64,000 nucleotides of DNA. Origin: Cystobasidiomycetes sp. EMM_F5. Taxonomy: Eukaryota. The position numbers and the translations under genes were made by a program. Positions 1-64,000 of the stretch are shown here, piece after piece. A model generated the notes under the pieces. It made no database searches, was not told where the DNA came from, and saw only the letters and a program-made list of their open reading frames with translations. Positions within the stretch are counted from its first letter, which is position 1, and each line of letters starts with the position of its first letter. The stretch is taken from positions 558,001-622,000 of the forward strand of contig JBPGPT010000007.1 of NCBI GenBank assembly GCA_051047955.1. The letters are read 5' to 3'.

Positions 1-486
1 GGACTGCGGAAAAGATGTAAGATTAGACTATTACTGATGTATGCAACACCACGCACCCTCTCGTATCTTCTCAGAATTGCTTACTGCCCAGCCTCTACTT
101 GGAGGATCCAGCGCAGTACTGAAATTGCGGAGACTCTCGAGTTCATTGCCCAATTCAACAGACTGTCCAGGAGCGGGAGATATGTTCAATACTGCATTCA
201 GTATAGCCATTGTAGCGCAGGCGTTGTTGATGACTTGGTGTGCGAAATAAAAGTTGGCATCGCTATTTGGCGTGCCTCTATCGGTATTGCTGGTAGAATC
301 GACATTTGCCGATGTATCAACGTATTTGAAGAGGAATATAAGCGCATAGATTGGTTGTATGGATGCTAGAAGGGCGGGGTCGAGACTGTATAATTCGCTG
401 AATTCCAGGCCGCGTACACCCAAATCTTCCAGTAATGCAGAGAAAATGGAGGGGTCGCTTTCAGTCAAAGACCAACCTTCAGACAT
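1..486 (-). CDS. Ubiquitin C-terminal hydrolase, UCH37/UCHL5-like (5' part; runs off window)
   Basis: GWSLTESDPSIFSALLEDLGVRG, LIFLFKY and FAHQVINNACATMAILN (catalytic Cys) are peptidase C12 motifs; GT-AG intron 56..4. Confidence 0.92.
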
Positions 487-1273
487 GCTCGGCAGTGTGG
501 TGTCAGTAGTGTATGACGCGATATTACGTCCTCTCAGAGTTTCATTCGGTTAGGCGAAAGGGCAGAGCGGACAAAAATGGATCAACCCAATAAAAATCAG
601 TAAAAATGGATCACAAGGGCATCGATCCCTTCACCTCCCGCATGCTAAGCGGCTGTCAAGAGCATTTTAATCAGCTGAACGTTTTTGGTGATCGTGGCCA
701 TGTGCTTACGCGCTCTACCACCTGAGCTAGCAACCCGATGAAAGAGCAGTCTTATTTTAGTATATATATATCCAGCAATTCGCCGGGGAGCGGAAGGCAC
801 GCAACAGCTGCAGGAGGTTTGAAGCGACCGAACTATAGATGGATGTACCCTGGACAGATGATTTACAAGCAGTATATGGGTAAATGCAATCTCGATGACT
901 GAAGTCGCCGAAAGTCAAACAAATCCGGCAAGCCGTAATCAAAAGCACCGCGCAATGGAGCACTTCTGCATTACAACGACTGCAATGACTGTAGACCATC
1001 ATGTACCCGCAAACAACTGAGAAGAACTGAAAGATCTGATATAATCAAAGCCTGACTTGAAGATTCAGGACCACGCACTGTAAAGCAACGCAAAAAGAAG
1101 CATGAACTGCAGGTTGCCGGAAAGCATATGGCTGGACGAAAGATTGCGGCGCCAAGGCTCGCAGTGAGTTTGTGGTCATTCACACCGGAAACTGCGAACG
1201 ATCTCAAGTGACGTCCGGCAGGGTGTGAAAGATACTAATGGGAAATCTGGTCGACAAAATCGGCCAGTCTACG

Positions 1274-4200
1274 CTAGTCCGTATCTTCGGTCATCTTCGC
1301 GTCGACGTGTTCAGTGCTTGCGTTTTCGTTTGTCTCGGGGCGAAGTCCGTGCTGCGGGTCTGGAAAACTTATGCCGATCGAATCGAGGTATGCAAAAATA
1401 GGGGTGGCGTATTGGCTCAGCTGCACTGCGGCAGCTTCGTACCACAGCACATTCGTCAGACGCGGACCACCGCGAGTAGTAGGACGAACGGTCTCTGCTG
1501 TACGAAGTCTGAGAACTGGACTCCACTGCCTAAGCTCCATTTGATCTGTGTTCGGTATTTGCAGCACCAGGAATAGGACGAAATGACCGGGGTGTTCAGA
1601 ATCTTTGCGCAAGCAAGCTCTGCAGACGATGCCATCTTCCGTGACAAATTCCTCTCTCTTTCCCAGTACTCGCTGCAGGTTTGCGGTGACAACCTTGAAT
1701 ACAAACCTTCTGAATTTACCCTCTTCGACAGTACCAGAGTCACTTGACTTCGATCTTTTCTGCACTCGCGCTCGTAATGGTTGGCCTGGCAGGCATATGC
1801 CGTTACCTGGCATTGCGAATAGGACATGCCCATTTTGATGATTGCGCCCGTTGACAACAAGCTTGGCCGGTATCTGCCACCATTCACTTCGTATGAGATC
1901 GACCAGCTGTTTGACGGTCTGGACAGACCTCTGCTTGTCATTCGGACCCCTGATGATTTGCAATGCAGACTGCTGTCCGGAAGATGAGCTTGCTGTGGGA
2001 ACTTTTGAGTTCACGGCGTCAGAACCTATCAGTGTGGCTTTGTTCCAACGTCTGCGCTCCTTAGGCGTGACTCGAGAGGGTGGTGCGCTGCGACCATCTG
2101 GAAGCTGGCGGGAAGTCAGGGACACTGGTACATCATCTGCAAATGGCCCGATATCGTGAGTCTGCCCATTAGCAGAGAGCAATCTGCGGTGCCCGCGCAG
2201 TCGACCGAGTGTGGCCCATCTCCGGTGACACGTCAAGCATTGGTACGTTCGCCGAAAGCCTGCGCGTTGTCTGTCGCGCCGGTCCCACGCCGACTGGCAT
2301 ACCTGCGACTCGGTGTGCTCCCGTAGAGCAGGCCTGTGTGAAAATGTTTGACCACATCCACACTGATGGTGGCGCGAAATATGCCTGTGCAGCTCCTGCC
2401 GTGTAGTAAATGATTCACTGCGTGGGGGCTGTCGAAGTGCACAGTAGTCGCAAGCGTGCTCGCGTAAACCGGAATGTTCAGCATGATGATGACGATCGTG
2501 GTCATGCTTGCTCCTTGTTGTGTATCCGCAATTGTGCACATTGCAACGATAACCATCCGTTCGGCCGGTCAGACGGACAATGTCATACGACGACAGCGGA
2601 GCTGGCCGGAGCGCGTGACGCCGGAGTCTATTGCGTCCAATACGCCCACCGACGGAACTCCCGACGCACAAGCAAAGTCTAGCCAGCCGCCCCATCCTGA
2701 GAGATCGTGCGAACGTCACGGCAACCGCAGCGGTGTCCAAACCGCTCGACTCTTCCTGAACAAATGTGGGAACGGCATCGCTAGCGAGCTGCCTTGCGAT
2801 AGTCCGAGCTGTAGTCATGCGCATACCTCGTCGCAAGTCTCCGATAAACACTAAGTAATCCCGTGGGGTAGAATGGGGAGTACCGCCCAGGAGGAGCAGT
2901 TGCAACTCGGATGGAGTGCTAAGCAGAGTATCGGCACTAGGGACGGATAAGGACACTACACGTCCCGCTGCAATGGAGTCAATGAGGTCTCGGATAGCGC
3001 CGTCGGGATACGAAGGGGCTGAAAGCAAGTCGTCAAAGGTGGAGAGTGTACTGCCGCCGAAAGCGACAAAGAGCTGAGAGTCACCATCCTGCCAGACGCC
3101 CGAAATACCTTTGCGATGTTGGAGCAGCTGGTTCTGGGCATAAGTAGACGGATCTCGAGTATCAACAGAAGCACCGAACTGCTTCGACCAGTTCGAGAAA
3201 CGAACGACGATGGCATGAACGCCTCTGAAGTGCCTCCCCGCTGGAGCTGCAACCTGCATCGGCGAAGGCAGACTCTCGAACCCAATGCCAGAAGCTGGGT
3301 GGATTTTGAGAAGCACTTCTAAATCGGTTTCAAGGTGCGAGAGATTCTCCGCTTGGGTGGACAGCAGCTCATGGTGTACCACCTTCTCACCGTCTTGAAA
3401 TGTGTCCGTGCTCGAGACTGAATTGCGATCACGAGAGCCTAGAACGCTGCCTACTCCCTGTAAGCGCCTCTTGAGGAGTCCGTGCCTCATGTCCGTATAA
3501 AATTTCGATGCTTCTCTGTGTGGATGACTCCCCGGGTCCGCAATGTGAAGTATGAGAGCCCGCGCACCAAACTCGTATGACGGAAAATCTTCGTTGTCGA
3601 TGGTGTCCTCGTACAGGGGGTGTACATCTATCACAAAGTCTGGAATGCACTCATAATGAAGGCCATTTAGGTCTCCACCATCGCCCATGAGCAAATGATG
3701 GAGTGCACCCGGATCGACTAGTAGGCCATCGCCAGAAGTGAGAATCAGCCGCTTGATGGCATACTCTGCTATGAGTCGGACCAGCGAAGATGGTCTAGAC
3801 ATGACAGGCAGCGTTACATCGCACTGCTCGTCAAAGAATGCCTCGATACCACTGAGGGCTGATCGCTGTACGACAATTATCGCAATCTGCTGCATGGTGA
3901 CCAGCGGGTCGATGGCTTGAATGTATATAAATGTGGAGACACGCTGCGCATTGATGTAGTCTGTCCAGAAAGTCTCGTCCTGGTTTTGGCAAGCTGAGAA
4001 CCTGATGACTCGAACATACATGGAACCTTCAGGGCAAGGCTCAAGAGGGAGGAGATCAATTGGGGAAAGAACTGGAGACACAGAGAAGGGGGAGATATGG
4101 TTGACGAGATTGAGGAGTCTGTCAATGTCAGTGTGTGCTAGTCTGATGTAAGACCCTGGGGGATCTGTGTCCAACTGCAGACCGTCTGTGTCCGCTTGAT

Positions 4201-5730
4201 CGATCACGGGCAAGTCGCCGTCTAGATCGTCATGGTCAACTCCGAGCAAGTCAGTATCCGTTGCGTGTCCACTGTCCCTCAGATGCCGAGAGCCTGCTAC
4301 TGCTCCTTCCCTGAGAGCTTCGAAGTGACCGACCGTATCACTGCCAGATCTGTGCAGCAAGATTTCGGGGAGACTGGATGGATAATTCATCGTAAATGCT
4401 TGTGTACCAGGCTGTCCGTTATATGACTGATAGACCACGAGGCGGCGTGCGTGAGCTAGTGCTGCGACAGCAGCCCCAACCAGTGTCATGTCTGCTGCAA
4501 ACGCGCCTGCAACATCACCCTGTACGCCAGCGTCCGTTTGCAATGTATTTTCCAATTGCAACAAGTCTGCTTCGAGTATGGGAGCTTCGAGACGGATGCC
4601 ATCATGGTCATCTACGACGGAAAGCCATGCATGCTCGCTTAATAACAAGCGTATTTGCACCAGGCCTGTCTCCCGGATGAAGTCCAGAGTTCGCTGGCGG
4701 ATGTCTTGCACACGTGCAAAGTTGCCATGGATTGACAAAGCCATCGCCGCCCATCCGCACAGGCCCTCGCCGGGATTGTTTACCACGCGTGAGAGGGCAC
4801 GCTGGTCTCGGTTGGAGTACGAGACGAATCTGGGCTCGATGTCAAAGCGGGACATCCAATGCGTGGACTCCTGCCGGACGTTCTGAGCGGGAGGTGAGGG
4901 GAGTTGCGATGATCTTCCGACAAGTTGTTTGACGGCAGGAGCGATACGAGAGACGGGTACAGCTTGGTAGAGAGGAGCTGGTTGCGGCACGGGAACCCAC
5001 ATAGGCACGAACCCTCTGGAAGTTACTCGGAAATGGAGAGACGGTTCCGGAGCATCGGTGAAAAGTGCGAAGTCAGGAAACAGTGAGTGTTGCCTGTCAT
5101 CTACGTGAAAAATGACATTGCGCCCGAGTACTGAGATATATGCCGATTCAGAGTAGTAAGAAGTGTGTGCAATGCGCTAGCTCACTGTAGCTCGCTGCGA
5201 CTATCACGTCCAGTGACAAGCCATCGTTTGTGCTACTGTCTGATAAACGATAGAACACAGTATCCAGAATAGCTGATATTTTGTCATAGTCCTTGAGGTC
5301 ACCTGTAGCAGCAAGGATAATCATTGCGCGCACGTCTGAGATAGCTGGGGCAGTCGGTGATAAAGTGAAGGAAACCGGTCCAAGATCCCCACCGGGGTCG
5401 GCGTCAGGGATCCAATGGCCATATTCTGATGCGGGTCGTAGATATGGCGGCTCAAGAGTGTCATCGAGGCACAAGGAGCGAAACAAAGCATGGACCTCTT
5501 CGAGTTGCGCTTGCGCAGGGACTCGGAATTCGGAGTAAAGTGAGGAGTCAGCGTACGGAGTGTTATTCCGAATTGCCAGTCTGATACAACCAGAATAAGT
5601 GCTCTGAAGCGTTGCCGCAACATTTGACGTACACTCCTCTCAGCCATGATGGATTTCCTGGAAAGTCCCAAACATTCCGGGCAATCACGCCAGAAAGCCA
5701 AAAGGATAGCGTGACCAGAAGCGAAAGCAT
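1274..5730 (-). CDS. 1449-aa multidomain protein: degenerate OTU-like + OTU + 2x serine-recombinase-like + C2H2 zinc fingers
   Basis: Exons 5730-5633, 5580-5186 and 5130-1274 splice in frame across 52 and 55 nt GT-AG introns. OTU motifs PGEGLCGWAAMA...GHFEAL. C2H2 fingers CNVHNC..HDRHH, CDYC..HISRH, CGCG..H and CLTC..H at ~2550-2170. Confidence refers to the CDS; the recombinase call is weaker. Confidence 0.8.
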
Positions 5731-6796
5731 TGTGGTCGCAAACTCTGGTTGTCGAGCGTATGCAAAATGCCGAGCTGATTGTTGGAGTAAAGAGAAGTAG
5801 CCTTAAGCTGGAAATTGTGGCAAATCAAACATGCTCGGGGGAACTGGCGCATGAACTGAGTAAGAGCTGAGACGGAGCTGAAACGGCGCTGTAGGCTATC
5901 ACTGGATGTACAGCCATACAGGGGGCAAGATCTGACAGCTTTGTGCGCCGACTTCAAGAATACTGTAGCTGAAATCTGACATATACGATCATAGCATAAA
6001 CCTGGTATGACAATCACAGAGAGATAGAGTGCGTTCGAGGAGGGCCGATGTCCACATCCAAGCGTAGGTGTGAATGCCGCGTGGAATCTGCGAAGAATGT
6101 GGAGCAGGAAACCATAGGCATTTTAGTAATACTGGTTGATGATTCTGACTGCTAGGACGCCATTCAACTGACCAAGACGACTGAAACGTATGAGATTACT
6201 CGTGAGTAAATCTCCGGCGGTTGGAAGTCTGAGCCAACAGATGTCCCAATCGGGATAGCTGAAATAAGAATCATAGAGCATACTGCAAACTGTCGGGTAT
6301 ATCAGACGTTGAAGCACAGCAGGGATCTCGTAGATAGATTAGACTGACAGCACAGGGATAGGTTAGATGAATAGATTCGGGATTCGATGTACGACGAGCT
6401 GAGATGTGTCTGAAACATTGAAAAGACTGCGAGAGACAGCGAGACCCGAAGAAATTCCACGGAAACACACGGAGAGAGTCAGCTGCGCGGCTATACGCAT
6501 CAACAGTAGCGTCTACGAAACTGACCGTCTGCAGAAGAACGTTATGGGAGTAGCTGAGAGAGACCAGGATAGAAAATGCCAGCAATCAGGCTGATCATTG
6601 GACATATGAATCGCAATCCAATTTGAGTTACTGCTTAACAATGAATCGCCCAAGAGTCAGTTCATGATGTTTGATATGCCGCGGCAATTTGCGACGAACC
6701 CGATGAGCAAGAGCTGAGAGATCGCAGAGGCTGCTGAGAGGCAAAATGCGGTATTGACAGACTGCCATCTGAACAGCGGAGGCGCTGTTGCAGTAT

Positions 6797-9347
6797 TTAC
6801 GTCCGCCAATGACGAGTGAAGCGTCCGCGCTTATGATTACCGGTGACCGGAGGCCTACGAAAACGAGGATTGTTCTGTGAGGCGCCAGACCGATTCAAAC
6901 GCGACAGCAGGGGACTGGGAGGACGTTCGTTGAACGTTGGAAACTGTCTCGGCGTCTGCACCATCGGTTGATGGCGATCTGCTAGTGCAGCAGGATGAGC
7001 TTCAGCCGTGGGTGGATGTACAATCAGGCGGTCAAGCTGCTGTCTCCACACTGTAAATTCCGTCAGTCGAAGTCTGGCAACTGCCAGAATCGACTTACGA
7101 TCCAAGTGAATGCGTCTGTCCAAGCTTTGTGGCACTTGCGCTTGCAAATCTGTAATCGCGGGGAGCATTTCGAAGCGAACGTATCCGCGGAGTGTACTGA
7201 TAGAAGAATCGACAGAGGTATCGCGAACAAGGTAGACGAAGTGACGAGTATAGAGATATGCTTCCATTTCTGCCTGAGCTGCTGACAATCCGTGCTTGCG
7301 ATGGTCTAAGAATGACTGCATCATGTCCAGTAAGCTGTAACGTGTTCACCAAGTCAGCCCCCCTTCCCTTACCGTATGATAGCCAGAGGACTCACGTTAC
7401 AGTCTTCAGCATGCGAGCTCGGTAGGCATCAGCAGCCAACATTCCGGTCCAATCTGCAAGCTGTTCAGCGTTTGCCGAGTTGGGCATGCGAATGTTCTCG
7501 TGAAGGCGGGCCAAGACTTTGGCGACGTTGCCAGCCACATTCCCTCCAGGAGCCTCATAACACTGTGCCAGAAGTAGCAAAAGGTGATGGTTTGCCCTGT
7601 CTTGAGCAGTATCTTCGGGTGTCGGAGCGGACATGTGATGATCCAACAGCAATCTGTATGTCATGGCTGCTTGAATTTCCATTCTCATACTAGTATCCAG
7701 AGAACCGATACGGGCTGCTGTCATTGCCTTGGCTGCGTCGAGGTCGCCTTCACCAACTAACTTTGCGCGTAATTGTTCGGTAAACAAGGCGAAAGACTGA
7801 GCAAGGGACAAGGAGTGCGGCCCTGCTTGGAGAAGAAGCTGTAGGTCTGCTTTGAGATTGAACGGCTTGACTGCCGCCATGGAAGCCAAGATGGGTTGCG
7901 ATACGAATGCTGCCGTGGGGGACACATTAGAGATGAAAAGTTGGGGAACTGTATCACGCGAATGCGAAGCAGCATGTGCCCGAGATTGCGACAGCGGTGT
8001 TGATGCCGATTGGCCTAGAATAGCATGCTGCGGGGAGTTCTGCTGGAACGATGCCGGATAGCCGCAGGACCGTTGAGGAGATTCCGATGGCAAGATGGCA
8101 CTGTTCGATACCGTATTCAAGCGCACATAGTCTTGAGTTGCCAATTGCACTCCTCCCCGGACAAAGTCCGCTTTAGAGTTGCCGTGGACATCTTTCGGCG
8201 AATCTCGTTCATCGAAAACCGGACGTCCTAGGGAAGCGGCGGAAGACTGTGGTGGATACTGGGAAGTAGATTGCGGAATAATGTGTGCTGCTCCTGAATG
8301 GGCATGCTCCATGACATTGCCCAGCATTTGCATCGGATTACCGGTTTGAGCGGATTGAGCGGGTTGCTGAATCGCACCGGCCATTCCTGCATGATTTAGG
8401 ATGGGGAGGTTGAATGCAGGTTTAGGATGTTGTCCATGCATACTTGACTGATTTGACAACTGCAAGGTAGACTGTCGAAGGTTGGACGTCTGTGCGGGAT
8501 GACGATTTCCGCGTTTGAAAGCCATGACATCAAGCTGTGTAAGCTGAAATCATTAGCCGGTGTAGAGTATGGCGTGCGACTCGGCGCCTCACCAGTTCTG
8601 AGTGTATTGCTCCCGCGGATGCCCAACGATGTTCTGCTCTATACGGAACTGAGACCACTTCGAGAGCTCTGAGAGCGCTGAGAATGCCGATAGCATCAGG
8701 CTGAGATTTCAGAAAGACTATCAAGATGTTCATGGGCTGTGTGCCTGTAATCCTCTCAATGCGAGAACGAGCTGAAGCAAGAGCTGCGGAGTATGCTAGT
8801 AGGCCGTTTTTGAAGTAGCTGACCAGATCTTTGGCATTGACGACGCCCGGCTACGACACTCGTCAGTAGGATTGCGGAGCGCGCTATCGCCAACTGGAGA
8901 TGCTCACGGGCACAGACAAAATGACTCCGGCAGTATAACCGAGGCGTCGAAATGTCTCATCCAGGCGGGCCTTCAATTTCATTCAGTCAACGTCCAATGT
9001 AAAGACTACTAACGCGCGTCTTACATGCGCTGGCTCAACATTGATGCCAATGACCTGCTCGTGAAAGGACATGAAATTACGGGGCGCATCGTCGTGAGAC
9101 CACTCAACGAAAGCTGCAGGCATGAGATTAGCGCACTAGAGCGCACAATTGCCGTGCATAGGCAGAGGGACATGCCTGTTTCCCAATTAGTAGTCGAGTT
9201 CACGGAGCGGTACGAACAGACTGGACCCCATTGAGCGGCATAGTTACGTAGCCCGCCTTGTTCGTAGACAGAGCGTCCGACGTCGGACTGGGTACTCAGA
9301 CGCACGCGAATGTTGTAGATAGAGAGCTGCCTGGTAGGACAATGCAT
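6797..9347 (-). CDS. 755-aa divergent RRM-like protein with Q/S/P-rich linker, helical C-terminal region and Arg-rich tail
   Basis: Six exons (9347-9176, 9113-9025, 8970-8908, 8850-8593, 8543-7396, 7334-6797) are phase-compatible and join ORFs 7392..8525 and 6797..7324. RNP2-like PTRQLSIYNI and RNP1-like ETAFVEW. Intron 1 needs a GC donor. Confidence 0.7.
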
Positions 9348-9435
9348 CGTCCAATATTCCAGTTGTCGAGTGCGTACTGAGCTGAAATAACGCCAGAATG
9401 TGCAGAGGCAGAAAAGGGCGAGACGACGGTATCAG

Positions 9436-9470
9436 GAGCAGAGCAGAGCAGAGCAGCGCAGCGCAGCGCA
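9436..9470. repeat. Pentanucleotide microsatellite (GAGCA)4(GCGCA)3
   Basis: Directly visible, ~90 nt upstream of the RRM-like gene ATG. Confidence 0.9.
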
Positions 9471-9722
9471 AGAAATCCGCATTAGTACTGCCACGGCTTT
9501 GCACGCAGCTGGCAAAAGGCAAAGATCGGCTAAGCCTGCTTGTGGCGACACGAGGCTATTTGCAATTAAGCAGGAAACAACGGAGGCAGACTGCGGATGT
9601 CGATGAAGCTGTCTATTTGCGCACTTTCGCTTACGAGATTTGTAGCATAGCTGATCAGACTGAGATTTCCCAAACAAAGAGAGCATCGAAACGACTGGTC
9701 GGAATGAATGAGAGCTGAAGAC

Positions 9723-11314
9723 TTACGAAAAGTGAGCGAGTATAGCATGGACGGCTGCCTGCCGTGTTTCATGGCGATGTACATGTGGTTCCAGACCCAT
9801 GTAGTCCACAAAACTGTGCCAGTTGCGTTCGCCGACAGCATGAGCACGGTCAGATGGCACCTCTGCACGCCGAACGAGAGAGAGTATTAATCCCCTGCCT
9901 TGACCTTGTATGGTAACTTCCTTGCCGCAGCGAGAAGCACGATGGATATACGAGATGGCATCGGTAGGGAGGTCCCAATTTATGATGAATCGCAGTCCGA
10001 CAGGATTGAGTCCACGATGTGTGATGTCGCTGGATACCAAAATATGATTCGTCTCCACGGACTCGTTAAACGCTGCCCAGGCATGCCGATTGTGCTCCTG
10101 GCCTTCACCTCGGTGGACGACCTCACAGCCCAATTTCTTGCCTAGGGCTCTAATAGCATTCTTGACGCGATTGGCAGTGTCTTTGCGGTAGCAGTATATG
10201 ATGACTTTGGGCAATTGGTTGTCGAATAGAGCACTCAGAAATGCCATCTTTTCATCATGGAGGGCTTCGTTGTCTCGTTCTCTGCCTGTCGTATTCAAAC
10301 GGAGATAGTGGTGATCGCGACGAAGTAGAGCATCGAGTGTTTGCGGGTTCACTACGATTGTTGGAGCGGCGGCAGTTATGCAGGACATCATTGTCTGTAG
10401 CTCATTGGTTTTGGCAGTTGCAGCTGTAAGAATAACTTGGACTTGATGACGGACGGGCAGCAGCCAAGCAACTTTTTCTTCGTTTTCGCCGTTCTTGTCC
10501 GCTTCGTCAAGCCAAACAACGCCATAGTCATCGGCGGAAAATGCTGGAGTTGCATGATCAAAACCGAGGTGATAGGCTTTGCCCCAAGTGCCTAGCACAA
10601 AGCGAGCGATGGATGCCTCCTGATGCATACGGGCGCGATCCAATCGACTAGCGTCACCGTGTATGAGAGCGCTGGGAATGAGCAGTCCTTGCGAGAGTCT
10701 TTCGAAGTCACGGTAGGCCTGCTGTGCGAGGAGAATGGTGTTGAATATGGCGATGACACGTAATTCGGGGTTAGAGACGAGTAGCGCTATGATTCCAATC
10801 AGACTGTCGTAAATAGAAATCATTAATAAAACTCACAAAATTCCCCATCATTTACTTACCAAGCTGTCGTTTTGCGCTGCTTTTCTTCAGCCACTACAAG
10901 GAGTGATTCACCAGACACGATGCGCGGAATGACCTGCTCTTGCAGCGGTGTCATGCGCGGCCAATTCTGCTCTGCGATATTGAGAACCAATAGAGGCGAA
11001 ACGGGGGCCAACAAAGCCGAAAAAGTGGCATGAGACTCAGGGTTTAATTGCACAGTGTTCGGTGGCATAACAAATGGAGGAGGTGGCATGAAGTCGGTGG
11101 CTGGGTCGATGGCAACGCCATGTTGCGGTGATCCTGGCTGAGAGCCCTGATGTGAACCTTGTTGGAAGCCTTGGTTAAGAGCAGGATTATCGTTGTTATG
11201 ATCATCTGCTGTAGGATTAGGTAGCTGAATATTCTGTGCAAGCCATTCCGCGCCGCTCGATGCAGCAGCGGGCGAGTGCGGCTGAGAATGTGTGTGATCC
11301 TGCTGCATGCTCAT
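9723..11314 (-). CDS. 511-aa divergent DEAD-box RNA helicase-like protein
   Basis: Exons 11314-10860 and 10803-9723. Q-motif MTPLQEQVIP, I AEEKQRKT, Ia NTILLAQQ, Ib TWGK, II LDEAD, III AAT, V DITHRGLN, VI YIHRASRCGK. Confidence 0.88.
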
Positions 11315-11510
11315 AGCGAGGGTAGATGGAGATGTAGAAAACCGAGCTGAACGACGACTGAAATAGTTGAGCAATGGGAGTTGCGGTAAACTGCAAAAGC
11401 AAGAAGTGCGTTGGCCGTCAGCCACCCTTTGCTGTGCTAAGCCCAAGCTACGCACCAGGTGCAGGCGGATTGTAAATCGGACGTCCGCTTCGCACTCAGT
11501 CGTCAAGACG

Positions 11511-11590
11511 GAACGGTCAGTAGCTTGCTAGTTTAGTTTCAACGTTGTCGGAACGGTCAGGAGCATGCTAGTATAGTCTCAACGTTGTCG
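11511..11590. repeat. Two tandem 40-bp direct repeats (36/40 identical)
   Basis: gaacggtcagtagcttgctagtttagtttcaacgttgtcg vs gaacggtcaggagcatgctagtatagtctcaacgttgtcg; each contains the palindrome CAACGTTG. Confidence 0.9.
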
Positions 11591-12045
11591 GGCAACGGAC
11601 GGAGCTGAGATGGCGCTGAGATAACGCTGGCATACGACTGAGAGAGAGCTGAAACGTGGCTGACAGGGAGCTGAATGAGAGACGCCTTACCCACTGCAGG
11701 CGACCAAGCAGACATCGGATACCGGAGAGCGCCTTCGAGCTGGATCGTTGGAGGCTTTCGCGGCTGTCCGACAAAAGCGAAGCGGAACGGTATTAGAATT
11801 CCGGAGTGCAGAACCTCGAGCCCAACGTAAGCTGAGTAAGCTGCGTCCAGCGTGCAGGAGCCTATGTCGGCGCTGGGTGTCACCTCGGTAGTCCTTGTCG
11901 GACAAGATGCACGAGCTGCTTCTGCGGTAAGGTAGTCGAGCGCGGTCGCCCTCTCTTTGCTCTGCTGTCAAAGCACTTTCAGCTCAACTCAGCTCCCTCA
12001 GCCGTTGCTCCAATCTCCTCACTTTCAAGCTTTCCACAAAGCACG

Positions 12046-12506
12046 ATGAACCCAGCCGACACCACTTTGGCAAACATTCTGCTCGCAGTGTTGGCGCGCA
12101 TCGACGCGCTGGACGGCGCGATGCAGGCGCAGGCTGCACAGCTGCAGCTGTTAATCGACCAGCAGCGTGAGTCGGCGTTTTGTGCTAAGCGTCCGACGTC
12201 GACGGTGGCTGACTGCCGGACATCTCGTCAGAGACTGGCCCAGCCGGAGCACTGGCTGTGACCAACGCAGAGCCAGCCAATAGCGGATGGGATGATGCTC
12301 CAGCTGTGACCAATGCAGAGCCGGCCAACAACGGAGGTGATGACGCTCCAGCTTCGACAAGCGCAGAGCCAGCCAACAGCGGATGGGAGGATGCCCCAGC
12401 TTCGACCAGCGCAATGCCAGCCAACAGCGGATGGGAACAGGCTCCAGCCGGACCAAGTGGAGGCAGCAGTGAGGGAGCAGGATGGGTTCCGTTCAAGCGC
12501 TATTGA
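12046..12506 (+). CDS. 131-aa protein: N-terminal coiled coil + acidic GW repeats
   Basis: Exons 12046-12166 and 12232-12506 join in frame across a 65-nt intron (GTGAGT, GCTGAC branch point, CAG). Motifs SGWDD, SGWED, SGWEQ and AGW. Confidence 0.8.
12255..12446 (+). repeat. 4 x 48-bp coding tandem repeat (unit ~AVTNAEPANSGWDDAP)
   Basis: Units start at 12255, 12303, 12351 and 12399; many differences between units are synonymous in the + frame. Confidence 0.92.
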
Positions 12507-13408
12507 CGGGCACAGATGGTGCTAAGCCCTAGGTGCGGTGGTCAGAATGTCGGACAGTCCAGCAGTTTCAGACGACAGGGTGACTCTTCAGCTCGCTGTT
12601 GATGTATCGGGAATGTCGATTCGAAGTAGTCTGTCCAGGCTTAGCAGGATGCCCTGGCGGTCCACTCATCTTTTGATTCTCTGCTCCAGAGATCATCCTT
12701 TTGCACCGTATGAGGCCTATACTATGAGCAGACTGTCCTCTCCATATACCTTTATGAGCTTTCCATGTAAATCGCAACTTGGTTGCAAGATATCTTTCTT
12801 CCTCCTGATCCCGGGCCGCCAAGCTGAGAAGACCACTCCCAAAAATACAAGGATGATGGTTGCTGAGCTTCGTTAGCAAGCCTTGCACGGACTCTATCAC
12901 CTGTGCTTGACCAACTATGCGATATTGCCTCCTACAACACTACGACAATCTACAGCTTGAATGAAGACGCAGAACCTGACGGCAGACCAGCCGACTGCGG
13001 TGGTACATTCTCCTTGCGCTTCTTTCCAGTTAGCGCACTCTTTGCCGCCTTGCCTTTTCCTACGACTGTGACTCCTCGCTTGCCAATGAGGCTGTTCATC
13101 GTCTTCTTTGTGGCGCTTCTCCCAAAAAATACGTGACAGCTACAAACCACGTGCCAAACGTCGTCCGCACGTCAACGACGGGTACAGACCGCGGTGAACC
13201 GCTTGCCGCAGCTCGTCTTTCTTCCAAATCATTTAATAATTAACACGACCACAACATGGACAGCTGCAGATCTAGATGAGAACGCTAACTTCTCTGAACA
13301 CTTCTCTTCAGCCCACTGTGCAAACACTGTACCTGCACACCGTTCCTTGTGGTGACGCATCCCGCGACTATCGCCAACCCAACTTCCTGCTAATCACCAG
13401 TTTCAAGC

Positions 13409-15483
13409 ATGACCAACCTGAATGGCTTCTCTATCTTTGGCGGCATTGTCTTCCTGGTCGTCAGTACGTGGGCACGTGCATGTTTCGTGCCAAGATACTG
13501 AGATATTGCAGTCTTTCTGGTCATACATCCCATATCTTTCCGTTTGCCATTGTCGTGGTCTAATGGACTCGTTGGGCTCCTCGTGAAACTTCGCCTGATA
13601 GATCCCCGTAAAGACGCCCAGGCAGCGGTACCCTTAGAGCCCATCTCGGAAAACGCTAGCAGAGACAAGCTAGTGGAACAAGCCATCTCAACCAGGAAAT
13701 CAGTCACTGGCAAACGACTTCGGATTACAATAAATTTGTCATCTGCGCCTCTTCTTGGGGTACTACTCCTATTGATAACCACCACTATCGGTGGAGAGGA
13801 AATAGCAAAAGGTATAGCTGGCGAAGGAGGCTCCAAACCATACGACGTACTCGTGCTGTTTATATCGCTGGCGTATATAGCGACGTCACTAGACGCGACG
13901 GGCGGGTTGCGTTACCTCGCTTTCCGAGTCGCGCTACGGGCAGGCAGTGGCACGCAGCTGTATTCTTATCTGTATCTTTTCTTCTTCGCCTCCGGTGCTA
14001 TCATTGGCAACGACCCAATCATTCTGTCTGGTACACCTTTCCTGGCGTACCTCACCCGTGTTAGCGGAATCACGCCGCCAACAGCCTGGATATATGCTCA
14101 ATTTCTAGCAGCGAATGTTTCTTCTGCTGTTTTGGTCTCCTCTGTAAGTAATCCTGCGTGATCTCCGACTACCAAAGCTACATGGGGCTAACTGTACGGA
14201 CAGAATCCGACGAACGTATTGATATCGGGGGTAAGGAGCTTTCAGCCTATGGATAGCGCCTTGGGGAGTCTGACATCGTACCTTGCCGTCACCGCAGGCA
14301 TTTGGTCTGAATTTCCTTAGCGAATTCACAAAGTACACCGTCCTACCTTCCTTTGCTACGGGCATAATTATCTTCCCCGTCCTTCTACTTGCTTTCAGAA
14401 ATAACGCGGTCATACACTCTATACATCCCAACGCAGAAAGCCCTTTGATCCCACACAAATTCGTAAAGCCCGATGTGAAACCCAAAGAGGCATTGATCGA
14501 CCCGTCTGGAGCCATTTTTCACACATGCCTCCTGTTGACTACATTGGCAGTATTGGTTGGCACTTCGTTCCTAAAGGGCGTAGAAGTATGGATGATAACT
14601 GCGCCAGCTGGAATTGTGGGGCTACTCAGAGACATTGCTTATGATGTGTCGATGAGGAGGCAACACAGCAAAGATCGCAAAAGCCCTTCACCACCGCCAG
14701 GGCGCGACGATGCGCAGAGCAGATCGGATAAACATACAGGATCAAGAAAAACACTACCTTCCGTATGGAGGAACGCCAAAACGCGATTCCCGACTACTTG
14801 CGTCACTCTTTCCAGACTGCCATGGCCGCTGCTTCCCTTCGCCATCGGCATGTTTATTTTGGTACGCTCGCTGGACCGCCTTGGATATATATCGATATTC
14901 GCAGGCTGGACTGCGAAAGCTTGCACCAGTCCCGCAAGCGCCATTTTCTTCGTGGGAGGAGTCGTAGCATTCGGTCTATGTCCACTGTGCGGAACGGTAA
15001 GATTTGTCAAGGCATATATATACGGAAGCAGCTGATCGTAAGAGGTGGCATGGTTCAGAATATTGGCGCGACCATTCTCGCTGTAGAAATTCTAGCAAAT
15101 GAAAATTTTGCGAATGCTCCGCAGGTGCAAGCAGATCCTCGCATTTTGAAGGGCGCAATCTACGCAGGTAAGAGTAGCGTCAAGTATATCCAGCACCGTG
15201 CAGGGCTAAGACTGTACCGCAGTCGCGATTGCAAGCAATACTGGCGCACTTGTAACGCTTCCATCCTCCTTGGCGGGCTTACTGTGGAGTCGGATATTAT
15301 CGCAGAAGGGTGCGTTGTATCAGTGCTTGCACCCATCCACTCGTTCGTACTGATGTAGGGTACTTTGCAGGCATTCGCATTACGCAACTGAACTTTTCCG
15401 CTATCAATTTGATACCTGCATGCATTGTTACCTTCGCAGCTCTAGGTATCGTGCTGATCGAAGTATTGTATTGGACATCGTAA
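13409..15483 (+). CDS. ArsB/NhaD-superfamily (arsenite/anion) permease
   Basis: Multi-exon, many TM segments; PYDVLVLFISLAYIATSLDATG, GNDPIILSGTPFLAY, LVSSNPTN and LPWPLLPFAIGMFILV. Confidence 0.82.
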
Positions 15484-15718
15484 AATTTGCGCTGTTCAGC
15501 TTCACACGCGGCCTCGCAAGCCGATCGCCGACTCGGCGTACAACACTGGCATCATCGTCTTGAGCAGACATATTGTGCGCCGATATCAAGCCGTATCGGG
15601 AGACGCTAAGAGGTCAAGAATACTTCTGACGAGCGTTGTCACTAGCGCCTCATGTGTTCTAGCTTCCGGACCCAGCTGAGACTTGTCCTGAGGGATTCGT
15701 GCGTCAGACATCATCATA

Positions 15719-18700
15719 TCAATCACGCCAAGAGAAATGACCAACAAGGCTGAAATCATCGAATTGGCTCGCGATCACTCCAAAAGCCCCCTGACCATCT
15801 GCGCGCAGGTTTGCCACCTCTTGATAGGATTGAAAAGGCAAAAACCTTGTCGTCGCTGCCCGCGGAGCCTCACAATCTATCTGCGGTCGACTGGACGAAT
15901 GATGACTCTGTTGCGCTGATCCCTCATTTAGAAAATGGCTAATATGCCGCCAAAGTAGGAGGAGAGACAGCTCCGCGAGGTCTGTAAAGAAATACGTGCG
16001 GTAAGCATAAGCGACACAGTGCAACAACATATGCGCACGAATCGATGACAAAGCACGATGCCGTAAAACCTTCCCGATATTCCGCAACGTGGTCAGAACG
16101 CCTATGCGCCTTGCGTATTCATCAGATACCTCGTCTTCGGCATCCTCAAACATGTCATACTGCGAAAAGTGCTCAGCTACACTCTGCTAATTCACCAGCA
16201 GAGGCGACTCACCAAGTCGAGATCGGCAAGACTGGTGTCATCGAAATTAGAGATGCGGAAGTTCACCTCGGACAGCTGCTGGATTCTTGCGCTCATCGTG
16301 CTTGTGGTGTCCGACAAGAACACCATGGCACTGCGCAGATTGGGCAACGGTGCGATAGGTCGACTAGTCGGTGAATCGTCCAATCTCAGGCTCGGTAGCC
16401 AGACAGGTTGGAAGACCGAAGATCCTGAAAGGACGATAAACATGGTATAATATTGAGCTTTGCGGGAAATAATCTCACCGCTTTGCTTTGTAACATCACG
16501 CATGTATTCCAACGTGCACATCTGCAAGCTTTCAACAAACTCTGTCAATCGTTGTCGGAAGACAGTAGTCGGATGATTCGCATCTGCCGGCAGGCTCTTC
16601 AGATAAGGCGTACGATAGCTACGAAGCTCATCACTCACCTGGTCTGATAAGTTGAGTCTCTGCCAGTTCCTCCGCGTTTGAAGGTTGAACAGATTCCAAC
16701 CAGTCTTGTTCCGCCATGACGACCGACGACAGGCTCAGTAGAGCCGAGTGTAGACCGCCGAAGCCCGTGGGAGAGTACTGAGATACGCTAATAAGTTATC
16801 ATCGGAGCGAGCATGCAAAAGACACCTACTAGTTCTTCCTGTGAAACTACACTTAGACTCGTCCGCATGAGCTGGGTAATTAACCGCGCTTCCTGAAGCA
16901 TTTGCAAAGTGGGTGTAGCAGCAGTGGTAAAGAGAATCCCACGGAGAGCGTCTCGTTGCGCCAGAAGGAGAGCCAGGATCTGTGTCGTGGCAGAATTCAG
17001 TACAAAAAGCAGCTTCATGACCAAAGCACCTTACCTGCCGAGCTGCAGTTGAAGCGGTGGATCCACATCTCATCGCGACGGCCGCTGCGAGCTGTAAGGC
17101 GGGTAACAATATTTGATGCGACCGCTGAAGTAAGGGCGGCACGAACGCATCGTACTCTGTTGAAACATCAGTCGCAGAGCCTGGAGACGGGACTACATAC
17201 GCAGCTCACCCATGGCGTCCGCTAGTCACACAACGCTCAAATTTCAGCGATGGGCTGCGCCTCATACTACGTCGACTTACTGCGGGCGTAGGCATCGATA
17301 TCAAAGAAGGAACAGTGGGAAAGGCATATCAGGACGCGGGCGTCCAGTAATCTTTCCGCGCCCTCCTTGGTCGCTGCCAATCTCGTCAAGAAAGCCACCT
17401 TAGCTTCGTAGACATACAGAGCATTTAGCGACTCTGAAAAATAATCAGCTTTTAGCATGCGGGTCCACAGATTGCTTCTCACCTGGGTCCGGCATCAGAG
17501 TACTGAGCAACTGAGCTTCGTTGTCCCGGATACTTTGTACGAAAGCGTGCACATAGCCTTGTTTGCTTAGTACAGACGCGAAACGGCTTCCACTCATGCC
17601 CCTTCCAGCAAGCCGGCACAGGCCATCCAGTACAGTGTAAGCAACGGTCTGCCATACTTCCGGCCCAGAGCTGGCGTCTAGACACACAACCGGGAGTAAG
17701 CGCTCCAGAGAAGACTGGAGGAAAGCTAGCATGCCAGCCGCAAACGGGCTTTTTGATGTCGCAGGCAAGGAGCTGCCCACAGTCGATGACCCGTCTCCTG
17801 TCAAGCCGCCATCCAGATTCGCCTGAGGAAACTCAGACAGAGACAGCTCCGGACCATCATGGGCCATCACACTTGAAGACACCGCAAGTGGGCTGGAGCT
17901 CAAGTGCAGAAATTGGAGCAGAATCGCGTAGAGGTTGCCACGGACAGATGATGTCAAGCCGGGTCTGATGATCGCTCGGACCACATTGTGCAGCACCGGC
18001 AATAGACGCTCAGGAGCTAAGCCTGCCCCACTCGGAATCTTGCCTGCTTGCTGACGTAGATTGGCTTGCCGCAACTGTCCCATCACGAGCAGTGCTGCAC
18101 CTGTAAGTATATCGTAGATCGTGCTGTCTAGATCTTCGCCCGTGCGGTTTGGGAGTAGGAGATCCAGAAGGTCAAGGAAGAGAGAGCTGGAATCGCCGGC
18201 AGGCAGTAGACTAGATGCCCGTGTTAGCGTGATATCCAGCATTATCCGCCACGCCTTTAGGGCGTTCGTGCGTGCGTATTCAACTTCTCTTCTGTTGTTC
18301 TCTATGACCAGATTCTCCAGTATAGCCCTCTCTTGGTCGTCAATGTCTTCTTGGCGCTGTTGACTGTTGTGGCTGTTATACAACTCCCGAGCTGAGCCGA
18401 GAAGAATGCGCACAGCAGTAATATCATATACTTCGCATCCGCTCGATACTTCGCGTAGACAAACGTGAAATGGTATTTCGCTGAAGGGCTGGGTGATTGA
18501 TGTAGAGTTGATAGTGATACTGTCTTTCCAGCTGAAATCGAGAGCCGTAAATATTTCGATCATGCGTGGTAGGCCCTGCTCTGTAGAACCCCCGAATTTG
18601 TGGAGATCGGGGTCTACGTTATCGCTCGTTGTGCCGTATAAAGATGCCAGCAAACGCAGGGCTTGATCAGGAAGATCTTTGTCGGCTAGATTACTCAGCT

Positions 18701-21700
18701 CCAGAGCCAGTGTCTCCAAGATCCAGGCAGAGGCTTGCAGAGTCGCGACAACATCTCCTACAGCAGCATGTGCTAGACTGCCGTCGGCATACGTCACGGT
18801 GCCCATTACATCACCGGAGCTCGATGGAATGGGTAAAGGCAGAACTGCAGACTGCCGCAGGAACTGCTGCCGAGATCTCATATATGTGTTCATGGCTTGA
18901 GAGGTGTATTCGTGCATGCATAATTGCCTGACGAGGCGATAAAGCTTCTCTCCAAGCAATGGCGATTCGGACAAGATGTTTGGAAGAGCTTGATCAGCCT
19001 CGGCGCCGACTGTATCATCATATATACGTTCCAAGTAGTCCAGAACTACGTTTAAGCAGCTGACAGGCTGATTCGTAGAGTTATTAGCATGGACAATTTG
19101 TAGGTCGTCCATTCTGACGCCAAGCTTGAAACCTAAGAGAAAGTGGGCAACGTTGGGAGCTTCGCGGCCAGGTTGAGTATTGATGAGGAGCAGATCCATG
19201 ATTGAGAGTTTTATGACTGTATCAATCCCGCTGGCAGTCTGAGGGGTGGCCGAGGCATCGTCTTCGGTAAAGACGCTATCGTCAAATGCGGGATCGCCAG
19301 CCAGCCTGTCTACGAATCCCTTCAAAATAAGAGCACCTTCGTTGCTAGCATCAATCAATCCCGCCAGCCGGTTGATCTTTGTTTTGTAAACATCCTTGAA
19401 GATGTCCGTAGTATTGAAGGAAGTTGAATTGGAAAGGTACGACATTATGCGTACCACTGTCAGCCCAATAGCCTTTGAGCGCGTACTGTTCACCAGTACA
19501 GCTATATCCGCAATAGCTGGGGAGTTATATAGCATGTGCAGGTCGAGCGGCTTGATTTGGCGAAGGACGTGCCGCTGAGCGCTACTCAATGATTGTGCAT
19601 TCTCCCTGGAGCGTGATAGATGTCAAATCAGCGTGACTCGGCGAGATTCGAGGGTCTACATACTCCAATATCGGTAAGATGACTTCCAAGAATAGTTCCT
19701 GCATCGCGAAGGTTCGCTCGAGTATTCGCAAGGCTCGCAATACGAGGTGTATCCAACTAGACGTTGAGGAAGAGGCATCTAGCTCTGCAAGGCTACAGCT
19801 CGATAAGCGAATAATTTCCTGGAGTAGAGGTGATCCAGACAGTAAGCGTGTGATGATGTCATATCCGGGATGTATCGTCAGTATAGATATACTGTGCCCA
19901 TGACTCTGATTGTCTCCGTCGTAAGGACGTGGTACATACGCCTCTAGATGTAGGCCAGCGAGCGCACGTTCTACATACGCGAGACACCGCTCCATGACGC
20001 TCCACCGTTCCGCCGGCTGCTCATAATCGCGGGAGACAGCTCTCAAGAGGACTGTGTCTATAACATACACAGTATATGATTCGACACCGCGACTTGCCGC
20101 CCGTTGAGGCGCTCCAAGGTCAGGAGGGATGTATTTCTGAGCAGATTCGAGTTGCTGAAGGCGGCGAGATGCAGCGTTTATAGAGACATCATGATTGAGA
20201 CCAGTTGTGCCACCAATCATCGCGGTCAATAGCGAGACCAATGCGGTAGTACCACCATAAGACCGGTTGCGGGGCTCGACCATCTCTAATTCAACACTAA
20301 GGGGCATAGGCGCAGTTGGTGCATTGGAAGTATTGCTGCCAGGCGAGCGAGTCGCAATCAGCTGATTATCTTCTACCAACGTCCACAATTGCCTGAGTGC
20401 TGCCGTTCCCGCTGGGCCTGGTAAAGCATCTTGCGTGTAAGTCACAATCGCTAGCGCTCGAAGGGTGTCGAGCAGTGCAGCCTTTAGTTCCAGATAAGTA
20501 GGATTGACAATGAAGCGGAACATGATTGTCATCACGCTGCGTTCTCCGTTGAAGTATGCCCTGGCTGCTGGGGAGTGAGTTGCTGTATTGCGTACCAATC
20601 GAAGAAAGGCTTTCAGTGCTGCCAATTGTTCTCGAACTTCGGTTGCGTCTTGCTGTGATCTCAAATTCGATAATTCGTTGGCAGAGCTTTCAAACGCAAA
20701 GAACAGATCGAGCCAAGATTGACTGAATAAGGACCGGCTCGCAGTTTGACCATCGCTGAATTTGGTGAAGGCGATGAATGCTTCCCCTGCGCACAAATCT
20801 CCGGTGGCCATCGTTGCGAGCATGTCAAACAAGCTACGCAGCCGATCGTCATGGCTGGTTGCAGCCCACCGGAGGAAGGATAACAGGCTGCTGTTGGGCT
20901 CCCAAAACTTGAGCGTACTGTTCGCTCGGTCTTTGTATAGTAGGGTGATGAAGTTGAAAAGAGCTTCGACGGTACTAGGGTGGGGTGGAGTCGGGCGCGC
21001 ATCTGTCGAGTTTACACTCAAGCGTCGACTGCGAGAATGAGCGCCGGAGGGTCTTTTTCGCGGATCTTCTTCGACATAACGAACTTCTTTGAGTGGCTTC
21101 ATACAGAAGAAGATGATAGCTTCGACAAAAGCGTCAAGTTCGCGCACTACCGAGTCCTCAAAGCTTGCTTCGACAGTTGCCATTTGTGACTGCGAGCTAA
21201 TCTGCGAGCCTGCAGTCCAGCAAATATCTTCCAAGTGGTTCGCCGGCTTCTTGAAGTACAATAGACCGTTTGTACACAAGTCGAAAGCCGAGTACATTGA
21301 ATCTTTGAGAATCTCTTCCACCCGTACGTCGCGAATCGTGTGTGAGAAACCTCCATTCATCTGGCAAAGAAACAGGCACCAGGCTACCTTTGCAAGCGGT
21401 TGCAAGGGTGAGAGTTTCCAATTGGCGCCTGTCATCACGAATGATCCAGCATCACGAAGCATGTCGGAGCTGTGTGCTAATGTGGAATCGCCGCTAAGAA
21501 CCGCCAGCAGAGTAGCCGCGAGGACTGGTGTGACGAGATCCTGAGAGTCCTTTGTAGCGCACTTTGTGATGAATGCATACGAGTCTTTTGCAGAGAACAG
21601 CCCGCCTGCGGCAGCTACTCCATATAAGATGTTTGCCAATAGCCGCCGTTCCTGGGTATGCGCCTCCCGCTGCTGGGCGCACAGTTCATCACTGAATCGT

Positions 21701-22485
21701 GCTGAAATTGTTCCGCTGGGACCACTTTGCGTATTGACATTGTTGGGGGCATTGCTGCCAGGAATCGATTTTGCTACAGTATCCTGCCTGTCTATTTCGT
21801 CCAATAAAATTCGGATCCACGTTCGTGATTGCCCATCGGTCCATGTCACAAGGTCGCTGGCATAAGTACGAAGCATGTCTTGAACGCTCGTTTCCAAGGC
21901 TTCAGTGTATTCCGGATCACTCAGATATGCGAATAAAAGTTGCAGGCAGACTAGCCAGTCGCGTCGCTCGCCATAGTATAGGTATATGACATTGTCGTCT
22001 TGCGGACGATCTGCCAATGGTCTTCTGCCGCCGAGAACGAGAGCTATCAAGCTGGCTGCATATCGTTCGGAAACATTCAATTGTCCCTGCAGTAACCACA
22101 TCAATGTCCGCGTTCCGGGATGGAAGATTTCGGTCGACGTGTGCTCACAGAGACGTTGGCGACTTCTTGCTTGAAGTGGTCGATGCTTCCAGTGATATTC
22201 CACCGGCTTGACGTGCCGTACGGTGTCAACCATCCTGTAACAAATCGAACAACAACGGTCAATGTTACTTCATCTGCTGTGGTAGCCAACTACTGTACCC
22301 TTGTCCAAGTCTGCAGAACTACCGGCCTCGCCAGGCTTTGGCAATTGCAGCGGCGCTCGAAAAGCAGGTCTGCTCCGTTCCAGCTGGGCCTTGAGTGACT
22401 GGACGTCGACATTTCCACTCGGGAGCGCCTCGAGAGTAGCCCGCAACGAGCGAAAGTGCTGCAGACTCAGCTCGCCGGGTGCCAT
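15719..22485 (-). CDS. NUP192: Nucleoporin Nup192/Nup205 family (3' end approximate)
   Basis: ~2000-aa helical protein over ORFs 22270..22485, 19582..22233, 17445..19589 and smaller exons; ELEMVEPRNRSYGGTTALVSLL, PNVAHFLLGF and ALYVYEAKVAFLTRLAATKEGAERLL. Confidence 0.85.
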
Positions 22486-22699
22486 CTCGGTCGGGCGGCA
22501 TGAAGGCTGACTTTGGCATCAATCAAACGATATCCATTATAGATGATCGGATAGCAACGCAGCAGCCTTATGCAGAGGAGCGAAGGCAGCTAAATGGACG
22601 AGAAGACTGACTATATTACTGTCGCTGACTGCGCACAACGTTTGTTCCCAGCTAAATAGGACGGAAACTACCAATCTGACGAAATGCAGCGGAAACGAC

Positions 22700-24167
22700 A
22701 CATCTCCAGCTTGCTTGCTCTTGCTGACTGTGGAAATGTTGCGAAGGAATCCCACACGGTGTTTGGAGGAGATAGTGACCTTGTCACCCTTATAACGTCA
22801 AGAAGGGTGACTTTATTACAATTCCTACTTCGGAACAAAGCCGCATCACGGCTGTCCGGTGACCACTTCAAGCTGAATAGAATGCAGCAACCATATTGGG
22901 TCGGCCACAGAGCTCATCGAGGGGACGAAGCGCCTAGAGTCGGTGCACATCATTGTCAGCCCCCGAATCAGATATAGCAATGAGAAACTTCCGCTCACAT
23001 CGGATGAGGTTTGCGAAAATGCCGAATTCTCGGCTCGTAGGCGTTCCATTTCAGCGCGTTCGCTTGCAATTAGGGTTTCGAGGCGATTTGACTCTTCTGT
23101 CTGTAGTCGGACCTCGTCATTATCTGCCGTCTGAATTCCAGTGTTTGCGGATATTTGAGGGGACGATACTTTAAGCTGGTACACTTTGCAGACGATGCAC
23201 AAGATCCAGCTAGCTTCCATAGTACGGCTACGTTTGGGGATTGAAGGATGCACTTGCGGAGCTTCTGCACCTCGTCAAACCTACGACGAAATGTAAACCG
23301 CTGTCGCCTTCATAGCCAGACAGGCTTTTAACGATCCACTAACCCATTTAACGCTAGTAGCAATCTTGCAAAGTCTCATTGCGACCCGATTCAGCAATTT
23401 CCATCCCAAAGACGTCTTGTGCATCTGCGATATATGCGACAATAGGTGAGCGGTGGTCAAGTTCTTTATGCGGGGAATTGTCAGCGCTGGCGGCGCAGGA
23501 TGGACAATCAAACTCGCTGAGTATTGCCTGGCCAGCAGCTGCAGCCACAGTCAGGATCAGCATCACTGAGGTATCAGCTGACGTCGAGTGACTTGCCGCT
23601 TCCTCTGCCGTTGCAGGCATTTAAGGCGCTTCTTCCGCGTCCAGTCCACCGGCTCCATCCACTCGAACCAGCAGCTGCCGGCATTGAGCTATCGACAGCA
23701 CGGCCAAACGCTGAGCTTCTACCTCCTTCGCATCTCCCTTCTGTTGCTTCTGGACCGCCAGAGTCGCTGCTTTGGCGACTTTGACGTCCTCTGCCAACTT
23801 CAGGAGCGTCGACGCCGTGCCTTTATGCAGTCATCAGCCGGAGACCAAGGTTGGGGCAGATTCCCACATCTCACTGGGCATACTGGCAGTGATGTCAAGC
23901 GTGATTATGGTACGCAAAGCGGACACAGTGGATGGGTAAGCATTGGTGAATCAGAAGCAATGATCACAGCATCTGCGTGTCGCACTCGCTTACTTGGCGC
24001 CCATTCCAGCGACAATTATTATCAAGAATGATAGGCTGCCATTTTTCCATCCGCCCGGTACGCTTCTTAGATTGAAAAACGTCAGACAATACGTCAATCT
24101 TGCCAGACAAGGATGGAACCAACAGTCTTGCAGGCGAATCAAGCAAAGGATCGTAAGCAAGCGGCAC
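22700..24167 (-). CDS. Hypothetical multi-exon protein with coiled-coil segment (boundaries uncertain)
   Basis: Plausible minus-strand exons (MPLAYDPLLD..., ...IATSVKW/FDEVQKLRK..., LQTEESNRLETLIASERAEMERLRAEN); no family recognised. Confidence 0.45.
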
Positions 24168-24466
24168 ACGAGCCCATCATCACAGTCATGAACGAGCCTA
24201 CCTAACGGTCTCCACCTATGGGAGAACGTTGACCAAGGTCCTTTGTTTGACAAGTATGACAGCAAGATTAGGTTGGTAGTGTCAGCACAATGTCATAGCC
24301 CAGACCTGCATCGGTAGAGCAAGGTAAGTCAAAGTGCAACGCACCGGACGGGGTTCGGTTGGCTTGGAGAGAAGGAAAGAGACGGAGGTCAGGGTTCAAG
24401 GATGAGCGTGAACAGCATTGTCAGGCGATCGGAAATTGTCAGACGTCTTCCATTACTGTTGCTCGC

Positions 24467-25727
24467 TTACAACGCAGCGTTGTTAGCTGGGAGGCTAAGT
24501 CTGGCACTCAAGGCTGTGATGCGCTGGAACCCTGTCCAAGTCTCGCCTGGCGGTAAATGTACGAAGCCTGCGACATGACCCGGTTCCAGGCAGATGAATC
24601 TCTTCCATCCGTCTTCTTGCATGTCTGCGATGGACGCGCTCTTCTCTGCTGCAGGATTCCACGTGACAAGGTCGCCTAAAGTTGTAACATACGCCGTTTA
24701 GCTCTTGAGCTTAGAGCACACATGTCACAAGAATGCATACCGAGGTTCTTCGTTTCAATTTTGATGCCTTGCTGTGAGGCTTTGCCATACTTGGCGACAA
24801 TGGTGCTTGGAGCATCGTTGTAAACTCGGTCCGTCTCGCCTTCGAAGACGAAGATATCCCGCTTTTCTGCCGCTTGCGCACCGTTGAGCACCTTGTCAGT
24901 GTACTTCAAGCCAGTCAATTGCTTCTCGATAGTGACGTCGCTTGGAAGTGTGCCTTCAGGTAGACGGAAGTACGTATGATAGAGGGCTTGAAATTTCAGC
25001 TCGCTTGACGCGCTTGATGGATTCTTGACTTCCAAGGTCGTTTCAAGCACATCGCCTGCAGTCAGCTAGCGAACGCCGAATTAGCGTCAGTACGAAGTGG
25101 ATTGGGTACAGAGCTAGGTACTAACCGCTACAGTGTACTTCAGACGGAAATCTGGCTCGAAGAGCTGCTTGATTTCGGATGTTGGTTCCAGTGCTGTTTC
25201 ACAAATTTGTCAGAATGGCTGCTCTAAAACGTATGGTTTATAATCACTTGCTAAAGACAGCCACGGCTGGGTCGTTGCCCTTCTCTAAGTTCCACTTGGA
25301 GATACGGGCAAAACCATGTTGAGCGAGCTTCTCGAACGGTGGCTCCTTGATGGGAGGCCCGAAAGTTGGGAAGACGACCGGAATACCTTGTCACAGACTA
25401 TAATGTTAGTACGAACCTGGCCGACGGATCTGCCAGCAGACAGCAGCGGCCATGTGAAGCCGTCCTGTCGCATGACGACATGTCAGCCTCTCACCTCCAC
25501 GAATCGCTTTCGGCCCAGCCAGTGGTGATTTGCTAGACTTGAAGAGCCTCTCTTCGCCGTCTTCCGCTGTGTAGTCCCATAATGAGCCGTCTTGTTCGAT
25601 TTCCTTGCGGTGCCTCGCTAGGAAACTCACGAATGAAGCTGCATACTGTTGCGCCGAGGTATGCAATGGTAGCACTGGCGCCGCCTGGTCCAGTCAGTCG
25701 TACAGAATGCTCATCTGTTGCCGCCAT
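24467..25727 (-). CDS. Glucose-6-phosphate 1-epimerase (aldose 1-epimerase family)
   Basis: SATIAYLGATV, KAIRGG, FQALYHTYF, ETDRVY, VTWNP and FICLEPG. Confidence 0.92.
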
Positions 25728-25853
25728 GTTTAATCAATGATTTCTAGCGCGTCGCATCGGATCCAAGCAGTCGTGAGGTTCATACATCACTAAAGTTATT
25801 TTTCCCTGCTAGAAAATGCTACAACTGTTGATTTGCGCTAGTGCGACAACATT

Positions 25854-26457
25854 TTACGACTTCTCAAGCCGAGCCTGGATCTCCGCTGGGTCTTTTGCTT
25901 CAACGGTATCCGGCTGACCTGCGCCGGGACTGTTGTCGGCTGGAAGGACGGAATCATCTGGGGAAGATTCGTTGCGAATCAGCAAATAAGTTCAGCAGCT
26001 GGTCAAGATATGCTGACTCGATCCAGTGCCTAAATTATCAGGCGGTGACTTCATAATATCATCCTAAAAAGAAAGCTTTCAGCAAAGGAGTCGCCGGCAA
26101 CTTGTGGATTTGTCGCACCATGATGTTGTGATCCGTAGTCTCGGGGCGGCCTACGACCTGTGTGGTCTTCTTGAATTGCCTGGTAGCCGGAAAGCGTGTC
26201 ATGAGTTTTGCTTCACCGTCTGAGCCCCGCAAGGCACTCACGAATCTGAGGTGTTGTGAGCAGATCCTGTAGCACTGTCAGTATCGGCATATTACATTAA
26301 ATCATGCATCAGGCGCGACTCACCATACTCGGCCTGATGCACAAGCGGTTTCCTGCCCAAGTTCGCGTCAACGAGAGCCTTAAATGTGGCGGTCAATGTA
26401 GACGTACGTGTACCTGCTCTGCGAGGTTTGTCCGGTTCCAGGTCCACTGCCGCTCAT
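25854..26457 (-). CDS. Small hydrophilic hypothetical protein, ~6 short exons
   Basis: Manual splicing gives MSGSGPGTGQTSQSRYTKPLVHQAEYGSAHNTSDSQFKKTTQVVGRPETTDHNIMDDIMKSPPDNLGTGSNDSVLPADNSPGAGQPDTVEAKDPAEIQARLEKS*. Confidence 0.6.
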
Positions 26458-27350
26458 TGTGTATAGGTCTTGCTGAATTGCTTGGAGCAAGAAAGCTTCA
26501 TCTAAGCAGCGCGCCTTATGATGCTCTTTGATCGCCGGCTGGCGATATCGTCATATGAAGGTACCGATGCTACAGCCGTGCATCGATGACATTGCATAAG
26601 GTAGCCCTTCGAAAGTAATACGGATCACACGTTCCTATTTGGTCGTGAGCTCGGCAGTAACACAACAAGCAAGTTGTCCGCAGCAGTAGTAAAATCTCAA
26701 AAACAAATCTCTTGCCATTGACCGTGCCGGTCGCCGTGCGAAAATCTCGACTAGCATGTGGTGGATACGCGCAGTGCCCTTTCGATCCGCTGTCTTCATA
26801 TCTTCGAGCGGCGACTGTCGCGCGCGTGCGGATGCGGATGTTTAAGTATAGCTCGCCGAAGGTCGATGTTGCTGCTTCTCTGCAACCATTGCATGATGAG
26901 GCCTCTTCATCATACACTCTCGCGTGTGATCCATGCGCCCCCGATATTCCGGAACCCTGTCTTCGTCGAATCAGTGAAGATGTGTGATGTCGTATCGTTT
27001 GCACATCCCATGAGACCAATACTTCTATGTAGTCGATGGTTAACGCATATTTGAGGTGTAATGGCCGTGTCGAAGGGAGGCGTCAATCATCGCGTCTGTT
27101 ACGATAATGTGGACGCATCGCGCTCAGGCGGTGTGAGCGACGTCGAGGCCACAACTTGTGCCTGATGCATCGACATTTCTCACCCTTGCGAACCATGTTG
27201 TTTGTATGGGTCTTGCTGATTTCCACGCAGTAGCAGATTTCGACGCCTATAGCCTACTTCGGACCAAGGGTTTGAGCTCTTGCTAAACGCCAGGGGAAGT
27301 GCGTGAAGGATATAGAATGGGACTCGTCCATAGTCCATAAAGATGACTTC

Positions 27351-27780
27351 TCAAGCTGGAATGCCTTCATCGTCTTCAATGATATCGAATGCATTCTTCC
27401 CTCTGATCCGACGGCTGCCAAAGTGCCGCCCTTTAGGGTGATGTCCGCCATGTTCAGCAGCATTCCACTCTTCAAAACGCTTCTTATCTCGTGAATCACG
27501 CAGGTGCCGTGTAATCTTCAGAAACAAGAGTATCGCGGTGATGCCAAGCTGGATATCATTGTAGATTAGCTGACGTATAGCAGTCAACGCTAGCTTAAGA
27601 GCGCACGAAGAGGAAGCCGACGACTGTTGAAGCTGCTATGATTGTACTGCTCTTATTGTGTTCAGCGAGGGGGTCCGATGTGGCTGTCGAGTTGCCGTTG
27701 TTGATAACCACTGTGTTTGCGCTGCCTGTCGCACTAGTTGAAGCGGAGCCTGCTGCGGGAGCGGGAGTGACATTAGACAT
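27351..27780 (-). CDS. Small single-pass membrane protein with S/T-rich N-terminus
   Basis: Two exons; TM IIAASTVVGFLF/LGITAILLFL followed by basic KITRHLR. Confidence 0.65.
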
Positions 27781-27907
27781 GTTTGCAGAGCGCTCAACGC
27801 AATTGGCAAGACCAGAAAGCGGGTCATGGACCTCGATTACGAAATGACCGAAGTAGCCGCAACTTGCCTCTGCCTTTTTCTTCAATCCCAAGTCATACAG
27901 CGCAGCA

Positions 27908-28645
27908 TGTGGACTCCGCTATCCTCTTCCATGTCGCGAAGCTGCCTCGCTGGGCAAAAAGCCGCTTTCCGACATGCGCGCCCTAATCCCTCCAGCGCAA
28001 CATGGGCTCGTCAAGCGTCACCGAAAGCAATGTCGACCAGTGCGCAGTCGGCTACTGCATCGCGTTCCATTCCTCTGTCCGCGTTTATTCTGGTCGGCGG
28101 AGGTACATCGTTGCTGGCTTTCAAGTATCAAGCGTCCAAACCTATACGATGCGAGTACTCGGCAGCGGCAGGCAGACCCTACGCCGAAGCTCGTACCGTC
28201 GGATACCAGGGTCCCGGATCTAGCAATGCCGCCCGCCGCGATGCCAGTGCGCGAGTCGAGAGCTCAATAGACCTCAAGAATCTCTCCTTCGGTGCAGTAG
28301 CCGGAATCACAACGGGCATCTTCATCAAGAAGGGTCTCAAAGCTGCCGGCTTCTTGTTTGGCGGTGCTTTCATCCTCTTTCAAGCAAGCGGCTCCTCACT
28401 CGTTCACTAAATACCCACCTACTGACACGTTGGTATTTCAGTACTTCTCCGCACGAGGCGTACTTGCAACAGATTGGAAGGCTCTGACAAGCAAGTACGA
28501 CACCGCACTGGACACGTTTGCAGGTCCTGGCTCTGGATCGCGTATTGCACGAGCTGGCACAGCGACAGTCGACTTCATCATGGCATCTTTTCCCACACGC
28601 GCTACCTTTGCTGCGGGAGTAGTTCTCGGTCTGCGTTTGGGCTAA
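27908..28645 (+). CDS. FUN14: FUN14-family mitochondrial outer membrane protein (start uncertain)
   Basis: LSFGAVAGITTGIFIKKGLKAAGFLFGGAFILFQ/YFSARG...RATFAAGVVLGLRLG; GC-AG intron 28384-28441. Confidence 0.85.
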
Positions 28646-28731
28646 GCTATGCTACAAATATTAATGGCCTGTGAAATGCAGACTTTATGGCGTATTACAT
28701 ACAATTCACCATTCCCTTGACTTCAAGCACG

Positions 28732-29944
28732 CTACATGAAAAACGGACATTTTGCTGCTTGCCCCCTCATCTCCGAAGCTCTTGATACAGTGACGTCCAC
28801 GCCCTGATGTCGCAATCGCTCTGGCCCCAGCTGTTCACTAACAAAGCCTTCTTCATGGAAACCTTGACCAGGTTTTCCGTACCCAAACTCACCAATTGCC
28901 GAACAGCCCGCTACGACATACCACGGCTGGAACAGAAACCCTTTCCTCGTAACGACGTGATGACCCTTCTCATTGATCTTTTCCGTTGTTTGCAGGAAGC
29001 CTGGCGGAGTTATGCGAGGGAAAAGGAGATAGCCGCTTACTATACCCTTCAAGGCTAGCAATTTTGGAACGACGAGCGAGAGCAAGCGAGGCGGCCGCTG
29101 CCAGCCGAATGCAGTTCGAGTATGATCATCGATCAGCGTCAAGGCTGCTTGCTTTGCGAATCGTTTCAGGAAGGACGGGACAGGATCGAGGAGGACAGCA
29201 AACGTTGCATCCCCGACTTGCTCATTCGAAGGAGCATAAATTGACTTCTTCTCGCTGTAGCTGTTCGACCACGCCCTCAACTCTGCCAACGTCTGTGGAA
29301 GATTGGTAATGCCCATTCTTGCGCCGACTTCCCGCCAAAAGACAAATCTCGCTTGCTTTTCGAGATGGGTAAAGCTTCTCCACTCGAATTGTTCATTCAT
29401 GTCGAAGGGCTCGCTTACAAACAAGCTGAGGGTGTACTTCAGGTCGTCCTGCGTTATCAGGGATCCATAGCGAGAATGTAGCCAGTTGACTCGAGCGAGT
29501 GCTATAGACCCTCTCTCCTTGTCGATATCGCCGTAGAGCAATTCGCCGACTGCTGTTGCCGTATCTTCTGCTCTGCGGCCTGCAAGCTGCACGGTGGACA
29601 GTTCGGATGTCTTGCACAAGACTGTGCTTATGCTAGGAATGGCATACGTCTTGAACAGAGCAAAAGTCAGGGAGAGGGTGGTTGTCCAAGGGAGGTCCTG
29701 AATGTAAGACGGAGATCAGTTTGGCATGCTAACGGAGCTTGAACACATCTCAGCGTACCCATGAGTGAGACAGCTTCATTATCTCTGCTGCTTCCTTGTA
29801 GTCCATGGCGTCCAGATCATTGACAAGGTGCTTGAACTTTGCCTCGAGCTCGCGTAAACGGACAAAGCGCGCCCGCCTGACGCGGTAGACGCGCATTGCC
29901 AGGAGCAAGCCGGATGCAGCGAACGCCAACAGTGCGTACGCCAT
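28732..29944 (-). CDS. MpaB/rubber-oxygenase-like (DUF2236) ER-bound oxygenase
   Basis: N-terminal TM; FALFKTYAIPSIS, RRAEDT, RVNWLHSRY, DDLKYTLSLF and WREVGARMGI. Confidence 0.87.
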
Positions 29945-30352
29945 GTCTGCGCTTGCACGCCGATGCTTGCGTAATATGGTGACTTGTGTCAGATCCGGGC
30001 GGTTGCCCACTTGGTTGGGTCAGCAGGCAAACAAGCGTGAGAAAGAGGGTGGACAGTTTTGACAACAGTACGGAATTGTAGCAAATAAAGTAGGACTTGT
30101 CACAGGAGAAAGGCCTCCAGTTGCTTGCATAATACGGAGGAAGGGAACGCGATGTGGTAAATCATTGACAGAATGCTTGTCGTTTCACCGCGGAATCGAA
30201 CTGGAGACTTCTTGTCAAAGGGGAGCAACAATTACGTAAGCTAAATTTGACCGCAAGGCATACTCACACGTGACCTGTCTCGCTGCCTCGCTGCCTGCTC
30301 GACTGGCACTCAGCTTGTCTGCCTTTGAGGTTACGGCTGGCACGCCGCCGCT

Positions 30353-33300
30353 ATGGGTGTCCCATCGTGAGTGAGCAAATACTATTGTAGTTTTAAATGA
30401 GCTGACTATGGCCCAGCCTGTTCCGCTGGTTCGCTCGAGCGTTTCCAGGCGTGGTCCGGAAGCCACACAGCGCGACAGACGAGTGCGATAATCTATACGT
30501 TGACGCAAACTCCATAGTCCACAATGCCTGTCACCCGCAAGACCGCGTACGCTCTGCCATCCTATTGCATTGACTAAACATTCGCGTCTGACGATAACTG
30601 CCGACTGAATCTCATCCGTTTGTAACGCAGCCTGCTCCGCCGAATGAAGAGGCAATGCTGGTCGATGTGGGGAGATACCTCGACTGCGTCATAAAGACGG
30701 CAAACCCGAAAAAGGTCATTCTGATTGCTCTCGATGGTGTAGCCCCGCAAGCAAAGATCAATCAGCAACGAGCGTAAGTTTCGTATGGCTGCGTCCATGC
30801 CGAGCAGGTCTGACTGTGTAATGTTAGTCGTCGTTTTAGAGCAGCAAAGGACGCAAGAGAAGCCAGGGCCAAGAAAGCGGCCTTTCTACAACGAGCTAGA
30901 GGTCCGTTGCCAAAGAAGCTGCAGTCATGACTGTCTGATGCTTCGTGCTTAGAGCAAGGCTTTACGCACTACAATCAATCCTCATCCAATGACGGCTGGG
31001 ACAGCAACACCATCACACCCGGCACACCGTTCATGGCCAAGCTGGATCTGTGGCTGGAGAGTTGGATTATGCGCAAGTTCGAGCATGAGCCCGAATGGGC
31101 AGACGTAGGTCGTATGACTTGCATACAGTACGCATATCCATTCTGAGCTTTCTCTGACTGACAGCTCACTGTCGTCTTTTCTGGTTCGCGCGTTCCGGGA
31201 GAAGGAGAACACAAGGCAATGGACTTCATTCGGCGGCAGCGACAGCAGGAAGGATACAAACCGTTGAGACATGTCTTCTACGGGCCGGTCAGTAGACAAA
31301 CAAGCCAATATTGATAAATCCTGACTCATAAACAGGATGCCGACCTGATCCTACTGGCATTAGCCACGCACGAGCCGGACTTTCGAATCGTAAGGGAAGA
31401 TCCGACAGACAACCGAGCGACTCTGTGCAGTACTTGCAAGGAGTTTGGCCACGCAGCACCAGATTGCAACAGTGTGTTTAGCATGAGAGCCATCTTTTGT
31501 ATAGACTGACCACCTTGCTTCTGTGCAGACATTCCCAATGACTGGATCGATGAAACTCAAGTGCACTCCACGGAGGGCTATGAGTACCGCGATCCAAAGC
31601 TGGTCTTCTTTGACATTCACTGGCTTCGCGGAGGTACGAAGCAAGGTGCACCTTGGGGATTGCAAGAGTACCTCAAGTTCGATGTTGGCGGATACGATTT
31701 CGAGCGTGCTCTCGATGATTTTATCCTCCTCGTCACTCTGCTCGGTAATGATTTCCTGCCGGCTTTGCCCTTGCCGGATTTCGAGATCCACAAGGATGCG
31801 ATTACAAAGGTTGTGGAGGTGTGGAAGGAAACTGTTCCTGCGGTCAAGGGCTACCTCACAAAGGATGGGACAGTAAGGACAGCCCGTCTCGGCGAATTAA
31901 TGAGTCGCCTTGCGATCAGATTCGAACCGTGGGCAGTGAAAGGTCCTGGTAAGCGTTACAGAGGAGCTCTTGCAGTCATTCATGAGCGCTCACGCGTTCT
32001 TCCCTCAGATCAGAGGCAAAGAGACGAAGAGACGGCTGCATACATCAAAAAGACCGAGTCTGAGCAACCAGTCTCCGAGCGGCCGGGTCAGCGGCTGGCA
32101 TCGCAAAACCCTCAACTATTCAATACGGATCGAAGACAAGGATCTGTCGCTGATACGATCAAAGGACCGGTCGTTCACGAGGACCTGGGACCGGAATTTA
32201 ACGGAGTCAAGCTGGCTAAAGAGGAGCCGGATCCCCCTGTGAAAAAGCGCGCCCTCCCCACTCTCGACAGTGACAATGAAGGGGAGGAGACAAAGTGCGT
32301 ACATTTGCAGACAATACTCTGCGTCCGTTTATTTCGTTTAGCTAAACTGAAATTGCGCAGAGGTCGGCCATTTTACACGAGCAAGATGAAGTACTATTCC
32401 GACAAATTTGGCGCTCGGGCAAATAACCCAGATGTCATCACAGGGTGCGTCTTGATAACGTCTGGAGAGCCCAGAAGCTCACATCTCTACTACTACAAGG
32501 ATGGCGACTGCGTATACTTATGGATTGGTTTGGGTGATGGGATATTACACCCAAGGGAAACACTCTTGGACCTGGTCCGTCCATGCCTGGCTCGATGTGT
32601 TCGAGAAGTTCCCGCTGACTGATTCTGAAAAGGGCTTATCCGGAATTATACGCGCCGTATCCAAGCGACTTTGGCCATATCCCCAAGTTGGAGATCAATT
32701 TCGGCGACTCTGGCCATGCTCTCCTGCCTTTTGAGCAGCTGATGAGCGTTTTCCCGCCTCAATCGTGCGTTCATGGATCGATTGTCGGACAGCTGCGCGG
32801 AGCTGACACTGCCCCGTCCTCCCTTGATTAGAGCATCGCATATCCCGCTTCCCTTCCAGACGCTTATGCTGGAGGACACGGACCTCAAGCATTACTATCC
32901 GGAAGATTTTGAAGTGGATCTCAACGGCCATAAAGCGTCCTGGAAGGGTGTTGCAAAGTTGCCGTTCATTGATACGCAAGTTCTGCGCATCAAACTCAGC
33001 CAAGTTTGGAATGATGTGACCAAGTGGGACATGGGGGACCGTAATCGTAATCGACACGGTTTTGCGAGACTACTGGTCAAACGGGGGCACAATCTCTATC
33101 CTGAACTCGAAAGAGTACAGCGCGACCCGCGGCGAGGAGCGGTAAGAAACAGTTTGGGCACTCATACAAGCACCAATTTCTGACGATTGCATCCAGATCA
33201 CCAGCTTCAAAGACCTGGACTTCTACAAAGCCGGATTTGGCGGTCAATACAGCCACCATCCCAAATTTATGGACATCTGGAAAGAAGCAGGACTGGCGAC

Positions 33301-34063
33301 CATTACTGAACCCCGCCCCACGATGGTGTCCGTCATCTACAAACTTCCCGCAGCCAAGGGTAATCACCTCGCTGTCGTCCTGCCAAACCAGCCTCCCATT
33401 GCCCGAAATTATCGTCTTGTCTCGCGTCTGCGTCGACCTCTGAATAAGAAAGTCCGGTATTGGATCGACCCGGCTCGTGCAGAAAATGCAGGACGGACAG
33501 CCGAAGCGGTAGTTGCGGAGGTGCGACGCTGCAAGGAGCTCGGAGTTCCCGTGCCGACTCACGCGCAGTGGTCCAAAGCTCGCTTCACAGATCCTCTGCT
33601 TGCCCTGTTGGGGCCAGATGAGGACGAGACTGATACCGCCGCCACAATTTACGAAGCTTTGCCGGCCGACTTCGATGGCATGGTCATGCCAGTCTTCCCT
33701 ACAGCAAGGGGTGATCTCAACCGAGCTGTTGACGATTGGTCCGAGGACGAAGATGATGATCCGACGGAAGAGACGGTCAATCAGTTCGATAACATGAGTC
33801 TTGGTAACGGTGTACATCAGCCAGGTAACCGCATCGTAGTCAAGCAGGAGGAGGAGGACGACGATGATGCCAACATGCGCTATACGGACGACAGTGATGA
33901 CGACAGCGATCGCGGCGGTCGTGGTCAACAGCGGAATGGGACTATGGCCAGTCGCAAAGCCAAGCAGGCAGCGAAAGCCCAGCCGCAAAAACAGAATCCT
34001 CCCAAGGCCAAAAAGCAGAAAACAACGTTCACCCACAAGCCGATTGAGAAGGTCGAATGGTAA
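30353..34063 (+). CDS. Divergent XRN2/Rat1-like 5'-3' exoribonuclease
   Basis: Spliced motifs MGVPSLFRW, DNLYVDANSIVH, ALDGVAPQAKINQQRARRF, WDSNTITPGTPFM, VPGEGEHK, DADLILLALATHEPDF, CCHC knuckle CSTCKEFGHAAPDC, LGNDFLP, PFEQLMSVFP and DLNGHKASWKGVAKLPFID. Confidence 0.9.
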
Positions 34064-34342
34064 AGCAGTTCAGGCAAGAGCAATGACAGTAAGGAAGCCA
34101 GAAGTTGTCGCAAGTGTGTCCTGGAGAGTACAATTCCGGCGGCGTCGATGTGTGCGGTCGTCGTTATGTCGGGCAATCACGCTGGGCAAATCGGTAGCGA
34201 GTGAACAAAGCTCCGTGTGTAGCATAGAGATCAGTGCGCGTCTATCAGTCTGCATCTGTGCATCTGTTGTGCCGCGTCGAAGGGCACGAAGTACCAATGG
34301 TAATCAAGAATTACTCGAAAAGTAATCTACAGAGACACCCAT

Positions 34343-36526
34343 CTAGCCGCTGTATTCCGCAGCACAATGAATCATTAGTGTCTTGTTGCTGGCGATTCTC
34401 AAATGACGGCACGCACCACTTCCAGTATGCCAAATCACCATCCTGCATCTCGTACGTCCTGCCTTTCTGGAGATATTTACCAGCCGCCTTGACTGCCGAT
34501 TCTGAGCCAAGCTCGTGGAGATCCGTAAACGACATGATTTCTCCGCACACAAACTTCTGCTCAAAATCGCTATGGATGACACCTGCTGCCGCCGGGGCAA
34601 GTGTGCCTTTTCTGATGGTCCACGCTCGTGATTCATCGGGTCCAGCGGTAAAGTATCGAATGAGCTGTGGTATTCCCAATCAGTCAAGAATAGACTTGAT
34701 TCAGAGTCACACGGGACATACACTCAGCGATTGATATCCGGCCGTCATGATTTTCCCGACTTGGCTCGTCGTTCCAATCTTTTCCAGCTCGGCCTTTTGC
34801 TCCTCAGCCGTCATCCGCCCTAATCGCTCCTCCAGGGCAACAGAGAACGGAATGATGAGATCGCCTGGATTGTTTTCGTCTACCCAGGCTTTGATCTTGG
34901 GCAGCCACTTGTTCTTTTTTCGGATGTAGTCTCGCTCGCTCAAGTTGACGAGGTATGTCACTGGTTTGGCAGTGAGGAGTTGCAGACCGTTAACAATGTC
35001 AATCTATCGGAAAAGTGCGCAAGTCAGATACAATGCGCAGAGACATGCATCGGTGCTTGAAAGACAGTTTGGCGATAGAACAGTAATTCAGGCATTTAGC
35101 AGAGTTCATTCTCTTGAGACTGCCAACACGACAAGCACGAGCGGACGTGCGCTACCTTGCGATAGCGACATTCGCATCGTACGAGCGGGGAGTCTTCGAC
35201 GAGCTGGGTTATAGAATTATCGAATGCTTTGCATTCTTTGTCATCAGTTGACTGGATCACCTTTCAGGTGCAGCGGGTATGTAGTAGAACAAGAACAAGA
35301 AGACGAGGAAAATGTGAGATCTTACCTCCTTTGCTGACCAATCTTGTTTCCGCACGTCCTTGTTGTCCTCTGTCAACGTCTTGAAAATCTTCTCTACGCA
35401 GTCCTGCATATCATACAAACCGTCAGTACCATGTTACCAGCTGGTAATGATGACTTTTCCCGCACAATCTCCATCTTTTTCGCCTTTTCCGCCAGACTTG
35501 CGTTTCCAGTTCCCCGGAAAGTCTTTTTCAAGGCTGGAGTGACAGAGTTAGCTTGGAAGGTACACAAGCTTGAGTGTGGTGTGTTGTTCACAAGTCAAGG
35601 TCTTCTCTACCCATTCGGCATCTTTCAGCCGTAATTCGGTTTGAATGATTTCCAAATCTCGACAAGGGTCCACATCGCCTTCTACGTGGATGACTTCCGC
35701 ATCGTCGAATGCTCCTGTAGAGACGGTTGCGTCAGTAATTCTATCTTTACTGCGAAAGAGGAATGACGCTGCGACTGACGGACGACTTGGAAGATACCGT
35801 CTACCGCTCTGACGTGTGACAGGAACGCATTGCCCAAACCCGCACCGGTATTTGCACCTCTTGTCAGACCGGCAATATCAGTACAAGTGAGAAAAGCGGG
35901 AATCTTGGTCTTGGATTGGTATGTCTGGTGCAGCCAGTCTACACGCCAGTCGGGCACAGGTACGCGAGCTTCTTCCTGTGAAAAGACTGCTTTCAATGTT
36001 TGCTGATAGATGGGACACGATACTAAATGCATACCGGGTCAATGGCTAACACAGTCGACGGTTTCTGATGTCAGGATTGTATGCGTTTGGGTACACCCAA
36101 ATTTTTTGGCTTACTGGCATATGGAAAGTTTGCGACCTGGAGGATCATTTAAGCACGGCCCACGAGACAGCAATACGTTTACACACCTTGCCTAGGTCTG
36201 CAGTCGGACAAGCAAGTCTGGCATTCAATGGCAGTCCGATTGTTCAATTTGTAGAGACGCACCTGCTTGGGCGATTGTATTGAACAAACCTGCAATATGA
36301 GCACAGAAATATGAGCATGTGTTGCCCTCTCCCTGCCATAAGTCTGCCCACTCACTGCTCTTGCCGACATTTGGCAACCCTACAATTCCAACCGACCTGC
36401 GTTGTTACGAAATGCTCAGATCAGGCTCGCTCTTTTCTTTCGTACGAAATGCTGGACCCACAGGTTGTTGGAGGGTCTCCCGAGCAACGGCTTCGCTTGA
36501 GCTTCCTGGTTCTTCTTTGGCGGCAT
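34343..36526 (-). CDS. OLA1: Obg-like ATPase Ola1/YchF
   Basis: [62 protein letters not shown] and [14 protein letters not shown]; many introns. Confidence 0.96.
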
Positions 36527-36823
36527 ACTTCGTCTGTTGTTGGGGGCAGCCTTGCAGCAGTTTGTCGCAGTCGCAAAGTGTCGGATGGACAATCGAAGCA
36601 TGGGCAACCTGTATTTTATAATGGCATTGCCGTGGGTTTTGTAATGGAAAGCAATGGATTAGTAACTGCATTAGGACTGCTCTAGCTTGTACACTGCTAA
36701 TGTCCGCCCGATGAGCTTGTAATTAGAAGTTGCAAGTTGTCGCTACTCTAGACAATTACCAACACCCAGGGACACTGCCGCAGGCTGCAACGAGGCCTTG
36801 CATAGCCTGCACCGACTGCTACA

Positions 36824-38953
36824 ATGATGAAGAACCTGCTGGGCGGCTCACCCGCAGCCAAGGGTGGCCAGGACAAGCCGCCCGAAGGCGCTGGAGCGGT
36901 GTGTGGTTGTATTTCGAGGCAGGATTGACGGGGTTTCCAAGCGTCTGAGATGGTCGTGACTCTGTCTGCGTGTGGACGGTATCAGGACGAGACGGAAAAC
37001 CTCGACGAGCGCGAAGGAAACGTACTCTTGTCGATGATTAGCCAGCTGGTACGGCCAAACTGGCTCGGGAGAGATGAAAGCGGACACTCCGGCTGATCTG
37101 ACATCACTTTCAAACACCCACAAACGACAATCTACTCTGCGCCGTACGCCGATTCACCGCGTCCTGCAGCGCCCGGGATGCGATCTCTCAAGAATCACAT
37201 TCCCGACCTTTGTTCTCGAGCCGAGGAGTATGCTCGAGCGGATAACAGACTTTCTGTCACATCCAGACCTCATCTTTGGGTACGTATCTGCTGTCCTGCC
37301 GTCCATCCGGGTAATGGACGGCTCACCTCTTGATGACGACGCTAACGGCCTGGAACGTGCCGGATGGTGTATACAGAGCTGGCCAGATTGATGACCCTCA
37401 GGAGAGATACATCAAAGTGCTGCAATATTATCTTGCCGGATGGCACATTAAGCCCAAGGGAGTGTACGTCAATTAGGCAGGCTCACATGCCTCAGGCCCT
37501 GCCCTTGGCTGACTGTATTGTCTTTTGTCATGACAGAAAGAAGCCGTGGGTTTCCTCAGTGAACGGTCGACATACACCCAGCTCGTTCTGATACTTGTTG
37601 GTCGCAGGTACAACCCAATCCTTGGCGAGATCTTCCGATGTCGATACAAGTACAATGACGGAAGCGAGGGCTACTACATTGCCGAGCAAGTGTCGCACCA
37701 CCCACCGATATCAGCCTTCTACTACTGCTCACCGCAAAACAAGCTCGCCATTGTCGGTGAACTGAAGCCAAAGAGCAAGTTTTTGGGCAACAGCGTCGCA
37801 AACGAGATGGGAGGGTATAATCATATCATACTGCTCGATCGACCAGAGGATGGGGAGTATGACATTTCAATGCCGGATATGTATGCTCGCGGCATCTTGT
37901 TTGGCAAGGTGCGCTCGCCCCTGGAGCCGTTCTGAGGCGCGGCAGTGCTGAAATGGTTTCATTGTAGATGGTCCTAGAACTCGGTGGAATTGTCAAAGTG
38001 AACAATGAAGCAAATCACATTCACTGCGATGTCGAATTCAAGACGAAAGGCTTCTTCACTGGCACATACAATACGATCCAAGGCAAAGTAAAGTCGTCTA
38101 GCGGCGAGATTGGAGAAGTGTCGGGTAAATGGTCGGATCAGATTTATTTTGCGCGGGGTCGAAGTCATCATTCGAGTGACAAGGAGTTACTGTTCGATGC
38201 ACACAAAGCCGTTGCCGTCAAGCAGATTATTGCGCCCATGTCGGAGCAGCAAGATAACGAGTCGCCCAAGTTGTGGAGTAAAGTGACGGAAGCAATCAAG
38301 CACAATGATCAGGACGCTGCGACCGAACACAAGTCGGCTATCGAAGATCGACAGAGAGAATTGGCAAAAATGCGGGAGGATAGCGAGGAGCACTTTAAGC
38401 CCAAGTACTTTGCGCTCAAGAATGGAGAGTATCGCCCTATATTCACGTAAGTATGTCTTTAATGGTAGAGGAAGAGTCTGACACCAACGCGCTGTACAGG
38501 CTCCCGAAAGGATCTGTCGACGAGCAGCAAAAAGCAGTGGAAAGCTGGATCTTTGGCTCGGCTACAGCCAGCGAACAGAGCGTTCAAGCAGAAGCAAATG
38601 ATACGCCTGCGTCGCCCCCTGCTGTGCAAGAAGCCAAGGCTGCTACAACTGGGGCGCCGAGCCAGTCATCGACGGGTGCTGCAACTGCAGCAACGACCGC
38701 TCAACCAGTCACAAAGTCCATCTCGCGGACATCCGCGCCTGCTTCCAAGCCAGTAGCGATCGCCGGGACGTCTACGCCTGCATCTCAGAACTCCGGACCT
38801 GGTTCAGTACCGAGTTCGCCAGAAACTGGTGTTGCGGGGCATCTTGGTAACCTCTTTGGTCGGAAGCACCGAAAGCACGCGCAAACGACCAGTCAGGTGC
38901 CTGATGAGCAGGCGAGCAGCCGTCAGCTGAGGAGCCCGTCCGTGACGAGGTGA
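36824..38953 (+). CDS. Oxysterol-binding protein family, Osh6/Osh7-like
   Basis: SMISQLRPGCDLSRITFPTFVLEPRSMLERI, KKPYNPILGE and EQVSHHPPIS signature. Confidence 0.93.
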
Positions 38954-39171
38954 AACGGACAACAGCCAAACACAGGTCGCGAAGAGCTTACTCTAGCAGA
39001 CCTGCCGTATAAACATTGCTATGCCACTGTATCCTTTACCACATCTATGAGGCTACGTGTTGTCTTGCAATCTGTTGTACACCAGGATTGACAATATGGC
39101 ATACTTTTTACTGTTGACATCTGTCAGCTCCGCTTTGTGACGCGCAGCTTTTGCCCATCCGACTTTTGAGC

Positions 39172-40749
39172 ATGGAAGCTGCACTATGGCGACGCATATC
39201 GTCTCAACTACTGCATCATGGGAAGCTCCACAAGGCAATACGCGCAAAGTGCCATTGTCGACAATTTGCGACATGTCCGCCAACACGGCAGAGTACGTCT
39301 AATCGCAGATAGCAGCAAGCGACGCCAACCTTTAAATTGGAAAGACATCTGACATGGCCTGAAGCTACTGCAGAAGATATCGTAGCTGGCGGGCGGAGCT
39401 ATCCTCGAGACTCGCTAACTAATGTGACGCCAACCATCTTATCCAAAATCGAACGGCAATTGCACCTCCAGCCGAACCATCCGGTTGGCATACTCAGCAA
39501 ACTCATACAGTCGCATTTCAATACCTTTGAAGCTATCGATGCCCTCTCGCCCATTGTCACCGTAGCCAAGAATTTTGATGAACTCGGCTTTGCCAAAGAT
39601 CATCCTGGAAGAAGCGTGACCGACTCGTACTACCTCAATGAGACGCATATGCTACGCACCCACACATCTGCTCACGAAGTCGAAACATTTCGTCGTGGCG
39701 CTGAGAGATGGCTTCTGACAGCCGATGTGTACAGACGAGACGAGATCGATGCAAGTCATTACCCCGTCTTCCATCAGATGGAAGGCGCACACGTCGTGCC
39801 GCGCAGCCGCGTATATGACGTATTCGAAAAGTCCAACATTGAGCTTGAGAAGAAGCTGTCGAGGGCAGACATTGAAATTGTCGATGATACGCGGATTGGC
39901 GAGTCCAATCCATATCAATCTGCGCATGACCCCTTACATGCAGAGATTGTAACGCGTAACCTCAAGAATAGTCTAAACAGTTTGGTTCTTGATCTCTTCA
40001 GCACCATACCTGCCGAGCGGAGAAGCGGAGGGCCTCTTCAAGTACGATGGATCGAAGCGTTCTTTCCGTGGACAAGTCCGAGCTTTGAGGTGGAAGTCAT
40101 GTTTGACGGTAAATGGCTTGAACTACTAGGCTGCGGGGTTGTCAGACAGCAAACTCTCGATACTTCGGGTATGTCTGCCAAATTATGTTGCGCTCAACGA
40201 CGAAGACGGCTGAACACAGCTCATATTGGCTGCAGGTGTGTCTGAAAAGATGGGATGGGCCTTCGGTCTCGGTCTCGAGCGAATAGCAATGGTCCTCTTC
40301 GGCATCCCAGACATCCGTCTGTTTTGGTCGACCGATAATCGTTTTGTATCACAATTCAAGGCGGGCAGTATAAGTGAATTCAAACCTTACAGCAAACAAC
40401 CACCATGCTACCAGGACTTTAGCTTTTGGCTGCCGGATGCCAATACGTCTACTGTTTCCAAATTCCACGAAAACGACTTTTGCGAAATTGTTCGCGACGT
40501 AGCGGGCGATCTAGCAGAAGAAACAAAGTTGGTGAGTCTAGCCTAGATAGTTATAATGCGTCGTTCTTCAACTGACCTCATCCATCTCAGATTGATGATT
40601 TCGTTCACCCAACGACTGGACGGAGGAGCTTGTGTTACCGCATCAATTATCGGTCAATGGACAAGAATATCACCAACAAGGAAGCAGAAGTGATGACTGC
40701 AAGCATACGCGAGCTGGCGACGCAAAAGCTTGGCGTCGAAAGACGCTGA
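39172..40749 (+). CDS. MSF1: Mitochondrial phenylalanyl-tRNA synthetase
   Basis: [54 protein letters not shown] and a C-terminal anticodon-binding domain. Confidence 0.95.
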
Positions 40750-40927
40750 ACTATTGAATGAGGGAGGAGCGGGTGATTTGTACACGACTACACGACAACA
40801 CATGCGAGAATACTGCTGCTGTACAAAACGAGGCGATTCGCTACTCTTGAGTGCATTATGCCAATAGGCTGGGTATGCGAGTGACTCTACCTCACTATCG
40901 CACAGGCGCCAAGTGGACTTTCGACGT

Positions 40928-41754
40928 TTAGCTGCTGTCGGAAACGACGCCAACTTGAGCAGCTCTCAAGACTCGATCCTTCAACATCCATCCTTTCTTT
41001 TGGCATTCCAGCACACTGCCGGGCTCCTTGCCTGGTACCGGAGCCATGTACATGGCTTCATGCAGATTGGGATTGAACTTCTCGCCTGTCGGGTCAAAGG
41101 GCTTGACGTCGAAGCGAAGAAGTGTCTTCTCGATACCGTTCGACGTCATGTTGACGCCAGTGTATAGATCCGCCAGATGGTCTGGTACATCGGCTGGAGC
41201 ATCTGCCGCCTTTTTTTGTCTATCGGCTGGAACACTCCGCAGAGCCAGATGTAAGATATCCATATGTCCGATAAGCTCTCTCGCCAAAGACTCTACGGCA
41301 TAATCCTTTGCCTGCTTCTTCTCGCGCTGCGTGATCTTTTGAAGATTCTCATAGTCTGCGCGACTGCGCATATAACTGTCCTGAGTTGCCGGAAGGACGA
41401 AGCACATCAGCAACGACCATTGGGCGGATAGAGAAGTCATAGACGTACTGTCAATTGTGCAATCTTTTCGTCCTTCTTCTGACCGGCAGCCTGAGCCGCT
41501 TCAAATTGCTTTTGTAAATCCGACTCGCTGGCACTGGTCTCTGGCGCTTTGCCCTTGCCTGACGCATCTTGGGCAGTCTGCGTGGCCTGCTCTGGCTGAG
41601 CGCTGCTGGCTGCCTGTGCGCTCGTCGATTCGCTGTAATGACGACGAACGGCTGGCGCTATCCGACGAATGGCTTTGGAAGCTGACGGTGTAGCTGGCGC
41701 GGCAGATGTTCTGGCTGCAGCCTTAACGAGCATCCCAAAAGATTGTCGGAGCAT
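40928..41754 (-). CDS. MGE1: Mitochondrial GrpE nucleotide exchange factor
   Basis: Presequence-like N-terminus; RSRADYENLQK, GEKFNPNLHEA and KGWMLKDRVLRAAQVGV. Confidence 0.95.
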
Positions 41755-42184
41755 TGTAAATACCAAGCAGAATAATGTGCAGATGGTTTGTCGCAAGGAT
41801 AGACCTTACTGAAACTTGGAAATTTCCAGTTGATTGCTTCAGATCCGCCACTCGAAGGCCGCGATGATGCGCAATCTGTCCAAGATGAATTGCAAAGCTT
41901 TGGAAGCACATTGATACATTTGAGGGGGATACAAGATTTGACTGAGGTATATCTACGATACTGCAGCGCACAGGACAAGGCGCGGTAACTGATCGTACGA
42001 AACAGGTGCTGAAGACTTGGAACAAACAACAACAGCGCCAGGAGCCGTGACGTTCAGCGTAGAAAGCAGAGGAAGGAGAAAGAGGCGGGAGAGGCAGAGG
42101 TGCCGAGTGGCAGATCATAATTCGACCCCTTTATTTTGCAGCATAGTTTCGATTTGCGCTACGCAAGCAGCGCCGTTCTGTATT

Positions 42185-45100
42185 TCATGCCGTCAGCCCT
42201 TGAACTGTGCAAGCATCCTTCTGACCGACCTCGGACTTGTGGTGCCGCTGTAACGCATCGAGGCGGACAAACATTTGCCCACACGCTTCGCATTGATACT
42301 TCTTGACGCCAGTATGAAGCAGTTCATGGCGTTTGAGATCATGGCGACGCGCGAAGCCTGACATAGACATCAGTACGATGTTCAAGGCGTTTTACGCAAT
42401 TGACTGGGCATCTCACCCTTGTTGCAAACCTCGCACACGAAAGGTTTCGAACCTTCGTGCGATCGTATATGGCCCTTGAGGTTGTATGCGCGAGTAAAGG
42501 TTTCGCCGCAATACTCGCATGCGAATTTTGCGCTGTTTGGGTCTTTGCGCCGGCGACGGGCAGCTTGCTTGGTAGCCTCTGTGGTTTTGCTCTCGAGGGA
42601 TACTTCCCCTTGGTGGGATAGGCCACTATAACCGGATACGTCTGAAACAGCCGATGATCTGCGACGACGAGCATGTACGGGCATGCCCAGTTGTCCGTCC
42701 GGCCAGCCAGCCATATCCTCTTCAAGTGATGCGTAACGGGGCATGCCATCCGGCCCAAACTGATGTTGCATCATCAGAGGATTGAGACCGGTTGGATCGA
42801 ACGCATTGAACTGTCCGGTGGGCATAGGTCCGCCGTATCCTGAATACCCAGGCATAATTTCCGCTGTCTGAGGCATAGAGTACATATTTGAACCATGCAC
42901 CGTTTGGGGGTATCCAAAGTTGAGCTGTGACGGATACTGCGATGTAGGTAATCCGGGCATGGATGAGAAGAGGTTGCCGTCCATACCTAGGAGTGAACTA
43001 GACGAATTTGACAGGTCGAATTGATTGGCATCGGGTTGAGCAAATTCAGACATGGGAGGTGGCATCATTGGTATGTTGGCAAAAGCCGCATTGTTAAAAT
43101 CGTTATATTGCTGGTCGCGGGGACCGTCAATCGACAGGTCGAATTCTGGATTTCGAGGCGAAAAGGTGCTCGAAGTGAAGTCCTCACTGACAGCTCCGCG
43201 ACGGTGCGATCGACCTTCGGCAGCAGACTGAGACCGTCGCATGTCTGCAGGCGTTGGAGGTATCAAAAAGCTTGTCTGACCAGCATTTGGCGACGGTGTG
43301 ACGCTAATATTGCCAGACCGCATATTGGCAGTAGGCATATCGTATGGCGTTCCTCCTGCCGCGGAACGTCGACGGTCTGTGCCCGCTGGACCAACAAGAG
43401 ACTGTCGTTGTTCCTCACCGAGCTGATAATCACTCAAGCCAGTCGGAAGTCCGTTGTCCTGCGGGGCTAAAGATAGCGTAAGACGAGAGAGGAACATTTC
43501 GTCACTGTTACTCGTTGAGCCATCCAGAGCTCGTGGATCAATGGCGGGCAGGGAGTCAATGGTATCTGTGCGTGGTCTTGCGTCGCGATTTCTCGACGAT
43601 GGCCGCTGCCCTTCCGCCTGCTGGCCGGTAGGTAGCCCTGCACTGCTCAACGGAAAGTCATAGGGCTCCTGATTGGTTAGCTGACCAGCTTCAAGAACAA
43701 TTGGTGAAGTCATATAGGTATCTGACTTGCTCCTTTGTCGTCGTCGATACGGACTTGGCCCCTGAAGATCAAGCGTGAGATCCCCTAGCGGCAAGCCTTG
43801 GTTCGGCCGCCGGGCGATGGGTGTGACAATGTCCAGATCCAAGTCGGGAAGACGCGATGCCGGCAGATCCGTCGAATCCTTCCTCTCTTCGGAAGTCTGT
43901 GGTTTGTTAAAAAAGGTAAAGACAGAGTCTAACGCTGCCATTGTCGAGTCTTGCCGTCCCGTAGCAGTACGAGGTACCGCAGTCGGTGTGGCAGTCGTCA
44001 GCATCAGATCTGGGGCCGATGGTATGGCTAATTGAGCCAGAGAATTTGTACGTGCTTCTTTCTGATTGATTCCATGTGGCAGTGGCGGAGACTTGAGTGT
44101 CGGATGACGACTTGGCGAGTCAAGGGCTGTCTCTACGCGGAATGCCGGAGCTCGAGGTGACGGTGAAGGCGATGAGCGCGCAAGTTGCGGAATAGATCCC
44201 AATTCTGGCTCGGAGATGCCTGGCGTCCGCCCATCTGCATGAAGTCTCGGTGATGCGTGCGGAGAAGCTGTAAATGCCATTTGTCGAGCAGCATTCCCAA
44301 GAGAGCGATGCTGATTTTCAGCAAGGGGTGGAGATGCCGAGGATGTGCGTATCGTCTGTTCCCTCGACACAGGAATCGGCATAGGGCTCGGTATAGGCGC
44401 AAACATCATTTCGACTGCCATCTCTAGGCCGTTGCCGGATTCTAACGGAGCCTCACCTCCTCGCAGTTCTGGCGAGCTGTTAAGCGCGCCCCCTGCTCCT
44501 TGACCACTGGGCGCTCCGGAGACGTGCGAGTGCGCGTATCCCGACGCTGAAGACACATCATCCCATTCTCGTTGCTGCTTGACGCTCTCCCTAAACGCCA
44601 GCAAATCTGCACCAGCAAAAGCAGATTGAGGATTTAGTGAAGATGATGCATCTTTATCTGCACCGACTAGTACATCATTCCGAGACTCGGGCGTAGTTGC
44701 TTTCGAGTAGCCTTGTTGTGAATGCGCGCCGTCGGTGTTGTAATTGTTCAGGTTGTTGTAGACGGAAGCAAAGTCATTCTCGCGGTCATCAAAGGAAGAG
44801 TCGTCGGCAAAGGAGCCGGCATACGATGGAGTAGCGTATCCGCGAGAATTTTCATCGTAAACCACGCTCGTTGGATCGAGACCTACGCCCAAGCCCAAGG
44901 CAAATGTACTTGACGAATTGCTTAACCCTGCTCCAGATCCCGCAGCAAAGTTGAACATGCTCTCGAGCGTAGACGACTCTGAAGTGAGGTATGCAAGGGA
45001 TCCAGGCTCTGCAGAACTGCCCATAGCATTCTGATTGTACAAAGACTGGTCGTAAGAACTGCTTCCCGACGGCGGCGAAGCGGCGGTAAGCACGCTGATG

Positions 45101-46044
45101 GGCGGACGTGTAGGTGATGCAAAAGCATTCTGATACCTCTGCGCTTGCACCGGAGGCGAACCGGAATGACTACGCAGGCCTGCCGATCCTGGCGGCGCAG
45201 GTCCGTATCCAGAGAAAGGCGAACTTATACGCTGTTGTTGTTGCTGTTGCATGGCGTTGAGAGATGCTCCTGTCAGCGGAGCAGAGTTTGGTACGTTTTG
45301 CTGGTACTGCATGCCAGAAGGCATTTGCTGCTGCTGTTGCGAAAGATAGTCCATTGACCCAGCGGCTGAGACTGGACGAGACATCGATTGCGGGTCGTGT
45401 GAGCCAGCGCGGTATGGACTGTAGGCATGCTGCTGTTGCTGTTGAGACAGTGGATCTGGCGAAGCCGTATATCCAGCGTAAGACGAAGAGCTGCTTGGTC
45501 GATGATCCTGCGCCATGTAGGGCGATTGTTGCGGCATTTGCTGCTGCATCTGCAGATACGACGACCCTTGCATTCCGCTCGACGTGCGTGGGGCCGGCGA
45601 TAGGTTTGCAATGTCGAAAGTGCTGGCTGTACCCGTGTTTGGGTGCGACATGGAACCACCGGAGTAGTAGGACGGACCTGCTGCGGCCGAGGACGACGAC
45701 GCAGCTATGTAAGCTGGAGAAGCTGATCCTGTGCGGGTGTAGCCCATGAAGCCTGCGGAAGACGGGGGAATGTATGCAGCCGACGTGTGCGACGAGTCGG
45801 AGTTTGTCGACGACTGGCGAGCTGGATGGGAGGTTGCTGCACTTCCGGATGCAGGAGCGTGCATCGGCGACCACGAGCGGGGCATTGGGGGTGTATTGAC
45901 TGTATTGCTCGTCGTCGTTTCAGCGTAGTTTGACTGTGGATTGCCCGTCATCAACGGGGGCGATTCGAGCCGGGATGACTGGGGGAGGCGACTAGGGTCG
46001 TAGTGGGAGTACTGTGAGGCGTATGGCTGGTTGTGGTGCTGCAT
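42185..46044 (-). CDS. C2H2 zinc-finger transcription factor, Crz1-like
   Basis: Long S/Q/P-rich region, then [42 protein letters not shown] and [17 protein letters not shown]; one intron near the 3' end. Confidence 0.85.
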
Positions 46045-46365
46045 GGCTGTTTGTTACCATTAATCTTGATTAATTGCCCTGAAATGGCCGCATTAGTATC
46101 ACCTCTGCCTCACCTCAACGCGACTCCTGCACCCACCCTCAGCCTGCCGTCGTCGTCTTTATCCAGTGCAAGTGTGTGGTCGTCCAGAGGCAGTGAATCG
46201 AGGGAAACAAACAATTGGACGTCGGACGGACGGCCTCAAAGGGAAACATGCGCATGGCAGCCGGGCAATGCAAACATCAACGGGACAGTCTGGCGACCGA
46301 GAAACATTTACTCGCATTCACTTTTGCATCTCATTCTTTCAACGCTCTTTGACTGCCCATCTCCT

Positions 46366-48218
46366 CTACTCGGTGTCCTCGCTCTCAGCAACTGACCTCG
46401 CATGAAGTCGCATCTTGAGAATAACTGCACACGCCAGCACGGCCCCTAACGACACCAGGAAGATGTTGAGGGGACTGCGTGTATGACTCTCATCAGACTG
46501 TGAACGATCGCCGAGCAAGATACAGACACTTACGTATAGTTGCCGTGGAGCTTGCGCTTGACGGCATAGTCAAACCCATACTGAACCAGGGTGAATGCTC
46601 CAGAAGTCGCATTCGCTAGCCCATACACTGTCCCAAACGTTTCGATGCCAATGACTTTGGTAAAGTAGTCAGAGATGGCAGTATACATCAACGGCCTCAT
46701 GATGGTGAAGGCTGTGATGCCGACGAGCTGCAAAGCCACGCTCGCCGTCATTGTCCCGATACCAAAGACCAGTCCGAGGACCAACAGCGCCCCGAAAGCC
46801 GCTGCCGATGAACGACTGTCGAGGAGAAAGCCAATGAACGGTATGCTCGCCACCCCACCGAGGGGAAGTAGCAGTACAAACGCATCGGTGAGCTTGCTTG
46901 CCAGTTGTGCATCCGCAGTGTAAAAGTAGACCTGGTCTGCCACTGTCGCAATGTAGAAATTGATGCGCAGCATGTAGCATACCAGGAACGCTTGCGCAAG
47001 CCAGAACCACGATGTCTTGATCTGTTCGAGCGCAGCTCTGCCCCAAAGAACACCGGTGATTGGGTCTGAATGCGCACTACCTCCGTCCTTTGAGATGTTC
47101 GCATCCGCCACCGGTTTCGCAGCCCATCCATCTTCTGCATCGAGCATTCGCGAGAACTGCGAGTCGTAGACAGACGGTTTGCGATGGATTCCGCCATTCG
47201 GTCGTCTGTATGCTGAGCCGACGCGCAGCATCGAATTGTTTGCGCTCGGAAGAGCGGATCCGTATGTCATGGACCTATTGGCATCTGCTTCTGCTACAAG
47301 AGGCGTCCTCTCGTCCGAAACAGCATCTTCAACATTGTCTTCTGGACCAGCAGCACTTTCTCGAGTATAAGGCTCCGGACACCCAAAGAAGATTTGCCAA
47401 ACAAATATTCTAGAAAGAATGCCTCTTAGCAGTAATCTCCCGCATCGTCGGTCGTAGTGTAGCCTACAGAGCTGGAATGATGGTGTAAAGCCAAAACCAT
47501 TCCCGCAAATGTACGCTGTGTCCGCTCGTTTTATAGATGGCTGCGTAGATGACAAAGGGCAAACTTGAGGCATCGAACGCACCAATGATGGCCGAAAGGA
47601 TGAGGCCGGAACGCTGGATGAGCACGTAAAGTTAGCTTAATTGTCTATATGATTGATGATTTCGGCCTGCCTTGGGGAAGGCGTTGCACAAGTGAAAACT
47701 GGACAGAAAAAGCATTGGTCCACCGATAGCGAGCATGACGTAAGCTGTTAGGAAGGGATCCAGTATCCGTCCGAGACCTCCAGATCTGTCGAGTCCCATT
47801 ACGAAATTGCCAAGCGCAAAGATGATGGCTCCAAGGAGAGAAGTCTTCTGAGGCCCAATGTTGTCCAGAATCATACCTATTGGTAAGGCAGCTAGGTTCG
47901 TTACGACCACAGATACGGTAAATGACAGGTTCAGCTGCAGATCCTGGCTGAGACACGGTCTTCCAGTCTCCCTCGCTGCCTGCCTTGCGGCTTCATCTTC
48001 GCAGTAGTCTTCGTAGACTCCTTCATGGATGAGTACTGGCTTCAGCGCCGCAAAGCCTGGATTGCCAATAAAATCAATTGATCAGTTTGGTCGAGAGAGC
48101 AACAAGATAAGGCCTATCATGCCGCACCAAAGATTACTCCGGCACAGCAAAGCGAGGCTGCCACGGCGACTGTGACCTGTGCAAGGCGCTTCGTGGAAGA
48201 TATTGAAGCTTGCTGCAT
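46366..48218 (-). CDS. MFS transporter, Fmp42/LAT3-like
   Basis: AGVIFGFAALKPVL, ALPIGMILDNIGPQ, MLRINFYIATV and GIETFGTVYG; many TM helices. Confidence 0.85.
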
Positions 48219-48372
48219 GCTTCAGCGCGTCGGCGAGGAAGAACTTGAAGCTGTCGGGCGAGCCGCCACAGCGATAGCGACAAAAATGGGCAGGATCCGA
48301 TCAATCATATAGCGGAGACGGAGAGCAAGCTACAGAACAGACACCACAACGATACGCGCAAAAGGCAAATAA

Positions 48373-51300
48373 TCACTGCGGCTGGAGGCCCAAGGAATCC
48401 ATCAGCATGCTCCACTCGTCCCCGCCCAGAAAAGACGTGACCAAAGGATTGCCAGGCTGACCGATGCCCGTCAACATCTCCGAAAAGCTCGAGGATGGCT
48501 GGTCCTGTAATTGCGGCATACCGTTGGGCGGCATCTGCAAATGCTGTGGTAAGACAAGATGCTGTGATTGCACCTGAGATTGTGGGACAGAGGTGGTCGC
48601 CATCCCCGGTTGCAGGGTCGGGTGTACGTAATTCATGCTAGCAAGCGGAGAGTCGGCAGAGTGGTTCAAGGTTGCATGACCCATAAGAGAATGAGAGAAG
48701 CGAGGCATAGAGCCCACTGGCGGAAAAGGCGGCAAGGATTGATTAGATTGAACAGCTTGGCTCGACGTTGGGTAGACCGCCTGATTCCTGCCATTCGGAG
48801 ACTGGTTCAAGGCACGATCAAGCTCTGGCTGACGCTGCTGCACCTTGACGGTGGCTGTAGCTAGCATTTGGCCAGTCGCTGTTGCCAAAAGCTGTCGCAA
48901 GACCCGGCTGTGGGTCAAGCAGGGATGTCCAGCATTTGGGGCGGCCATCTCGAGAAAGTCGGAGGCTAGTTCAATGACACGAAAAAATTTGCTGTAGAGC
49001 ATAATTTGTCTACCGGACGGCCCATATCTTTCCTGGGGTTTTACCGGAGTCTGAGGTGACACGACGATGAGATTGCATCGCATCAGATCAGCAGCCCGCA
49101 GCTTGGCGAGAAACATTGCCGAGAAACACAGTATGACGCATATGGCCGTATCCACGGCAGTACGGATGTGCCTGGCGTGGTCGACGTCGGGCTCGAATGG
49201 CTTGTACACAGGGAGCCCGTCCTTCCAGTACTCCGGCTGTTCGAATTTAGGCACGCGACGCCCATTGTCTGTTCTCGCTGCCGTAGTGAGGTACATAATC
49301 ATCGTCACTGCTGACTCTACAGCAATCTCCAAAAAGTGTCCTTCTTCCGTGTTGAGGGTCAAAGCCGCCGTTGCTCCAGCTTCCTGGGCAGCTTTGTTGC
49401 GTACAGACCATGTTCGATAGACGTCAGCATTGATGACAAGGCGGTGAAAGGGTGCGATAAATTGCGTGACGAAAGCGCCTTCGACCGCCAGGCGCGGATA
49501 CTGCTGATACCAATACTTTGTAATCGAATCTAGATCACCGTTTGCCCTCGCTAGTGCCGGTATATCTGTCTTGTCATCTTCCGAAGCACCATGAAATGTA
49601 CCGTAGACAGCCGAGACTTCCAACAGCGCAGAGAGCTCGACATCTGTCGCAGCATCACCAATTGCGGCAAATGATCGAGTCACCTGCAGCGTTTCGGCAA
49701 TGTCGAAGCTTGCACCTCGTCCATTTTGCATGCAGCCATGACAATCGACAAAACACATCCATAGCCATAGACGCAGCCTTCGCAAAGTAGCCGGAGATCG
49801 GTCTCCACCTAGAAACAGCCTTGGCGTTGCATATAGCTGATTGACGCGAGCTGCCCGACCGACGATGCCGGCTAAAAAGTATGTCGTCGAATTGTTTAGC
49901 TTCGCCTGGTTTTGCATGTGAGCAAAGTCGGTAAAGACCATTCCTTTAGGCCGTATCCGTGGCATCTTCCATATGATGCAAATGGCTAATCCGAGCACAA
50001 ACTCGTCGTCCAACTCACTCGGCTGTGGGGACATGATGATTGCTACCGGTCAAATTGACACGTTAGCTGAGAAATGCGCCACACAGAGCTTTCACTCACG
50101 CGCAAGCGTCTCATTGACGAGGGATACTAAATTCAAATAAAGTTGTAATCCAGCCTCATCGTTGGGTGCTTCGAGATAGTATGTAGATACGCAGAGGATG
50201 GCTCCGAAAAGGAGAGGGCACGAGACGCGTATCCTGTCGGGATCATCCAAATGACTAGGCACAATACCATGCACCCAGAATCGACAGTGGTCTACGAAGC
50301 TATTTTTGCACATCAGCTTATGTCCGTCGCAATTTGATTGTTTTGCTGACAATGCAAAGTATCGCCTGGCTTGTTCCATAGTCATCAAACCTCTCGATAT
50401 AGCATCAGGACTGAGTGAATTCGGCTGTTGCAGGTTTTGCAGCCCAGCAGAGCCTGGAGCACCAGGTATGGATGGACCTTCCTCTAGCCCTTGGAAGCTT
50501 TCCACTATAGTGCTCATGGGGTTACCCATTCTGCGATGGCTCGCCGCAGCTGTAGCGTCTGGCAATCCAAGATCCAGCTCATCGAGACTCGGCAGGGCAC
50601 GACCCCGCTTTGCAGATCCACTGGAACGATGTGCATAATCTGAGTAGCGGAGGTAATCTTCAATGTGGGCTGTTTGTGATGTTAGCTGCTCAAGCCTAGT
50701 CCGATTGAGGCGGGTCAGCTCTGCGTATTTGCGAATTACAAGCGAGCGTCTCACTTGTTCAGTATAGTCTGGACAGTATCTGGACCGAGAGGAGCGGCGG
50801 AGTAGCTGGTAGGCACTGAGTACTGCGACGAGCCATCATCCGGCGCTTTCCGCTTTACAGCCGTTCGCTGCGGAGCATCTGTGAATATGCATTCTAAGTT
50901 GTATCTGCACCACATATGGTCAGTGGAGAGTTCATATCAGCCCGAACGTGCTCGTACAATTCGCATCTACGACAGGGTATCCTCGATGGGCCTGTGATCG
51001 CCAGAGATGCATTCAGAAAGCCTCTTCAGACATACAGGCCGGTGGAAGACGACCCACCATCGCATCGTTGTTTCGTAGATCTGCCTATGACGATGTAACA
51101 TGGCCGCAACAGTCGCGAGTAGTAGAAACACAGTATCAGTTCCGAACCCGCATTTCATTGTCAATATGTCGATGAAGGAGAACGGATTACGAAGCGTGGG
51201 GATATTACAGGCTCAGCGTGAATCTTCGCAAACGACGTAGGCATGTCTAGCCGTATGCCGATATAGAGCTTGACGCTTGACGCACGTCCGAGCCCCGGGA

Positions 51301-51670
51301 CGAGGTCCATATCAGACTGCCGAGGTGCGATTGACGCCAAAGCGCGGCCGAGCCCGCTTTGTAGGACGCTGTAGGTTGCCTTTGCGCAGTCACCCTGCTC
51401 CTCTCGAGCCAGATCGTGATCAAGCCATTCGTCTCAGCATGGCCAGCTGCAATCTTCATGGCGGCAGCAGGCGGGCTGGGCAGGCAAGGCGTTGCAGCAG
51501 CCGGGCTTCCACGACGAACAGATTGCCATGGTCGACATCTACGGGATAGCCTGCTTACAATTCTGGCAGGCAGTTCTGCTACGGCTCTTGGGCTCTCCGG
51601 AGCCGCTGCCATTTGGAGCTGCCGAAGTCGATGTCGAATCCTCGCCTTTGGCTTGCGCAGAGTGGTCCAT
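48373..51670 (-). CDS. Zn(II)2Cys6 fungal transcription factor
   Basis: Spliced cluster RTACQNCRSTKQRCDGPSRIPCRRCELYNLECIF over four exons; middle homology region RRLRLWLWMCFVD. Confidence 0.88.
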
Positions 51671-52024
51671 GATCCGGTCGAGCACTGCGCAGATATCGCC
51701 TCCACAGAGTTGCAGTTCACATGTGAAGTCGCCGGTCAGGATGATCGATATTTAGACAATGCAAGATATTTGTGATGGGCAACGAGTCAACGACTACTTT
51801 GATTGCTTCGTCACGGTGATGGCTCCACACGACCTCGGGCTCAATCTCCTGGCGTGTGGGCTGTTCCGCCTACAACAACCATGAAGCTACACTCACGCCG
51901 ATGCACCGCTATCCATAGACAGTATGGTTGCGTGTTTGCGTCTTGGATGCCATTTGAATGAATTGTGGACGTCCTTTTGAGCGGTATGTAGCTGTCTCTG
52001 TGAAAAGTCCTTCTCGATAGACGT

Positions 52025-52844
52025 CTAGCCGTAAGCGTCATACTCCATCCCTTCCGCGCTGAACCCTCGTTGCTCAAAGAGAGCACGATCTTTCCGCTGC
52101 GTGTAGGCCTTTTTCGCGTCCTCCTCAGCTTTTGCGGCTTCTATGACTACTTCAGGAGAGACTTCCGCCATATTTGGTATCGGGCGGTCTTCCAGGTCCA
52201 AGTCCTGCAGCGTGGAGCATGGCAATAGCATTCAGCGAGCGTACGACCGTGTATAGCTTTTGAGTATACTACTCACAATTTCGCCCAGCAAGACGACGTT
52301 CTCGCCCCGGATAAGCATCAGACCTCTTGGCTCTTCTGAATACATTTGACCCGATTGTAATTTCTCCACGGTGTCCATGAGAACCAGATTCGCTAGTTTG
52401 TAGACGGCAGGGTCAGGACTCTTGATACAAATCACTATAATGCCGCCCTCGGCAGCCTACCATATTGGTCATACGACCTTAGGACGCCAATGAGTTTTCG
52501 ACCATCGCGGAGCACAACTATGACTTTCTCTGTTGGGTCGAGTGTTGTGAACGAGTGGTGACGGATGTTGAGCAGCAGCCAGAGTGGAGCATGATACATT
52601 GTCCGGATACATTGTCCGACATGGAGAATGATATAATTTCCGCCAGGCCAGGCGAGAAAGACACGCATCGCAGTCGGAAGGTAGTGACGGGTTTGCCGTA
52701 GGGGTGATAGCGGTGGAAGCAACGGAGACAGCGTTGAATGAACGTTGTCTAACTAGTAAATTGGGCTGGGAATTGGCACTGACTGTCAACGATATCGACC
52801 AGGGCTCCGGATGTCGTGAAAGCGGCATTGGAAGCCACGTCCAT
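52025..52844 (-). CDS. LSM1: Sm-like protein Lsm1
   Basis: FTTSGALVDIVD, VIVVLRDGRKLIGVLRSYDQY/ANLVL and RGLMLIRGENVVLLGEI/DLD. Confidence 0.95.
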
Positions 52845-53086
52845 GGTCGTTGAGGCCGCTGCACTTTCACAACGAAATCATCAGCTCGACATAACCTTTC
52901 GACACAATGCCCTAATTTCTCGAGCTCGATGACGGCGGCTCACCAGCTGCGCTTCGACGTTTCCCCGTGCAGCAGCAGCAGAACTCAGATATTGGACAGA
53001 ATTGGGCGAAAGGGTGCAGACGGAAAGGTTGGCGATTCGAAGCATGTCGGCCATAATGACCGTGATCGCGCTATAATAAAAAGCAG

Positions 53087-54672
53087 CATGAACGCAACAG
53101 AGCTTTTGACTCCGTACAACACTGCGAGCATGACTTCTCAAGATACGAGATTGCCTGGCTTTGTCAGCTCCGCCGACAGAAATGTAGGGCGACGGATGGA
53201 CTGTATCTACGCCGGCTGACAGCTCTGGATGTCCGCAATGCTCTTGGACAATCTTGCAGCAGGTGATGATTGACACCGTCAAGCAAGGGCTGGACGACCT
53301 CACCGGAGAAGATAGAGCGGCAATCGCAAACGTTCGTTCCGGCTGTCTTCAAGCACATGACGTTGCGGAACGACTGAGTTTAGCTATACAACAGGCCGCA
53401 AATTCATTCACAAAGTTGGTAGTGCTAGGTGCGTCAGATTGTGATCTGATTATGCGTGGAATTAGACTGACGTCCGAAGGCGGACAGGGTGAGTCTGAAT
53501 GGACCACCATTTCGATGCTGGCTTAACGCGTATTTCGGCAAGCGCAGAGGCGTATCTGGCAGTGAGTGGTCATGAAGCCAGTTTCCTGGTGACCTGCTGA
53601 CGACATGACAAGTCGCGTGTGGTGTATTCATCGCATGTCGCGGGCGATACCACCCGTCGCAGTGGCGCAAGTGGCCAAAGATGTATCCGAACGGCTATGG
53701 GAGCCCTGCAGATCCGGAAGCGATAGCTGAGCGAACAAAGTTTGCTGTTCGCCTGGTATCAATCACGGGAGCGAGTTGGCTCGCGGGACAATTGATGGGT
53801 ATGGTTCTCGGAACGTGGCGCAGTAAACAGATTCTCCAGACGCATGGCAACATTGCAAACATTGAAAAGGTGCTGCAAAGAGCGCAAAAGGACGTCATGG
53901 AGCAAGTCCGAGCGAATCGAGAAGCTGCTAGTGGAGGGCCCCCTTCAGACGGCCGCATTGACAACATGCCAGCTCATGCGAGGCGGCGCACACAAGGTCT
54001 CCCTGCTGATATTTCAGCATCTGCGCGGCTTCCAGGAAACCAAGACATAGACTTTTATGGGAGAAGCAGGCGTGATGAAGGGGACAACAGCCGGCTAGCT
54101 CGCACCTTTGAGCAAGATAGGCCGTTCACTACAGACGGCAATCTCGCTGGAGCGGGTAGCAGTCGTACTTTTACGACCCGTGTTCAGAACAGCAGATCTA
54201 GTGCACCAGAGTCGCCTTTTGCGTCGGATACTGATTCGCAAAACGTCAGCATGGGATCGAATACGTCCATGATGGAATCGTCTAATCCGGCTACACAATT
54301 AGCTGAAGGGACTGGTAAGCGTCTGCACAATTGGACAAGATGATGGTGTGTCTGACTGTTTGTGCAGAAGGGCCCCGCAAACTGACGAAATGGGAAGAGC
54401 TGCGAGGTCAGCGGAATCAACAAGATAGTGCATGGGAGCGTATACGGCAGGACACGGCACGCTCGCAAATGCCTTCCAGTCAGAGTGCCCCGGACTATGC
54501 CCGCGATAACATGCCACAAGATTCGTTTGCTGACGGATCTCGGCCAGCAAATGAAAGCTTTGCAGACGACCGGCGTGAAGCGGAAGCTGCCCGACGAAAG
54601 CAGGACGAACGAGAAAGGGCAAGAATTGAGTATGAGCGAATGTTCGAGAAGGAGAGAAAAGGCGTAGATTGA
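53087..54672 (+). CDS. Hypothetical membrane-associated protein
   Basis: Multi-exon; TM-like LVSITGASWLAGQLMGMVLG; C-terminal WEELR..SAWERIRQ and charged tail. Confidence 0.6.
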
Positions 54673-54715
54673 GCTATGCATGACGGTACAAACTAGCACC
54701 AAATATACGCGAGAA

Positions 54716-55708
54716 CTATTGCATGCCACCATTGAATGGATTGTTTTCGATACCCGAAATCTTTGCCTGGCTAAAGTCCATCTCTGGATGAGCGGCTTGG
54801 AACTTCTTGATTGCCTGGCGAAGAGGTTGAGACTAGATAGTGTTTGCGCAAGCACAGTCATGACCTACCTCCAGCTTTTTTTGCTCGTCTGAAGTCGGCT
54901 TGCCCATTTGCTGTTATGCACACGGGTCAGCACAGTCCGATTGCCCGACAAGCAGTAACATACCTTTTGTTGGTTATCGAACTACAGCGTCACTAGTCAG
55001 CATGTGTGCAGTAATTGTCTGTATCGCAGAATCTTACCATCATCTTTTCCACCATTGCGCGAGTCTCGCCATCCAGATCGCTGAGCTTGCTGTTTTCCGG
55101 GTTGATCTTTGTGGTGTCTATCTTTGGTGCTCCCTTGACAACGTTTTCCCACCACGTCTGCTGATTTGACTTTTCAAGGGAAATGACTAGTTCTTTTTGG
55201 TCATCTACGAAGACATCATTGGTCAAATAGACTCTACACATCACATACATGTCGAGGAGTCTCACCCAGAGTCCAAGTCGAGTCATCTGTGCGAATCTCT
55301 TTGCACAATTCGTCATCAATAATGGGTTGTTTGCCTTTCAGCCCAACCTTGAGCTTCGTTTTCTTAATGTCGACGATCAGATCCTTGCCGCGCGTGCCAG
55401 GCGGTACTGGCACGGTGACCGTGACGTCCTGAAGCGTCTGTTTCCATACGTAGGGTAAGGCTGTTGACGCAAAAGAACGAGATAGAGATAGCGCGTAAAT
55501 TGCGTCAGGTCCTGCAGGTAGATAGTCCTCAAAGCGATTAGGTATGCTTGCCGGCTTGTTCTGACGCTTGCTGCTCCGCTAGCTCCTTATCGTGCGCAGC
55601 CTGTTCATCCGGTGACAGCTTGTCGTACGCTTCCTGCGATAACTTTTCGACCACTGTTGATGTCTGGCGTCAAGGTCTTGCAGTGAGACGTGTTCGAGTA
55701 AACTAACT
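54716..55708 (-). CDS. nudC: Nuclear movement protein NudC
   Basis: [46 protein letters not shown] and [15 protein letters not shown]; start codon split by an intron. Confidence 0.95.
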
Positions 55709-55871
55709 GGCTCAAACTCAACCAGATGCGGCAGTACGGCGGCACAGATTGGATGACCGGGCTAGGTTGGCAAACCTACAAACAGGCAGCGCGAATTCTT
55801 TCGAACGTTTCGCGACTGACCGTGATCAGATCTAGAGTCACAAAAAACAGACGCGCCGCCCATGAAGAACA

Positions 55872-56934
55872 CTACAACCTAGCTTTCACATCGCCTGCAT
55901 TCAGAAACCCATCTAACGTTCTGACCCAATGATCCAAGCTGAAGTAATCGTACCAATTGTGGCCGAAATCATCTCGCGGGCACCGCGCCGTCTTTGCGTG
56001 CTTTACGCATGATAGAAGCTCTTGGCCGTGTTCCGGATACACAGCAACGTCCTTCATGCCGTGTATGACGAGAATGGGCAGACTGGCTGGAACAAGAGCC
56101 AGCTGCTTTCGGACGTCGTATCGACCAATAGCTCTCTGTTGCAGAGCCACCGTCTTGGCGGGCCTACGCGATGACAAACTCTCGTTCACTCTCCGTTCGT
56201 ATAGCTGTGGGTTGGCAGCCTGCCAGTCGGGATCATAGCAATACTGTTGACGACAGATGTCAGACTGAATCACTCCCAGCATCCAACAACTCGCCTGCAT
56301 GAACACTTCAGTAGTCTCACGATCTCGCTGAGCTTTGCTTTTGCTGCTATTGTCCGCGCTTAATTTCTTCATTTGCGCTGCGACCGCCTTCCCGAGATCG
56401 GATCTTGGATTCGAAGGGCTTGTCGCCCCTAGACAACAACGGCGAATGCGAATAGGCAGACTCGGCGTCGTGATGAGCGTTTGGCAGATCATTCCTGGGT
56501 AGAAAGCAATCAGTTACCGCACTAGATGGCAGTTTCAGCGAGGCTCACCTCCCATAGAATGGCCGAGTATATCAATTTCGGCGTATTGAAGATGCTTTAC
56601 AAGGGTCAGCGATCTACTTTGACAAGTCAGAGGAGTCCCGGGGACCGACTTGAGCCAGCTCTACCACGTCCATTGCTAGATCTAGTAAAGTGAACGGTTG
56701 GCTCTGGCTGACCGTACTTTCACCCATATCCCGATTATCGAAACTTATGACGGTCCGACTCTTCTGCAACGCGCAAGCAAGGTCGTGCCAATCCACCGTT
56801 CCTACCGCAGACATGCCTTGTACGAGGAATAATGGCACGCCTCCATCATCCGGTAGCCGGCTATACCGCCGATATGCCGTTTTCTGTCCAGCATTCCGCT
56901 GGGAGGAGTAGAATTGGACTGGAGGTGATGACAT
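55872..56934 (-). CDS. Alpha/beta hydrolase
   Basis: FDNRDMGES, nucleophile elbow ILGHSMG/G, ILVIHGMKD and FGH. Confidence 0.9.
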
Positions 56935-57219
56935 GACTGTCGCAGTGAAGCAGAGTCAGTGTGTGAATTGTGATTGGATTTGGAGGATGCCCGGAGTCGG
57001 CTATAGATGAACAGCAGGTTAGCATTTGTCGGATCGATGGCCAGCTGTCTGAAGATGACTCTGCATTGAAATCTGTAGTAGACAGACGTGTGCTGCACAG
57101 GCTGGCCAGCAATCTTTGCGAGCTGGGTCCACTTCAGGCCACACCGTATGCAAAAAGGCCGTTTCTTTACTCGACTGCTGCAAACCACATCGAGACGTCC
57201 ATCAATACGCTGTTCCATC

Positions 57220-59172
57220 ATGTCTCGACCAAGGAGCTCATCGCCGCTTGCTCAGCCCGATACTGCTAAAAGAGCCAGGATTGACGCCGAATCTTCGAAT
57301 TTGACGGAAGCGACTGCAAACGCTGGAGACGAAATTGTCCCACCTGCTGTGACCGCTGTGACGGAGAATGAGCAGCCACACGCTAGTACCAGTCACAGCT
57401 CATCACAGCTGTCGCGGAACGGGAAACATGCTGCTGCGAAATCTGCCAATGGCAAGTCTGGGAAAGGGAAGCAACGCAAGATTAAGCCTCCTGACAGCGG
57501 CGGCATGGAGGAAGTCATGTTCTACGAAGCGCAAAGTCTACTCGGTGTCGATACGGTCGCTACAGCTGTCGGTAATGGTCTAGATTACAGGCAGAGATTC
57601 GACAAACTCGAAGAAATCGAACTCGACATTGTTGCTATGTCCAGCCATGGTGAGACGTTCCGCGAAGTATCAGCTGTGGAAGTAGTTCTGACACCTCATG
57701 ACTTCCAGGCGAAGGCATAGGTATCACGTTAGAGGAGGATTGGATCGTTGCAGTTCCGTTTTGCGTGCCAGGCGAACGAGTCTCGGCACGAGTCTACCGC
57801 AATGCAAGTGAAGTCTCCAGCATAGTCAAGGCCCAAAGCTGATGTCTATCATGTCACAGGATCGGATGCACTCATACGCAGACCTGGTAAAATTACTCAA
57901 ACCGGCCAGCGTGTCCAACACATGGCGGAATGACACCCTGGTTCGATGCAAATACTTTGGAACATGCTCCGGCTGCCAGTATCAAATGCTTTCTTACGAG
58001 ATGCAGCTTCAGCTCAAGCAAGAGGTGGTCGCCAAAGCCTATCGCAACTTCAGCAAGCTCGCGTCTACGCTCGTGCCTGCCATCTTGCCAACCCTGCCGT
58101 CACCACGGCAATATGCGTATCGCACAAAGCTAACTCCACATTTCGATACACCTACTTCCTCCGAACGAAAGGACCCAAGCTTGCTCAAGATTGGATTCCA
58201 GCAGAAAGGCCGTCGTGCTGTCATGGATATTGAGGAATGTCCCATCGGGACTCACGCTATCAACGTGAAAATGCGGGAAGCGAGAAACGATGTTCGCGAG
58301 AATCTTTCGAGGTATAAACGAGCTGCTACGTTGCTGCTTCGTGACAGCCTCCCAATAGACGTTCCGCTGGAGGACCAGGTAGAAGCCGGAGCGCCTGATC
58401 ATGCACAGGAATCGCAAGACTCGGACGGTCATGTCTGCATAACAGACCACCATGCTGTCGTCCGTGAGCGGGTGTCTGACAAGTTCTTCACCTTTACCGC
58501 GAACTCCTTCTTCCAGAACAATAACGGTATTCTGCAATCGCTAGTCGAAAGCATACGCGAGCTCCTGCCTAGCAACGCGGATGAACCTGACAGATTCCTG
58601 GTCGATGCGTACTGTGGAAGTGGCCTATTTGCTATAACCTTAGCGGAACGTTTTCAGAGCGTTGCCGGAATCGAAATATCAGGTAAGCCGTATCCTTGGG
58701 GGCATTCATTCTCGTTACTGATACATAAAACCGCGCTCGTACAGCTGATTCTATCAAGTACGCAAAGCTGAACGCCGAGCTGAACAACATCAAGAATGTG
58801 ACCTTCTTGGCCGGATCAGCTGAGGCGATTTTTGAAGGTCTGACATTCCCGTCAGACAAGACTACGGTACTCATCGACCCTCCTCGCAAGGGATGTGACG
58901 AAGCGTTTTTGAAACAGCTGCTTGCTTTCTCGCCGAAGCGGATTGTGAGTCTGCATACGCGATGCTCTCCCTGAGATATGCCTGAGTTCCGTACTAACGT
59001 CACGGTTTCGTTATAGATTTACGTGTCTTGTAATGTTCATACACAGGCTCGCGATGTGGGGTATATTGTTAGGGCTAGCGCGGAGACGTACAAGGTCGAC
59101 AGCATCCGGGGCTGCGATCTTTTTCCGCAGACATATCATGTGGAAGGCCTCGCTGTCTTGTCTAGGCGATAG
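57220..59172 (+). CDS. TRM2: tRNA (uracil-5-)-methyltransferase Trm2 (start may be 57148)
   Basis: CKYFGTCSGCQYQ, YRTKLTPHF, SFFQNN, LVDAYCGSGLF, IDPPRKG, YVSCN and DLFPQTYHVE. Confidence 0.93.
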
Positions 59173-59473
59173 TTGTCACTTTTCGTAAGGTAGCTTGCGT
59201 TACACGCCTTGATTCGAGAAAAATTTGCCCTCTTTACTTTACGCGGTGCCGTCATTGGATTTCAGCCCGTCCGCTTGAATTACTGACCGGCCAACCAAAA
59301 CAACGGCGGCGCAGCGATAACGCAGCTGACGCCCACAGCTATGCATGGACCGTAAATGGCCAGCATGTCGACGACGAGCAGGTCACACACTTTGCGCAGA
59401 AAGTCTTGGACGCCAGAAGAGTCTGCACTCGTTCGCAGCAAGTGAGGGCAACAAGGCATGCTGGATTGCTGCA

Positions 59474-60899
59474 ATGTCTGACATTTATCACAGTCTAAAT
59501 CCAATCCTGCGTGTCAACAAGTCTGCGTCGACCTCTCCAACGTCGACGGTGAGAGCTCCCGACTCGCCCAAAATGCGCAAGATTCCATTCAACGTTAAAG
59601 CGCCAAAGCCGTCAACTTCGACGTCGAATGATGTTGTAGACGTATCGTCAATGTCTGGAAACTACGCTGGGCCAAGCTCGCCTCGTCAATCCACCTTTGC
59701 AACAGATTCCTCCTCGATTTATTCCGATAGATCCCGCAAGTCTAGCACTGACAGCTTGAGGAAGTATCTCGACCGCGCGACCAGTCCTTCTCCATCCTCT
59801 ACAAGTGCCCCGAGCCTTCGACCCAGCAAGATACCGAAAAGGTAAGCTGTTCTGCTAACGTGAACTTGACCGTCAGGCTGACAATCTGTTGAGACGCGAG
59901 GCAAAGTTGAGCTCTACCTACGCCCAACCTGCTCTCCTCCGTCGTCGTGCGTCCAGTTCTTCCTCGTCATCGATTGGCTCCCAAGCAAGCATTGCCCAGC
60001 TCTCACCTGAACAGGCAAGGTTTATTCGAAGCAGTCCATCACACGCCTCCGCTGGGCAGCAGAATGACACTGTGTTCCCTTCATCCACCTCAAACTCCAC
60101 GGTCGCTACCACTCCTGCTCACTCGAGCAAACCTTCACTCTCGCCGTCCCAGTCGCTCGACCTCTTAAAGTCGTCACTGCGCGGGGCGCTGGCGACTGAC
60201 GAGTCAGCCAGGCACAGGCGTTTATCCACAGCGTCAAGTGTCGACACGTGCAGTCCTCGCTTTGGTCATGCAAAGCGGCGCAGTGTCTCCTTCGCGCTCG
60301 ATGTCGATCAGCTGCACGGCAGTGACACTTTATCCACTATTGATACGGAGTGTACTAGCGAGTCTGAAGAGCAAGCCAAGATTCACGCAAGCGTCAACAA
60401 TGGTCACACGCGCAGTGGCAGCATCGAGTTTCCTACGCAAAAGCGCATCGTGTATCCAGTCGCGCAATGGGAGCCGCTTACACCTGAAGACAGTGAAGAT
60501 CAGACCGAGGACTACGAGGAAAGCCGGATCGGTAATGCGCTCAATATCGCTCGTTCGCTCGTAACATACATGAACGAGACATCCTCTAGCCCCTCCTCAT
60601 CCCCTAGCCCGAATTCGTCCGCTCACCATTCACAGTCGAGCTCCCCAACGCTTGCAACGTCTGTGGCAGGGCCGCTGAAACAGGCAGATGCATCGCAACC
60701 GCTCGCACGATCGCGAGTGCATGCCGCGCAGGTTTCACATCATCATACTGTGGCTCGACATGCAGATGTGCGATATTCGGCCGTATTCACAGTGCTGGAG
60801 ACGATGCTAGGACTGGCGTTAGCAGTTATATGGCTATCCGTAGGCAAGGTTGTTGGGTACGGACCGGGCGCTCGTGCACCGAGCCACGAAAGCAGATGA
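59474..60899 (+). CDS. Hypothetical Ser-rich protein with C-terminal TM helix
   Basis: Two long ORF segments with a GTAAGC donor at 59842 (acceptor unresolved); TM VFTVLETMLGLALAVIWLSVG. Confidence 0.6.
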
Positions 60900-61269
60900 A
60901 GTCGGACGAAGATCCAGAGGGCAAACCAGAAAGCCAGCAGGATGGCCATACACGAGACCCAAGAAGGCAGTTGAAGATGAGAAAGAGGTTTGGTCACGGC
61001 GTTACATACTAAATGGAGTCTAAGTACTGTTGCTTGTATGACTAGTTCCGCATGCTGTGCGCATTTGACGAATACACGATTTCGCGTGCAGGAATACAAG
61101 TGACGATTTTTGTAGCAATGCAATGGCTCAATGTAAACAGGGCTACAACACCTTCTCGTTTCGTCTATGTATGCAAAGAAATACTGCCACAACTACGGCT
61201 ACACTTCCACAGCATATGTCAACATACCCTTACAATGCACTGCACAGAAATCTAGAATCTACCGTCTTG

Positions 61270-63352
61270 TCATGAAACTGTTCGTGTCATCATCTGCTGT
61301 ATCTTGTCGGTTACTTCCATGACCTCGGCGTGTAGAGATGCCTGAACACGCATGTCAGTTTCGGTACAATTGCCAGCCAGTGATTTCGCGCACCATATAC
61401 TTGTGATGTGCCTTGGATCCCAAGACTGGGGAGGGATCTTTACACCCGTTCTCCTTCTTGTTTATAAACATCTTTTGGAGAGCAAGTCAGCCAAGAAGCG
61501 GCCAGATGGTCTGGGAAGTAGCAGACTCACTCGATAATGTAATAGCTTTGGCCACGTCCCCTCCTTGTGTGAATCCCACTTCAATCCGCGGAACGGCATC
61601 GTCGTGTGGACCTTTTGTCTCGTTGCCATCTCTGCTCCGATGGGATACATGCGAACCTGCGTATGCTGGTTGACAGCCATGACCGTGTTTGATCGGTAAA
61701 AGGATTTAACGATGTTATCTGGAGCATTGACGCAGTTGAACTGTTCCTGGACCAGTCTGGAGGGATCGATAGGAACACGCCCGGGCGCTTCGTGCTTACC
61801 AGCAAGCTCTAGCTTGATGGACATGGGTACACGTGCCATTTCCCACATTCCCCGCTCTTCCGGCAGGGAATCAAGAAAAGCGAGCCACTGCTCCGCTGGG
61901 GAATGAGAGAGGTCGTCTGGATTGACAGTCGGGAACTCGTCGTTGTCCAACACCATTATGTACTCGCTTGTAGGCCGATTAGCAAGAAGACAGTCGGCAT
62001 ACCAAGCATCTTGGTCATGGTAGGGGTGATCAAGATCAGATGCGACCTCGCCTAGAGAGGGGGCCAAGCTACGCCGGAGAATTTTCAGTCAACCTTTCTC
62101 CTTTACGAAAAGAAATGTGAACATACGTAAAGGTGTCCTGGACTCCCGTCAAGCTTATGTACGCGTCCACAAATTGCTTCATTTCATTAGTTCTGCCATA
62201 CCATGCCACCCTTTGCGTGCCAATCTTGTGCATGTGCAGGCGCCATTCTACCCAACGCGTTATGGGCATCTGACCGGCCGTATAGAATGCGGGGGTAAGG
62301 CACGCCGTTGTCTTTACGCGAGGAAGCTTGTATGGCTGATCCAGTTGCACGTCCACACCGGGCGCGCCGTACCAGAGCGTAAGGGGCTGTGACTCGGAAG
62401 TACTTGTTTCGCCATGTCCGAAATCATGCAGGAATGCGAAATCCATCTGTATCTTTTCTAGACTGAAGACATCTCTTTGCTCCAGGGTTGGGGCTGGGAG
62501 AGCGGGAGAATGACGCAAATGTGTCCGTAGAAGCGGGACAGCATCGCATTCGATAATAAGGAGCACGTTTTGTCCGATATGCCGATCGCGTGGGGGAACG
62601 GTGAGCATTGTGACTCGCGCCTTGGTAGACGTGAATGCGTCGTCTCCTGCTGTTGTCCCTTTGCCTTTGGCACCCGGCTGGGGCACCTTGCACCACGCTG
62701 CAATCTCCCCAACTTCGGGTCGGATTCCATGTGTCTGTATCGTACGAAAGTCAGTCGTCCGCAGATGAATGATGATGTATCAGTGTTTGACTCACCACGC
62801 GCAACCAGGCCACTGATTGGATGATCCAGCTATCCCCGTATGCGGTATCAGTATCTCTCCACGTTGTATTCTGATGCTGTATCGAGCTCCGCACTACTAC
62901 AATCTCATACTTGGGGTCGACCAGTTGAAACGCCTTTCTCGCGAGGACAGGGGGTGAATATGGACGATGGTTTGAAGCGTCCGAGCGTTTCTCTTGCTGC
63001 TTTTGGCGCTGTCATTTCGCGATTAGACGATACGAGCGACAATTCAATACTCTTTACGTACACTCTTCAAGCGATGCGGATTTCTGACTGCTGCCGCTAG
63101 TTTGGATAGTGACTTTTTGTAGGCCGACACCTCTGCCGCGAGGGGACGCTCTGATGAATCGTCGTGGGACGTGGTCTGCGCGTAGAAGAGTATCCAGAGT
63201 ATCGCTGCAGCGAGCACCAGAGCGAGCAGCCGCCTCCCCGGGCGGATCAGACTGCGTTTCTGAAACTGCTGGTGCTGATGCCTCAACCGCGTATGCTGCG
63301 ACGAGGTGAGGAAGCTGCTGCGCGCCCTCGCGTGCATGGACGACGACAGCAT
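61270..63352 (-). CDS. Type II membrane protein, glycosyltransferase family 92 (DUF23)-like
   Basis: N-terminal TM LLALVLAAAILWILF; ACLTPAF..WVEWRLHM, DQDAWYADCLL and DxD motif MVLDNDEF. Confidence 0.65.
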
Positions 63353-63517
63353 TGCATGGGGTGCAGATTGTTAATGGGTTGGGTCAAAAAGGATTGATAT
63401 TAGTTTGAAATGGCCGCGTAAAAGTCAAGGTTAGCTTCTGATCAATTTACAACGACCAAGGTTATCGGCATTCCAGCAGTCATATCGTTAATAACAACAT
63501 ACACCACTGCAATAACA

Positions 63518-64000
63518 ATGGCAGACGAGTCGATGGACTTGGGCCAGGTGCGGTCCAAGCTCACCCAGGAAGCGTACGGCGACAAGGCCGACGCCGTGAA
63601 GGAGATCCGGAACGATATCGCAAAGTCCATCTTTGAGGCGCGAAAGCAGCAGCTCAAGAGCCTCGAGTCCGTCTATGAGAAGCGCAGGTCCATCACGGAC
63701 GGCATCCCAAAGGTCTGGTGAAATTTCAAACCTTTTCATACAGACTTGTAACAATCCTGACTGGCGTACGCTGTGCTGATTATCGACAGTTCTGGTCGAC
63801 GACGCTATCGAGGACGGGCGTGTCAGAAAATAGTGAGGGGCATTTGCAGTCGAGTTGCACAAAACAAACACTCAGACTCGCTTGCCGTAACGTGACCAGT
63901 CGAACAGCCAGACCAGGAAGCGCTAGACCATCTTACCGACATCTCCGTCAAGTACACCACCGACGACCCACGAGAGTTTGACGTCGTCTTCACATTCAGC
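63518..64000 (+). CDS. NAP/SET/Vps75-family histone chaperone (5' part; runs off window)
   Basis: VYEKRRSITDGIPK/FWSTTL...DQEALDHLTDISVKY..PREFDVVFTF. Confidence 0.85.

Follow-up and report, generated by a model that had tools for sequence, protein, structure and literature searches.

A strand-specific, helically phased motif upstream of four adjacent genes in a cystobasidiomycete yeast, one encoding a protein with predicted recombinase-fold domains

Introduction

In the DNA of a cystobasidiomycete yeast, four genes, here called A to D, are flanked by a UCH37-type gene on one side and a CitMHS permease on the other, and have the same heptamer, TCAGCTC, upstream of their start codons. This raises the question of whether they form a module under common control, an element that has entered the genome, or a chance row of neighbours. 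We have addressed this within a 64-kb window (the whole stretch of DNA analysed), in which the four-gene island occupies 600-13250 and is surrounded by housekeeping genes (UCH, permease, Nup192, Xrn1-type, PheRS and GrpE). The reading that we tentatively favour, and rate as possible although somewhat short of probable, is a resident, lineage-restricted four-gene cluster in this housekeeping region, co-regulated via the phased motif and with gene A as the candidate reader.

Results

Gene content of the island

A preliminary description of this DNA had placed four intron-containing genes, three of them on the minus strand and the fourth divergent, between a UCH-type gene and a permease, and the gene models bear this out in each respect (Table 1). 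The public models for genes A, B and C are ab initio, while that for gene D was derived from the sequence in this analysis. Of the 25 other window ORFs of at least 150 aa, 14 have no Pfam hit, and no sister taxon of the host has been sequenced, so that a row of four orphans is less striking than it may seem. The locus is prone to tandem duplication of short segments: 40 bp are duplicated, a 48-bp unit is present in 4.2 copies, and there is a (GAGCA)7 tract.

Table 1. Coordinates of genes, motif sites and repeats in and beside the island (positions in the window).
Feature	Position	Strand	Details
UCH37-type gene, Peptidase_C12 (UCH) ORF	31-549	-	Pfam E 7.1e-38
Gene A, P0014, 1401 aa	1274..5647	-	exons 5647-5635, 5521-5186, 5130-1274
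Gene A upstream sites	5772..5891	-	three-unit phased array 5881/5870/5859; single site 5772-5778
Further gene A upstream sites	6396-6413 (pair), 6711-6717	-	
Gene B, P0023, 698 aa	6797..9123	-	ab initio model
Gene B upstream sites	9379-9385, 9712-9718	-	
Gene C, P0019, 509 aa	9720..11308	-	intron 10859-10804
Proximal pair TCAGtcgtcgtTCAGCTC	11344..11361	-	36-53 nt upstream of gene C ATG
Candidate 5'-UTR intron, gene C	11455-11391	-	
40-bp tandem duplication	11509..11591		2.1 copies, 90% identity; between distal array and candidate 5'-UTR intron of gene C
Main phased array, six TCAG(C) units	11594..11674	-	starts 11674, 11663, 11652, 11641, 11619, 11608
Array TCAGCTCaacTCAGCTCccTCAGCC	11979..12005	+	40-67 nt upstream of gene D ATG
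Gene D, about 130 aa	12046..12506	+	exon 1 12046-12166, intron 12167-12231, exon 2 12232-12506
CitMHS permease ORFs	13502-15035	+	other flank of island

A phased motif marks the four 5' regions

The four island genes, alone among the genes of the 64-kb window, carry a helically phased, strand-specific motif in their 5' regions. The window contains 29 copies of TCAGCTC where 15.7 +/- 3.5 would be expected, a count reached in none of 100 shuffles, and 16 of these sites, spanning 3071-12594, belong to the island. The minus strand of the island carries 13, compared with a mean of 2.32 and a maximum of 7 when 600-13250 by itself was dinucleotide-shuffled 1000 times; none of these shuffles reached the observed count. 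Each of the 16 island sites reads in the sense direction of the gene at which it lies; two (3071 and 8769) fall within annotated CDS and the other 14 outside it. The motif had been described as upstream of all four genes, and at least one site does precede each ATG: at -125, about -220 to -235, -750 and -1065 for gene A, at -257 and -590 for gene B, at -36 and about -290 to -360 for gene C, and at -57 and -67 for gene D.

The spacing is equally distinctive. TCAG-to-TCAG steps of 11, 22 and 33 nt occur 8, 4 and 5 times on the island minus strand, and outside the island 2, 0 and 1 times on the minus and 0, 0 and 1 times on the plus strand. Only two chains of at least three phased units exist in the window, one of six units and one of three, both in the island, and period-11 arrays were called independently by TRF. 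The six-unit array, with steps of 11, 11, 11, 22 and 11 nt, lies about 290-360 nt 5' of the gene C ATG, and the gene D array is inverted with respect to it at a distance of about 300 bp. Taken spacer by spacer, five sites lie between A and B where 0.35 are expected, and neither this count nor that of the C-D spacer was reached in any of 1000 local shuffles; the weakest enrichment is in the B-C spacer, with two sites against 0.18 expected (reached in 13/1000). The sites upstream of gene B are single only, and that at 9712-9718 lies 2-8 nt past the gene C stop codon.

These arrays could also have arisen at fast-evolving orphan genes that are neighbours by chance, either as an expanded 11-bp minisatellite or as a pyrimidine-rich leader, with no shared regulator. 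The many window ORFs without a Pfam match, a lineage without a close sequenced relative and the active short tandem duplication would all fit, as would the pyrimidine-rich sense strand, which somewhat favours TCAGCTC and for which the local shuffles allow. However, the same heptamer forms independent arrays in three separate spacers, and these arrays take either orientation in keeping with that of the genes, so that local tandem duplication at one site is insufficient; the A-B and C-D counts exceed all local shuffles, and such arrays stand at no other gene in 51 kb. We therefore consider chance adjacency unlikely. The co-regulated module that had been proposed is supported at the level of sequence by a phased motif 5' of all four genes, whose transcription is probably under common control.

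Gene A joins recombinase-like domains to zinc fingers

The real novelty of the locus is the architecture of gene A, in which recombinase-like domains are joined to zinc fingers. An N-terminal region is followed by an OTU-like Cys...His domain (NNPGEGLC at 234-241, GHFEAL at 384-389), an acidic linker, a first domain R1 (YVRVIRFS at 488-495), a helix plus (D/G)RN, a second domain R2 (HAIVVRFS at 755-762), a helix plus GRN, three to four degenerate C2H2 fingers (977-1105) and a C-terminus of about 300 aa to which no domain is assigned. R-[FY]-S is kept in 10 of 10 R1/R2 copies, and the arginines that R1 conserves are missing from R2. Homologues are few (12 of 1.84e9 representatives at E<=0.001, gene A itself counted) and patchily distributed, in a few environmental contigs and one Cystobasidium protein.

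The preliminary description had called this protein recombinase-like, which holds for its fold and not for its sequence. When the predicted structure of R1 (pLDDT 75, pTM 0.73) was searched with VIA against 48,161 PDB representative chains, 11 of the best 12 matches were named serine recombinases. The best was 9dxd_A (Z 9.4, 149 residues aligned, rmsd 4.5), followed among others by Sin (Z 6.9), TP901-1 (6.4), phiC31 (6.2), Bxb1 (5.2) and gamma-delta (5.0), where a Z under 8 can mean merely a common arrangement. With Foldseek, recombinases, resolvases or integrases made up 12 among the 44 matches listed for PDB and 13 among the 50 listed for BFVD, with no match at E<=0.001 in either. In the aligned ranges, residue 1 of the chains falls at residue 8 or 9 of the model, so that R15/S17 of the model come to lie opposite R8/S10 of Bxb1, whose N-terminus reads ...VVIRLS. 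None of 11 family members matches Pfam Resolvase at E<=10, and hhalign of the R1 profile with the Bxb1 catalytic domain gave a probability of 0.2%. R1 is thus predicted to be serine-recombinase-like by fold only.

The OTU and zinc-finger assignments fared similarly: Pfam detects neither in gene A's own protein, where the C2H2 fingers score E>1. Motifs are present for both, the zinc-finger region aligns with the fingers of the relative P0003 (Pfam zf-C2H2 1.2e-9), and for the OTU-like domain the best family-bearing set in the Atlas is a cluster whose members are 60% viral (Nucleocytoviricota). We regard the OTU identity of this N-terminal Cys/His domain as a plausible lead.

In comparison with the serine recombinases Bxb1, TP901-1, phiC31, Sin and gamma-delta, R1 is predicted to share the beta-alpha-beta fold of the catalytic domain, followed by a long helix, and R-x-S ends the first strand (VIRFS in gene A, VIRLS in Bxb1). 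However, there is no sequence-profile similarity to these enzymes, gene A has two tandem copies per chain, the second without the conserved arginines, and it carries C2H2 fingers in place of HTH or recombinase/zinc-ribbon DNA-binding domains. It further adds an OTU-like domain and a 300-aa tail, in a eukaryotic, intron-containing gene for which any crossover site or activity is putative. The same order of modules, a serine-recombinase catalytic domain and then C2H2 fingers, also occurs in engineered zinc-finger recombinases, artificial fusions with a resolvase catalytic domain of proven activity, whereas the gene A fingers are degenerate and any activity is putative.

The block as a mobile or viral element

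The absence of element termini noted previously holds: neither terminal repeats nor tRNA genes nor Rfam families were found at the island. GC3 of the large island exons (0.47-0.54) resembles that of the neighbours (0.47-0.57). The 90% cluster of gene A contains only this genome's own copies and unrelated 53-aa fragments, and none of the ten non-self matches looked up bears this genome's name, so that no second copy was found. Four IMG/VR scans, which detect close relatives only, returned no relative. The suggestion of a selfish or virus-derived element is thus not borne out, and we find no evidence that the block is mobile.

It nevertheless seems worth setting out the block as a mobile or integrative element, or the relic of one, built around gene A as a eukaryotic serine-recombinase-type enzyme, with the arrays as binding or synapsis sites and B, C and D as cargo. 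The predicted fold, the conserved R-[FY]-S, the patchy family and the two array orientations around 11600-12000 are consistent with this. A parallel is offered by the IS607 family, whose serine transposases bind cooperatively to four helically phased 9-bp direct repeats (PMC6188088). As at the island, a serine-recombinase-fold protein adjoins short direct repeats about one helical turn apart; IS607 elements have no terminal inverted repeats, so the lack of these does not exclude an IS607-like class (PMC6188088). However, the island arrays do not mark two element ends but are found in each of the intergenic spacers, oriented with the genes; their motif measures 7 bp, not 9 bp, and recurs with an 11-bp period, and no TnpB or Fanzor gene accompanies it. 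Spliceosomal introns in all genes, neighbour-like composition, the failure to find a second copy and the missing arginines of R2 also argue against an element, which we judge distinctly unlikely.

Large DNA viruses typically have a shared motif upstream of every gene, and the block might accordingly be an endogenised fragment of a eukaryotic virus, such as a giant virus, with an early-promoter-like motif. The Nucleocytoviricota-rich Atlas cluster and giant-virus resolvases among the weak BFVD fold matches point in this direction, but the introns, the host-like composition, the absence of viral hallmark genes, the empty IMG/VR scans and the lack of a significant BFVD match make it extremely improbable.

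Genes B, C and D

Gene C is a divergent DEAD-box protein, as had been claimed, with DEAD (53.5 bits, cut-off 26) and Helicase_C (54.9 bits, cut-off 23.5) above the Pfam cut-offs and a low-complexity N-terminal 100 aa. Its best PDB match is DDX6 (E 7e-12, 48 bits; DDX6/Dhh1 relatives at 7e-12 and 8.3e-11), a marginal one, barely above DDX39 or archaeal helicases, and it has no close homologue but itself among 5175 word-sharing candidates. It shares with DDX6/Dhh1 a recognisable Q motif (TPLQ), DEAD, motifs V and VI and the two RecA-like domains, but Walker A reads AEEKQRKT, not of GxGK(S/T) type (AKNGTGKS in DDX6), and AAT replaces SAT. Since the P-loop glycines are lost, the sequence suggests that the gene C product would clamp RNA or serve as a scaffold rather than hydrolyse ATP.

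The GW-repeat gene was also correctly described. Gene D has an intron with GTGAGT...CTGAC...CAG signals, a Q/A/L-rich, predicted helical exon 1 and an exon 2 carrying 4.2 copies of a 48-bp (16-aa) unit, AEPANSGW(D/E)DAPAxTx (tandem-repeat score 243, 80% matches). The repeats are acidic, and three units plus the C-terminal region provide four GW dipeptides; there is no PDB match, and no annotated public protein was found. The RRM protein, in contrast, did not survive: gene B, a Q/S/P/A-rich, low-complexity product, has no Pfam match at E<=1-10 and none in the Atlas or PDB, and none of 7999 scored candidates is a homologue at E<=0.001. Its upstream exons (9123-8560) overlap a TCAG-rich stretch and may be leader sequence instead of coding.

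By analogy, B, C and D would be products of a kind found in RNP assemblies. DDX6 and GW182 act jointly in P-bodies, GW repeats being Argonaute hooks, and genes B, C and D might thus act together in RNA silencing or RNA granules, as a module serving genome defence or the sexual stage, with gene A as regulator or effector. The DDX6/Dhh1 relatives, the GW dipeptides in acidic repeats and the low complexity of gene B would suit this. However, the DDX6 similarity is marginal, the P-loop degenerate, the GW dipeptides just four and gene B not an RRM protein; the degenerate DEAD-box and small GW-repeat proteins are the only basis of this proposal that stood, and we hold it to be very doubtful.

Discussion

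We tentatively propose the following mechanism for the resident cluster. Directional YTCAGCTC sites stand in the 5' region of each gene, often repeated directly at a distance of one helical turn (11 bp), and such arrays could be bound cooperatively by a single sequence-specific DNA-binding factor on one helix face, which would drive or repress all four promoters. The best candidate for this factor may be gene A itself, with its zinc-finger region, two tandem serine-recombinase-fold domains with R-[FY]-S and OTU-like Cys/His domain; it would be a DNA-bound regulator, possibly a recombinase, acting on the arrays.

This arrangement recalls the AflR-type fungal clusters, in which co-regulated genes share a promoter motif and the cluster encodes its own zinc-finger regulator. 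Here too adjacent genes have a common upstream motif and one encodes a putative DNA-binding protein. The island differs in lacking biosynthetic enzymes, in the directional, helically phased arrays of its motif, and in its candidate regulator, a 1401-aa multidomain protein and not a Zn2Cys6 factor.

Setting and origin of the four-gene block

The four genes of the block (600-13250) lie, as first described, between a UCH-type gene and a permease; both flanks are matched by Pfam and the gene models were recovered, genes A, B and C being identical, in a protein cluster listing, to hypothetical proteins already annotated for a yeast isolate of the Cystobasidiomycetes. For gene D no annotated protein turned up. 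The public annotation was made ab initio with funannotate, and the main text of the genome report leaves RNA-seq unmentioned (PMC12697161). The description of the genes as highly divergent reflects in part a sampling effect, since the isolate is reported to lack a sister taxon among 27 genomes of its class and its genome is probably the first of its family (PMC12697161). Genes are densely packed along the window, a housekeeping region of a fungal genome (~52% GC), in which ORFs outside the block match Nup192, an Xrn1-type helical domain, FUN14, MpaB, a mitochondrial-type PheRS, GrpE, a C2H2 protein and a tRNA methyltransferase in Pfam, and 14 of the 25 tested there have no Pfam match. Orphan-like genes are common in the window, since a second very long ORF (42382-46053, minus strand, 1223 aa) has a C-terminal C2H2 finger as its sole Pfam signal and the ORFs within 46530-50835 (368, 558 and 247 aa) have no match at all.

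Features of the four-gene block and its flanks (window positions)
Feature	Position	Strand	Basis or detail
Peptidase_C12/UCH ORF, left flank	31-549	-	Pfam, E 7.1e-38
Gene A (P0014)	5647-1274	-	annotated protein, 1401 aa
Three-unit phased array	5881-5859	-	upstream of gene A
Gene B (P0023)	9123-6797	-	annotated protein, 698 aa
Gene C (P0019), DEAD-box	11308-9720	-	annotated protein, 509 aa
Six-unit phased array	11674-11608	-	upstream of gene C
Triple with 10/9-nt spacing	40-67 nt before gene D ATG		upstream of gene D
Gene D exon 1	12046-12166	+	from sequence
Gene D intron	12167-12231	+	GTGAGT...CTGAC...CAG
Gene D exon 2	12232-12506	+	from sequence
CitMHS-type permease ORFs, right flank	13502-15035	+	Pfam

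The preliminary description had raised the possibility of a selfish or virus-derived element, and gene A is indeed predicted to contain a serine-recombinase-like fold, characteristic of a family that to our knowledge is essentially prokaryotic, phage and giant-viral and that we know from eukaryotic genomes mainly as IS607-type imports. The block itself does not bear this origin out. Positions 1-14000 contain no terminal repeats beyond chance-size matches and no inverted or long direct repeats that bracket the block, in agreement with the lack of element termini first reported; no tRNA genes or Rfam families were found at the block, no extra copies of its genes in the protein collections searched, and no relative in IMG/VR scans with the gene A alignment A4, P0014, P0023 and P0019, which detect close relatives only. 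An argument from foreign composition is ruled out by GC3 and codon use, both of which match those of neighbouring genes. We therefore regard the relic of a mobile element as improbable, and a viral fragment as very remote indeed. Genes A and C fall in 90%-identity clusters (P0001 and P0002) that also contain sequences of 53 and 51 aa, which could be misread as extra copies; these are unrelated, aminotransferase-like fragments and others, and are a clustering artefact.

Directional TCAGCTC sites and phased arrays

The upstream motif TCAGCTC that the genes were said to share is real, and by its enrichment, sense-strand bias and phasing a stronger signal than was first claimed. The window holds 29 copies where 15.7 +/- 3.5 would be expected, and none of 100 shuffles reached 29; 16 of these sites fall within 3071-12594. 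A stricter control used 1000 dinucleotide-preserving shuffles of 600-13250 alone, which keep the pyrimidine-rich sense strand: here the minus strand has 13 sites against a mean of 2.32 (maximum 7; 13 never reached), the plus strand 3 against 1.09 (maximum 6), and the combined 16 was again never reached. The A-B spacer holds five sites (mean 0.35) and the C-D spacer four plus two (means 0.16 and 0.13), neither figure being attained in 1000 shuffles, and the B-C spacer holds two (mean 0.18), a count reached in 13 of the 1000. Every one of the 16 island sites is in sense orientation relative to the gene that it precedes, follows or lies within, and 14 are outside annotated CDS, the other two being the site at 3071, within gene A, and that at 8769, within an upstream gene B exon that is itself doubtful. 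A pyrimidine directly precedes the motif at 15 of the 16 island sites, compared with 6 of the 13 elsewhere in the window.

The most distinctive property of these sites is their phasing. On the island minus strand, TCAG units are spaced by 11 nt eight times, by 22 nt four times and by 33 nt five times. Outside the island the minus strand has two, none and one of these spacings, respectively, and the plus strand has a single one, of 33 nt. Only two chains of at least three phased units exist in the window, against a mean of 0.18 and a maximum of 2 in an approximate shuffle control (200 runs), and both a repeat search and TRF recover them as an 11-nt family. Adjacency by chance, with minisatellite-like leaders ahead of the genes, would sit well with the short tandem duplications of the locus and with the many orphan-like genes of the window, and less well with independent arrays of one heptamer in separate spacers, oriented as the genes are; we consider it unlikely, though of appreciable weight. 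The best-supported explanation, which we hold tentatively and at somewhat less than even confidence, is that of a resident cluster whose genes are co-regulated by way of directional, helically phased sites. The observations first made on this locus were thus largely right, but the ‘new system’ built on them is unproven. What is genuinely new here is the set of phased motif arrays and the way in which gene A is put together.

A literature search on the heptamer returned primers and the like and nothing relevant. Two motif sites, at 3064-3079 within the gene A CDS and at 12580-12594, ~80 nt past the gene D stop, have the longer context GGTGACTC(T)TCAGCTC in common, which may be chance; it includes TGACTC, which we take to be a Gcn4-type half-site. 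The C-D spacer holds a tandem duplication of a 40-bp unit (11509-11591, 2.1 copies, 90% identity) between the six-unit array and a candidate 5'-UTR intron (11455-11391), and the B-C spacer contains a (GAGCA)7 microsatellite (9436-9470) that reads as TGCTC repeats on the sense strand.

Architecture of gene A

Gene A is without any Pfam match, and a word-index protein search returned only its own cluster. Exhaustive phmmer over 1.84 billion representatives gave 12 matches at E<=0.001, the query included: one, P0011, is a poly-zinc-finger protein of generic type, the rest comprise short ORFs of environmental or assembly records along with a 248-aa hypothetical protein of Cystobasidium minutum, and a Pfam domain is absent from 9 of the 11 non-self matches. 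The alignment gives the family order as a Cys...His module, an acidic linker, the tandem domains R1 and R2 (~160 aa each, and after each a helix that ends in GRN-like residues), zinc fingers and a unique tail. This architecture is conserved in other sequences, since P0012 extends from the last part of the Cys/His module into the first part of R1, and P0003, P0004 and P0005 bridge R1 and R2, P0003 together with the fingers. Metagenome scans with A4 and with P0008 yielded pattern matches and no confirmed relative, the C-terminus has no match in PDB sequences, and literature searches (resolvase, OTU and zinc finger in Basidiomycota; eukaryotic serine recombinases) listed no report of such a protein.

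The AF2 model of R1, built from an eight-sequence alignment (pLDDT 75, pTM 0.73), has the catalytic-domain fold of a mixed beta-sheet with helices followed by a long E helix. Foldseek against the PDB places the serine integrase 9dxd_A first (E 8.4e-3, probability 0.93), with nothing at E<=0.001, and 12 of the 44 matches listed are serine recombinases, resolvases or transposon recombinases. The same family emerges from VIA, a Foldseek-independent fold search of 48,161 PDB representatives, in which 11 of the best 12 rows are named serine recombinases, the exception being 3lhk_A, a ‘putative DNA-binding protein’. Here 9dxd_A again leads (Z 9.4, 149 residues aligned, rmsd 4.5), Sin (6.9), 3g13 (6.6), TP901-1 (6.4), phiC31 (6.2), Bxb1 (5.2) and gamma-delta (5.0) also score, and the first unrelated folds appear at Z 4.4. 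In BFVD, recombinase-type proteins make up 13 of the 50 Foldseek matches listed, none of them significant.

All ten R1/R2 copies in the alignment carry R-[FY]-S, which in the R1 model (R15-F16-S17) comes directly after strand 1 (9-16). The ranges aligned with recombinases begin at residue 8 or 9 of the model and at residue 1 of the recombinase chain, and the N-terminal strings to be compared are MRALVVIRLS in Bxb1 and ...YVRVIRFS in R1; from this register R15 and S17 would lie opposite the recombinase R-x-S (R8/S10), where for recombinases other than Bxb1 the catalytic-serine numbers are our assumption. Serine recombinases have a second catalytic cluster, Asp/Arg/Arg after strand 3 (D67, R68 and R71 in gamma-delta numbering). 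After strand 2, R1 has Q-R, in which the R is constant across copies and the Q gives way to another residue in P0004; it also has R-P in every copy, in most of them as S-R-P. R2 is without both pairs, hence without the arginines conserved in R1. At the level of sequence profiles, Pfam Resolvase (PF00239) matches none of 11 family members at E<=10, hhalign puts the probability of a match between the R1 profile A3 and the Bxb1 catalytic domain at 0.2%, hmmsearch of A3 against PDB sequences retrieves no recombinase, and the profile A2 retrieves nothing relevant there. The earlier label ‘recombinase-like’ is therefore supported by fold and R-x-S but not by a Resolvase match, and on the strength of the model we class R1 and R2 as a ‘serine-recombinase fold with a conserved R-x-S’, short of a proven recombinase.

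The flanking modules can be named with similar reserve. For the OTU protease proposed at the N-terminus, N-x-P-G-x-G-x-C-G-[WY]-A-A is present in all four sequences that cover the region (gene A, P0008, P0010 and P0013) and (G/D)-H-[FYW]-[EQ]-[AG]-[LM] likewise in four of four (gene A, P0008, P0012 and P0013), the first residue being G in three and D in P0013. Atlas scores are 0.91-0.93, with 20 of 30 matches falling in a set in which 19% of members have OTU. These motifs fit, but OTU (PF02338) matches neither P0014 nor any of 11 family members at E<=10, and the identity is a lead; the AF2 model of the domain (pLDDT 38.9) is too poor for use. By a criterion of C-x2-4-C-x12-H-x3-5-H units, the zinc-finger region has one unit of canonical spacing (977-1002) and three with irregular loops or ligands. 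The assignment gains from P0003, whose aligned region passes zf-C2H2 at 1.2e-9, but gene A itself has a zf-C2H2 E-value >1.

A possible mode of action

If the cluster is co-regulated, its helically phased, directional sites would point to cooperative binding by one factor, for which gene A is the obvious, if putative, candidate. A weak lead comes from a recognition code that we assume here, under which a GC(T)-type triplet, the motif core, would be preferred by finger 1 (contact residues S,H,D,R) and finger 2 (T,Q,E,R). With its arrays the cluster is also a compact system in which to study how promoters might be recognised cooperatively and by helical phase in a basidiomycete yeast. The closest mechanistic analogy to gene A and its arrays is IS607 TnpA, described as binding cooperatively to four helically phased 9-bp direct repeats (PMC6188088).

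This analogy keeps alive a bolder reading, a long shot in our estimate, in which gene A would be a naturally occurring ‘zinc-finger serine recombinase’ that acts on the phased YTCAGCTC arrays. It would found a eukaryotic serine-recombinase lineage, so far confined to cystobasidiomycete-like fungi, and would assemble cooperatively on the 11-bp-phased arrays much as IS607 TnpA does on subterminal repeats. Gene A might then invert or excise DNA between arrays; the C and D arrays, for example, face in opposite directions, and the ~300 bp that separate them could serve as a promoter switch. Alternatively, gene A might mobilise all four genes together, which would make the block a eukaryotic element of a new class. 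Borne out, the architecture would be new: a spliced fungal gene with the catalytic fold and R-x-S in two tandem copies, C2H2 fingers in place of the usual DNA-binding domain, and an OTU-like protease. An active gene A would give the engineered zinc-finger recombinases a natural counterpart, with the phased heptamer arrays as a concrete candidate target. Should the genes be merely co-regulated orphans, the value is modest: four ‘hypothetical proteins’ gain a curated annotation, and a candidate cis-element is added.

Genes B, C and D

The other three genes bear on a further reading, an RNA-silencing or RNA-granule module. GW182/Ago-hook proteins have multiple GW/WG repeats in a disordered, Argonaute-binding region, and the GW repeats claimed for gene D are present: a short helical segment precedes an acidic, GW-containing 16-aa unit present in 4.2 copies, and three of the four GW dipeptides lie within this repeat. 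Exon 2 has no match in PDB sequences. The DEAD-box claim for gene C also holds, with both RecA-like domains above the Pfam cut-offs (DEAD, PF00270, 53.5 bits against 26; Helicase_C, PF00271, 54.9 against 23.5), TPLQ of the Q motif and LDEAD visible in the alignment with DDX6, and motifs V and VI recognisable. Among 98 PDB matches at E<=0.001 the best, DDX6, reaches only 48 bits, and a word-index search returned only the query's own cluster. By fold and profile gene C is thus a very divergent member of the family, and its sequence suggests that it is probably ATPase-impaired, binding or hydrolysing ATP poorly: the Walker A segment reads AEEKQRKT opposite AKNGTGKS of DDX6, departing from A-x-x-G-x-G-K-T, and AAT replaces SAT.

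Gene B was previously taken for an RRM protein, which the searches do not support. P0023 has no Pfam match at E<=1, its exon ORFs none at E<=10, and PDB, Atlas and word-index searches gave no match. The RNP-like strings are also too close, RGYVRFEM lying only ~13 residues past FVYLVR, where the RNP2-RNP1 spacing of an RRM is larger. We give the RNA-silencing or RNA-granule reading little credence.

Two annotated boundaries deserve mention. The gene C stop TAA lies inside a perfect GTAAGT donor consensus, with TCAGCTC directly after (9712-9726), and a possible intron of 114-118 nt, from GTAAGT to 9613/9609, means that the annotated C-terminus may be wrong. In gene B, the 106-codon open frame at 8530-8850 (minus strand), coding exon 2-3 of the public model, ranks among the stretches richest in TCAG. 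The main ORF has its next in-frame ATG at 8525, and the 106-codon frame could be a 5' leader rather than a coding exon.

Follow-up and report, generated by a model that had tools for sequence, protein, structure and literature searches.

Sense-oriented, 11-bp phased TCAGCTC motifs in a single-copy fungal gene island: a possible self-recognition array

A four-gene island in Cystobasidiomycetes sp. EMM_F5, lying within the 64,000-nucleotide stretch of contig JBPGPT010000007.1 analysed here (the window), carries the heptamer TCAGCTC repeatedly on the sense strand of its genes, which raises the question of what such a motif does and what reads it. An earlier note had offered an island-specific initiator, a transcription factor site or an RNA-level element as answers. 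The genes concerned are the following.

1274..5730, minus strand: g1, 1449 aa, introns 5632-5581 and 5185-5131, open spliced frame
6797..9347, minus strand: g2, a 756-aa orphan, five introns, one of them GC-AG, open spliced frame
9723..11314, minus strand: g3, a divergent 511-aa DEAD-box helicase, one intron
12046..12506, plus strand: g4, 131 aa, one intron

The 14 copies originally listed (12 GAGCTGA and two TCAGCTC on the forward strand) were each recovered in place, against 1.49 expected from 331.4 kb of the same genome (Poisson p 8e-10). Positions 5600-12100 hold 14 copies and the remaining 57.5 kb of the window 15 (binomial p 2e-7), and TCAGCTC ranks top among 8192 strand-merged 7-mers when these two parts are compared. 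The highest count in any of 315 overlapping 6.2-kb background windows was 5. With the best of all 7-mers taken per background window as a control, the island's p value was matched in 0 of 68, the nearest words being of simple-repeat type (CCTACGC, GAGGAGG, ACGACGA). The description of the motif as much sparser elsewhere is true only in part: at about 0.24 copies per kb genome-wide (0.235 per kb in the 331.4 kb) the word is not rare, and the island is thus about 10-fold enriched overall. The motif is also wider than the 7-mer first described, reading YTCAG(CT) with an 11-bp phasing. Island intergenic DNA contains 13 copies, compared with 0.21 expected from host intergenic DNA and 2.35 from its own second-order composition, and 15 of the 20 copies of YTCAGCT in 1200-12520 are intergenic, the intergenic share being 2172 of 11233 nt.

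Polarity is complete, with 14 sense and no antisense copies, as had been claimed, and YTCAG alone occurs 13 times in sense and never in antisense between g2 and g1 (5731-6796). Further same-polarity copies lie beyond the range first quoted, at 3071 (minus strand, in the g1 coding sequence) and 12588 (plus strand, after g4). From the start of the nearest motif to the four ATGs the distances are 48, 38, 36 and 57 nt, in agreement with the proposed 30-60 nt. One copy does precede each of the four ATGs, but several others are not upstream elements: that at 8769 falls within a predicted coding exon of g2, that at 9712 begins 5 nt past the g3 stop, and that at 6711 sits about 80 nt past the g2 stop.

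The core YTCAGCT(C) builds direct-repeat arrays with a period of 11 bp, and the elements of the island are arranged as follows.

11976..12003, plus strand: three-copy cluster before the g4 ATG (11979, 11989 and 11998; spacing 10 and 9 bp), where polarity switches ahead of this plus-strand gene
11601..11677, minus strand: main array, seven 11-bp units in register in the divergent g3/g4 intergenic region (TCAG at 11674, 11663, 11652 and 11641; CCAG at 11630, 11619 and 11608)
11509..11591, minus strand: 40-bp tandem duplication adjoining the main array, CGACAAC overlapping the palindrome CAACGTTG in each unit
11343..11364, minus strand: 11-bp doublet, TCAG at 11361 and 11350, 47 and 36 nt before the g3 ATG
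9650..9721, minus strand: copies just past the g3 stop, TCAG at 9718, 9663 and 9654, the first two 55 bp apart
9362..9388, minus strand: g2 proximal element, TCAGCTC then CGACAAC, sharing TACGC..TCGACAAC with the g1 leader
8598..8825, minus strand: TCAG-rich stretch in predicted exon 4 of g2, containing the 8769 copy and a 9-bp-period repeat (8662-8683)
5896..6796, minus strand: long g2-g1 intergenic region with scattered sense copies, including an 11-bp doublet (6413/6402) and a 33-bp pair (6557/6524)
5852..5895, minus strand: second array, four 11-bp units (ACAG at 5892; TCAG at 5881, 5870 and 5859), 130-165 nt before the g1 ATG
5748..5781, minus strand: g1 proximal element, TCAGCTC then CGACAAC
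1011..1055, minus strand: four TCAG cores at 9-16 bp spacing, 3' of g1 and near the left host boundary

Pairs of TCAG spaced by 11, 22 or 33 bp number 16 in island intergenic DNA, against 1.8 expected (reached in 0 of 2000 permutations), and periods of 8-10 and 12-15 bp show no enrichment among these pairs. In a control that took the best of all 4-mers, the island scored 9.6 and 67 host windows at most 5.0. Phasing persists once the main array is removed (6 versus 1.4, p 0.004) and loses significance when both long arrays are removed (3 versus 1.2, p 0.10). Between array units the cores are 93% identical and the spacers and flanks 41%, as would be expected of selected sites. No 11-bp phasing was found genome-wide, where YTCAGY pairs number 65 at 11 bp and 66 at 13 bp, five of the 65 belonging to the island.

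The claim of island specificity is supported: four of four island genes, and 2 of 188 host models, have TCAGCTC no more than 80 nt from the ATG. The host models behind these promoter controls are self-trained and imperfect. In silico, the motif was not equally common and oriented in ordinary promoters: the upstream bins of 191 host gene models showed no sense bias, and the same regions no 11-bp excess (3 observed, 2 expected). Within the limits of such self-trained models, a general host promoter motif is rejected by the 2 of 188 and by the unbiased bins. Nor do other islands of comparable density appear among 16 chosen loci, drawn from 29 double-motif and at least 100 triple-core matches, which reach at most 9 YTCAGCT per 10 kb compared with 19 in 6.35 kb of the island; being chosen by selection, these loci were excluded from every background count. 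They lie mostly amid ordinary-looking genes. One version of the RNA reading, a 3' splice acceptor, was rejected: none of 27 copies has a CTRAY branch site at 6-32 nt ahead of its AG, although such a site accompanies 51% of the 1074 acceptors predicted and 8% of YAG taken at random.

A candidate reader is encoded next to the arrays. g1, the largest island gene, whose model was also recovered by the first gene-finder pass, comprises in order a hydrophobic N-terminus, an OTU fold, two serine-recombinase folds, C2H2-like fingers and a C-terminus without assignment.

4295..4855, minus strand: OTU-fold domain with NNPGxGxCG and GHF motifs (model pLDDT 64.8)
2591..4060, minus strand: two tandem serine-recombinase catalytic folds (model pLDDT 70.8)
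2162..2602, minus strand: three to four C2H2/C2HC-like fingers, from a pattern match, with non-canonical linkers

The first 15 residues are the most hydrophobic stretch of the model and look like a signal peptide; this would speak against a nuclear location, except where translation begins further downstream (ATG 5002 or 4855). A structure search with the OTU model returned OTU or OTU-containing chains at ranks 1-28 (top match Z 9.8, rmsd 3.7, 131 aligned), and the Cys is invariant in five of five aligned relatives; as modelled, the domain has the OTU deubiquitinase fold with its Cys and His motifs. No Pfam match to OTU was found in g1. A second, degenerate OTU in the N-terminus was not supported. 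Both recombinase folds have R-[FY]-S, and the long terminal helix of each finishes with GRN or DRN. Among 48,161 chains, the serine-recombinase entries took ranks 1-12 (top match Z 8.9, rmsd 4.3, 158 aligned, the tool's stated background being 7-8), and Foldseek matched the TP901-1 integrase with probability 0.97 at E 0.05, all its E-values being 0.05 or worse. HMM comparisons with Pfam, PDB sequences and PinE gave no sequence-level match for this region, and the assignment as a serine recombinase is by predicted fold only. R-[FY]-S is present in seven of seven aligned repeats, partly by construction since the repeats were cut at it, and the strand reading DRLGR in PinE is DGLL, DTLL, DQFF and similar in the aligned repeats, an equivalence set by eye because hhalign to PinE failed. 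The finger region matches Pfam zf-C2H2_4 at only E 0.096, and the g1 homologue P0003 matches zf-C2H2 at E 1e-9.

The relatives of g1 are few and unnamed. Metagenome and viral scans yielded no loci of these relatives, the sole one returned (L042) being a bacterial false positive; word-based homologue searches gave the window's own proteins or nothing, and the protein atlas gave zinc-finger leads below 0.9 or no usable match. A search of literature listings, mainly of papers free of subscription, showed no publication on the g1 family or the motif. The genome's other OTU-like locus, which by eye has neither recombinase nor finger region, showed no comparable motif.

The 11-bp phasing, together with the serine-recombinase folds in a C2H2 protein, favours a DNA-level binding array for g1. 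We tentatively propose, with a probability of roughly 0.45, that the motif copies form an array by which the island recognises itself, with g1 as the protein that binds it. Oriented YTCAGCT(C) sites would have been multiplied by short tandem duplication and held at one-helical-turn spacing in non-coding DNA, where g1, or a shorter nuclear form of it, may occupy them cooperatively on a single face of the helix. Reading of the DNA would fall to the C2H2 fingers and to arms following the two serine-recombinase folds, and the tethered OTU domain would strip ubiquitin from chromatin or from partners of g1, so that the four island genes would be jointly activated or shielded from silencing; the island itself may be a selfish or foreign element. 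Several observations tell against this proposal. An initiator or an RNA element would account at least equally well for the strict sense polarity and for the copy found 36-57 nt ahead of every ATG, and the plus-strand cluster has a spacing of 10 and 9 bp, not 11. The loss of significance without the two long arrays, the recombinase assignment by fold only, the single-copy state of an island with host-like GC and CpG and no terminal repeats, and the internal position of the arrays count against it as well.

An initiator for host RNA polymerase II, with transcription starting at the A of YTCAG, would be sense-polarised by nature and would make the arrays helically phased start sites and CGACAAC a downstream core-promoter element. 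Initiator-type core promoters include YYANWYY and TCAKTY, and the island motif is likewise a pyrimidine-CA core, in sense, tens of bases before the ATG; YTCAGY resembles the pyrimidine-CA consensus, no ATG intervenes between the proximal copies and the starts, and no TATAWA was found in 420 nt upstream. CGACAAC follows the motif by 16-24 nt before three genes, and three of the 14 bipartite matches genome-wide lie within the island, but the gap is not constant. Unlike known initiators, the motif is unused by host genes and is arrayed, also far from starts. Its absence from host promoters means that this reading would need an island-specific factor anyway. Upstream ATGs come after the distal arrays, one intergenic region has about 20 TCAG cores scattered over 1 kb, and further cores fall in exons and past stops, all of which leaves an initiator unlikely.

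Polarity and the copies before starts and directly past stops would equally suit UCAGCUC elements in 5' and 3' untranslated regions, bound by g2 (as an RRM-like protein) with the g3 helicase and the g4 GW protein and tagging the island's transcripts to be either shielded from RNA silencing or directed into it. Of the four island genes, three look connected with RNA. g3 matches Pfam Helicase_C (4.7e-15) and DEAD (2.2e-8), although its Walker A is degenerate, and a word-based search of 5.8 billion proteins found only its own cluster; g4, which has no Pfam match, consists of a short helical N-terminus and 16-residue repeats with SGW/GW. The N-terminal 200 aa of g2 are RRM-like by eye only, in a register that hhalign reports at E 0.003 but with a probability of 9.5%, and in hmmsearch the host-RRM profile scored below shuffled controls, so that the RRM match is not significant; g2 has no Pfam match and its C-terminal exon no homologue found. 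Moreover, it is hard to see what an 11-nt period would mean in single-stranded RNA, the arrays fold no better than shuffles (z -0.9 to +1.1), no Rfam match was found at E up to 0.5, and the main array, 290-360 nt before the ATG, may lie outside the transcript. An RNA element is accordingly quite improbable.

That a host transcription factor of a small, for example developmental, regulon binds phased TCAG, its programme having been captured by the island, appears less probable again. Three of the ten triple arrays in the genome are in the island and seven outside, three of five inspected outside arrays lie in predicted divergent host promoters, and locus G000:C221:29715 scores 20.2 on the island matrix compared with 11.3 for the best site in unselected DNA. 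The seven are nevertheless close to the reversed-pattern control of 5, two of the five inspected lie inside predicted genes, host upstream regions lack the 11-bp excess, and chance, or binding of host sites by g1, would explain the outside arrays just as well. Functionless slippage repeats on a pyrimidine-rich sense strand (59% pyrimidine in island intergenic DNA, which has further tandem repeats, with two arrays supplying most of the phasing) are the hardest to credit, given an identical core at separate sites, cores kept while spacers diverge, the excess over local second-order composition and a copy at similar distance ahead of all four ATGs.

A self-recognition array has partial precedents, and on the best reading it would work like the end motifs of IS607 or the targets of VANC in VANDAL elements, as a member of neither family. 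According to PMC6188088, the binding sites of IS607 serine transposases are four direct repeats of 9 bp in helical phase, and the ends described there (TnpA, IS1535) share with the island helically phased short direct repeats, a nearby gene for a protein of serine-recombinase fold and the absence of terminal inverted repeats. The differences from IS607 are several: its motifs lie within about 60 bp of the ends, whereas the two long island arrays (5852-5895 and 11601-11677) are internal, between genes; g1 has an OTU domain in place of the N-terminal MerR-like winged helix, and two catalytic folds in one chain with C-terminal fingers; no TnpB/Fanzor was recognised by Pfam in the island frames, g2 and the g1 C-terminus being without assignment; and the island genes carry spliceosomal introns in a single-copy island. 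The D-R-x-x-R arginines of PinE also seem, by eye, to be replaced in g1.

PMC5735166 describes VANC as binding short motifs that have built up, through tandem repetition, in the non-coding DNA of the element to which it belongs. The island resembles this Arabidopsis anti-silencing system in amassing a short motif, partly in tandem, in the non-coding DNA of one element with a candidate element-encoded reader. It differs in that a Pfam search of its frames gave no Mutator transposase or VANC homology, the candidate reader being unrelated, and in that its motif is strictly sense-polarised and 11-bp phased. Serine-recombinase genes are patchy in eukaryotes, including one of 23 basidiomycete genomes in the survey of PMC3673617. 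Those IS607-like sequences are recognisable by sequence (best 42-51% similarity), whereas g1 is recognised by fold only and has its recombinase fold duplicated and fused.

The island is single-copy in this genome, protein and 1.2-kb DNA queries finding only the window and distant paralogues. Its GC and CpG are host-like, and a search for terminal repeats or target duplications gave nothing convincing. Large fungal elements typically rely on tyrosine recombinases or on DDE enzymes, and serine recombinases are known in eukaryotes mainly as IS607-derived genes. A bolder and quite doubtful extension would place the island in a class of fungal mobile element that carries introns and has so far gone undescribed. 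At its core would be an enzyme in which a serine recombinase, pseudo-dimeric within a single chain, is joined to an OTU protease and zinc fingers. The 11-bp arrays of the island, which are both in direct orientation and flank g2 and g3, would nucleate a g1 filament that switches on genes and organises recombination, the CGACAAC/CAACGTTG palindrome would be a crossover-like site, and counter-silencing would fall to a cargo of DEAD-box, RRM-like and GW proteins.

The array and its putative reader are mapped to single-base precision, so binding, phasing and catalysis are directly testable, and a motif and reader so compact and oriented could be put to use as an orthogonal promoter tool. If the proposed recognition is true, g1 would be a recombinase turned transcriptional or anti-silencing factor, or the island a new class of element, and self-recognition of the VANC kind would extend to the fungi.

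The motif TCAGCTC, which reads GAGCTGA on the plus strand for minus-strand genes, marks an island of ~11 kb, present in one copy in this 18.3-Mb eukaryotic, intron-rich genome, and flanked by a gene for ubiquitin C-terminal hydrolase (Peptidase_C12, E 7e-38) on one side and a CitMHS transporter on the other. Intron signals, together with a Cystobasidium minutum homologue of g1, suggest that the genome is fungal and probably basidiomycete. Its four genes, g1 to g4, are predicted from open frames and splice signals.

Genes and repeats of the island (window coordinates)
5730 to 1274, minus: g1, 1449 aa, open frame after splicing
9347 to 6797, minus: g2, 756 aa; five introns, one GC-AG
11314 to 9723, minus: g3, 511 aa, divergent DEAD-box helicase
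12046 to 12506, plus: g4, 131 aa, GW-repeat protein
11601-11677: main array, seven units in 11-bp register
5852-5895: second array, four units in 11-bp register
11361/11350 and 6413/6402: 11-bp doublets
adjoining the main array: 40-bp tandem duplication, containing CGACAAC with the palindrome CAACGTTG

The GC and CpG of the island resemble those of the host, and the codon fit of g1 (0.068) and g2 (0.071) falls below the 5th percentile (0.094) of 196 host models. g3 (window 10400-10900) retains a Q-motif-like stretch, DEAD and motif VI, and may be an impaired ATPase, because EEKQRKT stands where the glycine-rich Walker A is expected. Within g4, a 48-bp repeat (12255-12456, 4.2 copies) encodes 16-residue units with SGW, which we take to resemble Argonaute hooks. 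In their 5' leaders (5730-5760 and 9347-9385), g1 and g2 have in common TACGC..TCGACAAC, at equal distance to the ATG, as if derived from one ancestral leader, and a (GAGCA)7 microsatellite (9436-9470) lies between g3 and g2. Elsewhere in the window, the minus strand at 42382-50034 carries large frames of 1220 aa (C2H2 fingers at the C-terminus), 347 aa and 553 aa, the latter two with no Pfam match.

All 14 motif copies listed in the earlier note were found at their positions, each on the sense strand, and the nearest copies lie 48, 38, 36 and 57 nt from the ATGs of g1 to g4, in keeping with the ~30-60 nt proposed. The claim of upstream placing stands in that a copy precedes all four ATGs, and fails for the copy at 8769, in a predicted exon, and for two shortly after stops. 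Further copies at 3071 and 12588, outside the range first reported, keep the same polarity. Among 7-mers it ranks first in the region, whether the comparison is with the remaining window sequence (14 vs 15 copies, p 2e-7) or with 331.4 kb of the same genome (14 observed, 1.49 expected, p 8e-10), and it reaches at most 5 copies among 315 background windows. Sense polarity and ATG-proximal copies would fit an initiator, a plausible though unlikely role.

At the RNA level, YTCAG can serve as an acceptor in this genome, and two island introns (5131-5134, 8544-8547) end with it. A role as 3' splice acceptor was rejected, as a CTRAY branch site accompanies 0/27 intergenic copies; the figures are 51% for the 1074 predicted acceptors and 8% for random YAG. 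Some other RNA element would suit the RNA-related gene set of the island, but the hint of an RRM in g2 falls short of significance, and we consider such an element quite unlikely.

The motif is island- and locus-specific, as had been proposed: in a check of ordinary promoters, a copy was present no more than 80 nt from the start in 2/188 host models, compared with 4/4 island genes. Host controls were drawn from a gene finder self-trained on 664 kb of this genome, the first pass of which reproduced the g1 model exactly, while later passes joined g2 and g3 into one gene and introduced false introns, which leaves the starts approximate; 160 kb chosen for motif content were excluded from every control. 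Island intergenic DNA holds 13 copies, against 0.21 expected from 156 kb of host intergenic strands, and upstream and downstream bins of 191 host models show no sense bias. Sense copies also occur directly 5' of long host frames at G000:C113:119355-119397 (L049) and on G000:C157 (L053:3828), but both loci were picked for the motif and carry no weight as a test.

A repeat finder gave start-to-start spacings of 11, 33 and 44 bp. TCAG pairs spaced 11, 22 or 33 bp number 16 vs 1.8 expected, a count reached in 0/2000 permutations, with no excess at periods 8-10 and 12-15 in the same test; in a best-of-any-4-mer control the island scored 9.6, against a top score of 5.0 among 67 host windows. The excess was kept on removal of the main array (6 vs 1.4, p 0.004) and lost on removal of both arrays (3 vs 1.2, p 0.10). 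Between main-array units, cores are 93% identical and flanks 41%. Genome-wide phasing is absent, with 65 YTCAGY pairs at 11 bp vs 66 at 13 bp; five of the 65 are in the island, as are 3 of the genome's 10 triple arrays (control 5). This phasing and structure go beyond what the earlier note described, and the finding is real and locus-specific.

Similar arrays occur in host promoters at three of the five inspected among the seven outside the island, consistent with the site of a host factor, which nevertheless seems very unlikely; neutral repeats are the slimmest prospect. One three-unit 11-bp TCAG array, close to the island matrix, lies at G000:C221:29715-29740 (L075:5011-5043) in a predicted divergent host promoter, ~250 nt 5' of the gene start, and is either chance or a host target. 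At G000:C179:144713 (L079:3510-3575), about six TCAG/CCAG units at ~11-bp spacing lie inside a predicted UBA1-like gene, in its 5' part; on the strand of that gene they read CTGAT/CTGAC and are branch-site-like.

Ahead of g1, g2 and g3, the motif is followed by another word, CGACAAC. Bipartite matches number 14 genome-wide (control 13), 3 in the island, and intergenic sense copies of CGACAAC in the island number 4 vs 0.2 expected, the word having been spotted post hoc and its p-value being uncorrected.

The candidate reader is the g1 protein. A full HMMER scan of 1.84 billion proteins recovered 12: g1 itself, seven matching its middle, three its OTU region and one its fingers, a Cystobasidium minutum protein being the one named homologue. 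With the modelled middle (490 aa, pLDDT 70.8) as query, serine recombinases took ranks 1-12 among 48,161 chains (top Z 8.9, rmsd 4.3, 158 residues; first unrelated fold 4.8); most of these alignments fall on the second repeat, with one on the first. Foldseek assigned TP901-1 integrase a probability of 0.97, with all E-values at least 0.001. The two halves align mutually and across three homologues (P0004's second repeat, not cut by the rule, was left out), each with R-[FY]-S at its start and G/D-R-N at the end of its long helix. hhalign of the repeats to PinE gave no match. Catalysis is doubtful, because the strand reading DRLGR in PinE has no arginines in these repeats (equivalence by eye); PMC4058570 supplies general active-site context only.

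Ahead of these folds lies an OTU fold (top Z 9.8). The OTU/recombinase/finger order is probably conserved, since among g1 homologues P0012 has an OTU-like C-terminal stretch ahead of the first repeat, and P0003 clear C2H2 fingers behind the second. With Arg at +6 and Asp or Glu at +3, the first two fingers would, by the finger code, presumably favour GCN/GCT, which is found in GAGCTGA; this is a weak indication. Both g1 (window 5680-5730) and the OTU relative P0008 start with a hydrophobic, signal-peptide-like stretch. A second OTU-like orphan gene, 29% identical to the g1 OTU region, lies at G000:C199:456900-460704 (L015:6891-10000, L016:1-704) among small orphan frames, adjoining a (GGAGCGTA)n repeat (L016:3340-3450); by eye, the sequence after it resembles a uracil-DNA-glycosylase and carries repeated TTMSK units. 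It has no Pfam match, and no enriched motif was found at its locus.

From enrichment, phasing and the g1 folds we infer, at a probability of about 0.45, that the motif forms a self-recognition array: g1 would recognise phased copies in the island's own non-coding DNA, and thereby switch on or shield the island genes. This reading draws on two known systems. IS607 ends bind four dimers on four phased 9-bp motifs (PMC6188088); the island likewise sets a serine-recombinase-fold protein beside helically phased direct repeats, whereas it departs from the IS607 definition in domain order, array position and gene content. VANC targets (PMC5735166) are private motifs accumulated in non-coding DNA via tandem duplication, as the island's appears to be, although neither a Mutator nor a VANC gene was recognised there. 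By analogy, the array would work like both while belonging to neither. The signal-peptide-like start of the g1 model speaks against self-recognition, as do the polarity and the copies close to the ATGs. Self-recognition and an initiator role are nonetheless compatible.

Eukaryotic IS607-like genes are sequence-recognisable, and present in 1/23 basidiomycete genomes, according to PMC3673617. The literature searched, which mostly excluded subscription papers, holds no description of the g1 family or the motif, and a new element class seems rather improbable. The main value of the island lies in an 11-bp-phased DNA code paired with an undescribed OTU/tandem serine-recombinase-fold/zinc-finger protein.

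Follow-up and report, generated by a model that had tools for sequence, protein, structure and literature searches.

Does the 48-nt tandem array located at 12255..12456 (+) of the stretch analyzed here belong to a small protein-coding gene, and, if so, what would the tryptophans that it encodes bind? The stretch, hereafter the window, comprises 64,000 nt (positions 558,001 to 622,000 of contig JBPGPT010000007.1) from the yeast Cystobasidiomycetes sp. EMM_F5 (Pucciniomycotina, Basidiomycota), and the candidate gene sits in a 2-kb gap of it, with a divergent DEAD-box-like gene on one side and a CitMHS-type transporter gene on the other. The first-pass annotation had read the locus as a two-exon microprotein that would serve Argonaute as an oligomeric and multivalent adaptor or decoy; on this reading, its GW sites would fill the PIWI Trp pockets. 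Gene structure, coding signal, product anatomy and candidate Trp receptors are considered in turn below.

Gene structure and coding potential

Exon 1 (12046..12166, +) begins with ATG and counts 40 codons in all, followed by the first base of a CAG (Gln) codon, and its translation (MNPADTT...LLIDQQ) is predicted to form an amphipathic heptad helix. The 65-nt intron (12167..12231, +) has the donor GTGAGT, a branch site CTGAC at 12209-12213, the A of which lies 19 nt upstream of the acceptor, and the acceptor CAG. Exon 2 (12232..12506, +) supplies the other two bases of the Gln codon split by the intron and 90 further codons up to the TGA stop (12504-12506), encoding a disordered acidic tail rich in A/G/P/S/N. 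These canonical donor, branch and acceptor signals restore a single frame from ATG to stop, connecting the ATG-started frame with the sole plus-strand frame that is open across the repeat. Joining the coordinates computationally gave a product of 131 aa (13.07 kDa, pI 4.05) that has no Cys and whose basic residues are 2 Arg and 1 Lys; the splicing of two ORF fragments into 131 aa, as originally proposed, was thus reproduced on the sequence at every coordinate. Left unspliced, the frame of exon 1 reads through to a stop at 12259-12261, i.e., a 71-aa ORF.

Short introns of the form GTRAGT...CTRAY...YAG also break the long ORFs of the window, which includes Nup192, Xrn1-type, PheRS, oxysterol-binding and CitMHS genes and is fungal in appearance. 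The strict intron pattern was found 17 times in the window vs. 7.4 ± 2.8 times in Markov shuffles, and the matches other than that of the candidate fall mostly at junctions of long ORFs. In 150 simulated windows with 1049 chance introns, seven of these introns were preceded by an ATG at a distance of 40 codons or more and followed by 90 or more open codons, so that an arrangement like that of the candidate gene arises by chance about 0.05 times per window.

Transcription starts in fungi are preceded by pyrimidine tracts, and a pyrimidine-rich stretch (11950..12045, +), interpretable as a leader or core promoter, runs up to the start codon of exon 1, with A at −3 (AGCACGATGA). Its C+T content is 68%, vs. 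49% window-wide, a value reached by 0.3% of 96-nt windows. Other gene models were tried and rejected. An upstream extension of exon 1 (11836-12045) has no in-frame ATG and a codon score of −0.069, and an upstream intron at 11927-11982 would leave the ATG at 11907 out of frame. A three-exon model, in which a donor GTGAGG at 12469 is joined to an acceptor at 12532 in the ORF 12526-12876, stays in frame but has a poor branch site, and the codon score of its last ORF (0.033) is non-coding. Two short ATG frames lie upstream of the gene, one within a 31-codon stop-to-stop stretch (11840-11935, ATG frame 11864-11935) and one of 7 codons (MHELLLR, 11907-11930), and both would act as uORFs in a transcript that begins 5' of them. 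The Rfam search of 11000-13500 returned no match at E ≤ 1.

Ten long ORFs of the window served as the training set for a codon log-odds score. It amounted to −0.069 for the leader, +0.339 for exon 1, −0.04 for the intron read-through, +0.227 for exon 2 and +0.033 for the downstream ORF (12526-12873), so that coding-like codon usage is restricted to the two exons and absent from leader, intron and downstream ORF. As controls, in-frame windows of the training genes scored 0.170 ± 0.078 and 384 untrained open stretches 0.018 ± 0.099; beside the latter, by a comparison of our own, the spliced CDS (0.261) would place second. Predicted from the sequence, the locus is probably a real coding gene.

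Database searches and annotation status

Searches with the two exons recovered no homolog among 169 word-sharing candidates at E ≤ 0.01. For exon 1, the sole match among 79 candidates was the unspliced 71-aa ORF of the locus itself. Only two matches were obtained from 1.84 billion cluster representatives (P0003 and P0004), and both were rejected as relatives, being Trp-less tandem-repeat proteins matched through repeat composition; for the tail, ESM Atlas gave no usable match and Pfam no family at E ≤ 1. Out of 265 pattern matches in a metagenome scan, a single one passed tblastn (L001), and it was dismissed as a chance match: its PPANNGGDDA stretch lies within a 301-aa bacterial-looking ORF, next to which the contig, of high GC content, carries an ABC-ATPase-like ORF. 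On our reading, these two ORFs are candidates for an FtsX/FtsE-like pair.

Although the protein collection covers the neighboring DEAD-box-like gene of the same genome through its annotated product, neither exon of the candidate occurs in any of its entries, and the depositors' annotation apparently did not call the candidate gene. The lineage is poorly sampled, as the helicase-like neighbor finds only itself (see below), so the missing homologs say little either way.

Repeat organization and predicted structure of the product

Tandem Repeats Finder resolved the array into 4.2 copies of a unit of 48 nt, or 16 aa, at a score of 243 and with 80% matches. The consensus of the unit is A[VS]T[NS]A[EM]PAN[SN]G[WG][DE][DQ]AP, and no second copy of the array was found elsewhere in the window. 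In the sense frame the copies read AVTNAEPANSGWDDAP, AVTNAEPANNGGDDAP, ASTSAEPANSGWEDAP and ASTSAMPANSGWEQAP. GW is present in copies 1, 3 and 4, each time with acidic residues flanking the Trp, and copy 2 has GG in its place (TGG to GGT). Another GW belongs to the C-terminal GWVPFKRY, which together with the stop occupies 12481..12506 (+), one codon off the repeat register and in the context AGWVPFKRY. In total, Trp occupies residues 60, 92, 108 and 125 of the product, always preceded by Gly, and the corresponding GW sites (tail residues 18, 50, 66 and 83) all lie within the predicted disordered tail. The three GW sites inside the array go back to a single ancestral GW and are not independent events. 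Differences between copies in the sense frame amount to 16 synonymous vs. 24 non-synonymous codon pairs, a larger synonymous share than in the other plus frames (7:43 and 4:38).

For exon 1, AlphaFold2 run on the single sequence predicted a continuous helix over residues 3-39 (mean pLDDT 96.5), and L/I/V/M/F fill 9 of the 12 a/d positions in the heptad register that fits best. The tail, in turn, was predicted with a mean pLDDT of 57.9 and no secondary structure; its 90 residues include 20 Ala, 12 Gly, 11 Pro, 10 Ser and 7 Asn, as well as 11 Asp/Glu and 2 Lys/Arg. The anatomy described by the first-pass annotation was largely borne out: the amphipathic heptad pattern of the helix is confirmed, the GW sites do lie in a small-residue, acidic context (A/G/P/S/N-rich tail, pI 4.05 for the product), and the counts of four 16-aa repeats and four GW hold, with the correction that one of the four full copies has no GW, the fourth GW being that of the C-terminal tail. 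From its sequence, the heptad helix would likely serve as a docking or self-association element.

Alternative explanations

The array could instead be a non-coding 48-bp minisatellite within a long divergent promoter region, the open frame of which happens to be joined, through an intron-like pattern, to an ATG frame farther upstream. Over the length of the array, four of the six frames contain no stop, and the exon 2 frame is partly open because of the repeat; the variable columns per codon position (4, 4, 8) are uneven to a degree that is not significant (chi-square ~2), homologs of the exons were not found, and the candidate is missing from an annotated protein set that includes its neighbor's product. 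Moreover, with about 7 chance intron patterns per window, the ~0.05 chance arrangements per window are not negligible when many windows are scanned. Chance would, however, have to account for a codon score that goes up exactly at the ATG, down in the intron, up in exon 2 and down past the stop, for a repeat period divisible by three, for a pyrimidine-rich leader with A at −3, and for a non-repetitive exon 1 that scores 0.339 and is predicted as a very confident helix; we consider this main rival, the absence of a gene, doubtful. Coding from the opposite strand, the repeat then being exonic in a gene on the minus strand whose product reads (GASSHPLLAGSALV[TE]A)n, would draw on the antisense frame at 12185..12499 (−), which is open over 104 codons and in which the copies (GASSHPLLAGSALVTA, GASSPPLLAGSALVTA, GASSHPLLAGSALVEA and GACSHPLLAGIALVEA) encode nearly identical proteins, being better conserved than in sense (a ratio of synonymous to non-synonymous codon pairs of 32:13, compared with 16:24). 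The codon score of this frame is 0.212, above those of seven same-phase antisense windows without stops, taken from known genes, which score 0.039 ± 0.105 and reach 0.203 at most, but the antisense and sense frames have their third codon positions in common, and the antisense signal is thus partly borrowed. A TAG stands directly upstream of this frame, the first ATG, too late to be usable, comes only at about codon 91, none of seven relaxed minus-strand intron candidates starts or ends within 12023-13271, inspection of 12500-12900 by eye shows no credible donor, and no Pfam match passes the cut-off (DUF6668, E 0.082). The repeat substitution pattern alone is no proof of sense-strand coding; the sense model was kept because the antisense frame has neither a start codon nor a splice route, and we give minus-strand coding very little credence. 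The reading that we favor is a small, lineage-restricted, unannotated two-exon gene with a helix and a repeat tail, with a probability of roughly 0.45, a figure slightly discounted for the mode of action.

If this two-exon gene is accepted, the nature of its product can still be read in other ways. It might be a small secreted or cell-wall protein rich in Ser/Thr/Pro/Ala repeats, with LANILLAVLA as a signal peptide: residues 8-17 are hydrophobic and followed by a small-residue site, and the A-, P-, S- and T-rich tail, with KR near the C-terminus, would resemble those of O-glycosylated fungal wall proteins. The n-region is, however, acidic and by eye carries no positive charge, the hydrophobic run spans just 10 residues and is embedded in an uninterrupted helix to residue 39 (pLDDT 96.5), and the product is without Cys, so that secretion would seem highly improbable. 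The features of alpha-pheromone precursors, con-6/con-10 and LEA-like proteins were also used for comparison, and all three identities were set aside, as the repeats are not separated by Kex2 sites and Pfam returned no match. In favor of the Argonaute adaptor or decoy stands the composition of the tail: of its 90 residues, 58 are W, G, N, S, A or D, and only 3 are L, I, M, Y or C. This matches the preference given by Karlowski et al. (2010), who rank W and G first and N, S, A and D next among the residues favored in WG/GW domains, L, I, M, Y and C being least expected; the residues were counted directly rather than via the scoring matrix of that paper. Human AGO2 is described as having three evenly spaced Trp pockets, and surveyed Pucciniomycotina have Argonaute genes (2.25, range 2-3; funRNA, Table 1). 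The divergent neighbor is DEAD-box-like, and plant helicases with Ago hooks exist, SDE3 reportedly being one. A Trp pair has to lie at a suitable spacing to span Argonaute pockets, and the 16-32 residues between the GW sites could bridge separate ones. On the other hand, Pfam-A includes an Ago_hook model, and the tail matched no Pfam family at E ≤ 1 and shows no sequence or profile relation to known Ago-hook families. No RNA-silencing domain or RNAi gene was found in the window. Orthologs that could show the GW sites to be kept were not found in this poorly sampled lineage, and within the protein the Trp is lost from one of the four full repeat copies. GW pairs in biased repeats are, furthermore, a documented class of false positives, Karlowski et al. 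(2010) describing the motif as very frequent in random sequences and hornerin, with eight GW, as a false positive. The Trp-pocket sites themselves "remain remarkably variable" in fungal AGO-clade proteins according to a 2025 NAR analysis. An Argonaute adaptor or decoy, as suggested by the sequence, would accordingly be a long shot.

Possible mode of action and comparison with known tryptophan-motif proteins

For the two-exon gene, the most likely mode is that of a multivalent short-linear-motif scaffold; the sequence analysis itself supplies its exon-intron anatomy, the coding-like statistics and the predicted helix and disorder, and from these we infer expression, oligomerization, Trp docking and the partner. 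The tail would have grown through tandem duplication of the 16-aa unit, each unit presenting one Trp in a G-W-acidic context surrounded by Ala, Pro, Ser and Asn. The amphipathic helix of ~37 residues would dock or self-associate, and the disordered tail of ~90 residues would carry the Trp motifs, so that exposed tryptophans, 16-32 residues apart, could enter the aromatic pockets of a partner. Provided that the gene is real, there is about an even chance that the Trp residues act as docking motifs. The two best-documented Trp receptors in fungi are the PIWI pockets of Argonaute and the pockets of Not9 (Caf40) in the Ccr4-Not complex; if the tryptophans dock, Argonaute would be an unlikely partner, Not9 an equally unlikely one, and something else would probably be bound. 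Not9 is as a receptor at least as plausible as Argonaute. Many of the residues with which its aromatic pockets bind are invariant across eukaryotes, the Trp motif of S. pombe Puf3 engages these pockets, and Trp-pocket residues of Argonaute and Not9 are named in PMC12477606 and PMC12819147.

The established Argonaute platforms, i.e., the Ago-binding domain of GW182/TNRC6, S. pombe Tas3, and plant NRPE1 and SPT5L, resemble the candidate in having reiterated GW in a disordered stretch that is rich in G/N/S/A/D/E and poor in L/I/M/Y/C, and in both little is conserved in the repeats beyond the GW pair. The candidate differs from them in that it has only four GW in a 13-kDa product with no effector domain, and in being Ala/Pro-rich rather than Gly/Ser-rich. 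The GW mimics of pathogens (SPMMV P1, TCV P38 and HopT1-1) likewise place few GW on a small or unrelated protein; TCV P38 is said to bind Argonaute in this way. These mimics are, however, viral or bacterial and act on a host, whereas the candidate is a yeast chromosomal gene with an intron and ordinary flanking genes. That few GW sites suffice for Argonaute binding is reported for SPMMV P1 and for Pseudomonas HopT1-1 in PMC2904775 and bioRxiv 10.1101/215590. Biased repeat proteins of the hornerin type share with the candidate the low complexity and the origin of GW copies by duplication of one unit, but in the candidate the repeat is joined to a well-formed predicted amphipathic helix and the Trp flanks are acidic in three repeat copies. 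The ligands of Not9/CNOT9 (the silencing domain of GW182, TTP, and the DFW motif of S. pombe Puf3) insert a single Trp from a disordered, multivalent region into aromatic pockets, and of this the candidate has only the sequence precondition, a predicted-exposed Trp in a predicted-disordered tail. Known Not9 ligands are RNA-binding adaptors, whereas the candidate has no RNA-binding domain and its motif is G-W-D/E vs. D-F-W. Kinesin W-acidic and further Trp-based motif classes exist; the consensus patterns of the LIR, Pex14, KLC W-acidic, AP-2 WVxF and delta-COP Trp motifs were set against the candidate by eye, and none of these motifs is claimed.

A more specific proposal can be built on the four Trp hooks and an oligomerizing helix, namely a minimal GW protein of recent birth from a minisatellite, which would cluster or titrate Argonaute or bridge to Ccr4-Not via Not9, and which would possibly be co-regulated with the divergent, equally lineage-specific DEAD-box-like gene and its degenerate Walker A motif. 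We hold this to be improbable in the extreme; to our knowledge, no GW partner has been described for Pucciniomycotina. As an object, the candidate is of a known kind, an orphan disordered repeat protein with candidate short linear motifs, and as an orphan prediction its value is that of a candidate for expression confirmation, not of an RNA-silencing finding. If expressed, it would be a clean case of a small gene overlooked by standard annotation, and would indicate that a multivalent Trp-motif scaffold can arise simply via tandem duplication of a 16-residue unit beside a helix. Should Argonaute or Not9 be bound, GW-type multivalent recruitment could further be studied on a minimal and tractable protein, in a fungal lineage for which no comparable case is known to have been examined.

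Genomic context

The DEAD-box-like gene (9723-11314, −) gave weak Pfam matches (DEAD, 2.3e−08; Helicase_C, 4.6e−15), and its ORF is identical over 359 of 359 residues to KAL7008432.1, a hypothetical protein of Cystobasidiomycetes sp. EMM_F5. At E ≤ 1e−10, this protein finds only itself among 6062 candidates from a collection of 5.8 billion proteins. It keeps the DEAD motif (LDEADK), has a Q/P/H-rich N-terminal region, and reads AEEKQRKT in the Walker A region (consensus AxxGxGKT), TAAT at motif III and HRASRCGK at motif VI, when set beside the consensus of DEAD-box motifs. Judging by these motifs, the gene may be a lineage-specific, possibly ATPase-dead helicase paralog. Between it and the candidate lies a 40-nt tandem duplication (11509-11591, +; 2.1 copies, 90% matches).

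Three more open frames of the window, at 1274-5176 (−), 7392-8549 (−) and 48373-50049 (−), encode 1300, 385 and 558 aa with no Pfam match at E ≤ 0.001, and suggest further lineage-specific genes in this poorly sampled yeast. Nup192 (17445-22269, −) is represented by two overlapping open frames (19582-22269 and 17445-19622), their overlap indicating that either an intron or a change of frame is located around 19582-19622. The Nup192 fragment matched one solved chain only (4knh_A, E 2e−09), and the ESM Atlas search identified it as a eukaryotic nucleoporin.
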